From assembly GCA_964187785.1 (NCBI GenBank), contig OZ076414.1, positions 4,402,001 through 4,466,000 on the forward strand: DNA of 64,000 nucleotides. The letters are read 5' to 3'. This DNA comes from Amphiscolops sp. MND2022 (taxonomy: Eukaryota). Under the pieces are notes generated by a model that saw nothing but the letters and a program-made list of their open reading frames with translations, made no database searches and was not told where the DNA came from. A program made the translations under genes and the position numbers. This document shows, piece after piece, positions 1 through 64,000 of this stretch; position 1 is the first letter of the stretch, and every line of letters starts with the position of its first letter.

Positions 1-131
1 ATGGAACAATTAAATTCTGAAGCCAGATTAATCAGGTCTTCAGTGATCTATCAGGACCTTTCACGAACCTCTGTGCATTATGAAACAAGACGCCCGCTAA
101 GCACCGGGATATTTTCCTCCCTTTTCGCCTT

Positions 132-453
132 CATCACTTGAGCCATAGCTATTTTGGGAGGGGAATAGGATCTAAATAATAAGATCTGAAATTTAGTGAT
201 TTTAGATCTTATTCCCTTTAGATCTTATTCCCGTCCTGAAATTTTAGATCTTATTCCCTTTGGATCCTAATCCCATTTTTACTTTAGATATTATTCCCAT
301 CAGATTTTCTACTCGTTCTCAAATTTTAGATCTTGTTCCCTTTGGATCTTATTCCCTTTGTTGTTGACTTTAGATCTTATTCCTCCCTCCTACTAAAATA
401 GTCAAGTAACAAAATAGTCAAGTGACTATAGTTACTTGACTCACCAAGTGATG
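132..453. mobile_element. Foldback/MITE-like element with internal tandem TTTAGATCTTATTCCC repeats
   Basis: CATCACTTG (132-140) is the reverse complement of CAAGTGATG (445-453). GGGAATAGGATCTAAA near 161-176 is an inverted copy of the ~8 direct TT(T/A)GATCTTATTCCC units at ~200-385. No TSD resolved. Confidence 0.5.
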
Positions 454-1082
454 GAGCGTGGAGATTTGGCAGAATTTGGAAAAAACCGCAACACAGATGA
501 TGATTTTCCTCCCCATTGAAAATGTGGGTCGGAAAATAAAAATACTTGAAATCACTGACATTGGAACTAAATCATCAGGTGTAGACCAAAATCGTGGATG
601 AAAAATTCTTCAAGAATTCCACATGAAGCCCGATTTATTACAACTTTGCTACCATTTTGCTGTCTCTACAAGAACATGTGAGTAAAGGAGTGAGATAGTT
701 TGAAAATTTTGTTTCAATTGTTCAAGTGAATATTAATGACAAGACAAATAATTTTAAACCCACACCAAAAACTCACAATTCTGACGTTCACAATAACGAT
801 GGTCTATTTGTATGATTTCCCTTTATATTTTCCAAATAACGGATTTATATAAACAAAGCATTATTATTTGACAATCAAGTAGGATTTGTTGTTTTAATGA
901 CCCTAAATAAACATTCTAACATTCTAATCATACCTTTACTTCAACCAATCAAGTTTCAGAGCATTTAGAGCGTTCAACGCGTTTTAGGACCATTTTTGAA
1001 GAAAATTTGTTGAGCTGCTGTGAGCTGTGAGTTATCATCATAGAATTACTGGGGAAGACAGAAATACACTGCCAGAGAAGCA

Positions 1083-1217
1083 TTACAAATCAAAACATCC
1101 TTTGTGGTAGTAGCAAGTGTTGTAGCAATTCTGTACGTTCGCCACCTCACAAAATCTTTCACAATATGCAAAGCAATCCCATTGCGCTTGGCTTCTTCGC
1201 TTCTCAAGCTGGATAGG
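1083..1217 (-). CDS. Last coding exon of a putative secreted cysteine-rich peptide precursor
   Basis: Acceptor TTTTTCAATTTTTCCAG ends at 1218. Phase-0 reading gives PIQLEKRR-SQAQWDCFAYCERFCEVANVQNCYNTCYYHKGCFDL*, a KRR site followed by six Cys. Candidate ATTAAA at 898-893. Confidence 0.75.
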   Translation of the reverse strand, partial: PIQLEKRRSQAQWDCFAYCERFCEVANVQNCYNTCYYHKGCFDL

Positions 1218-1973
1218 CTGGAAAAATTGAAAAATAGTTAGGTACAGTTAATTACAACTAACACTTTGCGAAGTGTCATGAACGTGCAACACTTTCAGAG
1301 AGAATTGCGAACAATCGAAACTGTTCTACGGTATGTTCGGAATCAGTACCAAGTTGGAACCACAGCATTACTGCATGGTACCTCATGTAACTTAGCTGAG
1401 GCGACGAAAACAAAGAAAGGGAATCATACTAGTTGATCAATAGACGGTTTGCATTTTGTGTTTTTTTTCCTTGAATGGCACACAGTCAAGTGTTACTAAC
1501 AATTGTATTCTTTGGTGGCAGGACTAAATAACCAAAGTCAAAATAGCCAAGGTCAAAATAGCCAATGCCATAATATCCAATATGCCAAAATAGCCAATGC
1601 CAAAATAGCCAATGCCAAAATAGCCATTGCCAAAATAGCCAATACCAAAACAGCCAAAGTGACACTATAACCAACAAGAACAAAGCAGCCCAAACTAAAG
1701 CAGACTAATTACAGTTAAATCTCTAAGTAATGCCAGGCTTGATTAACGTAATTGCTATAATGACATTCTGAACGAACAATTTTATTGAAATACTACAAAC
1801 AAAAGTGTTTCAACGTATTAAACATCAATTTTGAATAGAAACCATGATTAATAGCAAAAAGGTGAGAATGGGGAAGCTAAGATCGAAATTCAAGATTGTT
1901 TCATTCATCATCGAATCATTTCAATAGCAAAGTAGTCTTATAAGTTGATTTCGATCTCAATATCATATAAGCA

Positions 1974-3406
1974 ATGGAACCAGAACTTACTTGGGGAACC
2001 ACCCAGAAAGGTCAAAAGTTGATTATTTTCAATGGCAACGAGTTCACAAAAAAACTCGCTACAAAAACAACAACACACTGGAGATGTTCAAAATGGCGCT
2101 CACATTCCTGCAAAGCAACAATTGTCACTTGTGCAGATCGTATGCTTTCAAGTAAAAACGATCACAGCCACGATATTGTACCTGGCAAACCCGAAGCACG
2201 GCAAATTGTTGAGAGAATGAAATTTACCGCTAGAAATGAGCAAGATCCTGTTATTTCTGCAGTAATAGCAACACAAGTAGCAACGGTTGATGAGGTTTCT
2301 GTTCAATTGTCCATGCCATCGCGGTCAGCATTGAATAGGGCTCTGAACAGACAGAAGCAGAAGAACAATGAAAGCAGTAAGATTGCCATAACTTGCACAG
2401 AGAGGAACTTTGCCTTACCTGACGAGTACAAGGACTTCTGCCTGTTCGATTCCGGCATGGATGACAAGGAAAGAATTCTCATTTTTGGCGATGCAACAAT
2501 GGTTGCAGCATTGTCCACGTACAAAAGCCTCTGGTTATGTGACGGGACATTCAAAATTTGTCCTCTGCAGTTCTACCAACTTTACCCAGTGCATATTCAA
2601 TTGGGGGGCTTCTATCCACCGTGTGTTTACGCTTTGCTCAGCAATAAAAAGGAAACGACTTACCAACGGTTTATCGCAGCACTTAAAATGCTGACGGGTG
2701 ACTGTGAGCCCTCCCGTATCTTAATCGATTTTGAGAAAGCTGCTCTAAACGCTTTCACCCAAATGTATCCTTCGTCAAAAACAAGTGGATGCTATTTCCA
2801 TCTCTGTCAAAGTTTCAACAGAAAAATTGGTGAGCTGGGACTCAAAACAGTGTACGAAAACTACCCAGATTTCGCTTTGAGTCTAAAAATGATTCCTGCG
2901 TTAGCCTTCGTTCCCCCTGAGGACGTGGAGCCGTGCTTTAACTTGGTAATAGAAGAACTTGGCAAGTCATTGGACCAGCTCAACTTAGAAGACACAGTAG
3001 CGGAACAAACTGATGACTTGGCAGGGTATTTCCAGAGAACATACATAAAAGGCGAAAAATTAGGTCGGACAGAGAAGAAGCCGACGTTTTCTGTAGAGAT
3101 TTGGAATCAAAACCGGGAGTCATCAGACGGTTTGGTAAGAACTACAAATGCAGTTGAAGGCTGGCATTTAGGAGTGACTGCTCTTTTCCACGGAAGCCAT
3201 CCTCCAGTTCCGACATTTTTGGCCAAAATCAAATTAGACAGTTTCAACCAGAAGTTCAACTTCTTGAAGGCAGCTACGGGCACAGTGAATAAAGGCCGCA
3301 AAAATACCGCGAAATAGACGAGAAAATTTTTCGTCTAGTTAATGATTACAACCCTGATGCTCCACTGAACTTTTTGATGGCTATCGCTCATTTAACCCAT
3401 TCATGA
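1974..3406 (+). CDS. FLYWCH + MULE transposase; C-terminus frameshifted near 3302
   Basis: FLYWCH-like TQKGQKLIIFNGNEF...HWRCSK...CKA...HSH. MULE motifs WLCDGTFK, CVYALL, ILIDFEKA, GCYFHLCQ and RTTNAVEGWH. The ORF stops at 3317, but another frame continues KYREIDEKIFRLVNDY...FLMAIAHLTHS* to 3406. Confidence 0.92.
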
Positions 3407-3644
3407 TCCAATTTGTTGTGTAATTACTAACTATTTAAAATTAGTATATATTAGAAAAACAAAAACCTGCGTTTTCTCCCGAAATAAGAGGAATTGAGAG
3501 CTCAAAATTTGGCACGTGAATCAGGGCGATATTAGGGTTTTTTCGTTTCCCCTCCCGCCCTTTCCCGATTTCCCCAACCCCCGGAAATAGGGAATTTTGG
3601 GAAATCGGGAACTTCCGTTCATCTTTTTTTTTCATAAAATGGCA

Positions 3645-3705
3645 AAGACTAGGCTCGAACTCGGATAGTTTACTTCAGAAGCAGTTCTTTGACCACTAGG
3701 CCAAA
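3645..3705 (-). pseudogene. tRNA-derived (Gln-CTG-like) segment, possible SINE head, inside the MULE
   Basis: Minus strand shows A-box TGGCCTAGTGG (3703-3693), a TTCTGAA loop, and ATCCGAGTTCGAGCC with a B-box (3660-3652). No acceptor-stem pairing. Confidence 0.45.
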
Positions 3706-4556
3706 TTAATAATGTGTTCAACGATTGTTCACAGTATTCTATCAACGGTTGTTTCATATTGTTTCCATGCACGAAAACCGAAACGCGTAATAGATTTTTG
3801 AATTTTCTTCCCTTTCAATATTTGTCAACAAGTCAATAAAAATGCTCTGAATTTATGAAGCTTCTACTGTCAATCAAAAATTTTGACAGGTCTTTACTGC
3901 TGTTTGTGCCTTTTCTTTTCAAGTGCATTCAATGTGACTGAAAACGCACCAGTTCAATCAATCAAATTGTTTTAGGTCAATGCATTGATCTGCTGTGAAA
4001 AATTTTCTCACGCATTTATGTGCGATCCCAAAGTTGCGTCATCAATTGTTTCATTTGTTCAAACTAATTAGTTCAAGACGCTTTTCATCTACTCTAGCGT
4101 TGGTTATTATGTCACATTGGCTATTATGTCACGTTGGCTATTTTGGCATTGGCTATTTTGTCACGTTGGATATTTTGGCATTGGCTATTATGGCATTGGT
4201 TATTATGACTTGGGATATTCTGACATGTAACCGTATTCTTTGTATTCCTTCAAACTGGGTGAAAATACTACAGGAATGGTAAATGGTTCCGACGTACAAA
4301 AAGAAAAGGTGAAAAAAACCTTGTTTATGAAATTAGTTAAACAAACATTTTCTTGAATTAAAGCTTTGTGAATTGTACTTTGTATTCAATGATCATTTAC
4401 AATAGTGGTAAAACCAAAACTCCAGTATGGTTCGAAAAAGATGACGAAACAACTTGCGTTGGAAAATTTATTGAAATCTCGTCAATTGAGAATGATCCTC
4501 ACAACTGAATTTGCTAAATTTCTTTGAAAAAAAAACAATCAATAGTTGTTGCGTAC

Positions 4557-4643
4557 CTTGTGTCGCGGGTTCACTTCAGCAACAGCAGCGTAGTTGAAGA
4601 GCAGCATCGAAAGAAAGCAGAAGGTAAGAAGGTTGGTGGACAT
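4557..4643 (-). CDS. First coding exon (signal peptide) of the same peptide precursor
   Basis: Acceptor TTTGTTTTCAG ends at 4660. ATG in TTCAAG-ATG context encodes MSTNLLTFCFLSMLLFNYAAVAEVNPRHK, a hydrophobic core ending in AVA. Donor AAG|GTACGC at 4556 is phase 0 and joins in frame to the 1217 exon. Confidence 0.75.
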
Positions 4644-6366
4644 CTTGAATTTAATCACTCTGAAAACAAATCATCAGATTCAGCATTTGCTCACAGTCCC
4701 AAAATATCTTTCGTGTTTCTGTGCCTGATCAGACAGTGAGACCATCCGGAGTAAACTACCGCAAAGTCATTGGAAATCACCTACTAGACTCAGGGGAAAA
4801 ATCATCATGATCAATCCCCAAACAAGCAAAAAACTATTGCCGAAATGGAAAAAGTTCCCGAAAAATTTGGTTCATGGAAACCCTTCTGGCTTTGAGCAAA
4901 AATGCAAACGTTTCAGAGTTGTTTTGCTTAGATAAATCAAACGCAGCAGTTTTCGATTCTTTAGCAATTTTTCTAAAGCGAGAGTCTCTTGTTTGCGCAA
5001 AAACTGCAGGTAAAATAGCACATCAGTCATTACACAAAGCAACTGAAGTTTGAATTACCTTTTTACTGGAGTTTCGCAATTGAACTTTTGTTTGAAAAGA
5101 AAGCATACATTTGATCTGGGACGTACGGTGTTTTTTTACCACGGCGACAGTGTTGACAATAATTTCTGGCGTTGAACAAGTGCAGGATCGAGTCTGAGGA
5201 TAACAAGTGCGAGCGACTTTCAAGACTTGAACACTCAGGAGAATAGCGTGTTTTTTTTATTCTAGTGCACTCTAAAACTTCTGTCACTCGAAATGTTTCT
5301 GCTCATATCAAGTTGCAAATTAAGATTCGTGTCTTTAAATCATTGCCGGTACTTTCATGTAACAAACTGACAATACATATTGAAAATCAGAAAAAAAGTC
5401 CAATTCAAGGTTTTCAGTGAACAATTTTCGGTGGTCAAAAACAGAAATTTAAGAACTTACTTGATATAGGAAGAAAAATAGAGCGACTATTCCCAATCGT
5501 TTTCGAGCGCAAATTAAGTGCCTCTTTTAATTTTCTTAAAGGAAGATTTTCTTTGACTTTTATTTTGATAGCACATTTTATCTGAGGACCATTTCAAGCT
5601 GTTAAGTTTGATGACCTTTCAAGTATTATGCGCAAGCTGTTGAATTTTCGTATGATAATAATTCTTCCGAGTAAATGAAGTCTCCTGATATATCAGATGA
5701 AGAATTAAAACTTCGAATACATCAAATGTTCAGAGTGTACTTTTTACTCTTGCAAGTTGTAAATATAGTTTGGTATGTTTTTGAAGTTTCAGAAATGGTG
5801 GCAGAAGTGCTTTTTTGGTGTAGCATGACGAACTAACGATGCACTCATGCGGTTTTTAACAACTTTTTACGAATTCTCAAAGTACTCCACAATTGTTTTC
5901 TAAAAAGTACTTTTATTTACTTCTAAGCATTTTTTCTACCAGCCGTTTTTGTTGCCTTTGCTTGGTTTCTTGAACTTTTTGCTGCCTTGCTTCTTCAAGT
6001 TGCCTTTTTTAACCCGGAAAATTGAAAAAAAAATTGTATAGCTTGAAATCTAGCATAAGGTGCTTATACCATCTGGAACAGCTAAGCCGTTGGTATTGTT
6101 CTGGACTAGCTACACTGAAAGCATCAGGCACAATGCCTGGAAACCATTGGGGTTATTGTTCAATCGTAGACGTAACTCAGGCGAGCTGCTAGGTATGTGA
6201 TGGTAAAAAGACCGCGCAATATTCCGTCAAAACCAACTATTAGGAGTCTTCAAATTGAAAGTGAACGGAGTAAAATTCGTTTCACTAAGGAGAAAGCGAA
6301 GGTTCAAAAAAGCGTTCCCATTTGTAAAAGCACGCTAAATACGAACTTTGATGTTATACTCGAAGC

Positions 6367-6890
6367 NNNNNNNNNNNNNNNNNNNNNNNNNNNNNNNNNN
6401 NNNNNNNNNNNNNNNNNNNNNNNNNNNNNNNNNNNNNNNNNNNNNNNNNNNNNNNNNNNNNNNNNNNNNNNNNNNNNNNNNNNNNNNNNNNNNNNNNNNN
6501 NNNNNNNNNNNNNNNNNNNNNNNNNNNNNNNNNNNNNNNNNNNNNNNNNNNNNNNNNNNNNNNNNNNNNNNNNNNNNNNNNNNNNNNNNNNNNNNNNNNN
6601 NNNNNNNNNNNNNNNNNNNNNNNNNNNNNNNNNNNNNNNNNNNNNNNNNNNNNNNNNNNNNNNNNNNNNNNNNNNNNNNNNNNNNNNNNNNNNNNNNNNN
6701 NNNNNNNNNNNNNNNNNNNNNNNNNNNNNNNNNNNNNNNNNNNNNNNNNNNNNNNNNNNNNNNNNNNNNNNNNNNNNNNNNNNNNNNNNNNNNNNNNNNN
6801 NNNNNNNNNNNNNNNNNNNNNNNNNNNNNNNNNNNNNNNNNNNNNNNNNNNNNNNNNNNNNNNNNNNNNNNNNNNNNNNNNNNNNNNNNN
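6367..6890. other. Assembly gap (N run)
   Basis: Continuous Ns. Confidence 1.
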
Positions 6891-7957
6891 TTTATTCGAA
6901 GTGGTGATTTAGTTATCAAAAGTTATTAGGTTTCATCGTTTTATCTCATTCAAATAGTTTGTTTTATTAAAAAGGGAGAGGTTGTTCAAGACTTAGTGCG
7001 TTTTTGGCACTAGGCGATTTTTTTCCAAAATTTCCATCAACCGAAGTGCCGGACTTTGTTTTTAGCAGGAACAAAGCGTTTTGGAAGCATAGAAGGCCAA
7101 TTTAGGTTTCTCCGACACAATAGAGGACTAATTGAAGATTTTTTTGAAAAAAAAATTACGAATGATTGTTTTGTAGCGTATGGTTTTCGAGGTTTTCTCT
7201 GAAAAGCCCTTTTCCTTTCCTCTCGGTTCCGATGGCGATTTCATCGATTGTTTCTTTGATGCTGTGGAACATTTGAGATGTTTTGCAATAACTGTGGAAA
7301 AGTCCTTTGGTATTTTTCGGCACTGTGCAACTTTTCCTTAAACAAATCCGTTTACTAAAAGTGTTTCCTCTCCACTTTGATGATTGCTTTTGGCGCTATG
7401 AGACTTTTTCCGAAGAGAAAAATAAAAAAAAGAGGTTTTCGTTGTTTCCAGTTGGTGAAAAAGTAGTTTTCGATTCTCATCCGTATTACTTCGGGTAGAT
7501 GTCTTCACTGCCAGCCAAATTGAATAAAATTTCAACAATAGTTTCTTCCTCATATTTAAAAAACATTGTCTCTTTAGTCTTACTGATACCAAGAGAAACT
7601 CTTGGTGGCAAGAAGTTGCTACCAGAGTATTTAGGTGTAAACCAATCCACCAAAATTATCCCAAAAATTATTGGAGGGTGCAATCAGTGTGCCAAGTTTT
7701 GTACCCACATCTAAAAACGCTTTTGCGACCGTTAAAAAACTTCGTGGGGAATTTTAGGTGAGGAGGGGAACTCGACTCCTCCGGATTAATTTTGCGGAGC
7801 CCAAATCACCCTCTTGCAACCACTACGGTACTGTATTCCACGCACGAAATGCCAAATAGTTTCCAGGGTACCTACAGTGCTCGCGGTTGTATATCCCTCC
7901 CAGCCTGAGGGAGTATCCCAAATGAATACAGACTTTGATGACGTCCGTTAAAAAACT

Positions 7958-8200
7958 TGTTTTTGGTTGGGAAGACTTATTGGATTTTAGATAGATTATT
8001 TTGAAGGGACAGTACTTTAAGGAAGACTCTAACAGAGCTGCAGTAATAGGACTTAAGGGAAGACAACTTGATGGTGAAGAGTAATTTTCGTTGTGTTGAG
8101 ATATAAATCAGACAAGAGATTTACCGCAACGATAACGGTATTGAATACAAATTAGGTATAGCTTGATTGAAATTCAGAGTACATAATTCAAGTCTAGACA
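7958..8200 (-). repeat. LTR (probable 3' LTR) of the old minus-strand Gypsy family
   Basis: 243-bp TGT...ACA segment, a direct repeat of 48597-48833 (roughly 85% identical by eye, with indels). Confidence 0.75.
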
Positions 8201-10006
8201 TGAAAGGAGGGTGAATGATCTATTGTAGATTATAGGTATTGATCATCCGACCGGGTTTTGAAACAAATAATATCTCCAACAAGTTGGGTTATCAGAGATG
8301 GGTCGGTCAAGCATGTGAATGTATATTCGAGGTTTGTTTTAATCGGTTGAGGTGGTTTGAGAATTTTTCAATTATTTATCCTTGGATTTGTATATGTTTA
8401 ATATTTTCATCAAGTTGTAGTACATCAAATTGTATTATTCTTTCCTTACGTGAGGTTCGGGCGAAAATGAAATTTTTAATGTGAGTCCAGTTGAAAGGAA
8501 CGGAATTAGGTTTTCTTTTTCAAATTTAGTTGGAGTGAGGTTTTTAAAAGGTATAGGGATTGGAATAATTATAGTTTGACATATCTTTTTCAAGTTTTGG
8601 CATATCAGTTTTTGGGAGTTTTATTCACTTTTTAGCTATGTATCTTCCGTGGACGCTTTGAAAGTTTGTCAAGTGGAGACAATGATTGACAAGTGAAGGC
8701 GAGGCGAGAAACAGCGACGAGTGGCGTGGAATGAGCAGAATGTGAAAAGGGACGTCCTTGCTGACAAACATTAAGTTCTTGAAAGACTAGGATTCTTAGT
8801 TTTCATGTCAACTTTCATGCATTTATCTTATGCGTCTTTTTTGTGAAAACCAAAAATAATTTAATTTGAGATGCTTCTATATCAAGAAGGCGGCCTGGAC
8901 AAAGTCAAACAGTGCAAAAAAAGGAATTCTTTGTCAATATGTGTTCTTATTTTGATCATGTGAGACGGGTAAAAGAGTAGAAAAAATGCATTTGGAAGTG
9001 ACCATTGAAATTCTCATTTGGTTAAAAATCGAACGTAGAGGTGAGTAACGTTCAATATGTGAACTAGTAGAAGTGAAATGGAAGTTAAAACGCGGTTAAG
9101 ACCGAAGTTATGGAGGTGTAAAGTTAAAATCTTTTAGAGAATTGGGTAAAAAATGGAGTTTCGTTTAAAAAATATATAAAAAGGAGGTGAATATTAAAAA
9201 AAGAATACCAGCACCACATTTGTAGTTGAATTAGGTTGCAAAGAGCAAGCTAATATAAAAAAGCCAGACATGCATTGCGTAAAATTGAAATTGGAGGGGT
9301 ACAAAGTTGAAAACAGGTATGCCAAAAAACCAATATTTTACCACTTTTGTAAATAAAATAAAAAATTACTACTGTCACAGCCGCCACAGGGCCGTGAAAT
9401 AATAAGATCAGTGAGAACGCCAGAGGAAAGAAATGGAGAAATTAACCAAGAAGAAGCTAATAAAGCATCACAAACCTGAAAGAAAACAATCAACAAACAA
9501 ACACTCATTGATATTGAACAACCCTGTAAGTGCATAATATTAATATCATCAACTCTCTGCAGTACCTGAAATACATAAATATGTAAATAATTAAATAATA
9601 ATAACTTGTTGTAAATGTGATTTGTTTGCAGTAGCTTGACCAATACGCTGATTGAAGTTATTCCAACCAGCGCACTGACCAGCCTACCGTCCCAATATCT
9701 GCGTAACAAAACACACTAATTCTCACTGTCCTTTTAATTAACCAATCAGCGCTAAGCGCGAATGTGCAGTATTAACTCAGTTACTCTACTCGTCAAGCCA
9801 CCAGTCAACAAAGGCTGGGACGCACGCCTGGCAGCTCGATCGAATTAATCAAAGTGCTAATATATTAAGTGACGTCACGCGTGAAGTGAATACAAATCCA
9901 AAGCTTAGAAGAAGCTTAAATTATGCAGTATTCAATAATGAAGATAGAAAACGTAATATTTATAGTATGAAAAGGTGTGTTTGAAGATTTGTCGATCCTG
10001 ATAATT

Positions 10007-10230
10007 GGGACGACCGCCGGGACGACCGTTTTAAATTTATAATCTGGGACGACCGCCGGGACGACCAACTTAAGTTGAATGAAGCAGTAAAGTATCGAGT
10101 ACCACCAGATAGTAAATCACCGCACTAATATATGTAAATGTACTATCCTAATATTGTATGGAACGTCACAAATTGTCCAAATCTAGTGAAATGATGATTA
10201 ATCATAATTTGAACCGGGACGACCACCTGG
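10007..10230 (+). promoter_or_regulatory. GGGACGACC repeat cluster in U3 (enhancer-like)
   Basis: Four GGGACGACC copies at 10007-10066 arranged as two GGGACGACCGCCGGGACGACC doublets, and a fifth near 10215, in otherwise AT-rich DNA. Mirrored in the 3' LTR. Confidence 0.5.
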
Positions 10231-10870
10231 GCAACAATTTAAATAATTAATGATGTACCAAGTTCGAATGAGTTATTAATAACGTTATGATGGTTATTAA
10301 TTGTTTAAAATACCATGTTTGTTAATGGAATGAAGTTTATTCCCCCGCAACCGCCTAATCAAGTGATATTAACCCCCCTTTTTCATCTGTTAACCTATGC
10401 ATTCACCCCGGTCACCCGACTTTATATATGTGTTGTGTCTACCGGCCAGGCGCACGTTTTGTGTCTAATTTGTCAAGATGCGTCAATCCTAACCATCGAT
10501 ACCTCAAAAGTTGTAATTATCATCTCTAACTCTGTTGATTCAATAATTTGTGCAGTTGCCTTATACTTAATTGTCCATTTTCTCTTAAAGAAAATTTCGT
10601 TTCCTTTTCCCGCTTCAGTAGCTAGGTTCATGAATTTCAGTGCCAACTTCACCTTCGGCGTCTTGAAAAGGCGGGGAATGAAGAAGAAAGGGACGCGGAA
10701 TTGGGAAGCGGCAGGAAGTGATTTCCCACTTTTCTTTAAAGTGGGTTGAAACCGAATGCCGAGTCCCGAGGAAGAATACCTTATTTGGATTTCCCCGCTT
10801 CGGAAAGGACGCCGAGGTGAACAAGGTGTGAATTCACGCGCGGGGTTTTCCCCGCGTGTCTAGCGTAAAG

Positions 10871-10906
10871 TATAAATACCTGAAGCGGGATTAGGAAAAG
10901 TTAGTT
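10871..10906 (+). promoter_or_regulatory. LTR core promoter: TATA box and initiator-like element
   Basis: TATAAATA at 10871-10878 and TTAGTT 30 nt downstream at 10901-10906. Confidence 0.6.
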
Positions 10907-11104
10907 GACAATTTGATTTTTCCAAGTGCGTTTGATTAATCATTCTCCGGAAATTTTGCTTTTGTAATAATCGTGTTAATTACTTTTGCTTAGTATAATT
11001 CCTTTGTTTCGAAAAACTTTGACAAATTACTGAACTGAAGTCTCCATTACGTTTGTAACGACTCAAGTTTAATTGGATTATTGTCTCTCCACTATTTTTG
11101 CAAG

Positions 11105-12523
11105 ATGCCTGAGAAGTCTCAAAAACGAAAGTTGAGGAGTGACCAGTCGACTAGCCAGTTCGACATAGAGACCGCAAGCTCAATTAACGACGAAAACGCG
11201 GTACTTTCGGAAAGGGATTTTGAAGACATATCTAATAAAATTGAGAATAAAATTTCCAAGCGTCTCAGAGACACTGAACTCAATCAACGTGAGATATTAA
11301 AATTGATCGAGAGCCTGTCGTCCAAAGTTGACAACCTATCGAGCGTCAATTCTGAACAAGGTTACTTGACGACCAGGACCGAGAATAGTGGAAACCCCAC
11401 TGAAGAACTAGAAGAAGTTAGTTTGTCTAGGAACGAGAGTTCCAACATGGTGACAGGAGTAATTAGCGAACCGACCTCCAGCAACACCACCCACCCCCGA
11501 TCTTCGAGCCTGCCGCCTCCAAACCAGAGGCACTCCGACGAAATCATCGACAAGCTGTTAGAATCCCTGTACGCAACACAAAAACAGACAGCACAATTAC
11601 CCCGTCTACCAAAAGCGCTTGCCACGACAATGCCAACATTCGACGGTAAAAACGAGAAGTTTGAACTCTTCGAAGATTTGTTTCAAACAAGCTTGAAGGT
11701 CCATCCCCAAATAACGGAGCAAGAGAAAATACATTATTTCCACTCCCTACTGCGAGGAGACGCCTTGCAAACCTTTCGGAACATGACCGAAACAACCAAA
11801 ACCAACCTGAACGACATCATCGCCGGATTCAGACGACGATATGTAAAAACCCAGTCAATAGCCACTGCTAGGTGTAAGTGGGAAAACCTCACATTCGACC
11901 CGGCGAACCAAACATTCCAAGATTTCTTGGAGAACTACCAGAAACTTGCCCAAGAGGCATACGCCGACGATGCACCCCGCTTTATAGAAACCTCCTTCTA
12001 CGCAAAAATGCCGATACATCTCAAAAGAGTGTTAAATCAAGCACGCCTTGAAACAGCATCATATGAAACGATGGTCCAGCACCTAGAGCGGGAGATGGAG
12101 CTCAACGGATTGGCAAATCCAGAATCCACTACATTTACCGGCATACACAATGTCGAACCCGCCAACACATCCAACCAGGAGAGACACCCGAAAACTGCAA
12201 GCACGTGCTTTGGCTGCGGACATCAGGGCCACCTCCTCCGCAACTGCAGGAAGACAAACCGAGTCAAACGGAATCAAAAACCCCCCAGCAATAACATCAC
12301 CGACCCCTGCGAAACATGTGGCAAATTAAGCCACGAGACTAAAGACTGCTATTCTGGGGCGAACTGGGCAAACCGCCCTACATGGTGGAAAACGCCTAAA
12401 CCAACAGGCGCCAACAGTATACCCCTACCACAACAAACTGCACCCGAAACTATACAACAACCTTCAGCAAATCAGCAGCCACAAACCGTGGCACAACCAC
12501 AATACCAGCCAAAAAACTACTAA
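11105..12523 (+). CDS. gag: Gag (472 aa from the first AUG), with two CCHC zinc knuckles
   Basis: Capsid-like MPTFDGKNEKFELFEDLF...LRGDALQTF; knuckles CFGCGHQGHLLRNC and CETCGKLSHETKDC. The first 114 codons lie inside the LTR. Confidence 0.93.
   Translation: MPEKSQKRKLRSDQSTSQFDIETASSINDENAVLSERDFEDISNKIENKISKRLRDTELNQREILKLIESLSSKVDNLSSVNSEQGYLTTRTENSGNPTEELEEVSLSRNESSNMVTGVISEPTSSNTTHPRSSSLPPPNQRHSDEIIDKLLESLYATQKQTAQLPRLPKALATTMPTFDGKNEKFELFEDLFQTSLKVHPQITEQEKIHYFHSLLRGDALQTFRNMTETTKTNLNDIIAGFRRRYVKTQSIATARCKWENLTFDPANQTFQDFLENYQKLAQEAYADDAPRFIETSFYAKMPIHLKRVLNQARLETASYETMVQHLEREMELNGLANPESTTFTGIHNVEPANTSNQERHPKTASTCFGCGHQGHLLRNCRKTNRVKRNQKPPSNNITDPCETCGKLSHETKDCYSGANWANRPTWWKTPKPTGANSIPLPQQTAPETIQQPSANQQPQTVAQPQYQPKNY
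11448..11460 (+). other. Primer binding site, tRNA-Leu-like
   Basis: TGGTGACAGGAGT directly follows the LTR end; one mismatch to the Leu-type PBS TGGTGTCAGGAGT. Confidence 0.65.
12511..12517 (+). other. Candidate -1 ribosomal frameshift heptamer (gag-pol)
   Basis: A AAA AAC is in the correct gag phase two codons before the gag stop. The -1 frame is open from here into the protease ORF. Confidence 0.75.
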
Positions 12524-12603
12524 AGCCACGTCTTCGCTTCGGGGATTACACCGACTTCAGATACTACACCATCTCTGAACCCCCGAAGGACTTCGACAAG
12601 GAA

Positions 12604-14397
12604 TTGTTTATGGAATGCTCAGGTGAACCATCGATCGACTGGCAGCGACGATGGCTCATAAGACGCATCATCAAGTTCAACAAAAACACCCTGGACAAAC
12701 TCCCCTACCCAGACTGGTACACCCAAAACCCCACCCAATACAACACAACACGCAGACCATTACTTCCCAGCTCCACACCCGAAACTTACATCTACGACCC
12801 CGACTTCGAATGCGACCCCTACTACAACGATACTCTATATGACTCAACAAACCTTGTCTTCAGACAGTCAATCAACGTACCATTTCATGAATTCATAGCC
12901 AAAACCAACATGGACATCTCGACAACTCCAAAAAGGAAAGACGACCTCAGTCATACTCCCGAACCTCAGGCTGAAGAAGAACACGACACAGAAATCACCG
13001 TGATCGTAACACCTCCAACGACTTCCCTCAAGTCAATCCTCAAACCCAACAATCAACCACCACTGGTTGACTTCCAGTCACCCACGAAACTCCCAGCCAC
13101 CTCCAATGAAATCCGGGCAGCTATGACGTCGTCCCCCTCCAGTCCAGAGAGTCCTGAACATAAATACTCCACCCCTAAAACCCTGGTTGACGACACAAAA
13201 GCCGGGGACCAAACAACTGCAAGTCAACCCACAACAAAACCGAGAACTCGCCGCGTCAAACGAACTCTGACCTGCGAATTCAACCAGCAAACAGAAGCTA
13301 AAACAGCGACAAACAGCCCACTTATCACTACCCAAACCTCAAGAGAAGAGCCAACCAATCTAGAACAAGATGAAGAATGGATTCAAACCAACAAACAATT
13401 GAATGAAATTGCAATTACAGACCCAGAAACAAGCGAAAAATGCATACCAATTTTTTCGGCCATCAATCTGAAAAAGAAAAGGAAAATGCTCTTCGCCCCG
13501 ATGGATTTCAACAACATTTCAGTCGATGCGCTTGTTGACTCCGGAGCACTCGTCAACTGCTTACCAGAAAGCGAATTTCAGAAAATCAAAGCAGTAAGCC
13601 CAGACAACATCCTCAAGGAAATGGATCCACCAACATTTAAATTGCAGGTCGCAAACGGCGAGATAGAAACCCCCACGAAAACAGTTCAACTACAATTTGA
13701 ACTAGGCGACTGGACGTTGAAAGAGACGTTCATCGTAGCCATAAAGATGACAGGACCCATCCTCGGACTAACGTTTCTCAAAAACAACAGCGCAATCCTC
13801 GACGTCAGTCAGGCCCTCTTACATTTCCCACACCTGACATACGCAATTTCTGCAGACGATAACGAGACAATCTCAAGACACCATAAAGTCACTACCAAAA
13901 CCCAACTCACCATCATGCCCGACCAGTGTGTAACAATCGAAGCCGGCATCAACCTACGTACCCTGACAAACACCACAGGAATCATCAACCCTACTGAACC
14001 ATACTCCGGAGAACACCAACTGGTAGTAGCCAGCTCTCTATCAACGGTTACAAACTCCAAAATCGAAATCAGGGTTACCAACACATCTCCAAACCCATTC
14101 ACCCTCAAAAAGAACACAAATCTCGCAGAATTCACCATTCTATCCCCCCAGGAAGCCAAGCAACTCCACCCACTCAACTCTGCAGCCCTAAAGGTATTAG
14201 CAGAAGACGATTCCGAACAGGCGCTAGAATATGTAAACGAACTCCTCAAATCGTCTGAAAAGCCCCAGACGGTTCAAAATTTCTGGTTCCCCACACCGGA
14301 CAACCCAGGAGACCCATCAACGCACACACCTATCCAGAGCAGGATACTGAGAGAGGATAGAAGAACTGGAAAACATCCAGAAACTCAATCCTCATGA
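12604..14397 (+). CDS. pol: Pol segment 1: N-terminal extension, aspartic protease, dUTPase-like region; frameshift near 14354
   Basis: Protease ALVDSGALVNCL and ILGLTFL. The reading continues in another frame (IEELENIQKLNP...) into the RT ORF. Confidence 0.9.
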   Translation: MFMECSGEPSIDWQRRWLIRRIIKFNKNTLDKLPYPDWYTQNPTQYNTTRRPLLPSSTPETYIYDPDFECDPYYNDTLYDSTNLVFRQSINVPFHEFIAKTNMDISTTPKRKDDLSHTPEPQAEEEHDTEITVIVTPPTTSLKSILKPNNQPPLVDFQSPTKLPATSNEIRAAMTSSPSSPESPEHKYSTPKTLVDDTKAGDQTTASQPTTKPRTRRVKRTLTCEFNQQTEAKTATNSPLITTQTSREEPTNLEQDEEWIQTNKQLNEIAITDPETSEKCIPIFSAINLKKKRKMLFAPMDFNNISVDALVDSGALVNCLPESEFQKIKAVSPDNILKEMDPPTFKLQVANGEIETPTKTVQLQFELGDWTLKETFIVAIKMTGPILGLTFLKNNSAILDVSQALLHFPHLTYAISADDNETISRHHKVTTKTQLTIMPDQCVTIEAGINLRTLTNTTGIINPTEPYSGEHQLVVASSLSTVTNSKIEIRVTNTSPNPFTLKKNTNLAEFTILSPQEAKQLHPLNSAALKVLAEDDSEQALEYVNELLKSSEKPQTVQNFWFPTPDNPGDPSTHTPIQSRILREDRRTGKHPETQSS

Positions 14398-14470
14398 CAG
14401 CCCTGAAGACAGAGCAACTTTCTTATCCAATTTCAAGTGGACGGATTTACAACTCAGTGATGAAGACAAA

Positions 14471-16024
14471 ATGGACATAGAAGCAATCCTTGTAGAATAC
14501 AACGATATCTTCGCAAGGCACCGCCTTGATATCGGAATCAACAACGAATTCAAAATAAAGCTCACCCCCAAATCCGAACAGCCAGCGTACACTCAAAGCC
14601 TACCCTGCCCAGTCAACCTGAAAGACGACTTGACAGTCGAATTGGCGTTAATGCACTACTACGGCATAATCACCACGCTCCCTTTCAGCAAGTACGCAAG
14701 CCCAATATTTGCCCAAAGAAAACCAAACGGACGCCTACGATTGCTAGTTGACTTACGAAAGATCAACAACCTCATTTCCGACGATTATATAAACAATAAT
14801 CACCCTGTGAGCACCCTCTCGGATGCAGCTCAGCATTTAGCCGGAAAGAAACTGTTTTGCAAGCTTGACTGTTCTCAAGCCTACCACGTCCTGCAAATGG
14901 CAGACCAAAAATCAGTGGAACTCCTGGCGTTCAACTTTGCCAGTCGGACATTCGCCTACCTGCGACTCGCACAAGGGCTCAGCAGATCTCTCTCCTCCTT
15001 CTCGAGCTTTATGCGGGAGTATCTTGACCGAGTCATCAAAGCCGACAAGTGCGCCCAGTACGTCGACGACATCGGGATAGCTACCCATACTGCCGAGGAG
15101 CTGAAGAACAACCTGCGTGAGGTCTTTCAGTGCATAAGAGAAGCAGGTCTGCGTCTGACAATGGCTAAATGCCAGTTCGGTGCCAAGGAAGTCGAATTCC
15201 TTGGACGAACGTTCTCACCCGAAGGAATCGCCCCACAGAGTCACAAGATCAAGAACTACCTCCAAAAACTGTCGTTCCCAAAAACCAAAAAGGGCCTCCA
15301 GAGGTATATTGGTTTCGTTAATTATTATCGGAACTACATACCTCGCCTCTCCGAAAAGATAGCACCCTTCCACGAATTAGTCAAGGCAGACAAAGCAATC
15401 AAGATCACAAACGAGATCATCGGGGCATTCGACAACATCAACAAGGCACTTGACAACGCTTGTGGGCTATGGCTGAAACAACCACTACCCAACAAACAGT
15501 ACGTCCTCATGACAGACGCGAACTTCAAAAATGCAGGCTACGCCCTCATGATTGAAGAAAACGCTGATGAAAAACTGACCTCAGTTAAAAAGACTTACGC
15601 CCCGGTAGCGTTTGGTTCCAAGACATTCTCTCCGTCCCAAATCAAAATGTCAATATATGCCAAAGTATTCTTGGCTATATATTTCGCCTTCATGGAATAC
15701 AGCCACATATTGTGGGGATCGACCAAACCGGTCATCGTCCTAACAGACAACAAGTCCGTCACACGGTTTTTTCAAACCAAAATAATACCACCAGCTTTGT
15801 GGAACGCCTGCGATTTCGTCCTACAATTCAACTTTACGATCGCCCACGTCCCAGGGCGCATGAACACCGCAGCTGATTTTCTTTCCCGACTTGACCTAGA
15901 CCGAAAGGAAAAAGTCCAACTCTTAATCCGAGACGACATTCAAACAGCACCAATAGAGGTACACATTCAATCCTCCAACGTCGCAGAACGTTCTCCAACA
16001 GTTCTACTTCCTCCCCGACGATGA
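14471..16024 (+). CDS. pol: Pol segment 2: reverse transcriptase and RNase H; frameshift near 16000
   Basis: RLLVDLRKIN, KLDCSQAYH, LAQGLS, YVDD, FLG; RNase H MTDAN...TDNKS...ADFLSR. Confidence 0.95.
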   Translation: MDIEAILVEYNDIFARHRLDIGINNEFKIKLTPKSEQPAYTQSLPCPVNLKDDLTVELALMHYYGIITTLPFSKYASPIFAQRKPNGRLRLLVDLRKINNLISDDYINNNHPVSTLSDAAQHLAGKKLFCKLDCSQAYHVLQMADQKSVELLAFNFASRTFAYLRLAQGLSRSLSSFSSFMREYLDRVIKADKCAQYVDDIGIATHTAEELKNNLREVFQCIREAGLRLTMAKCQFGAKEVEFLGRTFSPEGIAPQSHKIKNYLQKLSFPKTKKGLQRYIGFVNYYRNYIPRLSEKIAPFHELVKADKAIKITNEIIGAFDNINKALDNACGLWLKQPLPNKQYVLMTDANFKNAGYALMIEENADEKLTSVKKTYAPVAFGSKTFSPSQIKMSIYAKVFLAIYFAFMEYSHILWGSTKPVIVLTDNKSVTRFFQTKIIPPALWNACDFVLQFNFTIAHVPGRMNTAADFLSRLDLDRKEKVQLLIRDDIQTAPIEVHIQSSNVAERSPTVLLPPRR

Positions 16025-16472
16025 CATTGAAACCGAAGAACAAATTTGGGAGAGGAAGCAAAGAGCCCGCAAGAAGATTCTAGGGAACGACACCCCACCA
16101 ACGCCAGGAGAAGAAGCAAATAATGAAACAGTCCAAACAGAAGACACCACAGTCATATTTCAAACGGAAATAACAATACACAACAAAACCACCGAAGACC
16201 AAGAAAACACCCTCCCAACTGACATGCGACACCAACAGGACCAAGACAGTGTCCTCAGAAACTACAAACTACGCCTCCTCAAAGAACCATATGATGAACA
16301 CCTGATGGCCACAGACCACAGAGCACTCCGTTACACAGCGCAAGAATCGAGAATCATACTCAAGGACGGACTGCTATACCGGCAGTAATTCGGAGAAACC
16401 GGAACAGTCAAACACCTGCAGGTACTACTCCCGGAGCAACTGGTCGACTCCTTCATCGAGGCACACCATGGA

Positions 16473-17891
16473 ATGCACAACAAACACCCGGGAATAACGA
16501 AAGTAATACAACAATGCAGAGAAAAGTATTACTACCCAAGTCTCGCAGCAAGAATAGCCAAACATATCAACCAATGCATGAAATGCATGCAAACAAAACG
16601 AACAGACAATCGCCTCCTAACCCCACCAATGATCGACACGTCCAAACTGGCAATGGGACCGGAAGATGCCCTACAAATGGACATTGTCCCCATCGACGAG
16701 CCATCCAACGGATTCACAGCGATAGTCACTGCCATGGACGTCTTTTCCCGCTACCTATTTACCTATTGTGTCACCAAAATAGATGCCCGCTCGATCGCAA
16801 GAGTACTGGTAGACATAATGACAAGACATGCTTACCTGCCCACAACGATCATAACTGACAAAGGAACACAATTCATGTCCGAAGTAGTGGCTGACACCAC
16901 ACGCGTTCTAGGCATCCAATTGAGACACGCGACTACAAAACATGCCCGAACAATTGGTATCCTAGAACGCTGTCATGCATCATTAAAAGAAGCCCTGAAA
17001 ATATCAACAGGAGAAAGGAGAACAATGTGGCACCAGTTCGTACCAACCGCCGCACTAAACTACAACACAACCTACCACTCAGCACTAGGGTGCGAACCCA
17101 GTAGAGTATTCCATGGCAGAATACCATACAACGTGCTTGACTTAAAGTTCGGTCTCAAACAGAGCCAAACCCAAAACCCAAAAACAGACATAGGCGAAGA
17201 AGTCGTCCAGAAGACCCGGATGATACACCAATCAGTAACCAAACACCTCCTCCACTCCTACATACGGTACAAACAGTACTACGATAAAAAAGCTTCTGCC
17301 CACCCCCTAGCAGCAAACGACTACTGCTACGCCTTACACCCCCAGGCAAACAACCAGGGATCGAAACTACCTTTCCGCGAGTATTTATGGACAGGACCAT
17401 TCGTAGTAGTTAAAACCCTTCCCAACAATAACTACCTAGTTCGTAAATTACAAACGAACAAGACCCAAATTCTACACAGGATACGACTGAAACCATGCCC
17501 CACGAAAAATCGCCTTCCCGATATACAAGTTCAAACCAAGGACTTTCAACCAGACGATGAAGTTGAAATCCTACATGATGACCTATACGCCCTAGCCTGG
17601 CAATCAGGGTTTGAACACTTCGTGATGACCCATAACCACGATTCCAACAACGAATCGGCAATCAACCCGACCGATAGTCATGACGTCTTAGAAAACATTG
17701 CCCAGGATGACACCCACCATATCCTAAAGGAACCCCAACCCGACCAACAGGAAATCGCACCCGAAATCGACCCTAACCCAGAACCCAGTTCTCCCCGGAA
17801 AGGAAAATACAACCTACGCAGTAACCCCCCTTCAAATTGGAAAAGAGATTATGCTTATTACGACTCCGTGGTCGTTGACGCAAGCGAATAA
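16473..17891 (+). CDS. pol: Pol segment 3: integrase (HHCC, DDE, GPY/F); in-frame TAA upstream near 16386
   Basis: H-x4-H (HGMHNKH) ... CMKC; QMDIVP, IITDKGTQF, GILER; WTGPFVV; C-terminal KYNLRS. Confidence 0.95.
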   Translation: MHNKHPGITKVIQQCREKYYYPSLAARIAKHINQCMKCMQTKRTDNRLLTPPMIDTSKLAMGPEDALQMDIVPIDEPSNGFTAIVTAMDVFSRYLFTYCVTKIDARSIARVLVDIMTRHAYLPTTIITDKGTQFMSEVVADTTRVLGIQLRHATTKHARTIGILERCHASLKEALKISTGERRTMWHQFVPTAALNYNTTYHSALGCEPSRVFHGRIPYNVLDLKFGLKQSQTQNPKTDIGEEVVQKTRMIHQSVTKHLLHSYIRYKQYYDKKASAHPLAANDYCYALHPQANNQGSKLPFREYLWTGPFVVVKTLPNNNYLVRKLQTNKTQILHRIRLKPCPTKNRLPDIQVQTKDFQPDDEVEILHDDLYALAWQSGFEHFVMTHNHDSNNESAINPTDSHDVLENIAQDDTHHILKEPQPDQQEIAPEIDPNPEPSSPRKGKYNLRSNPPSNWKRDYAYYDSVVVDASE

Positions 17892-18192
17892 ACTCTTAAA
17901 ATGAATTCGTGAGATGGTACACTGACTACCTACTCGTTTATTACTACATACTCAAGACAAAACGATTATCAGGAGCAAGATTGTATTACAACACACTCCA
18001 CAGACCAAGGAAGACCTAGCCTCCTCATTTTTTTTCTGGACTATGAGCTCTTCTATTTTCATTCCAGTTTTCTCTGGATAATACTAAATCAGAGATACAG
18101 ACAACAACAAAGGATGAAAGACAAATTTACAAACTCTAAATGAAAAGTACCCGAAAGCACAAACGGTTTAACTCAGTTTCAAGCGAACTTCA

Positions 18193-21100
18193 TCATTTGC
18201 GCCGTCCTTTCCCCTTCTTACTAGGGGTTTTCGACTTCGAACTTTCCACAGTAGACAACACTTTACGCTCTTCTCGCGTCTTCTGCAGGATGCGCGTCAC
18301 ATCACTAGACCGGCCAGGACTGAATAGCAAAGCAGACTCGTCAAATGCAGCAACAACAGGTCGAGGTGGAGTAACGGGAGACGCGAATTTAGCTGTACTA
18401 CCACACACTTGACCACCCGATTCGTCTCCGGAAGGGGTAACGTCACATGAAGGGGACACACTTGAACCAACAGCGCTAGTCAGCGACATTTTTGGCAACG
18501 AACTCATTCGCTTCCGCCAATCATCCATCCGCTCCAGGAAATAGGCATCAAACCGATCTCGTAAACTGCGATACAAATCTTGATAGCCCAGACAATACAA
18601 CGACGACCAGGGAGCGAAACTAGCATCCCCTAAGAACGAACGACCAGCAGGCAGATTCACTCTTAGATCATCCAAGCAATCCTTGGTCAACAACTCCCCA
18701 GAAGTAAATCCGGAAAACGAAACATAAGACTGTACTGTAAAGACAGCTGACATCAAGATCTTCCGAGGCACTGCAACCCCACTCAAAGAAATGTCAACCT
18801 CAGCATAATCCACAACACGAGGAACTACAAGGACGGATGACAAAGACACTACACGAGCCAAACTTCCCCGACATGCCAAAGCCTCCGACTGACGCAAATA
18901 ACTAAATATGTCTTTAATACTAGACACCACCTGCCGATTACTCCGCCGAATCTCCACCAGAAAAGACTTGAATTCATTGCAGGCACTTTCAGAATCAATG
19001 ACAGTCAGCCGACCACACTCCTGATAACAGGCTACTAAGCCCCGGAACAGTTCAATGGCATAAGACTCATCTCCCAACAGAAGCATGTCAGGAGAGAGGC
19101 AACTCAGATTTGATGCCAGACGGGAATCCATGAAACACGAACTGTTCAAAACTTTGAGGAACTCCATCATGAACCCATAGCCCTCCCGAAGGAACGACTT
19201 CCGAATAGCTTCGGGGCTCCCAGCCAAAACAGAAGCGAAAAGGGGCTCAGTTTTCAGACACTCCACGTAAGAAACAGTTGACCACGTGGTGAGCGGCCGT
19301 CCAATATATGCGCTCCAATCACCAATCTCAGGCAACTCAGATAACTTCTTGACTTTACTGAGCAAACTCCAATAGAAGAAGCAGAACTCAGCATACCCAC
19401 GACAACTGTAATCAGTAATCGCTTGAAGAAACTGCTTTTCAAAATTCGCTTGGAAACAGACAACAACCACATGTAACACGCACAAACGTGGTAGAACCCG
19501 TGCATCTGCCAAAACCATCTGATTTAAACCAAGTGGAGTTCTGCCCCGGGAGGAAGTTGACGCAATACCATCACTCAAGAACAGCTTGATATCACTCCAA
19601 TGCCCAACAATCTCCTCCAAGACCGCCCTGAGAGAAGCAAACGGGATGTCATGCCCCAGGATACACTTTCGGAGCGTCACTAATCCCATCATCCACGGCT
19701 GATTTAAACCCCGCCCCAATCGCAGCATCAGGTAGTCCAGCAAGGCAAAAGGATCTAAAGAAGTATTACCAACTTTTGCTGCCTCTTGCACGTGCTCTTT
19801 CAAGTTCTCAGGAGTATACTCAGAAACTAGCATTGGCTTGGGCCGACCTTGGGACTCACACCACTCTCTCACAACATTGAACAGAGTTGCTGAACAACCA
19901 CGCAGAGCCACTGGCGACTGATCTGCAGGAAGAAGCGCGAAAATCCGACTCAAACCAACAATCTCGGCATCACACAGCCCAGGCAGCTCAGGCTCCCATA
20001 GCACACAAATCTCTCGCAGGGAGTCATACGATACACAATAAACGAAGAACTGAAATCCATCATGATGTTTCCTCACACTCACACTGAAATCTGAGTCTTT
20101 AATCCAAGTCTGTACACGCCGAAGAATACGAGGGTATAACGTCTGCCCCAGGATAACCAAGGACTCAGTTTTGCTCCATGTTGCTTGAGCACAGTTGGAC
20201 TCCACCGGCAAGGTAGCTCGGAATTGATTCCAGATACGCCTCAAAAACATGTGTGAACCACCACTGCGTAATAATTCGAACAGACCACCAACCAGCACGG
20301 ATGAAGGGACATTCGACTCAACTCCCACCAAAGCATCAACTTCGTCTTCGACAAAGGGATTCTTACGCCCCAAAACAACTGCTGGCGTTTTCTCTACTTC
20401 AGCGCGCAACTCTGCCGATATCGAAGCAACGGGCACCTCATCAAAGCTCGTCGTGTACAGGAATTCCTCATGATCCAGACGATAACGGCGATCTTTCAGG
20501 AAATGGCCCTTACTGCCAAAGTGACGCCAGATCTCGGGCTCACCGACTGAGGAATGAAATGTCCCGTTTACAAATGGCGCAGTTGAAACCGCTGGGACCT
20601 TTATCCGAGCGACGACTGACGAACAAACGAGGACATGCATGGTCAGCCATCTCTTTCCGCAACACATGACGCTCTGTCTGCTGTTTCTTACGCCTCTCGT
20701 ACTTGGCATACAGACGCTGTTTAGTGGTCTCCTCTGCACTCAGCTGGGTCTGGGCACAATGCATATGGATACCCTTAGACTTCAGCAAACGCACAATCTG
20801 CTCCAGACCTAAAATACAGGATGCACCATATATAAAAGCAGCGATGGAAGACAGTGAACTAGAACTTAAAAGAATGACCAACAAAAAGAAACCAAAACAA
20901 TAGAACAGCAACTACAAGCCACTAAAAACAGGACCCAAACAGGGAAAGGAAAACTGAAACTACGGAAACAAATAAGGACTTACGACGTGTCAGAGTTTGC
21001 TCTTTCCGTTGATCACGACTCCTCTCCAGACGTACTGCAGCCTGACCGAAAGCCAACACCTGAGAGGACGACAGACATACTGCTCCAGTAGGCACTTCAC

Positions 21101-22186
21101 TGAGTCCAGCTGCAAAATACAACGTGGTCAAAACCAAAGGAATAGTCCGAGATAAGCTACATGCAAAGAACAAGCCGCAAAAAAAAACAAAAAAAAACAA
21201 AAATAGAAAAAGAGGGAAAGGGGAGAGGAGAAGAAGTAAACAACTGATAACCTTTCGCCCATTCATTGTGGACGATAGACCGCTCAAAACCCGTCGGCGG
21301 CCGTGTGTGCGAAGTCCTCTCCAAACGAGGCAAGGGCTCCTCAGTAGCACCTGAACCGACCACATCATCAACAATAGCGGCAGTTCCACAGATACAGGCA
21401 CCAGAAAGATGCTCACATGATGCAGAAACCTCGCCACCAAGAACATTGAGTGAATCGCCTAAACGAAACCAGACACATTTTCATCTAATAAGATACCCTA
21501 ACACAACCAAGACACACGAAATACCTACCGGCAGAGGGCAGTTCTCCTGGTGCATCCTCCCCGACCATGTCCCCACCAGCACCAACACCATCAGAGACAC
21601 GAACACGCTTTGAACCAGTTGCTGAGACAGCGGAAGACAACCGCTTCGCGCGGCGACCAGTCGACCCAGCACCATCAAGGATGAAGTCCTCATCTTTGGA
21701 ATCATCACTATGCCCTATAACAACCGGTAGAAGAATGACGCGTCTGTATTCTAGCAAATCGACGTTAACTGGCCACTAATGTCATGCTAAAGAACTTACC
21801 ATATTGGTCGTGCAGGAAATCGAGATCATGCCGTGCGTCACTCCCTGAAGAATGGACAGAGGCATCATCATTATCACCGTCATCATCTAGATCAGTCAGC
21901 TCATCATCGCTCTCCTCGATCTCACCGAAACCAGACCGCGGTCTGCGACTTCCTTCCCACTAGCAGCTGATGAACCAGGTCTTCCCACTGGACCTTCTTC
22001 AGAAGACTCCACAATACACAAAGTGTTCTCCTCGCCAGAACTAGCATTACCAGCCCCACTAACTTCTCCACTCGACACATCGACTCCAACAGATTCACCT
22101 CCTATATCTCCCACATCACTCTCAAGAACGCCCACCTGGCGAGAACGCAAGAAACGAGCAGCATCCTCATCTGTTGAATCTGCCAT
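18193..22186 (-). CDS. Antisense five-exon gene (~1170 aa), hAT-transposase-like C-terminal portion; two frameshifts in this copy
   Basis: Coding exons 22186-21800, 21714-21529, 21458-21252, 21109-20984 and 20808-18193. All four introns are GT-AG and phase 1; internal exons are 186, 207 and 126 nt. C-x2-C-x16-H-x5-H finger reconstructed across a frameshift near 20542; a second frameshift near 21937. Confidence 0.82.
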
Positions 22187-22486
22187 TTCAAATTCGTTTC
22201 AATCAGCAACACAATCTGAAAGGTACCATAACATAACATCAACGAAATCAAAACGAAGACGTGGCGTAAAACCAACGCTAATATTATTATTACAAACTAA
22301 TAGTATGACGTAATTGAAGTCATTCAGTCTGCCAGCTGAAAACTTTCCCATTCATGCAAGCGGCGTGAACAGAAGAAAAGAACGGAATTATCATTCAATT
22401 ACTCGACCATTCCGCAGAACAGCCGCTCAGCATTACTTACAAGTATTACTATTCATTGCATACAATTTATTTACTCATCGGATCAA

Positions 22487-23137
22487 ATGAATTCATCGAC
22501 ACTCAATTCCTCAACCGATTATTTCATTTTGGACCGCGACCAAGACGCTGCCCCAGTAAACCCCTGCGCACATTCAACACCTAAAGCGCTTGGTGATAAT
22601 TGCGAAAATACCCAGTCACTGATCATTGAAGACATTTACGAGATTATCAATACTGGGACAGAACATATTGTCCTTTACCATGAGTCGGCGCCGATATCTA
22701 TCCTAGAAACAGCCCAATCAGACACATTACCATCCAGGAAATTTACAAACTTCAACCCAATTATCCCGGATGACGAATTCATGAGCCCTCCGCGAGACTA
22801 CGAACACATGGATAATTGGCTATACAGGCCACACGATGGGTCAATCAGCCCAATATCCAGCGACTCCAGTTCCATCGGTTACTTCTCAGGAAGCTACTGG
22901 ACAACCGATTCGTCCTGGATGTCTTATGATTCAATGGTACAGTCTATATTTCAACCCCCAATCTCTTCCCCATTCAGGCCAATTTCACCACTTCTTCCCA
23001 CAATGGACGTCTCTCATCAAAGCCGGGGACTGTCACAGCCGCCACAGGGCCGTGAAATAATAAGATCAGAGAGAACGCCAGAGGAAAGAAATGGAGAAAT
23101 TAACCAAGAAGAAGCTAATAAAGCATCACAAACCTGA
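22487..23137 (+). CDS. Extra sense ORF (216 aa, S/P/D-rich) spanning the PPT into the 3' LTR
   Basis: Uninterrupted 651-nt ORF with an ATG start; the last ~107 nt are LTR sequence. No recognisable domain. Confidence 0.5.
   Translation: MNSSTLNSSTDYFILDRDQDAAPVNPCAHSTPKALGDNCENTQSLIIEDIYEIINTGTEHIVLYHESAPISILETAQSDTLPSRKFTNFNPIIPDDEFMSPPRDYEHMDNWLYRPHDGSISPISSDSSSIGYFSGSYWTTDSSWMSYDSMVQSIFQPPISSPFRPISPLLPTMDVSHQSRGLSQPPQGREIIRSERTPEERNGEINQEEANKASQT
23019..23030 (+). other. Polypurine-tract-like sequence
   Basis: AAAGCCGGGGAC lies immediately before the 3' LTR TGT. Confidence 0.55.
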
Positions 23138-25105
23138 AAGAAAACAATCAACAAACAAACACTCATTGATATTGAACAACCCTGTAAGTGCATAATATTA
23201 ATATCATCAACCCTCTGCAGTACCTGAAATACATAAATATGTAAATAATTAAATAATAATAACTTGTTGTAAATGTGATTTGTTTGCAGTAGCTTGACCA
23301 ATACGCTGATTGAAGTTATTCCAACCAGCGCACTGACCAGCCTACCGTCCCAATATCTGCGTAACAAAACACACTAATTCTCACTGTCCTTTTAATTAAC
23401 CAATCAGCGCTAAGCGCGAATGTGCAGTATTAACTCACTTACTCTACTCGTCAAGCCACCAGTCAACAAAGGCTGGGACGCACGCCTGGCAGCTCGATCG
23501 AATTAATCAAAGTGCTAATATATTAAGTGACGTCACGCGTGAAGTGAATACAAATCCAAAGCTTAGAAGAAGCTTAAATTGTGCAGTATTCAATAATGAA
23601 GATAGAAAACGTAATATTTATAGTATGAAAAGGTGTGTTTGAAGATTTGTCGATCCTGATAATCGGGACGACCGCCGGGACGACCGTTTTAAATTTTTAA
23701 TCTGGGACGACCGCCGGGACGACCAACTTAAGTTGAATGAAGCAGTAAAGTATCGAGTACCACCAGATAGTAAATCACCGCACTAATATATGTAAATGTA
23801 CTATCCTAATATTGTATGGAACGTCACAAATTGTCCAAATCTAGTGAAATGGTGATTAATCATAATTTGAACCGGGACGACCACCTGGGCAACCATTTAA
23901 ATAATTAATGATGTACCAAGTTCGAATGAGTTATTAATAACGTTATGATGGTTATTAATTGTTTAAAATACCATGTTTGTTAATGGAATGAAGTTTATTC
24001 CCCCGCAACCGCCTAATCAAGTGATATTAACCCCCCTTTTTCATCTGGTAACCTATACATTCACCCCGGTCACCCGACTTTATATATGTTTTGTGTCTAC
24101 CGGCCAGGCGCACGTTTTGTGTCTAATTTGTCAAGATGCGTCAATCCTAACCATCGATACATCAAAAGTTGTAATTATCATCTCTAACTCTGTTGATTCA
24201 TTAATTTGTGCAGTTGCCTTATACTTAATTGTCCATTTTCTCTTAAAGAAAATTTCATTTCCTTTTCCCGCTTCAGTAGCTAGGTTCATGAATTTCAGTG
24301 CCAACTTCACCTTCGGCGTCTTGAAAAGGCGGGGAATGAAGAAGAAAGGGACGCGGAATTGGGAAGCGGCAGGAAGTGAATTCCCACTTTTCGTTAAAGT
24401 GGGTTGAAACCGAATGCTGAGTCCCGAGGAAGAATACCTTATTTGGATTTCCCCGCTTCGGAAAGGACGCCGAGGTGAACAAGGGGTGAATTCACGCGCG
24501 GGGTTTTTCCCGCGTGTCTAGCGTAAAGTATAAATACCTGAAGCGGGATTAGGAAAAGTTAGTTGACAATTTGATTTTTCCAAGTGCGTTTGATTAATCA
24601 TTCTCCGGAAATTTTGCTTTTGTAATAATCGTGTTAATTACTTTTGCTTAGTATAATTCCTTTGTTTCGAAAAACTTTGACAAATTACTGAACTGAAGTC
24701 TCCATTACGTTTGTAACGACTCAAGTTTAATTGGAATATTGTCTCTCCACTATTTTTGCAAGATGCCTGAGAAGTCTCAAAAACGAAAGTTGAGGAGTGA
24801 CCAGTCGACTAGCCAGTTCGACATAGAGACCGCAAGCTCAATTAACGACGAAAACGCCGTACTTTCGGAAAGGGATTTTGAAGACATATCTAATAAAATT
24901 GAGAATAAAATTTCCAAGCGTCTCAGAGACACTGAACTCAATCAACGTGAGATATTAAAATTGATCGAGAACCTGTCGTCCAAAGTTGACAACCTATCGA
25001 GCGTCAATTCTGAACAAGGTTACTTGACGACCAGGACCGAGAATAGTGGAAACCCCACTGAAGAACTAGAAGAAGTTAGTTTGTCTAGGAACGAGAGTTC
25101 CAACA
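23031..25105 (+). repeat. 3' LTR (2075 bp), including the 24739-25125 Gag-N-terminus ORF copy
   Basis: About 99% identical to 9373-11447; followed by TSD ACTAC. Confidence 0.97.
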
Positions 25106-28100
25106 ACTACAATACATTATTATGAAAAAAAGACAATGGGCAGATGGGAAATGAACAAGGGAACAATGAAAGGCAGTGAGGAAAAAGTGTATAATGAAAA
25201 ATGTTGAAAACATTTATCAAAAAGATGGTATTTTTCGAAAAACCATATTAGATTTTTTGGGATTTTGGAATAATCAACTTTTTGAAGCGAGGTTAGCATC
25301 GGGGGAAGATCATTAGGAGAGTTGCGAAATGGGAGGTGTGTAAGAGTTTTGATTCTAATGGGTATTAGAGCCAGAGGTAAAGGGGTAAAGGAAATGATGG
25401 GGGGTTGCAGTAATTATGTGGCAGGTGGAAACATCGTTGGGGGTAACAATGAAAACTTTTAAAAACAAATTTGAAAACAAAATAAACTATTATGAGGGGG
25501 TATTTTGACGCTTTATGAAGATAATTGGGTAGAAGATTGGGTACGTAGAAGATTTAAATTTGGCCAATTTTGAGGTTGAAAATGATTGACTAAAATGTTT
25601 ACATTTTGAATAAATTTATCTAGTTCAGTCAACAATTGATTTAAATAAAATTCGTACAATTTCAATGCGTTGTTATACTGAGTTAATTTTCGCTTGTAGA
25701 CGGCAGTGAGGACAATTCTCTTTGTTGGAGTTCCAGCTTCACCAGTTTTGGACGTTCCGTGTTACGAAGCTTTCGCTTTTACAAGTCCTGGGTTAACTGC
25801 CAAACAGCGGAGAATTCCTGCAAATTGGGGGACGTGGCGACAGTATCTTGAGGAGGAGAGCAAGAGTCACAAGGGAAGAGTGAGAAAAAGCGGGCAAAAG
25901 TGAAGAGATGGGCGGCAGCGACGGCATGGCAAAATATGTTGTTTGTGGAGAGGCAATTGCAATGGACGTGTGAAGAGTGAAAGTAGACGAGTTTGATGAA
26001 GCTGGTGACAAAAGAAGAGAATCCAACAGTTTGTTAAGATGTAAGTATGCTGTTGTGGAAGATGGGTATGAAGTGGGGGAAAGCGATGTCATGATGAAAT
26101 GAGCAGAAATGACAATTAAAACAAATGTGTGATGATTATTTGTATAGATGATTTTATATGTGCATGTGTCGAGTTTAAGATGTATTCGTGTTTAAAATAT
26201 TTTGATAAATTTTATTGAGGAGAAGAGAGGATGTTGAAGATGTGATGAAGAGATGAGAGTGACTTTAAAAGGTTAAAAGGTGGATGATAGAGTGACTTTG
26301 TAGAATGGGAATTCGATGTAAAATTTGAAATGTTTTTATGAACTGGCTTCGAGATTTGGACAATAAAGTGATCTTGGGAAAAATATGCAAATTCTACACA
26401 ACTCAAACAGAAAGAAACAAGTTTGTCCGAGAAATGCAATAACTGAGAAGCAAGTGTGTCCGAAAAGATTTTCAGTTGAAATTAAACATGAATATTTGGA
26501 AAGTGGAAGAAAAGTTTTATGAAAAAGAAACCGTAACATTTCGATAGAAAGAGGTTAACAACATATTTATTTGTGACATTTGTGAAAAACGAGTAAGTGG
26601 AGACTTTTGTGAAACAGTGATAAAATTGAAATGCAGAACAATAAGACAACGAAAAACGAGAAAAAAATGTCAATTTTGAAGAAGTGAACATGTTAATTTT
26701 AGGCGATGTCTAATTTAGACTTGTCATTTAGACCAAAACAGAATTTATAAATTTGCATTTTGAGAGAAGAGACAATTGACTGAAAGGAGAAAAATGGAGA
26801 GGAAAAATCTGTCAAAATCAATTTTAAAAAGTTTGAAACGAAGATTTTTTTTGGATGAGAAAAAATTGTAGTGAAAGTCTGAAAAGATTTTTCTAAGTAT
26901 ACCTAAAACTGGAGGCGTAAGAAATGGAAGGTTGAAAATTGGAAAAAAAGAGATAGGGTATAGGACGAGTTTAGGAAGAATTAGGAGATGTAGGAGTTTA
27001 AGAAGCACGAGTTTTGTAAGAAAGTCATTGACATGCAAAGTGGAAACAGTGAGAGATTGAATATCAAAATCTTTTGATCAATTGAGGGTTACAAAAGGAT
27101 CGGTATTAGGAGAAGGTTCAATATGTGGACGGAGGAGGTGTTCAGAATTTCAAGTTTGTCAGTTGGGCATGAAGAGGAGTTGATGCATACGCTTGGGGTA
27201 ACAGTTTGAAGAACATAGGAAGAAGGAAGTTGTGGTACTACGGTAGGATGAGCAATTGAAGGGTCAGTAGTAAAAGAGATATGTTTCGGAAGAGCTTTAT
27301 TAGTTTCTTTAGTAATATTATTACTGTCTGGAAAGTATTTGAATTGCTTTTTAAGAAAGAAGGAAGAGAGTTTGGCAATGATAAAAGTCATTTGTGCAAT
27401 TTAGTAGTGGTTATGAACGAATGTGTAGAGAAAACGAGAGTGACCATCAAGAGGACTTTCTACGAGTTTAGCCATTTTTGGGAAGAAATTTGGGACATTA
27501 TTAGGTATGTGAGTGGGTAGAAGAAAATCATCATTGAGATCGAGTGCTTCCTGTGCAATAAAAAGAGGACGAGTGGGGTCATGGTATGGAAAAAGAATGT
27601 AGTATTGTTTGGCTGGGTCATAATTACGGATTGTACCAATAGTATAGAGGTGATTCAAGGAGTACTGAGAATGATAACAAAATGGTGAAGTGAACTTGTA
27701 ATTTTGGAAAATTATTTTCGAAGGGTGTGGTTGTCCGATGAAGAGTTTATATGTTTGGTGATGCAGTTTTTTGACGAAAAAAGCAATAGTATTATCGTTG
27801 GTGTTAGTATTAAGGTCATGTTGAGTAAGTTTGTGAAAACTAAATTTAAATTGAAAGAAGCGAATGCATTCATTTTGCCAGAATGAGAGCTGTTCCAAGT
27901 TTTTGGAAGCTTATGCATAATAGTGGTTATAGTTTATATCTTGCGCAAAACGAAATTTGTAGGTAGTAGGGGTCATGTAAAGAGAAGGGAGATTGGCTTT
28001 GAAAATGGGGTGATTGTGAAGTATTTCGTCAGTCATAGTGTTTGTTTGAGGAGGATTTTTTACAAGATCTAGTACAGGATGAAGGATACCGGGGTCAATA

Positions 28101-29049
28101 GAAACTGGATCTTCGAGTTTATTATACTTTATGTTGATGGGAACAGTATAAGTGGCATTGTCAATAGTTTTTTGTAGGTTATTAGGTGGACGAGTAGGTG
28201 AATGACGAGTTTCAAAAGTAGAGTAGTTAGTTATTATTCAGTCGAAACGTGTAATTTATAGAGAAGATTAGTGGAGATATAGATGATGGGTGATTTAGAA
28301 GTTATAGATGCAGCAAAACAAGTGAACTGTAGAAAGTTTCTTGAAAAAAGGTTTGGAAAAGATTTTGAGAAAGTCATGGTAAATTGCGATCAAGAGTAGA
28401 GTTTCGGAAATAGCAACTGAAAAATAAAAGATGAAAAGTGATGAAAATGAGAAAGAGAAACTTTTTAGGTGGATTGAGAATACTATTGCTAGAAGTTAAC
28501 GGGATGTCAATAAATTTCATATGTGGTAGAGTAGGACGATAAATTTTAGTTGATTGCCATACATTGTGTACAGGGAAGTTTTTAAAGGATTTGTCAAAAT
28601 TGTTATCTTCAGTAGGTATGGAATTATGTAAATAAGAAGGGGAAGACAACGAAGGCAATTGAGAGTGTCGAGGTGAAAAATTATTAGGTGGATTAGTATG
28701 TAAACGGTAATTGGAAGGAGAGGTAAAGTATTGTCAGTTAACTGAGGAGTGGAAATAAAAGGATATGGTAGAGAAATAATAGATGAGGAGGATTTCCTAA
28801 TTGAAGACTTTTTAATTGGTGATCTCTGCATGATATCTTTGTTTTAGGATTTAAGAATTTAGAGTTGAAATTAGGTTTAAATTTATGGGTTTTAGGGTTC
28901 TTGCGTTGAGATTTATGTTGTGAAGAGAACAGAGTATCAGAATCATCTGAGTCCGAATTGGAATCAGAAGGTTTTTATCATACCATTCATTATTGTTTTA
29001 GTTACAGTTCCGAAAAAGCCATAGCCAAAAACGAAATCAAGGGAGTGTT

Positions 29050-31450
29050 GTTTTTAAGAACTTTCTTATCAGTAAAGTAGCGATAAAAACTAAGGAGTAT
29101 ATTAAAAACTCTTGAAGAAAAAGAGCGGTGGAAAAATAATTTTCACATTGGGTGAAAACATAACAAGTGTATCCAAGGAGTTTGATGAAAACATCGGTGA
29201 ACTATTGAGGTGAAAAGAAAAGAATTAAGTTCAACATTTATTCATGACGACCACCTCTGAGTGATTTATAAGGATTGTTTGGGAGGAGTTCCGAGAATTG
29301 TTCACCCATAAATTTATAACTAATTTCTTAGGGCGTTGCATGGTATTATCGAAGTGTTTTGTAAATAAAACTTGATTCCAAGAGTGTTTGAGATTTCTGA
29401 GAATAAAAATCTGCATCTTGGGCATTAGAGTTGTTTGGGCTAATATCAGTTTGAAATTGAGTTTGTTCAAATAATAGAGGAAGGTCATTTTAATAGGTTG
29501 TTGAGTTAAGATATAATATTGATCGGTGTCAGGTTCGAGAGCAATAACCTTTTGTGGGTTTTTTTCACATGAATTTTGCTTTGCATAGTTATATGTTTGA
29601 CGTGTGATTGGGTCAACATACATAACAGTATCGAGATTGGAACAGGGATTTTATCATAACATTGTTCAGCTATGTTTTAAGGGGAGAGGTGGTGAGCACA
29701 ATCATAGAGCTAGGCGGTAGAACCTTCAACGTATAAAAAAATACAACGATTTTGGGTGAGGAGAAAACCAACAAGTTGTGGATTTTTAACAGACATTGCG
29801 AGGTTGGTTAAACGTTGAGTTCGTTCAACTTCACAAATAGGATTCAGTTTGGCAACCGACAATATTTTAAAGACATTATTAATAGAGTAATCATTTTAAG
29901 TATTTCTGTGAGCTTCATAATCAATAGTGCGAAAGTTATTGGAGGAGTTTGGGGCAGGAAAAGAGGAGTTTATTCTGAACATGTAAAAGTTTGCCAGAAA
30001 TGAATTGAATGGAGAGTTTATTATATAGTTCATTTTCGGGGAGTTGAAGAGGATTGCCTTGCCAGTACGCATATTGATTCCTTCTTATATGTAATAAAGG
30101 TGTCAGGATATTTATTCTGTAGTATATAATGGTGTAGGTTTATTGCTAAACAAATTCTTTCGGAAAAGATTTCAAAAGGCGAGAGTAGAATTAGATATTT
30201 AGAGTGTAGGTAAGGAGTTTCAGAGAGAATATGAGATTTATACGTCCGTATATACGTCCGTATCCGTCCAATGAGTGGATAGAGAAAATTAAACAAAGAT
30301 CTTCGGGGAACCAAACGTATGTGAGTGGGGTTAAAATGGTAGGTATACGAAAACCATCGCCATGGAGGCAAGTTAAAGTTTGACCATGATAAATTAACGT
30401 GTTATCTCTATCATCATAGTTTATTTCGATTTCTCGAAGGATCAAAGACCAGCTAACTTTTTCTTTTATAAATTCATAGTGGTCCCAACAAACAGCTTTG
30501 TCTTTAACAATTGAGTTTAAAACAAGATGAGATTTAGTTATCCAAGCAAAAGCCCCGTGCTGAAAGGTGTTAGGTTTAGTTATACTGAAAGGAGGTTGAT
30601 TAGTTTCAAGGAGGCATTGATTTTTGAAATTCATCGGAAAAAGTAAAGGAGTTAGTGTAATCAAAAGCATTAAGTTGGGAGTTGTCAGTGCCTTTTAGGT
30701 GACGGATAGGAGTTTTGAATTCCCTGGGGTCTAAATTCCGAGGGCGTTCCATGGTATTTTGGTGGTAATCAGTACGATCATGACTGCGACACTTGTAATC
30801 AGATTGTGCACAAACGAATTTTTCACGTTTGACATAACCTTCGCAAGTCCAAGCTTTCAAGCGTTTAGCTTTAGCACTTATAAAAACGTTAGGAATAGCA
30901 CAAGTGCTTTCGAATGCTGAAATGGCTTGGTCACAAAGTTGTAGTGGGTTAAACTAAATTGGCGGAGGTTGTGTTGTTTAGAACAATGATAGTGAGAATA
31001 ATAGATCGGAAACATGGGGATCATGTGGTTCTACCATATCGGTAGCAGGATCAAGTGAGAGAAAGAGGAGAATAAAATACTTGAGGAGGAGGACGAGGGA
31101 AAGACATTAGTGTTTAAAGGAGGAAGTCATGAGAGAAAAAAAACTGAGCAGTATAATTGAGGAAGGTGAGTGTGTTTAAGAAAGCAGTGGTACCGTGATG
31201 AAGACGGAACGGAGGATCATCACTTACAAAAAAATCGAGGTTAGTGGCAAAGAAAGGGTGAGTGATAGATATAAATTGACGGAGGTATGAGAAGGAATAG
31301 GATTAGGACGTAACTTATGGAATTTAGCAGTGATTTCATATTTAATTTCAAGGTTTGTAGTATCCAACAGTTGAAATTATTTTCGACTATGTTCGTCCGA
31401 ATTATGTATGTCTGAGTTTAAATTATGAGTGGCAAAGTATAACAATCAGG
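29050..31450 (-). pseudogene. env: env-like glycoprotein remnant, class III fusogen-like
   Basis: Fragments YHCSKQHNLRQFSL, KAKRLKAWTCEGYVKRE, and ICEVERTQRLTNLAMSVKNPQLVGFLL...LYVEGSTA*LYDC...EQCYDKIPV...MYVDPITRQTY...C...YYILTQQP, then a hydrophobic tail. Located 3' of pol. Confidence 0.7.
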
Positions 31451-33680
31451 CATCTTGACGAAGACTAGAAGCAAGAGTGTTATTAACTATGAGAGGATAA
31501 TCAACACTGTTGGGTGTGGGAGAGTAGAGTATTGATCACTGGTGACGTCAATATTTAGAAGATGAGAGTCGGAAGAAAGAACACTTGAGTTTTGAGAAGT
31601 GGGTCTAGAAAAGAGGTGTCCGTTCTGAGTAAAGGAAGAAAGTGAAGAACATTGGGAAAAAGCGACGCCAACACTAGAGACGAGAAGAAACAGAATCAGA
31701 TGAATGAGATTGAACGTGATGTCTTACTAAGGAAGATTTGGTGCTTGCAAGAGAAGGAGAGGAAGAGGGAGAGGGAAAGGGAGAGAAGTTACCATTATTT
31801 CTAAGATTATATCTATGACGAGGTTGTCTACGGCAAGTAGATTCAGAAGTGGAATCTAAAATATTATCTAAGGAGGAAGTGGTGTGTTTAGAAGCAGAAT
31901 TACAAGGAAGCATTCGAGGGTAAAGAGTCAAAGTCGCCCAAAGGATATTTTTCACTGAGTGTCTCAAAAGATTCAAGAACAGGATTTTTTAAGGGTTTAG
32001 GAGGGGAAAGAAAAAGTCCGAGTTGAGAGTGTGCACAAAGTTTGAGGAGGGGAAGAGAACGGTCCAATTGAGAGTGCCTACTATGGCCTTTAATGGAGGT
32101 AGGAATAAAGAATGTGTTTTAGGAGGGTGAGGTTTGTGAAAAATACGAAAGCGTAGTGGGTCAATATCACTTGGATCAGGGACATGACTAGAAGAAGGAG
32201 GTGGAGAGTGAGTTGAAGTGATATCAAAAAGATCTAATTCAGTAGCAGAAAGAGGGATAGCTAGAAATTGTTGAGTTTGAAGGGCAATTGGAGTCGATCG
32301 TGGAGTATGAGTAGAAGTTTGAGTTTGTGGAGTATGAGTAGTTGAAGTATTAAGGAGAGGGAGTGACCGGGATTGAACTCAGAGGAGGACGATTTATTAT
32401 AAGAGAAGAGGTTTGAGAAGAATTTATAGTATCAGTAGAATCCGAATAAGAAACAGAGGAGCTTGAGTTGGTAGAACTATAGGATAAAATAGCAGGAGGA
32501 TCCAGGATAGAATGAGGGGAGTAATATAATGTCAAGAAAAGTGATTATCAATATAATAGTTGAAAAGATTACCTTTTTCATATGAAAAAAGTTTTTGAGG
32601 AGTGATAGACTTTTGCAAAGTCATTTCACAAAAATGAAATTTATACTAGGCTTTTTTGTACCGGCTGTTTAGTCAAACGTTTGGAACAAAATGAAGAGAG
32701 GGGAAGAAGAAAGATGGCTAATGCAATTAGAGTTGTCAATTGTCAATCATAGTTAGGTGTCTAGCCAGGAGACAATGACAAGTCTGACAGTTAATGCAAT
32801 TAGGAGGTGGATTCAATTTCATGGAGGGCAACTAATAATAGGGTTCGAGACATTGTATTCTTTGCGAGGAAGGGATCGCAAAGTATATGAAGAATGGGGA
32901 GCTCGAGTATGAGTGGGTAAAGTTTGATCATCAGAGGAAGGCTCAAGTGTACAGTCACGTGAGTCAGCAACAGGGGGAAATGTTATTGGAAAGCAGGTAT
33001 AACGATAGATAGGATTATGGAGCATTTCAAAATCAGAGTCAGTAGAGTTGAAGGAATCATCGACATGATCATGTGGAAGAGGAGATTGAGAAAGATTTCG
33101 ATAAAAGGGGAGAATTTGATTTTGATTGAGCAATGGTTTTAATAGAAGTGTGCGAGTGAGTGCGATTGAAAATTTTCAAACGGATTATAATCATCAGTCA
33201 CGGTTGGAGGGGAGGTAAAATGAATATCTTGGTTAGAGTCAGTATCAGGAATTCTGAGAAGAGAAGGTGTTGAATGATATTGACGGAGATATGGGAAAAT
33301 AATAGGCTCTATTGAGTAGTATTATAGAATATAATTTCTATGAGTGTGGAATGTAGAACCATTTTGGGCCATAGAAGAGATGTTGTATAATTTTATATTG
33401 ACCTTTTTCATATTTCATATAAATGAAGGGGTTTGAGTTTATTCGATAATTTAAAAGTGGTATGTATAACAAAGGTGTTAAGAGGGTGTTGTTTTAGGTG
33501 TGTGGTTTCAAAGGTATAATTTCGTGAGTTTATTTTATTTGTAATATGGCGATGATCAGTAGATTAGATTTCTATCATCGCATGTTAAGCGGAGAGGAGC
33601 TGTGGAGAAATAGGTTTGGTTAGGAATGAATGGAAAAATGGATTGAGATCTTGATCACTATATTGTGTATGAGGAGAAAG

Positions 33681-36600
33681 TTAATTGTAATATGTTGCAA
33701 TACCAGATTTGGAGGAGTCGCGTATTAATTTAGGAGAAAAGGTTAAGGGAAAAGAGGATGAGCATGAAAAACAAATTTGGTATGGGGAAAGTGTAAGTTG
33801 AGATAGTGAGATGGTATGATTAATATTAAAGAGAGAGCAAAGGTGAGTCATATCTTGAATAATATATTCAGTACCTCGATCAGTGACGTGATATTGAGGA
33901 GGACCAAATTTAGTGATCCAATGATGGGGTAATGTTTGAATTGCATGAATGAAGGAAATTTGAGGAGCAGGGTTAGTAACAACAAAACCACTGAAAGCAT
34001 CAATTCTTACAAAAATAAAGGAGTTTCCTTGGGACGAAGGAAAATTAGTTCCTTCAGTGTCCATAGAGCTTTTATAGTAAAATGAGTTGCATTTTCAGAA
34101 AATGGGAGTGGCGGAGAGATATTATTAAGTTTAATGGTAAAACGCTTGTTTGTTTGGCATTTAATACAATCTTGATGGAAAGAAAAGAGAACCAAAAAGG
34201 TAGGTAGGTGAGGAAGATAGTAAAAATGGTTCAAAGTTTTAATAGAGAGGTTTTCACTCGTTTATAGTAAGTATAGAGGAAAGAGTTAGCTTTTATAATT
34301 GGAGTTGTTAAAAAGTGAGGTCTTTGTTTTTGTTTCAACCATTTATATACGGTGGTGAGGACAGGATCATCCTGTTGAGCTTGAAGGAAAATGAGTATGA
34401 TTAAAAAGGTGTCGGAGCGAAAAAAGAAATTTACAGTGACTGAAGAAGGAAGGATCAAAGATAGGTAGTGAACTTGTTGATGTAGACTTAATGGGCGTTG
34501 GGATAATAAAATCAGAAGGTGAAGCTTCGTTAAGGGGATCGGAGTCATTTTTGGATTTTAAAGTTAGAGACTTTTCTATATTGGTTAGAACATCTTGAGA
34601 GAGGTGAGAATCATCATAATGTTGGTGTTGAATTTCAGCTAGGAGAGAGTGGATAACATGAGACAATTGAGGTTGTTGTAAATGTTGGTGATGAACCTTT
34701 CAGTAACAGGATCATCATCTTCATACTCGACAGTTTCGTGTAGGAGAGGGTTTTCTTGGAGTAATGTTTAAACTTTATTCTTTATGGGTTTTTTTTATCT
34801 TATTCAAAAAGGATGAGACAGATGGAAAGGAGAATGAATCTAAAGGAGTGTAAGTAACAGTGTCTTAAAGATGGAGTGTGAATTGATCATCATCATAATC
34901 AACTAGGATTGGTTGGGAATCAGTTTTTTGAGTTGGTAAGACATCTTCGTGTTTGACAAGCTAGTGGATTTTTTTAAAATGAGATTTTGGGTTTGAGATG
35001 AATAAAGTCAAAATAAGGAGGAAGGGTTTTGTGTAGTGAATGAAACATTTTATTTGTAATTTGAGAAAAATCTCAGCTGAGCATATCAGCAACAGTTGGA
35101 TTTGTACCAGCTCGATTGCCTTTATGAGTGAAGAGGAGAGAAAAGTATAGGATTTTGATCTGAAAAACATTGATTGGGAATTTGGAGTTTAATGATAAGA
35201 AGTTCATATTTTGAAACAGCAAAGGCTATAGGGCAAATTGCACTATCATAGGTAGAGAGTTTTTGTTCTTGAGTTGTTAAAATTCGCGAATTATAAGTCA
35301 TAACTTGCATCTTATTATCGGTGTTGGCTGGGAATAATTTTGCAGCTATACCAAGTAGGGAGGCGTCAATATATGGTAATATAAAATGGGTGAGTGGTAA
35401 TAGGAACTGCAAGTTGAGTATGATTTGAGAGGGAAGTTTCCATTTCATTAAAGAGTTTGACTAACTCTGGGGTCCATTCAAAGGAAATATCGTCACGGAG
35501 GAGGGTATAAAAAGGTTTGAGAGAGATGTGGAGTTTGTTTATAAATTTGGAGTAAAGATCATTGAACCAATTAGTCGCATTAGTTCAGTTTTAGAGGTGG
35601 GGTTTCTAATTTGTGTATGCCATCAAGTTTTGAATGAAATATGTTTAATAGTGTTATTGGCACTTTCAAGTACAAGAAATTGGACAGTGAGGAGAACAAA
35701 AAAATTTCCCCGGAGCATTTTTAAGATTGATAGAGCTACTAATTGTTCAGTTAAATCCAACATGTGAGTTGTGGTGTGAGCACGATGGAGGATATCGTCA
35801 ATATGAACAATTGCAAAGCATTGATCTTTCAATTTTTGACAAAACTGAGAACATTTGTTCGTTTAAAAAATTTGGGAGTCCTTTAAGACCGTAGAATCCT
35901 CCATTTAAAGCATAGAGTTTGTCTCCAGAGGAGAAACTGGTAAGAGAAATGGTTTCTTCATCTAAAGGAACAAGTGCATAAGCATACATGATGTCAATTG
36001 CAGATTTGAGTTTTTTCATTTGCGCGTGCAAGTTGAGGAGCTAGAGTTTCAATAGGCCAAAATTCAAAGGATTATTCAGTGTAAGAGTTTAAATGTCGAG
36101 CGTCAAGAACTACTGGTACTGTATCTCCTTTGAGGATAATTTTAAAAGATTTTTTTAAAAAAAGAAACGGATTTATAAAAGGGGTTGAAGCCAATGTATC
36201 TAAGAATATTATGGTGTTCTAGTTCATCGAGAAGTTATATAAGTTTATCTCTATAATGGATTAGGACTTTAGTGGGTCGTTGAGTTTGGAGTTTAGCAAT
36301 TGGTTCGTGGCGAATTCTAAAACGAGTTGCTATTTTACCAAAATCATTACAAAATTGATATTGATTTTTCAACAAAATGGAGCAAAATTTTTAAAAATTC
36401 GTCATTAGTTACGTCAGAGTTTTGGTAGGATTTTGATGAACTTGGAGGAAATTAAAGGTGAAGTTGGAGCGAGTTTTGAAATTTGGATGTGGGGTTGATG
36501 GAAACATGATATCATTTTTAGAGGTGTGAAAGGTTATAGGGAGAGTAGGTTGAATTGGGAAGTGAATGACTTGAAAGGCGTTTGGTGTAAAGTATATTTT

Positions 36601-37449
36601 ACGTTTAACCTTAATTGTATAACTATAAGAGAAATATGTGTAGTCTTTTTCTTTGAGGGCTGCAAAACGAAGAGTATTTACGCGAGATTCATAAGGTGTA
36701 ATAAAACTGAGAGATATTTGTTCAATTTTAAGAGTGTTTACAAAAGTTTCAAAGAAAAGATTTCCGAAAAAGGTTATGTTTGATATATGCAACCACAAAT
36801 GGGATGACAAGAGTACGAGTACTTTCATGGATCGAGGTATGAAGTGTAAGGATTACAATAGTTAGAGCAGGAACGTCAGCTTTGTTAGCAACTGTAAGGG
36901 TTTTAAATTTATCGTTTTGAGGATTTGTTTCAGAACATTTGAGAAAGTGATCAGCTAAGATAGTTAAAGTGGGAAGATTTGAAACACAAAGAGAGGCACC
37001 GATATCTAGCAAGAATATAAGTTCTAAAATCGAAGGTAAAGAGTTGTCTTCAGGTGGTTTGAAAATGTAGAAACTCATAAAGCAAGTAGAAGGAGTGACA
37101 GCATTAGCTTGAATTTTTGAACCTTGAAAACATAAGGAGGTGTTTGGATGATACAAATAGATTTTAAAATAGGGTTCCGTTGAGGGAGAATGATGAATAT
37201 TGGGAGCTGGTTGTTGAGGAAGATTGATATTAGGTTTATATTGAGAATTAGAGTGATTTCTTGAGTTAGACTGAGATCGATTTCGATAGCGATCAGAACG
37301 TGGCTTAGAAGAAGAAAGAAATGGTGATTTATAGCGTCTAAAAGGGGAGTTATGATAGCTAGAGGACCGTTCACGAGAACGAGGGCAAGGTTTATATGGA
37401 CTACGAGATGGTGTTGAATTGTATTAGGGGCGAGAAGGATTATATGAGT
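33681..37449 (-). pseudogene. pol: pol remnant, duplicated copy B (PR, RT, RH, IN)
   Basis: LLDIGAS (36749-37156), GFYGLKGLP and VHIDD (35600-36200), YIDASLLG (35122-35448), RIDAFS...VTDRGTEY (33681-34064). Confidence 0.88.
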
Positions 37450-40400
37450 ATTAAGTTGGGAGTTGTCAGTGCCAATTAGGTGACGGATATTATTTTTGCA
37501 TTTCCTGGGGTCTAAAGTCCGAGGGCGTTCCATAGTATTTTGGTGGTAATCAGTACGATCATGACGGCGACACTTGTAATCAGATTGTGCACAAACGAAT
37601 TTTTCACGTTTGACAAGAGCTTCGTAAGTCCAAGCTTTGAGGCGTTTAGTTTTAGCACGAATAAAAACATTAGCAATAGCACGAGTGCTTAAGAATGCTG
37701 AAAGGGCTTGGTCACAAGCTAAACTGGGTTAAACTAAACTGGCGGAGGTTATGTTGTTTAGAACAGTGATAGTGAGAATAATAAATCAGAAACATGGGGA
37801 TCATTTGGTTTTACCATATCGGTAGAAGGATCAAGTGAGAGAATGAGGAAAAAATATATTTGAGGAGGAGGAAGAGGGAAAGACATGTGTGTTTAAAGCA
37901 GGAAATCATGAGAGAAAATAAAAACAGCAGTATGATTGGGGAAAGTGAATGTGTTTAAGAAAGTAGTGGAACCGTGAAGAGGACGGGACGGAGGATTGTC
38001 TCTTCCAAAAAGCTTGAGGTTAGTGGCAAAAAAAGGTGTGTGATAGATTTGAAATTGACTGTGGGATGAAAAAAATTGGATCAGGACGTAAGTTATGGAA
38101 TTTAGCAGTGGTTTCAAGTTTATTTTCAAAGTTTGTAGTGTCCAAAAGATGGAATTATTTTCGTCAGACTTATGTGTGTTTGAGTTTAATTTATGAGTGG
38201 CAAAGTATAACAATCAGGCATCTTGACGAAGACTAGAAGCAAGAGTGTTATTAACTATGAGAGGATAATCAACACTGTTGGGTGTGGGAGAGTAGAGTAT
38301 TGATCACTGGTGACGTCAATATTTAGAAGATGAGAGTCGGAAGAAAGAACACTTGAGTTTTGAGAAGTGGGTCTAGAAAAGAGGTGTCCGGTGTGAGTAA
38401 AGAAAAAAGTGAAGAACATTGGGAAAAGGCAACGCCAACACCAGAGGCGAGAGGAATTAGAATCAGATGAACGAGATTGAGCGTGATGTCTTACTAAAGA
38501 AGAATTGGTGCTTGCAAGAGAAGGAGAGAAGAGTGAGAGGGAGAGAAGTTACGAATTTTTCTAAGATTATATCTATGACGAGGTTGTCTACGGAGAGTAG
38601 ATTCAAAAGAGGAATATAAGATATTATCTAAGACTGGAATGGTGTGTTTAGAAACAGAATTACAAGGAAGCATTCGATGGTAACGAGTCAACGTCGCTTA
38701 ATTGATACTTTTCACTGAGTGTCTCGAAAGATTCAAGAACAGGATTTTTAACGGTTTAAGAGGGAAAGAGGAGGTCCGAGTTGAGAGTGTGGACAAGGTT
38801 TGGGAAGAGAAAGAGAAGGGTCAAATTGAGAGTGACTGCGACGGCCTTTAATGGAGGTATGAATAAGGAATGTGTTTTATAATTTTGAGATATATTATTA
38901 TTACGAAGGCGTAGTGGGTCAATGTCACTTGGATCAGGGACATGGCTATAAGAAGGAGGTGGAGAGTGAGTTGGAGTGATATCAAAAGGGTCCCTCAGAA
39001 AGAGGGATAGTTAGAGATTGTTGAGTTTGAAGGACAATAGGAGTCGATCGTGGAGTATGAGTAGGAGTTTGAGTTTGTGGAGTTAGAGTAGGGGAAGTAT
39101 TAGGAGAGGGAGTGACTGCGATTGAACTAAGAGGAGGACGATTTATTACAAGAGAAGAGGTTTGAGAAGAATTATTAGTACCAGTAGAAATCGAAGAAGA
39201 AACCGAAAAGCTTGAGTTCGTAGAACTAGAGGATAAAATAGCACGAGGATCCAGGTTGGAAAGAGGGAAGTATGATAATGTTAAGAGAAATGGTTATCGA
39301 GATAATAGTTGGAGAGACTACGTTTTTATATGAAGAAGTTTTTAAGGAGTGATAGACTTTTGCAAAGTCAAATCACAAAGATGATATTTATACTAGCATT
39401 TTTTGTACCGGCTTTTCAGTCAAAAGTTTAGAACAAATTGAACAGAGGGGAAGTAAGAAGATCGTTATTGCAATTAGAGTTGTCAAATGTCAAGCATAAT
39501 TAGGTGTCTAAACAGGAGACAAAGGCAAGTCTGACATTTGGTGCAATTAATATGTGGGTTCAATTTCAGGGGGGTAACTAATTAGAACTCGAGATATTGT
39601 ATTTTTTGAGAGGAAGGGATCGCAAAATTTACGGAGAATGGGGAGCTCGAATATGAGTGGGTAAAGTTCGATCAGCAGAAGAAGGCTCAAGTGTACAGTC
39701 ACGTAAATCAGAACCACGGGGAAACGTTATTGGAAAGCAGGTAGAATGATAGATAGGATTTTGAAGCATTTCAAAATCAGAGTCAGTAGAGTTGAAGGAA
39801 TCATCGAAATGATCCTGTGGAAGAGGAGAAGGAGAACGATTTTGATAAGTAGGGAAAGGTGAGAATTTGATTTTGATTGAGCAATGGGTTTATTAGAAGT
39901 GTGCCAGAGAAAACTTTCGAACGGAATATAATCATCAGTCACGGTTGGAGGGGAGTTAAAAATAAAAATTTTGGTAAGAAACAGTATCAGGAATTTTTGA
40001 AGAGAAGATGTTGAATGATATTGATGGTGATATAGGAAAATCATAGGTTCTTTTGGGTAGTAATGTAGAATATAGTTTCCATGAGTGTGGAATGTAGAAC
40101 CATCTCGGGCCGTAAATTCATAGGTAACATCAAAGAGATGTTGTATAAGTCTAAACGACCCGAATGAAGGAGTTTGTGTATATTGGAGAATTTAACAAGT
40201 TTGAAAGTGGTATGAATAACAAAGGGTGTGAAGAGGGAGTTGTTTCAAGTGTTTGGTTTCAGATGAAAAATTTTGTGAGTTTATTTCATTTGTAATATGG
40301 CGATGAACAGTAGATTAGATTTCTATCATCGCATGCTTAGTAGAGAGGAGCCATGGAGAAATAGGTGTGGTTATGAGTGAACGAAAAAATGGACTGCGAT

Positions 40401-40472
40401 CTTGATCACTATATTGTTTATGAGGAAAAAGTGAATTGCAGGTGAATTGATTTGGAGGAGTCGCGTGTTAAT

Positions 40473-43400
40473 TTACGAGAAAAGAATAATGGAAAAGGAG
40501 GATGAGCATGAAAAATACTGGTATGGGGAAGGTTTAAGTTGAGATAGTGAATGGGTATGATGAGCATAAGCATACATTTGAGTTTCGAATGACCAATTAT
40601 TTGGAGGATTTCGTGAGAAAAAAAGATTGAGGTGAGTTCCAAGATTTCGATTTTGGACATCGACTAAGCCATGTATCCGAGGGGAGTATGAAGTTCGTGG
40701 CGAATGATTATTATTAAAGAGAGAGCAAAGGTCAGTCATATCTTGAATAATATATTCAGTACCTCGATCGGTGACGAGATATTGAGGAGGACCAAGTTTG
40801 GAGACCCAATGATGGATTAATGTTTGAATTGCATAAATGAAGGAAACTTGAGGAGCAGGGTTAGTAACAACAAAACGACTGGAAGTATGAAATACTACAA
40901 AAATATAAGAATTTCCTTGGGACGAAGCAGATTTAGGTCCTTCAGTATCCATAGAGATTTTTTAGTAAATTGAGTTGCATTTTCATAAAAAGGGAGTGGC
41001 AGAGAGATATTAGTAGGTTCAATGGGAAAATGCTTGTTTGTTTGGCATTTAATACAGTCTTGAATGAAAAAAAAGTGAATCAAAAAGGTAGGTGAGGAAG
41101 ATAGTAAAAATGGTTCAAAATTTTAATAGACAGTTTTTCACTCGTTTATAGTAGGTATAGAGGAAAGAGTTAGCTTTTATAATTGGAGTTAAAAAGTGAG
41201 GTCCTTGTTTTTGATTCAATCATTTATATACGGTGGAGAGGACAGGATCATCCTGTTGAGCTTGAAGAAGAATGAGTATGGTTAAAAAAGTAAAAGAGAG
41301 AAAAAAGAAAATTTCAGAAGCTTTACAGTGACTGAAAAAGGAAGGATCAAAGAATGGTAGTGAACTTGTAGATGTAGACTTAATGGGCGTTTGGATAAGA
41401 AACTCAGAAGGTGAAGCTTCGTTAAGGGGATCGGAGTCATTATTGGATTTTAAAGTTAGAGACTTTTCTATATTGGTTAGAACATCTTGAGAGAGGTGAG
41501 AATCATCAGAATGTTGATGTTGAATTTCAGCTAGGAGAGAGTGGATAACATGAGACAATTGAGGTTGTTGTAAATGTTGGTGATGAACCTTTTAGTAACA
41601 GGATCATCATCTTCATACTCCACAGTTTCGTAACGGAGAGGGTTTTCTTGGAGTAATGTTTAAACTTTATTCTTAATGGGTTTTTTTATCTTATTCAAAA
41701 AGGATGAGACAGATTGAAAGGAAAATGTACCTAAAGGAGTGTAAGTAACAGTGTCTAAAATACGGAGTATGAATTGATCATCATTATAATCAACTAGGAT
41801 TGGTTGGGAATCGTTTCTTTGAGTTGGTAATACATCTTCATGTTTGACAATGTAGTGGATTTTTTTATTGAGGTATTGGGTTCGAGTTGAATAAATTCAA
41901 AATAAGAAGGAAGTGTTTTGTGTTGTAAATGACACATTTTATCTGTGATTTGGGAAAAATCTCAACTGAGCATATCAGCAACAGTTAGATTTGAACCAGC
42001 TGTGTGAAAAATTTGGAGATTTGAGAGTTTGGGTAATACCATTTGGGCTTCATATTGTCTTAGAGTTAGATTGCCGTTACGAGTGAAGCGGGAAAGAATA
42101 GGAGTATGATCTGAAAAAACAGTGATTGGGAACTTGGTGTCAAGGATAAGAATTGCATATTTTGAAACAACAAAGACTATAGCGCAAAGTGCACTATCAT
42201 AGGTAGAGAGTTTTTGTTCTTGAGTTGTTAAAATTCGCGAATTATAAGTCATAACTTGCATCTTATTATCGGTGTTGGCTTGGAATAATTTTGCAGCTAG
42301 ACCAAGTTGGGAGGCGTCAACGGTAATATAAAATGGGTGAGTGGTAATAGGAACTGCAAGTTGAGTATGATTTGAGAGGGAAGTTTCCATTTCATTAGAG
42401 AGTTTGACTAACTCTGGGGTCCATTCAAAGAAAATATCGTCATGGAGGAGGGTATCAAAAGGTTTGAGAGAGATGTGGAGTTTGTTTGTAAATTTGGAGT
42501 AAAGATCATTGAACCAATAAGTCGCATTAGTTCAGTTTTAGAGGTGGGGGTTTCTAATTTGTGTATGCCATGAACTTTGGATGAAAGTGGTTTAGTAGTG
42601 TTATTGCCACTTTCAAGTACAAGACATTTGACAGTGAGGAGAATATTAAAAAAAAGATTTTCCAGGAGCATCTTTAGGATTTAAGGAGCTACGAATCTGG
42701 TGTAATTGTTTGATTAAATCTAACATGTGAGTTGTGGTGTGACCAAGAAGGAGGAGATCGTCAATATGAACAATCGCAAAGCCTTGATCAATGAATTTTT
42801 GAAAAAGTTGAGTACATTTATTTGTTTTAAAAATTTGGGAGTCCTCTAAAGCCGTAGAATCCTCGCATGAAAGCATAAAGTTTATCTCCAGAGGAGAAAC
42901 TGGTAAGAGAAATGGTTTCTTCATCTAAAAGAACTTGTGCAAAAGCATACATGATGTCAATTGCAGACTTGGGTTTCTTTTATTTGCGTGTGCAAGTTGA
43001 GGAGCTAGAAGTTCAATAGGCCATGATTCAAAGGATTGATCGGTGTAAGAGTTTAAATGTCGAGCGTCAAGAACTACTGGTACTGTATCTCCTTTGAGGA
43101 TAGTTTTGAAAAGATTTTTTTTAAAAAAAAGGAATGGATTCATTAGAGGGGTTGAAGCCAATGTGTCTAAGAAAATTATGGTGCTCTAGTTCATCAAGAA
43201 GTTATATAAGTTTATCTCTATAATGAATTAGGACTTTAGTGGGTCGTTGAATTTGGAGTTTAGCAATTGGTTTGAGGCGAATTCTAGAAAGAGTTGCTAT
43301 TTTACCAATATCATTACAAAATTGATAATAATTTTTTAACAAAATGAAGCAAAATTTTTAAAATTTCGTCATCAGTTACGTCAGCGTATTGGAAGTATTT

Positions 43401-44736
43401 GGGAGATGGTTGAACATCTGGAGAGAATGCCAAAGATGGAAGAGAACGATGTATAAGTTGAGAAGGTTGTAAACTGATAAGTTCAACACTAGATCGTTTA
43501 AAAGAAGAACGGTGAACAGAAGGTTTCCGTTCAGAAAGATCAGTGTAGTTTGTATGAATTATGGTGTGTATCAAGGAGTTGACATCATTAATTTTATAGT
43601 GTGGTGGATTGTTATTAGTTTCAGGGACTTCAATATAATCAATATATCCAGGTGATAGTACAGCTGAATGATGAGTAAAGTTTTGAATAATGACAGAACA
43701 ACTACTGAATTCTGTTTTAGGATTTTGCCAAACTTGGAGGAAATTAAAAGTGGAATTGGAGCGAGTTTTGAAGTTTGGATGTGGGGTTGATAGATACATG
43801 ATATCATTTTAGAGGTGTGCAAGGTTAAGGGGGGAGTAGGTTGAATTGGGAAGTGAATGACTTGAAAGGCTTTTGAAGTAAAGTTGATTTTATGTTTAAC
43901 CTTAATTGTATAACTATAAAAGAAAGTTGCGTAGTTTTTTAGGGCTCTAAAACGAAGAGTGTTTACGCGAGATTCAAGAGGTGTAATAAAAGTGAGAGAT
44001 AAATGTTCAGTATTGGGGGTTTTACATATTTTTCAAAGAGAGGATTTCCTAAAATGTTGTATTTGATATTAGCAACCGCAAATGGGATGACAAGAGTACG
44101 AGTACTATCATGGATAGAGGTATGAAGTGTAAGGATTACAATAAACAAAACAGGAACTTCAGCTTTTTTAGCAACTGTTAGGGTTTTAAGTTCATCGTTT
44201 TGAGGATTTGTTTTAGAACATTTGAGAAGGTGATCAGCTAAGATAGTGAAAGTGGGAAAGTTTGAAACACAAATAGAGGCACCGATATCTAGCAAGAACG
44301 TAAGTTCTAGTTTCGAAGGTAAAGATGTGTCTTCAGGTGGTTTGGAAAGGTAGAAGTTCACAAACCAAGTAGAAGGAGTGATTGCTTTAGCTTGAATTTT
44401 TGAACATTGAGAACATGAGGAGGTGTTTTGATGATACATAATCATTTTAAATTTAGGTTCCATTGAGGGAGAATGATGAATATTGGGAGGTGGTTGTTGA
44501 GGAAGATTGATATTAGGTTTATATTGAGAATTAGCGTAATATCTTGAGTTAGACTGAGATCGAATTAGATAGCGATCAGAACGTGGTTTAGGAGAAGGAC
44601 GCAATGGTGATTCATATCGTCTAAAAGGGGAGTTATGATAGATAGCTAGAGGACCATTCACGAGAACGAGGGCAAGGTTTATATGGACTACGAGATGGTG
44701 TTGAATTGTAATAGGGGCGAGAAGGATTATATGAGT
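40473..44736 (-). pseudogene. pol: pol remnant, duplicated copy A (PR, RT, RH, IN)
   Basis: LLDIGAS, VVLDARHLN, VHIDD, ITVDASQLG, LVTDRGTEY...GLVDVQN; colinear with copy B. Confidence 0.88.
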
Positions 44737-45199
44737 ATTAAGTTGGGAGTTGTCAGTGCCAATTAGGTGACGGATATTGTTTTTGTATTCCCTTGGGTCT
44801 AAAGTCCGAGGGCGTTCCATAGTATTTTGATGGTAATCAGTACGATCATGACGGCGACACTTGTAATCAGATTGTGCACAGACGAGTTTTTCACGTTTGA
44901 CATAAGCTTCGCAAGTCCAAGCTTTGAGGCGTTTAGTTTTACCAGGAATAAAAACGTTAGCAATAGCACGAGTGGAAGGGCTTGGTCACAAGGTTGTACT
45001 GGAAAAGGAGTTTTGTAATTTTGATCATAACGGGATCGAATAAGATCATAATATGGAGAATGGTTTTCAGAAGGGTGGTTATGATTACATCATGGGCACG
45101 AATTTGAACGAGAGTGACAACGAGATTTACAGCGAGATTCTTGTGATAAGTTTCGTTAATGGTTACTATTTCTTCGACTACAATAACGAAGAGTTTAAG

Positions 45200-46083
45200 T
45201 ATCATTTTTATTAGAGAGTGTTTTTGAAATGTTGATAGAGGGAATGAGTAGGTGATTCAGGTTGGGATTTAGTTTCTTTCAGCATTTTGATTCTTCGAAA
45301 GCATGTTGGGACAGAATGATTACTTTCATGACAAAAGGAGCAGTATTTTTGGAATTGGGGTCTAGATTTAATATTAGGATCTACAGCTTGTATTTGTAGA
45401 GTTTCAGAAGGTTTATCGGTAATAGAAGTGTTTTGGTTAAAGTTATCGGAAAGAGTATTAATGTCCAGAGAAAGTTCTTGGGTTTTAATTTTTTCAAGTG
45501 TAATATCTCCGTAATCGACCATATTGACCAGTGAGTGAAAAAGAAAGGAAGGTTAAAGAGAACTTGAAATAAGTTTTACTGGCCGTTTAATGGCAAAACC
45601 TTTGAGATTTTTGGAAGACCACGAGCAAAAATTTCATTTCATTTAATGTTGATTGTGGATGGTTATTCATTAAACTAGCCTTGTTCGACAAGAGTTTCAA
45701 CATTTGAAGCATAAAGTCGAACGTTCTCCTTGTCTGTTTTAACCAGAGAAAGTGCATCGAGTTGGGAGAAACGAATTTTTTTGAGAATAAATTGTTCTTT
45801 GAAAATTTGGAGAAAGGAAGACCAATCGTTTTTATAAGTTTGGGAGAGGCGATCATACCAGTTAGAGGCAGTTCCTGTGAGGGAACAATAAAGAAGAGAC
45901 ACACGTCTGTCTGGAGTGCCAGGTTAAATATGATTGTATATCAGGGGGTTGAGGTCCAAGTTGAAATGTTAGTCGTGCACTAAGATGAACTAAAAACTTT
46001 TCAGGGTACATATGGTCCAAGCTATCAATAAGTTTAATAGGATCTGGAAGAACAGCAAACGTATCTGAAGGAGTCATTTGCAA
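45200..46083 (-). pseudogene. gag: gag remnant with CCHC knuckle
   Basis: SLTGTASNWYDRL...FKEQF (retrotransposon gag-like) and CSFCHESNHSVPTC. Confidence 0.8.
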
Positions 46084-48224
46084 AACTGGAGGAGGAGGTT
46101 GAGAAGTGATGGGATTGAAAAGATGAGTAGATGTTTGATGTGGTGGGCAAAAGTTAGGAGAAACATTAGGCAGCTGAAAAGACGCAAAAGGGGAAATAAT
46201 GAAAACCGGGACGCATAAGGATCATATGATGTAGAACCGGTGGTAAAGTAGATGTTGGAGGAGGATTTTGAGAGACGGGCGAAGGTAATGGAGGGTTAGA
46301 GTTAGAGGAGATATTTGGTGGAAAAGATGTAAGGGAGGAGTAAGATCGAGGCTGAGTAGTATCTGCAGAGATGGAAAACATCGGAATTGGAGGAATAGTT
46401 CGGGAATCTGAGAGGTTGTTTGTTGAATAGTTATTGGACTGGAATTCATCGGTACTGGAGTGTTTAAAGGAGTATTATAACGGAGTGCAGAATGAGAAGA
46501 GGTAGGTTGAGTTGTGATAGGTTTATTAGAAGATAGGAGAGATTTACTAGAAGAAGGTAAAGGAGGTGGATCAAGACTGAGAGCAGGATGACCAATAGGG
46601 CGTGTGTTCACTAATACATTAGAAGCATAAGCAATGGTTTGAAGTGAGATATCAGAAATTGTATCTGAAGTAAATGTTTGAGGAAGGTACGTATGGTCTG
46701 ATATAAGGAGGAAATTCAAGAAGTTTCTTAAAACTGAGATTATCATAAATGAGGTAGTCAAAATGAGTGATTGGGAAATCACGGAGATCAAAAGAAAGAT
46801 TCTGATTTTCAGAGGTTGCGATGAAAGGTAGGAAATCATCTTTAGAAAAGTGAGAAGGAAAATTAGTACCAGCGTCGTGGAATTGAGAATCCCAAATGAG
46901 TTGGTAGTTTTGGCCAAAAATTTTCTGAGAAACAAGCAGTAGATGCGAACTTGTTCTTTAGTTTGAGTGTTTAATATGAGATCTTGAGGGAAATTATATT
47001 GGAAAATGTGATTTTGAAGAATATTTGTAACAAGCCAATGATGAGGATTGTTTTCGAGAGTAAGGAGTAGTTCAATATTGGGGAGTTCAAAATATGGTTC
47101 TTTTGTGAAGAATGCTTGTATTGCAGATGGATTGAAAACATAATGAGGTAGATTGTTCTTCTCTGAGTGGTTTTTGAGAAAAGTTGTGATAACATGGGCT
47201 ATAGGAATATAAATATTGGAGGGGCAGATGTTCTTACGAGAAGTACAAGTAGAAATAAGAGGAAAGTGAATTGTATAGCGAAAGGAGGTTCACCAGGAGT
47301 TGATGCTAGAGAATGGGAATCAATGTAAAAAAGAGAGGAGTTGTGATATTCACGAATGAGGGAGGTAGTATAAATATCTTCAGGAGATTTCAGAAGAAGG
47401 AGGAACAATGGAGTTTTTGATAAAGTTTTTATGAAATTTTTTTAAAATATGTGCGTTTTCGCAGGAAAGGCGAGAACGGGATTAACCAAGAGAAAAATGG
47501 ATAAGAATAAGAGGAGGAGGTGTATCAGCCAATATGAATGACGATGAGGCTGAAAGATACGTGATATACGATCGAAGAGATTGGCAGGATCAACACGTGG
47601 TTCAGGAAGAGGTGGAGGGTTGGTAAAAGGATGGAGGTTTTGGCGAAATTCAATGTAAGAGGGAATGAGTTTACGGTAGAAGAAAAGGGAGGCGAGTATT
47701 GATTAAACAATAAGGGAATTATTCTTAATAATGATGAAGTGTGCAAAAAAAGTGAGAAAGGTTAAAATAGATTAAAATTAGGTCAAATAAAAAAGGAAGT
47801 AAAAAAATGGTGTGAAATGTTGGAGTGTGGAAAAGAAAAGGAGGAATGTTGATAAAGGAGATTGATTTTTAAAAAAAATTAACGTTAGTTGGAAAAAGTG
47901 GTGATTGTTTTTTCTACAAGAAGCATGAAAAAACAAGCATAGCAAAAATGTATGAGACAAAAAGAACCAAATAAACATGATTTCAGTTAAGAACTTTGAT
48001 TTAGAGGTGAAAACGTTATCAAGTAATGAAATCAATTGTGTATTTGTTGACGACAAGAAAAACAATTGCAATAAAACCATAAAGATACAATATAATCATG
48101 GAAGCACAAACGGAATCATTTAGATTAAGCATTGCAATTGTTTACAAAATTAAAGTATAGGAGTTGCAAATGTACCGGCAAAATGTTGAACCAAAAAGAA
48201 TGTTTCGTTGGTACAGAAAAAAGA

Positions 48225-48545
48225 GTATGACAAAGGTGTACCAACGAAAAGGTCGAATCAAGATGTTAGGACTGTTGAAGCACCGACGAAATTCGAACCA
48301 ACGTGATTAGTACGGAAGAGTTGGTGTACCAGCCCGTAGCTGAATCACTTTTTGTCATTAGTACAGAAAGATTTGATGTGCCGACTCGAGGTCGAACCAC
48401 TTTGAATGGTTAGTACAGAAGAATTGATGTACCGACTTTATGTCGAATTACTTTTGTTATTAGTACAGAAGAAATGAAAAATTGTTTACCGATATGAGAT
48501 ATATCACTGATGTGATTAGTACAGAAAGACGAAATGATTCAGTCG
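48225..48545 (-). repeat. Degenerate ~55-bp tandem repeats in the Gypsy 5' UTR
   Basis: About six units, each with TCTGTACTAA and TCGAC-N5-6-GTCGGTAC-like motifs on the element's sense strand. Confidence 0.75.
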
Positions 48546-48596
48546 AGTAAAAAACGGAAGGAAAGAAAAAGATTTTGGTTTTTGAAAAAGAATATT

Positions 48597-48833
48597 TGTT
48601 TTTGGTTGGGAAGTTATTGGTGGATTTTAGATAGATTATTTTGAAGAGACAGTACTTTAGGGAAGACTCTAACAGTGCTGCAGTAATAAGGGAACTTGAT
48701 GGTGAAGAGTAAATTTTGCTGTGTTGAGATATAAATCAGACTAGAGATTTACAGTATTGATAAAGGTATTGAATACAAACTAGGTATAGCTTGATTATAT
48801 TACAATTCAGAGTTCATAATTCAAGTCTAGACA
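48597..48833 (-). repeat. LTR (5' LTR) of the old minus-strand Gypsy element
   Basis: 237-bp TGT...ACA direct repeat of 7958-8200; no canonical TGG PBS and no matching TSD seen. Confidence 0.75.
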
Positions 48834-50599
48834 TCAACAAGGAGGGCATTACGATACACATCCCGGTGAAATGTATTTCAGTCACGCAGCGTAATCTGTG
48901 TAATCCGTAAAATGGTCATTCAGCTTAAGTTAGTCAAGAGGGTCTATGCTTCAACGGTGTAGCTGTGTCAACGCCGTAATGGGAAATAGTGTAAACTAGT
49001 CAAAGCACGTAGTTAGTGAAAAGTGGAAGTTAGTCCAAAAATACTCTTTTTCGTAATTCCGTCAAAACTTTGACCAATTTCTACATTTTGCAAATTGCAG
49101 ATCGCTATACCCTTCTCCCGTGGGAGGGTGAATGATCGAATGTAGTTCATAGGTATTTCAACGTAACTATGACTCCTAAACCCAATACAAACGTCCCGGG
49201 TTTCCTGACCAGGCCGATCAAAATCTGAATAAATTATGGCACCATACAAACCCTACAAATTTTCATACTATGATCTTGCCATGATCGGCCTGGAATCGTA
49301 TATGGTCCAGAGTATGATCAGCTTGGAATCATAAATTTTTGTTACAAACGCGGGTTGACGTAACTTGCAACCCAAACAAACATTTTCAAATATTGAGAAC
49401 AGCCTGCCTTTTAGAATGAGGGCAATAGAGCCATATTCGGCCTTTTGCATCAGCGAACGATACATTGCAGGTCAGAACTCCGTTCAATTCTTAGCGGAGT
49501 TGAAGACAAGCTATAGTCACTCAATTAGTTCTCAGCAACTCCTTAGTTAATAACTAACTCTTTTGGTAGAGCAGTACCCACTATGCAGTGTGATTTTCAC
49601 TCATTTCCTGTAAAGTTACCAATAATTCAGCAAAAGTTGCCACAAATCGATTATTGCTACCTTGTTTTCAATTTGATGATTGTATTATACCTTGGTTGAG
49701 GAAAATCTTGTAGTTTCATCAGTGTATGCGTTAATTGAATACATCATCCTAATATTCTTTCTATGGCTCCAGGCTGACCCAGAATATAGTCAGGCTAGAA
49801 CCATGAACTTTGCTATTTTAAGGAACATGGCGTATCATAGACTGGACTATATATGTCCAGAGTTTGATCAGCCTGGAATCATGCTGTGAGTATGATGGCA
49901 GAGTTTGATTGACCTTTTTTGTATGGGAAGGAAACTCGGGGAAACTTTTCTTGCTGGAACACATAAAAGTGTTTAATTGGTAGCACAAAGCTACAATCTA
50001 AATCAGATGACCAATGCAATTCTAATATATTTTTTGAAAAATGATGGTTCGGTTTAGCTAGAGTGAATACAGTGTCGTAGCTTTCCCATCCGATTCTTTG
50101 TTTTAGGCTAATTTCTGACGAACTGAGGGTCTTTTGCCATGGGAGCAGAATCCACCACCTAATAAACTTGCTGAGAAAAACTTTCAGGAAAAAATGAATG
50201 ATAAATTTCAGAGTGCCATTATTATTCGACATAGTTGTGTACATGGTAATGAGCGCAGCATGTTCCTCATGTTTGCAATTGCAAACATCAAATACATTCT
50301 ACCTTGTAACTTGTCTTTGTGGACATGTTAAAACATTCGAAATTGAGAGTATGTATAAGAGAAGTCATTCATTCTTAAACTATCGTTATCAATTGGTCTC
50401 ATTCTCAGTGAGAACACAACTCAATGAAAGTCAAAAGACAGTATTGATGAGTTTATGAGTCACTACAGTTCAGTGAAGTCATGAGTCACTCTAGTGATAT
50501 GCTTCATCCACTCGGCTGCAATGAAGGGGCGCGTAGCGGCTAAGGAGAAAACAAATAAGCACAGCGTTGCGGAGCGAATCGTCACGGAGCGAAAACGCG

Positions 50600-53500
50600 A
50601 GACAACGGAACGACAGGCCGATCGAAGGTTCCAAAGGCTAGGTTGTCTTGACTGTGCAGACGCGGACAACGCCATCTCGTCCACGGCGGGTAGCTGTGAT
50701 TCGTCCAAGAGGCCGTATTCCACGTTGTGTAAAATCGTGGAGTATCCAAACAAGATCACCTACTCTTAGCGGATGTAGGGCAGTCGACCACTTCCCTCGA
50801 GGAGGAAGATTAGGGACTAATTCTTTCGGTAACCTCTTCTATACGTGGTTTGTCACTTTCTGAAGGTCTTTGTTGATTTAAACGGAAGTGGTTGGTCAGA
50901 GCTGTAAAAAACTTCAGGAAGTAAAATGGCATAAAGTCGATGCATTAGAGAATAGTTGGGCGTCAGTGGCTTTGCTTTCTCCGGCTGATCGGCAACATGC
51001 GAGAGTGGGCGGGAATTTAGCATCAGCTCTGTTCCTGCTAAAAAGGTGGTGAAGAAATCCAATGTGAGCTTCTGCGATCCTAGGATCAAAAGTGTTAACT
51101 TGGTTGTCTGAATCGACCTCTCCCATGCTCCACTGAATTAGGGAGCTGACGGTGGGTTGAAATCCCAATGCATATCGGCAGCTTGCGGTCTTTTTCCTTT
51201 GGAATAATGAATACCTTCGTTCAAACTGTCCTGGAAAAACGACGGGCACCATTAATGTTGGTTCCATTGTCGGAACGCAAAAGGGGTGGTTGTCTCCGTG
51301 TAGCCAGCAATCGTCGAAAGGCGTTCAAAGAATTGTCACAAGTGAGGGAGGGACACCCTTCTAAATGCCATGATTGTGTTATCAGGCAATTAATTATGAT
51401 GTCATAATGTTCATCGGTTGTTCGGCAATTGACGATGAAGAAGGACCAAAAACATTACCTCCTGTTTTTCCGATCAGGAACGGATAATCAGCGCTCGGAA
51501 AACGGTATGACGAAAGTGGGGCCATTTTCGGGGACGGGCAGAAACGGTGAAAATCAGAAATCGATGCTGCAGAAACGCGTTGGTATCGTCTGTTCTAGCG
51601 TGATGGCAGACGTCGAAATAAACAATGTTGTAAGAGGAGCTGAACGAAGCAGATCCGCGCGTAGAACGATCGGCATGTGTGTCCAGGATGGAAGAGCTAT
51701 CGTGGTGGGAAAAGACTCAGTTTTCGACTGTCGGAAAAGCAGGTCATATGCGCGTTGAAAGTAATCAGTGGTGAGCCTGCGGTCAGACGAGCGGTTTCGG
51801 ACGCGGCGGAAGAAGCGGCAAACTTGAGCGGTTGAGCAAAGGAGATGAATCAGAAGAAAATCGATTGATGTTCAGATCAGCAGATTGAAATTTCATTTCA
51901 ACGGCGGCGCAAATACTTTTAGCGGACAGAAGAGAACGGCGCCGCGGCCAACAGTGCGGTGTTTGGGTCAATAGTGGACGATTTGAGTCCATTTATGTTC
52001 GATAGCGTCGGGTTTCAAACCTCCCTTGCCATAATTGGCTGGGTTTGAATCGGTGGGTGCGTATCTCCAGTCAACGTAAGATGTAGAAAGTCAACTCTGT
52101 TGGTGACAAAAGTCTTCAATTGGTTGCGAGCTTGGATTCTATCGAGAACAACACAATGCATGAAAAAAGAAGAAACAATGACGGCAAAAGATGAAATCGT
52201 GGAAATATTTAAAAACATGCAGATCAACTGAATTCATTGATCAGAAAATGCAGCGTGGGACGTCGATTTTAGGAATTGACGGTACTGTGCGACGAGTTTG
52301 TCAACGATCAGCTGAATGACTGACTTCTGGAATCTGTTTATCCGAACTCTCGCGAATAATTTGAGTTTGTAGACGAAAGGTGCGAGTAGTCCAAACGGTT
52401 CGAAAATAGAAGAAATGAGACTGAACAGCTGGCGTAACGTTGATGGTGTCGTAACAGTTTCTGGCGGCCGCACGTTGTAGGTGTCGTCTTTCGAGGACCA
52501 GTTTCGACCAATGACGGTTTAGTCTCAACAGGTTTTTGTGTTCGATTCCAGGAAGATGGTCGAGGAATGCAGAATTGTTGGATTGCGAATTTGATGGGGC
52601 GGAAGCCATCTCTAGGTAAGACAGTTGGTAGGTCGGATGTAAATTTATAGGCATCAATAACTGTCGGCAAGGACTGGGTTAAGTCAACCATGTATAAACG
52701 CTTCAGTACGCTCGCTGTATGCGCAGTAATGGTCGCAATGGTCAAAGAAACAATTCTGGAGGGTAAAATTGGCACCAAATGGGGAATAAAATTGCACCAA
52801 ATATCAATCGGTGTATTGATATTAGCGGACCAAGTGGTCTTACCGCCGCGGGAAGCGCAAAGCTGATTGATGGTCTGTTCGGATGGCGATTTGCATAAAC
52901 AGGCCCTTCGATATTTGATTAGACACCAATGACAAGTTCGCGGAATTGAAGGATAAGCACAAGATCTGTGAGCAGGTCAGGTCATGTTAGGAGATTGTCA
53001 CTTGGGGATAATCTTTTGAATATCGATGCTGCGTTGCCTACTTGGCGCACTTTTCCTAGCTTGTTGGGGTTTCGACGGAAGTTTTGGAGTGTACCAATGT
53101 GTTCAGGTGGTAGGTGAGTCATGATGACTGGTGCGATGTAGTTTTTCTGTAGATTGCTTTTGATAGTCGAGTTGAACTTCTGCACTGACCCTGGTTTTTC
53201 TTTCAGGCGTTTTAGAGTCTGCAAAGCTGGCACAAAGCAGCGAAGTAGTTGTTTGGATGGACGGCGTCACGTTTCTGAGGGGGAGACCAATTTCATAACA
53301 TTCACAGTTATTGCGAATGGTGTCTTCAACTGTTCGAAGAGCTTGTTGCTCTGTTTTTCAGTGGATGATGAACTGGCAGTTCAACAGCTGTTTTTTAATT
53401 TCCAAAAATGTTGCAAAAGAGCGACCTCGAGAGGCGTGGAGAGCGGTTGTTCGGGAAAAAGATTAACGGTTGCGTAAAAATGAGATGTTTTATTTGACGG

Positions 53501-54990
53501 CTTTTCTTTCTTCGGGGAACATGGAGCTTCGCAGCAATGGTCCATCCGAATTCGGTTCGGATCCCGGAAGGGTTGTTGGCAGTGCCTCGGATCCAATCAA
53601 AGGCATAGGTGAAGTCCGATGTGTTCGATCTTGAACGGATGAATGAAAGTACGTCAATAGCTCACTTTACAGTTTACGCTGTCCATTTTGCGAGGAGAGT
53701 ATGTTACAGTTTAGCTTTTGCTAAAGATAAAACTGTGGAGGATTCCAGATTGTCTGTGTAATGATGATCGGTTGAAACCTGTAATATTTGCCTGAGGAAA
53801 ATGGTGAATGACACAAAAGTGTGCGGATTCTGTGATGTTATGCGTGACCACGACTCCAAGCGGTTAATGTATGCACAAACGACATGAAGTGGGGAGTCAA
53901 AGTGGGATTAGAGCTCAACGAGAGCTAAATCGTAGAACACAGGGTTACATGAGTATTCAGGAATCCGCGGCTCGTCCGGTTACCGAATTTTGAAGTTGAG
54001 TAATTCGGTAAAGTTGTGTGAGAGAGTCATTACTGTGAATCGTGAGATGCCAATGGGTCAACGCTGAATTTAGGAAGTTGAATCGGGTGTAAATTCATGC
54101 AAACAGATGTATAGTTGGCATCTAGCTGGGGAAGATAAATCGGCTGGTGGTTGTGTGTAACTGCAGCATCTGTGTTGCGGAGCTGTTGTCAGCCGGTGTA
54201 TTTGTATCTTGTTAGGGGCGAGTTGTAAAGGTGGGTAGACTGTCAAAGCACTGCTGCACAATGTTGGCTGACTGCCGGAAATTGGATTGAGTTATCTGAC
54301 CAATTTTGGAAGCATGTTCTCGAGTGTAGGCTGTAAATGCTGGCTGCTGTTCGAGATCTGCCGCTGTTCTGAATGGTTGTTGAAGGTTGGTTGATGTAGA
54401 AGTGGTGGTAACTGTGTAGGTCGTGGTATGGTTTGCACATTCGCATACTGCTAAAGATCCATTGAGCTACTACCGGTTGTGCTGGTGCAGTTTTGTGGTT
54501 GAAGGTTGTTTCCAGTGCTTGAGGGTTGTCGTTCCTGAAGTACGTTGTCGTGGTCCGTAACAGTTATTGAGTTTTCAGTTGGTTGTGTACCTGATTTCTT
54601 GTGTTGCTGGCGATCGCGTGTCATTGGAAGTGTTGTTGTCGAAGACGGTGACTAGATGACGGAAGAGCTCCGGTCATGTCTAAGATGTGAAGGGCTTCCC
54701 GATTTGTGGCAACTGTTGAAGCGGAGTGTTGACTGTCGGATCTGTCGCTGTCCGTTTGTGTCGATAGTTTGCAACTGTGCAAGATTTTGACACAGACGAG
54801 TAGGCTTCTCATTGTATTCCAATTTAGGTGCCACGTAATTGCATGCGTTCTGGAACTTCAATTCAATGAGTTTGAACTGGTTGGTCAGGTTTGCAATCTT
54901 CGGGTTGACCATCGTTGCTGTAGTTGTTATCTGGAAACAACCTGGGAACCTATAGAAACCCAACGGACATGCGAAGAACGCAACGATCGA
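50600..54990 (-). mobile_element. Decayed BEL/Pao LTR retrotransposon internal region
   Basis: Fragments NPNKLGKVRQVGNAAS...DNLLT (RT), IQARNQLKTFVTNRV (RNase H), ELMLNSRPL...PLTPN (integrase), and VRVCTVKT in the C-terminal region. LTRs not resolved. Confidence 0.85.
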
Positions 54991-55036
54991 TAAACTGAAC
55001 ACGAAACGATAAGTTTTGTTTACCTAATCCGAACGA

Positions 55037-56790
55037 TCTACAAGAAGGACGATGACAATGGTGAATGCGAATGGACGAACCGGGTAAAATACGAAATTCT
55101 TAGAAGACATGGAATGAGAGACATTTTCCTGAACTGCTTGATGGACCTACTTGAAACAACGGCATACATGGTGAAAAGAAAGGAAGACGACAGCGACCAA
55201 TTGATACCCCAGCGAGGTCTACGAGAGGGCTGTCCGACCTCACCCGTCCTGTTCAATGTGTACCATCAGACAGTAATACAAGCAGCAGAAAAGAAACGCA
55301 ACAGAAAGACAGTGTCTTCGGGTCAACCAATGAGAATAGCCTGGAGCTAGATCGATGACGACAAACCCTTCAACGAACAAACAGGAAAATTCAACTCAGA
55401 AGCCAGACGAACGCATTTCTCGATCTCCCTTTTTACCGATGACACAACTGTTCAACTGTTCTGGATACGGCCGAGGAAATGAAACGAGGATGTCAAGCGA
55501 TCAAAGAAACGATGCAAGAGTTCGAGAAGAAGAACAACGAAAAAAGGAGGAAAAACTCATTTTCGGAGATGAGGAATCCAAGGGGATACGGATGCTGGGC
55601 AGTTGGGTAGACCCTGGGATAGATGTAGCAGAATAAAAAGAGCAGGCTTCCTATGGTCCAAAGTAAGACCCCAGATGCTAAAAAGCCGATTGTCTAAAAG
55701 ACAACAAGCCATAATCGTCCAAACTTGCGTCGAGGCCGGTCTTCTGTTCGATGCCGCTGTCCGCCCCTGGTACAAAAGCGAAATCAATGAAATGCCACAG
55801 TGGAGAGACAGAAGATACCGGTACGTGTGGATTAACAAGAAAGAACCTCCCCTGATAACGATGGAGAGAACACACACGGAGATGCAGGACATCTGTAATC
55901 AGCTCAACATCAAGACGCTTCAATGGAACATAGAGAAACGAATCTTACAGCGGATAGGTCATGTTCTCAGAATGGACTGCGCGAGACCTGTCGAAGCGGC
56001 TGTTCTTGGATGGTCACCTGCTCTAGAAACAATCCCTAAAGAGAGAACCAAACGAGGATCACTCCAATATTGGAGGAGACTTGTCAAGGAAGCTGAAATA
56101 AACCCTTCAGACTTTGGGAAATACAAGAAGGATAGAAAAGCGTAGAGGATGACAATTCATAGTACAATGGCCCATATTGAATGATGGGAGAAACAAAGAG
56201 CAAATAAACCCTAAGACTACGAGACAGTTGAAACCAGAAATTTCCCTAAAATTGAGCAGTCCCTCACATGCTCACAATGCGGGAAAACGTGCCGAACCGC
56301 CGCCGGTTTGGGTGTCTGCCCAAATTGCACCAGAATTTTCAAGACTGAAACTACACGGACAAACCACCAGCGGTCATGTTACGAGGAATATTCCCCGGAA
56401 ACACACAGAACCTGTACATCATGCAATAAGTCATTGTCACGAAAAAAATCGCAAGACACGAAAAAAGAAGCCAACCAATAAGAATCCCTTGCAAATTTGA
56501 CCCAATCAAGGAATTATAAAGCCAAACACACGGAATGTCCCGATTGCACCATACCCATCTCCGCCACGAACCTGGCTCGACATAAAAACACTTGCCGAGG
56601 CCAACCCAGAGGAAAACTAGCCACGGCGTGGGTGGTGAAATCTAAAAGAAAAAGAAAGAAGAACCGGGCAGGACACAAGATGGAGTAACTGGGCGAACTG
56701 ATTCGGAACTGGACTTACGTCTGGTACTGACCTGATCAGGACGGTGCTGCGAAACCTAGAACGGGACTGGACGACTCCAATAGAAGACAT
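55037..56790 (+). mobile_element. 5'-truncated non-LTR retrotransposon, RTE-like, degenerate
   Basis: RGLREGCPTSPVLFNVY, LFTDDT, SRLSKRQQAIIVQTCVEAGLLF, LQRIGHVLRM; C-terminal Cys/His clusters CSQCGKTC and CPDC...LARHKNTC. Confidence 0.82.
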
Positions 56791-57281
56791 AAAGAGCTAC
56801 GCGATTCGTGGTTCAGATATTTATCTTGTTTTCTTTGACAGATGCTTTTTTGTACTTTTCTTTAATCAGAGAGGATCAGAAGAAAACTCAAAAAACTGGA
56901 AACAAGAAAACGTTCCCCTAACTTTCCTAAATGCAGCTAAGGTAAATTGGAACTAGCATTTTTGGAATGTGTGTTACATCATTTCAGCTTGTGTTGTGTA
57001 TACTACGTATGAGTACAAAAAAGGTTAACTTACAAAGTACCTGTTGTTTATTAGATGTAGGATTTCAGTCTGTCTTGATATAAAATCTTATTTCAGATGA
57101 GATGAACGGCGAAATGAAGTACTTTAATGAGGCGCTAACAGAACTGCAGTATAAGGTCCAGTTATAGAACAACTTGGTGGTAAGACTTTATTATCCATTG
57201 TGAAGAGACTACAAAAAATTGTTTTACAGTTATAATTTATGTGATGAATACGATTTAGGTTACATTATTATTCAAGGCAAG

Positions 57282-57660
57282 TGTTGGCATAAGACATCAG
57301 AATAGTTTTGTCAATTAATTCGTCCACGGTGGATCAGTCTTTGCTTTCGAACCGGTCAGAGTGAGCTCGAATCTGCGACAGTGCCTTTTTGTTATCTTCG
57401 TTCATCCATTCTTGACCTCTGAGTTATCAATCATATTATTTGACATTCATAATATTGGTCATTTTGTAAACGTTGTTCTTAGATACGTGTAAACAACCAG
57501 ATGAGACCTTTTTGTTGCCCCTTTGGCTTTAATTGCCTAATTTGCTGGTTAACAACCTGCTAACAACCAGTTCCCCACTATCGTTTCTAAACTCACTCAT
57601 TCATATTCATACCGTTACCATGACAAGAAATCGTCAATAAAAGTTATCAACTTTCGTCTT
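57282..57660 (+). repeat. BEL 5' LTR (3' end and PBS apparently deleted)
   Basis: Direct repeat of 61422-61800 at offset 4140; about 24 substitutions in ~370 bp by eye. Confidence 0.9.
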
Positions 57661-60600
57661 CTTGTTTGAGAACAATACCTCAATCTTTAGCTTCAACTCC
57701 ATCAAGAGGGGCTCATCGTTGTGGCCTCACAAGACGGGCTACAGCAATCCGGCAAGCCGGCGGAGCACTCGAGGATGTGCAAGCCACATTGGAGTTCCTG
57801 ATCGATCGTCGAAAGATGCTGACAGAGTTGGATTCACAGATTCAACAAATCATTGAAGAAGACGATGAGCTAGAAGCTGATGTGGATGAAGCTGCAGATG
57901 TGTTCCTGGCAGCAGAAAGGGCAGTGAAGTGGTGTCAGGCCAGGACCAAGACCTTGCAGCCTCCAAGCTCAAGCGCCGCAGCGGCAACATCAAGTGGTAG
58001 TCTGACTACGAAGCTTTCCAAGCTGACTCTTCCTTCATTCAGCGGCGAGTATACGCACAATGGGTTTCCTTCTGGGAGCAAATTACAACACTGGTTGACA
58101 GCAAACGTTACATGACCATCGTTGAGAAGCTCTCTTACCTCAAGTTGGCTCTGAAGGGTGATGCAGCCCAGATAGTTTCATCTTTGTTGGTCACTGATGC
58201 AAACTACGACGTCGCCAAGTGAAAGTTAGAGGAGCGTTACAACAACAAGCGTTCAATTGTGAAAGCGCACTTAGCCTCAATTCATGCCTTACCAGCAATC
58301 AAAAAGGAGTCAAGTGTTGAGTTGCGCAAGTTGTTGGAGTCGTCCAATGAACATGTGCAAGCACTCGAAGCCTTAGGGTTTCCTGTCGATCATTGGGATG
58401 CAATACTTGTGTACTGGCGGCTGGAGAAATTGGATGCTGAGTCAATGAATCAGTTTGAATTGGCTCTGCCTGGCACAGATGTGTTAACATTCAAAGAGTT
58501 AACTACATTCATGGACAGACGAAGTCGTGCATTGGAAGCCAGCGGTGACCAGCCTGAAGCTTCTACCCCCAAGACGACTCCTAAGAAGGTGTTTCAAGAT
58601 GCCTACTCCTCAACTGTTGAGCGCTCCACGAGTTGTCAGATGAAAGAATGCAATGGGTCACACTCGATCTCTCAGTGTGATCGCTACAAGCAGCTGGGCA
58701 CACGTGAGAGAAAGACAATGGTGAGGAAGCTCAAACTGTGCATGAACTGTCTGGGGCGGCATTTCGTGGCTGACTGTCCATCGAAGTTCAGCTGCCGCAC
58801 TTGCAACTGGAGGCATCAAACATCACTACACTTTGATCGTCCAGTCGAACAGCAAAGTGTTGTGACGAGTGGTGCAACATTCAGTGGTCCCTTTGTGCTT
58901 CTCTCAACAGCAATGGTTGGCATAGATGATGCAGCTGGGAAGACATTGATGTTCCGAGCCTTGCTGGACTCCGGGTCTCAAACATACTTCATCACAGCAG
59001 AGGCTGCATCAAAACTCAATCATGCACGTTCAACAGTAGACGTGAAGATATCTGGGATTGGTGGACGGCAACAAGCAGCCAAGGAGTCTTCAGTCTCCTA
59101 GTGGGTCCACAAAAGTTGCCTGTTACAGCACTAGTGCTGAACTCAATCGCAGGTAATATACCTTCTCAATCAATTAACTTAAAACAGTTGAAGTGAATGA
59201 AAAGTGTAGCACTAGCAGACAAAAACGTCCATCAACCTGGCCCCGTTCAATTGCTGCTGGGCGCGGATGTGTACGAGGATCTCTTTCTGGACGAGAGGAA
59301 GAAGGATCATGAGCTTCACTATCGCAAGTCTATCTTAGGCTGGGTGGTCACAGTGTGCTGGGAGTGTTGGCTCAAATGCGTGCCTACCAATGTCAATCCT
59401 TTCGAACTGCAGTGGAACTGGACCTTGCTCGCTTCTGGGAAGTTGAAGAGATTCCTTGAGTGAAGCCGATGTCCAAAGAAAATCGTCAATAAGCGGAACA
59501 TTACGATACGACGACCTATGTGGCAGACGACGGCTGCATCACAGTTCGTCTTCCTTTCAAGTCTGAGGCACGTCCCTCGAACAACTTCCACACAGCAAAG
59601 CAGAGATTGTTCGCTTTGAAGCGAAAACTCAAGGATCACGGTGATGTGAAGCAGCAGTATCGTGATTTCATCAAAGAATTTGTAGACATGGGTCACTTGG
59701 AAGAAGCTCCTCAGACTTCAGGCTTGTGTTACTACCTACCCCATCACTGTGTATTCAAGGATAGCACAACGACCAAGCTCCGTGTCGTGTTCGAGGCTAG
59801 CAGCAAATCCCCGAATGGCAACTCGCTGAACGATTGCCCATTGCTTGGGCCCCGCTTGCAGGACGAGGTGTTTGATATTCTCATTCGCTTTCGCCTACAC
59901 AAATATGCGTTGTCGGCAGATGTAGCAAAGATGTACCGACTAGTGACTTTAGACAAATCAGACCGTGACTTCTATCGAATTCTGTGGCGTGACTATCTGA
60001 CAGATGAGATCCGAGAACTGCGTATGACCCGTCTCACGTACGGTGTTGCCAGCTCCTCCTACCATTCAACCCGAGCACTTCAACAGAGAGGCAAAAATCA
60101 TGGACCCAATCCGAACACATTGATGGTGATTCTCAACGACTTCTGGGTTGATGATTTACTGAGTGGGGCTGGTACACTGGAGGAAGCATGCGTGCTTCGA
60201 GACAATCTGTTGAAACCCTCAACAAGAACTGTCTCCCACTACGCAAGTGGAGCAGCAACGAATCATAACTGGTCACTCGCCTTTCAAAAGACCTTCAAGA
60301 AGCTGGCAAGGCGTACGAAATCAGCGATAAAACCCATCAAATCAAAACACTGGGACTAACGTGGCATCCTCTAGAGGATCACTTTGTGTACGCAAGCAGT
60401 AGTGAATATGTTTCAATCATTACCAAACGAACTTTACTCAGTGATGTTTCATAGCATTTTGATCCAATTGACCTCATTGCCCTAGTTCTCGTAGTAGCCA
60501 AAGTCATCATTCAGACTTGCTGGAAGCTGGATCTCGAGTGGAAAGATGCAGTTCCAGATGATGTGTCACGGGCATACACAAACTGGAAAGATGACATGAG

Positions 60601-61421
60601 CTCGCTATCACAACACAAGATACCCCGAAGGGTGCTGCCAACCCACTTGTACGACGAAGCATCCTTGCAAGTCTTCTGTGATGCCTCGGAAAAAACATAT
60701 GGTGCCTGTGTCAATCTGGTGTCAGTCAAAGATGATATCGTCTCCTCAACCCTCATCTCCTCCAAATGCAAGGTGGCTCCGATGAAACCTTCAACTCTCC
60801 CACGACTCAAGCTCTTGGCAATTCACACTGGTGCCAAACTCGCAACAGCAGTCAAGCGGGCACTATCAAAATCAAAGCACGCATTGAACATCTCTGTGCT
60901 GTACTCAGACTCAACAATCGCCCTCTCATGGATCAAGGCATACCCTGCTCGATGGCATACGTTTGTGTCAACCCGCGTGTCCCAAATTCAGACAATGCTC
61001 ACCTGAATTCATTGACGTACCCTCAGAAGAAATCCCAGCAGATCTGTGCTCACGCGGACTGCTAGCAACGCAATTGGTGGCTCAGCAGACGTTCTGGTTT
61101 CAAGGGCTATCGTGGTTGGGATCATCATTTCCTGACCAACCTCAGACTCTCCTCACAAAGAGGAAGTCCGCCAAGAAGTCAAAACACTGACAGTGCTAAC
61201 TTCGCCCCGTAATTCGTTAGTAGACTTGGACAATTTCAACTCACTAGTGAAGTTGTTAAGAACACTGTGCATTTGCAAAGTAGCGTTTGAGAAAGATCTC
61301 AAGGCGATCTTTGGTCGGGAGGAAATGGCTCTCGCCTTACTTGCGGTGGTCAAAGCAGATCAAATGGTGCACTTTGAAGCCGATATATATAAATGAAACT
61401 GATATTTCATGGCCGGCGGGA

Positions 61422-61836
61422 TGTTGGCGTATGACATCAGAATAGTTTCGACAATTAATTCGTCCACAGTGGATCAGTTTTTGCTTTCGAACCGGTCAGA
61501 GGGAGCTCGAATCTGCAACAGTGCCTTTTTGTTATCTTTGTTCATCCATTCTTGACCTCTGATTTATCAATCATGTTATTTGACATTCATAATATTGTTC
61601 ATTTTGTAAACGTTGTTCTTACATACGTGTAAACAACCAGCTGAAACATTTTTGTTGCCCCTTTGGCTTTAAATGCCTAATTTACTGGTTAACAACCTGC
61701 TAACAACCAGCTCCCCACTATCGTCTCTAAACTCACTCATTTATATTCATACCGTTACCGTGACAAGAAATCGTCAATAAACGTTGTCAACTTCAATCTT
61801 CAGCCAACTTCAGCCCAAATCCAAGAGCCAAGAACA
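61422..61836 (+). repeat. BEL 3' LTR
   Basis: Preceded by the PPT-like GGCCGGCGGGA; 3' end at GAACA is tentative. Confidence 0.85.
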
Positions 61837-62449
61837 AAACCTGGCGCAAACATTCGTTTTAAAAAACAAATTGAGACTTTCTTAAATCGTAACTATAGTA
61901 GAACAAAATATTGTATCAAACAGAAAAGCGGTAATTAATGTCCATTTTTATCCTGTCAACACACAAATAAATGATGTGCTTGAAACAATTCCCTGTATAT
62001 CAGTGAAAAACATCTATTAGGATTCACACAACCAAAAAAGGGCGTAAATTTTACGCCATTCACATTCATCCAGAGTCGAATTAGACTTGGCGTCAATCGG
62101 GGAATTGGATTGGGGAAACCATCTAACACAACCGGAAGTGATCTATCTGTTGTCGCAATCAAAATCGTTTTTCTGTCACGAAACGACGCCTCAAGCTTAT
62201 CATTGGGAGCATGAAGAAGTTCTAAGCGCTGAGGTTTTCAACCACGGAACGGTCTCCAATTTACCCATTTTACCAGTGGTTCAATTTTACATCCAGACTT
62301 GTAATATTTCTTAGAGGGACTCAGTTCGCTTTGGATGTCTCTCGGTTGATCCTAGTCTTTGAATGCTAACGATAACAACTGTCGTACGATTGCGTTTCGA
62401 TAGTTTCCAAAACTGGTAGTCAGAATATAATGAGGTAAATTGAAAGTGT

Positions 62450-64000
62450 GTGAAGTGTGTCAGGCGTTCTATAGACTGCTTTCAAGATCAGATTAGCTTC
62501 TTGAGTCTACGAAGATTTCAAACTTTGGGATTCAAACTTAAATCGTAAAACCAATAACCACAACACAAGTACTTTACCTAGTGCGAGCGACCATCATCTC
62601 TCGTTCTTTTTCATCCCTTCATCCTTCCTTCTAGGTACCTTATGCAACCTTTTGTGTACTAATCACACACAACTTGACTCGACAATTCATTGATACAGCA
62701 CTTTCTGTACTAATCACAGAAGTGATTCAGCATCTCTGCTGGAACAACATTCTTCTGTTTTAACCATCTTTCAAAAGTGGTTCGACCTTGTAGTCGGTGC
62801 AAATGTAATCCCCTCTGTACTCATCAATTTTGATTCGATTTTCCTTTAGTCGGTACAAATTCAATTCCTCTCTACTAATCAGTTTTGATTCGATTTTCCT
62901 TTAGTCGGTACAAATTCAATTCCTCTGTACTAATCAGTTTTGATGAGACCTTTGTCGGTACACCTTTTAGACACTCAATCTTTAACCGAAGCTCCAGGTA
63001 AACCTCCTTTTTGCAATACTTTTCACTTTTCCTCCTAATTCCGCGAAAACACTACTGGTAAATATTTATCATACCAATGTTTACATTCCAATTGCTGAAG
63101 TTTTCACTACCTTCCTCAAAAGACTCTCTGATAAAAACAACCTATTACCTCAACATGCCTTTACACCATCTGCTATACAAGCACTCCTGTTAAAAAAACA
63201 TTTTTGACAATTAGAATATCGGACAACTCCGAAATTTTGAAAAAAAATCCTCACCCATGGCTTCATATCGAAATTCCTCGTCAAACTCTTTATTCTTATC
63301 AGAATCCCTCACCTTCTCTTTCAGTATTGCACAATCTTTCTTCCATGCTTCCGCCTCCTTTCGATAATTCCAATACATCTTCATAACATCGTTATGCGTC
63401 CCAGCTTTTCATATTTACCCTCGACCTTCCTTTCCTCCTCCTCTACCAGCTTCCGCCTCCTACCTCTACCTACTCAATCTTTCCTGATCTTTGACAACAT
63501 TCCTAAAATAATTTTCTAAGGACTTCTTCTGTTTCTTTCGCTGCTCTCTCCAATCCCAAATAACTTGTTGATGGCTTGGATCACATTTATCCACCTGAAA
63601 AGTTTTTACCCCGCATTAGCATCACTGTCACTCTCCAACTTGACCTCAACCTCTCCATTTACAATCATTATTATCATAGCACTCAAGGCGTATGTCAACT
63701 CTTTAATGTTTCCTCACTGGAACTGCCTCGAATTGGGTTGATCGTTTATCCTAAGTTTTTGAAAACGAAAGTTCCTTTTTCCTACACATTTTCAAACAAC
63801 AATTTCATTCTCAAAAACACGCATACCATTCTCAACTCGAAGCGCTTTCCCTTGATCAAAATTTTTACAAAAATGTCTGTGATTATGCCCAGAAATTGGA
63901 ACACTTTCTAAATAAGTTTGGTACAACGAATACCAATCTACTGTAACCATCAGATGTCGTGAAATCTTTAATTGTGGTCTTCCATAGAAAGCAAAACATT
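62450..64000 (+). mobile_element. 5' part of another Gypsy element related to the old minus-strand family
   Basis: Same 5' UTR repeat motifs (near-exact 55-bp tandem at 62828-62937); gag remnant LDHIYPPEKFL and SLTGTASNWVDRLS...FKQQF matching 45700-46050. Confidence 0.75.

Follow-up and report, generated by a model that had tools for sequence, protein, structure and literature searches.

Structure of the candidate peptide gene and its predicted precursor

A gene model of two exons was located on the minus strand of the window, the 64-kb stretch of DNA that was analysed as a whole. The coding part of exon 1 (4557..4643) begins with an ATG preceded by A at position -3 and contains 29 codons, and its 29-aa translation covers the signal peptide and residues 1-7 of the propeptide. 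The coding part of exon 2 (1083..1217) contributes 44 codons, translated into 44 aa, followed by the stop codon TAA. Both exons consist of non-repeated DNA. The intron between them (1218..4556, minus strand) is 3339 nt long with GT..AG borders: the donor AAG/GTACGC closes exon 1 (GT at 4556-4555), and the acceptor before exon 2 has 10 pyrimidines in 12 positions followed by CAG (AG at 1219-1218). The original prediction had joined 4557 to 1217, and this GT..AG splice gave the proposed 73-aa product exactly to the base, in phase 0, from a spliced CDS of 222 nt. The signal-like N-terminus, the KRR motif and the framework C-x3-C-x3-C-x7-C-x3-C-x5-C that it had described were all present in the translation, the framework lying within the final 30 residues. 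It had also stated that neither exon is in the ORF track, and this is correct: the frame of exon 1 stays open over no more than 39 codons, and that of exon 2 lacks a usable start codon.

Residues 1-22 (4578..4643, minus strand) were predicted to be a signal peptide, in which the hydrophobic core spans 12 residues and A-V-A precedes the expected cleavage site; the call was made with a heuristic rule based on the hydrophobic core and the residues at -3/-1, and the n-region has zero basic residues, which is a weak point of the model. The propeptide of 15 residues contains no Cys and is closed by Lys-Arg-Arg (1194..1202, minus strand), a predicted proprotein-convertase site located six residues ahead of the first Cys. 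From what is established about dibasic processing, a convertase would be expected to cleave after this motif. The predicted mature peptide of 36 aa (1086..1193, minus strand) contains six Cys and 8 aromatic residues and has a pI of 4.75 and a net charge of about -2.5, with a calculated mass of 4323.8 Da when reduced and ~4317.8 Da with three disulfides. Its acidic charge speaks against an antimicrobial peptide of the classical cationic type.

Upstream of exon 1, TTTGTTTTCAG could serve as a 3' splice acceptor (AG at 4661-4660), and the 16 nt from this acceptor to the ATG form a candidate 5' untranslated leader (4644..4659, minus strand). Judging from the sequence, an upstream non-coding exon or a trans-splice site at this acceptor is possible. 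The 300 nt upstream contain no TATA-like hexamer, a further weak point of the model. Downstream on the minus strand, the polyadenylation-signal variant ATTAAA (893..898) lies 184 nt past the stop codon and AATAAA (634..639) lies 443 nt past it, both being consensus matches only.

The same acceptor bears on a reading in which the transcript is real and the gene model is different. Such a gene could be longer, with an upstream coding exon that would make the hydrophobic stretch internal; it could use a different donor/acceptor pair; or it could be a recently born or decaying gene without a stable product. The acceptor is a good one, and from 4658 onwards the frame that runs into the ATG has no stop. 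Alternative in-frame sites are available as a donor that follows 4575 and as acceptors that precede 1208 and 1202, and orphan status is compatible with a young gene. However, the remaining two frames at the 4661-4660 acceptor stop at once, no upstream coding exon is evident from 4660 to the gap at 6367, and every alternative splice pair retains the same signal peptide and Cys domain. We regard a different gene model as quite unlikely.

A MULE transposon within the intron

The intron contains a FLYWCH-MULE (Mutator-like) DNA transposon of 2718 bp (1515..4232, plus strand), which is antisense to the peptide gene. Its transposase ORF (1974-3317) encodes 447 aa with an N-terminal FLYWCH zinc finger (Pfam PF04500, 1.2e-12) and a MULE domain (PF10551, 6.5e-13), both above the gathering scores. 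The terminal inverted repeats are ~100-160 nt long and composed of 15-nt subrepeats; the arms, at 1514-1675 and 4099-4232, match over 99 nt at 83% and extend to ~160 nt. The element is flanked by a perfect 10-bp target-site duplication, GTATTCTTTG, with the left copy at 1505..1514 and the right copy at 4233..4242, and the range for MULE elements is 9-11 bp. Independent copies of this element stop at exactly the same bounds (97.4% for L001 and 98.7% for L003). By its transposase domain, long terminal inverted repeats and target-site duplication, the element in the intron is a MULE.

The host share of the intron is ~611 nt, made up of 1218-1504, one 10-bp target-site copy and 4243-4556. The length of 3339 nt is thus explained by the bounded 2718-bp MULE inside an intron of ~611 nt before the insertion. 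The element was inserted in mid-intron, leaving both splice sites intact along with ~300 nt to either side. Since the MULE entered an intron of formerly ~611 nt, the two-exon model becomes more credible. The original prediction gave no reason for a 3.3-kb intron, and the MULE with its target-site duplication supplies one. The practical lesson is that an intron of implausible length may prove ordinary once a bounded transposon insertion has been recognised.

Both exons were also found in a second haplotype (L002, an ENA contig), where exon 1 at 13302-13388 and exon 2 at 8631-8765 are identical to those of the window. The intron of L002 is 4536 nt long, and an internal tandem duplication of ~1.2 kb accounts for the difference. 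The identity of exon 2 is uninformative because the two haplotypes are 100% identical over all of 1-1514. In the 5' flank L002 and the window differ by 1.45%, and the probability of finding exon 1 without haplotype differences was ~0.28.

Searches for relatives and chance expectation

The rest of the 64-kb window consists of transposons and retroelements, with no other recognisable host gene. A word-index search of 5.8 billion clusters gave no homologue, and no protein of precursor size in this collection shared words with exon 2. No homologue was obtained with phmmer from 1.84 billion representative proteins; the sole match there, P0001, was rejected as false and repeat-derived. Against the PDB there were 0 matches with phmmer (sequences, E up to 10) and 0 with Foldseek, a tool that performs weakly with queries of 36 residues. 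The candidate peptide matched no Pfam family, the JGI metagenomes contained no homologue of it, and the peptide strings were not found in the searched literature. The original prediction had named paralogues and homologues as a check: neither the window nor 62 kb of related loci contained a paralogue, and the protein and metagenome collections yielded no homologue.

The failure to find a homologue, paralogue or transcript-derived protein in the collections searched, together with the absence of another recognisable host gene in 64 kb, favours a reading by chance. Here a hydrophobic ATG frame and a Cys-rich frame would share a strand and a compatible phase by accident, in DNA poor in genes and rich in transposons, and neither would be transcribed or translated. 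The raw material for such a pairing is at hand, as 22 ATG starts in the window satisfy the heuristic signal rule that the candidate N-terminus satisfies (11 in shuffles), and 13 open frames have at least six Cys in 36 aa (4.3 in shuffles). Cys richness by itself is not unusual in this window. A generic composite model, defined as a signal peptide, GT..AG borders, a dibasic site and at least six Cys, was obtained in 18-19% of dinucleotide-shuffled windows, and a null built to match the local flanks gave composite models in 7%.

More specific features of the locus speak against chance. The three CxxxC spacings of the candidate were reached by a composite model in only 1 of 600 shuffled windows, and none of the 31 chance loci from the flank-matched null had even two; likewise, none of the 31 reached the observed GC3 of 0.54, their GC3 being 0.368 +/- 0.038. 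The CxxxC and GC3 criteria were picked after the candidate had been seen, and there are thousands of such windows per genome, which counts on the side of chance. With an intron limited to at most 700 nt, composite models appeared in 5% of shuffles, and such introns occurred in 10% of chance loci, against which stands the ancestral intron of ~611 nt. When real DNA was scanned with the composite model, the candidate was the sole such locus in the 64-kb window, and a further 49 kb of DNA of this genome gave 0.

Base composition points the same way. The candidate CDS has a GC content of 0.45, and its two-fold pyrimidine-ending codons end in C 18 times and in T 11 times. Both exons are local GC peaks: exon 1 (0.494) is in the top 0.65% of equal-sized windows from the non-transposon flanks, exon 2 reaches 0.422, and GC falls to 0.31 in the intron next to exon 1. 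The strength of the acceptor before exon 2, the position of KRR relative to the first Cys and the confident two-helix model described below also argue against chance. Chance exon pairing is a serious rival, though we consider it less probable than a real gene.

Predicted fold, proposed function and known scaffolds

An AlphaFold2 single-sequence model of the 36-mer showed a helix at 2-18, a 4-residue loop and a second helix at 23-31, with a mean pLDDT of 78.9 and a pTM of 0.50. A single control, a Cys-rich 36-mer that occurs by chance in this window, gave one helix with a pLDDT of 64.9 and a pTM of 0.39. CxxxC occurs on each predicted helix of the candidate: helix 1 has C7-x3-C11-x3-C15, and helix 2 has C23-x3-C27. 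Twin-CxxxC hairpins pair I-IV and II-III, and by analogy the likely disulfide ladder is C1-C6, C2-C5, C3-C4. Both the model and the literature (PMC11722136; bioRxiv 10.1101/2020.05.26.118075) support the earlier statement that paired CxxxC motifs typify helical hairpins stabilised by disulfides.

The best explanation, to which we assign a probability of roughly 0.55, is that the candidate is an orphan prepropeptide giving rise to an acidic, aromatic-rich helical hairpin of 36 aa with three disulfides. A small, lineage-restricted minus-strand gene would encode the 73-aa prepropeptide. Residues 1-22 would direct the chain into the ER and be removed after A-V-A, and the six cysteines would oxidise to three disulfides stapling two antiparallel helices, helix 1 bearing C-x3-C-x3-C and helix 2 bearing C-x3-C-x5-C. 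A kexin/furin-type convertase would cut past Lys-Arg-Arg, and the freed 36-aa hairpin may act as an extracellular ligand of a receptor or channel. The sequence does not tell apart a toxin, a pheromone and a hormone or neuropeptide. Orphan Cys-rich secreted peptides are numerous in invertebrate genomes. If real, the locus would overturn nothing. Its architecture is of an ordinary kind, and, again if real, it would be another short two-exon secreted-peptide gene invisible to ORF- and homology-based annotation.

Several secreted peptides resemble the candidate in part. Among the six-cysteine hormones of arthropods, eclosion hormone and the ITP/CHH family are secreted and helical with three disulfides including a CxxxC element, but they are about twice as long and have other Cys spacing; with no Pfam family match and no related protein, membership is unsupported. 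Aplysia attractin is a secreted water-borne pheromone with three intrachain disulfides and a single-copy precursor (PMC3484142). The candidate, as predicted, shares with it secretion and three disulfides, whereas attractin has 58 residues, is N-glycosylated and was not matched in the PDB sequence search. Attractin has a two-helix fold, and its Cys spacing is unlike that of the candidate. Neurotoxin B-IV of Cerebratulus lacteus and acrorhagin I of Actinia equina have eight Cys and four disulfides in ~50-55 aa; one of the two toxins has a disulfide that reaches a loop. The candidate is shorter (36 aa); its six Cys and the absence of a PDB sequence match exclude it from these four-disulfide helical hairpin toxins.

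The plant alpha-hairpinins and vicilin-buried peptides (EcAMP1, C2, MiAMP2, Luffin P1) are described as helical hairpins with twin CxxxC and a I-IV/II-III ladder (bioRxiv 10.1101/2020.05.26.118075; PMC4695807). Twin CxxxC, a helical hairpin and a loop of few residues are common to them and, by prediction, to the candidate. The plant peptides, however, have four Cys, are rich in Arg/Glu and have few aromatics, in contrast to the aromatic-rich candidate. They are excised by asparaginyl endopeptidase from vicilin or multi-module precursors, while the candidate is encoded as a separate two-exon prepropeptide bearing a tribasic site, in genomic surroundings that look animal-like.

In CS-alpha/alpha peptides, two antiparallel helices each carry CxxxC and are cross-linked across the hairpin (PMC11722136), and helical hairpins with twin CxxxC have evolved repeatedly by convergence as a scaffold for secreted bioactive peptides (PMC11722136; PMC13608440; bioRxiv 10.1101/2020.05.26.118075). 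The candidate is predicted to form a helix-loop-helix with a CxxxC motif on either helix, a feature in common with the CS-alpha/alpha peptides conotoxin vil14a (framework XIV) and the scorpion toxins of the kappa-KTx/hefutoxin type. Those peptides form two disulfides (I-IV, II-III) from four Cys. The candidate has six Cys: helix 1 carries one more CxxxC turn, and the sixth Cys lies five residues past helix 2. With six Cys instead of four, membership in kappa-KTx, framework XIV or the alpha-hairpinins was rejected, so that the candidate can be no more than a variant of the CS-alpha/alpha scaffold with three disulfides. We tentatively suggest, at somewhat short of even odds, that the locus founds a hitherto undescribed family of helical-hairpin peptides with three disulfides (C-x3-C-x3-C-x7-C-x3-C-x5-C, acidic, aromatic-rich), a six-Cys extension of CS-alpha/alpha encoded as its own two-exon prepropeptide in an animal-like genome and acting as an extracellular signal or toxin. 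If real, it would add a three-disulfide form to a scaffold that has so far been reported with two or four disulfides and that has originated repeatedly in toxins and defence peptides.

Gene model and predicted product

The original prediction joined two minus-strand exons into the precursor of a secreted six-cysteine peptide, and this observation was confirmed: the joined 222-nt CDS translates into exactly the 73-aa product that had been quoted. The coding part of exon 1 (4643-4557) starts with the ATG at 4643 in the context AAG ATG T, with A at -3, and comprises 29 codons (87 nt) ending AAG/GTACGC, the donor GT lying at 4556-4555 on the minus strand. The coding part of exon 2 (1217-1083, minus strand) consists of 44 codons and a TAA, and it is preceded by a tract with 10 of 12 pyrimidines and CAG. 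Both frames are open, both splice sites are canonical and, since exon 1 is 87 nt long, the junction is in phase 0. That neither exon was listed in the ORF track was also borne out, because the exon 1 frame stays open for only 39 codons and exon 2 has no ATG, GTG or TTG far enough upstream in frame. The idea that the exons belong to a repeat was rejected, as the flanks of both are unique within the window.

Residues 1-22 resemble a signal peptide, in that 12 of them make up a hydrophobic core free of charge and A-V-A stands ahead of the predicted cut. A predicted Cys-free propeptide of 15 residues with K-R-R at its end follows, and then a C-terminal domain of 36 residues with the framework C-x3-C-x3-C-x7-C-x3-C-x5-C, the stop codon lying three residues past the final Cys. 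By established secretory-pathway biology, signal peptidase would cut after residue 22, oxidative folding would form three disulfides, a convertase would cleave past K-R-R and the 36-mer would be secreted and bind an extracellular target. The predicted 36-mer is acidic (pI 4.75, charge about -2.5), 22% aromatic and has a reduced mass of 4323.8 Da, which three disulfides would lower to about 4317.8 Da; a C-terminal Gly-basic amidation signal is absent from it. With this pI and net charge, a cationic membrane-active antimicrobial peptide is unlikely, while toxin, pheromone and hormone all stay candidate roles.

Upstream, a good 3' splice acceptor, TTTGTTTTCAG, was found at 4660-4661 on the minus strand, 16 nt 5' of the ATG, and no stop codon interrupts the ATG frame at this site. 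From its sequence, the acceptor could mark trans-splicing or else an additional exon further 5', either non-coding or coding. On the other side, about 700 nt 3' of the stop codon, a 41/82-nt tandem repeat (69-80% matches) occupies 197-383.

Intron transposon, second haplotype and surroundings

The candidate intron is 3339 nt long because a transposon sits inside it. Its opposite strand bears a 447-aa ORF (1974-3317) with FLYWCH (1.2e-12) and MULE transposase (6.5e-13) domains in Pfam, enclosed by inverted arms of about 100-160 nt composed of 15-nt subrepeats. On either side of the element (1515-4232) stands the same 10-bp sequence, GTATTCTTTG (1505-1514 and 4233-4242), a perfect duplication, and in independent copies from an ENA assembly similarity to the window begins at 1513/1514 and stops at 4232/4233. 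Two of these copies, in the contig stretches L001 (8050-10786) and L003 (9541-12261), are 97.4% and 98.7% identical to the window copy, respectively. The element is a discrete, recently active Mutator-like transposon, and the intron before its insertion measured about 611 nt. Each splice site is about 290-310 nt away from the element, whose orientation is antisense to the candidate gene; of the possible arrangements, this one should interfere least with splicing. At least 13 transposase ORFs, all from one ENA assembly, cluster at 90% identity or more. The transposase is 477 aa long in three other copies and 30 residues shorter in the window copy, where the lost end is recognisable in another frame, so that one frame change was counted near the end. 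The only named organisms among the transposase relatives were a mite and a microsporidian, both distant matches, the rest coming from ENA, JGI and Logan. By its splice signals and its assortment of transposable elements, the genome looks animal.

Exact look-up of five flanking and exon 1 ORFs and of the window transposase reached no allelic or orthologous locus, and neither did a two-ORF alignment query. The same locus was located through contigs bearing other members of the transposase cluster, on contig ctg185888 of ENA ERZ25074608 (811 kb, 103x), of which the stretch 424728-445678 (L002) represents the second haplotype. The dominant eukaryote of that assembly, at about 105x, is taken as the source species. 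The neighbouring ORFs of L002 gave nothing significant in Pfam. Window positions 1-1514 are 100% identical to L002, the transposon region about 99% and the 5' flank 98.4%, and the match resumes beyond the N gap of the window (6367-6890, 524 N), for which the allelic interval in L002 has 688 nt (15118-15805). Both exons are intact and unchanged in L002 (exon 2 at 8631-8765, exon 1 at 13302-13388). The L002 intron is about 1.2 kb longer owing to a tandem duplication inside it. The segment that was duplicated includes the right-hand part of the transposon with its copy of the target site; it extends through about 280 nt of intron and ends short of exon 1.

Between 4233 and 6366 the haplotypes differ by 31 events (1.45%), with none falling within 4539-4772. 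This difference-free region around exon 1 is compatible with constraint and is not significant, since for the exon by itself P comes to about 0.28, and there are other, longer stretches without a difference. The identity of exon 2 is uninformative because it sits in a 1.5-kb tract without any differences. The contrast of full identity over 1-1514 with 1.45% divergence in the 5' flank suggests that, near the transposon, a tract identical by descent gives way to a diverged haplotype.

No other host gene was recognisable in the window, which besides the MULE is filled with retroelements, and tRNA and Rfam scans of it gave nothing. A BEL/Pao-like LTR retroelement occupies 9371-25105, with direct repeats of 2077 bp (9371-11447 and 23029-25105) that are 98.9% identical. 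These include the gag start, which indicates a second, truncated BEL/Pao-like unit after the first. Gag (DUF1759), protease, RT/RNase H and integrase are split over four ORFs, so the element has at least three interruptions. Antisense inside it runs an uninterrupted 848-aa ORF (18193-20739, minus strand) with no match in Pfam even at E up to 1. Further along, another retroelement, a decayed one, is present on the minus strand as two tandem copies of about 6.8 kb (30666-37687 and 37447-44974; 85-90% identical). Its region, about 26000-48000, has an extremely G-poor coding strand, with a plus-strand GC skew of +0.37 to +0.57 across 22 kb and a slight AT skew, which could reflect a strand-biased mutation process or intrinsic composition. 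More Pao-like fragments lie at about 55-61 kb. Tandem arrays of 51-55-nt units at 48304-48477 and 62655-62944 bracket a GC-richer block of about 14.5 kb with Pao-like gag/protease fragments. The short matches common to the two arrays (13-32 nt, 88-100%) are in inverted orientation only, and no inverted repeat of at least 40 nt came out of an ungapped search; the arrays may lie close to the ends of one large element, as subterminal repeats.

Tests against chance

Open frames with at least six Cys in 36 aa numbered 13 in the window versus 4.3 in shuffles, and Cys richness alone is no more than chance. The whole layout was scanned for, as an ATG with a heuristic signal peptide and then a GTR donor, an AG acceptor rich in pyrimidines and at most 5 kb away, and a terminal frame of 25-80 codons with an even Cys number of six or more and a dibasic pair ahead of the first Cys. 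In the real window only the candidate locus was returned (six in-frame splice variants with one ATG and one terminal frame), and a further 49 kb of the same genome gave zero loci. Dinucleotide shuffles of the window contained some model in 55 of 300 and 113 of 600 cases, a frequency that speaks for the reading of the locus as a chance pairing of exons. Models with an intron of 700 nt or less were found in 30/600 shuffles, those with at least two CxxxC in 8/600 and those with at least three, the observed value, in 1/600.

Of 400 windows simulated with a Markov null, which was fitted to the flanks outside the transposon (GC 0.357), 29 had a model. The 31 chance loci obtained had a GC3 of 0.368 +/- 0.038 and a CDS GC of 0.366 +/- 0.030; none was as high as the candidate (GC3 0.54, CDS GC 0.45) and none had two CxxxC. 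Among flank windows of equal size, exon 1 with a GC of 0.494 ranks within the highest 0.65%, next to intron sequence at 0.31, and exon 2 with 0.422 within the highest 13%. Two-fold pyrimidine-ending codons end in C 18 times versus 11 times in T, while the local DNA has far more T. Because these features were picked after seeing the candidate and the genome comprises thousands of windows, they amount to a likelihood ratio and not a P value. If a few per cent of windows are roughly assumed beforehand to contain an unannotated gene of such kind, the composition and spacing features bring the odds of a real gene to somewhat above even.

We consider it slightly better than an even bet (probability about 0.55) that the locus is a real orphan prepropeptide gene. 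Chance pairing, which shuffling readily yields for the bare layout and seldom for its CxxxC spacing, is the less probable reading and a serious rival. That the locus is really transcribed, with another gene model or without a stable product, appears unlikely; the six splice variants share their start and terminal frame.

Relatives, predicted fold and known helical hairpins

Remote similarity was searched with exon 2 (propeptide end plus mature peptide) or with the mature part as query. A word-index protein search with exon 2 found zero homologues, although a transcript-derived 73-aa precursor would be detectable by it. Exhaustive phmmer against 1.84 billion representatives gave one match to exon 2, a 157-aa library protein (E 6e-4), which was rejected as a homologue since it represents the translation of a tandem repeat, in which Cys recurs without the framework; short Cys-rich queries draw such repeat-derived ORFs. 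Exon 2 had zero matches in Pfam, in PDB sequences and with Foldseek against PDB, and a JGI metagenome scan with the 54-codon open frame had none either. Paralogues, a check proposed with the original prediction, were absent from the window and the fetched loci by tblastn. These negatives carry limited weight because start-codon-dependent gene callers skip the start-less exon 2 in genomic DNA, so that a match could have come only from assembled transcripts or from annotated proteomes of eukaryotes.

AlphaFold2 without alignment predicted a helical hairpin for the 36-mer, with helices at 2-18 and 23-31 joined by a four-residue loop (mean pLDDT 78.9, pTM 0.50). The sole control, a chance Cys-rich 36-mer from 57726-57833 on the minus strand, gave a single helix (pLDDT 64.9, pTM 0.39). 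In the model, helix 1 presents Cys 7, 11 and 15 on the same side, helix 2 bears Cys 23 and 27, and Cys 33 comes just after it; such a geometry would suit a three-rung disulfide ladder, presumably C1-C6/C2-C5/C3-C4.

As predicted, the peptide would work like disulfide-stabilised helical hairpins, a scaffold held to be convergently evolved (PMC11722136; PMC13608440; bioRxiv 10.1101/2020.05.26.118075). Two disulfides are present in the CS-alpha/alpha scorpion kappa-KTx and conotoxin vil14a, and likewise, as a I-IV/II-III ladder, in plant alpha-hairpinins and vicilin-buried peptides, while B-IV and acrorhagin I have four; the candidate, in contrast, has six Cys. Since the Cys number differs and sequence and fold matches are zero, the candidate is outside all these families. 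Aplysia attractin, a secreted pheromone with three disulfides (PMC3484142), is longer than the candidate and showed no similarity to it. If real, the locus would vary a known kind of scaffold, outside the hairpin families compared here.
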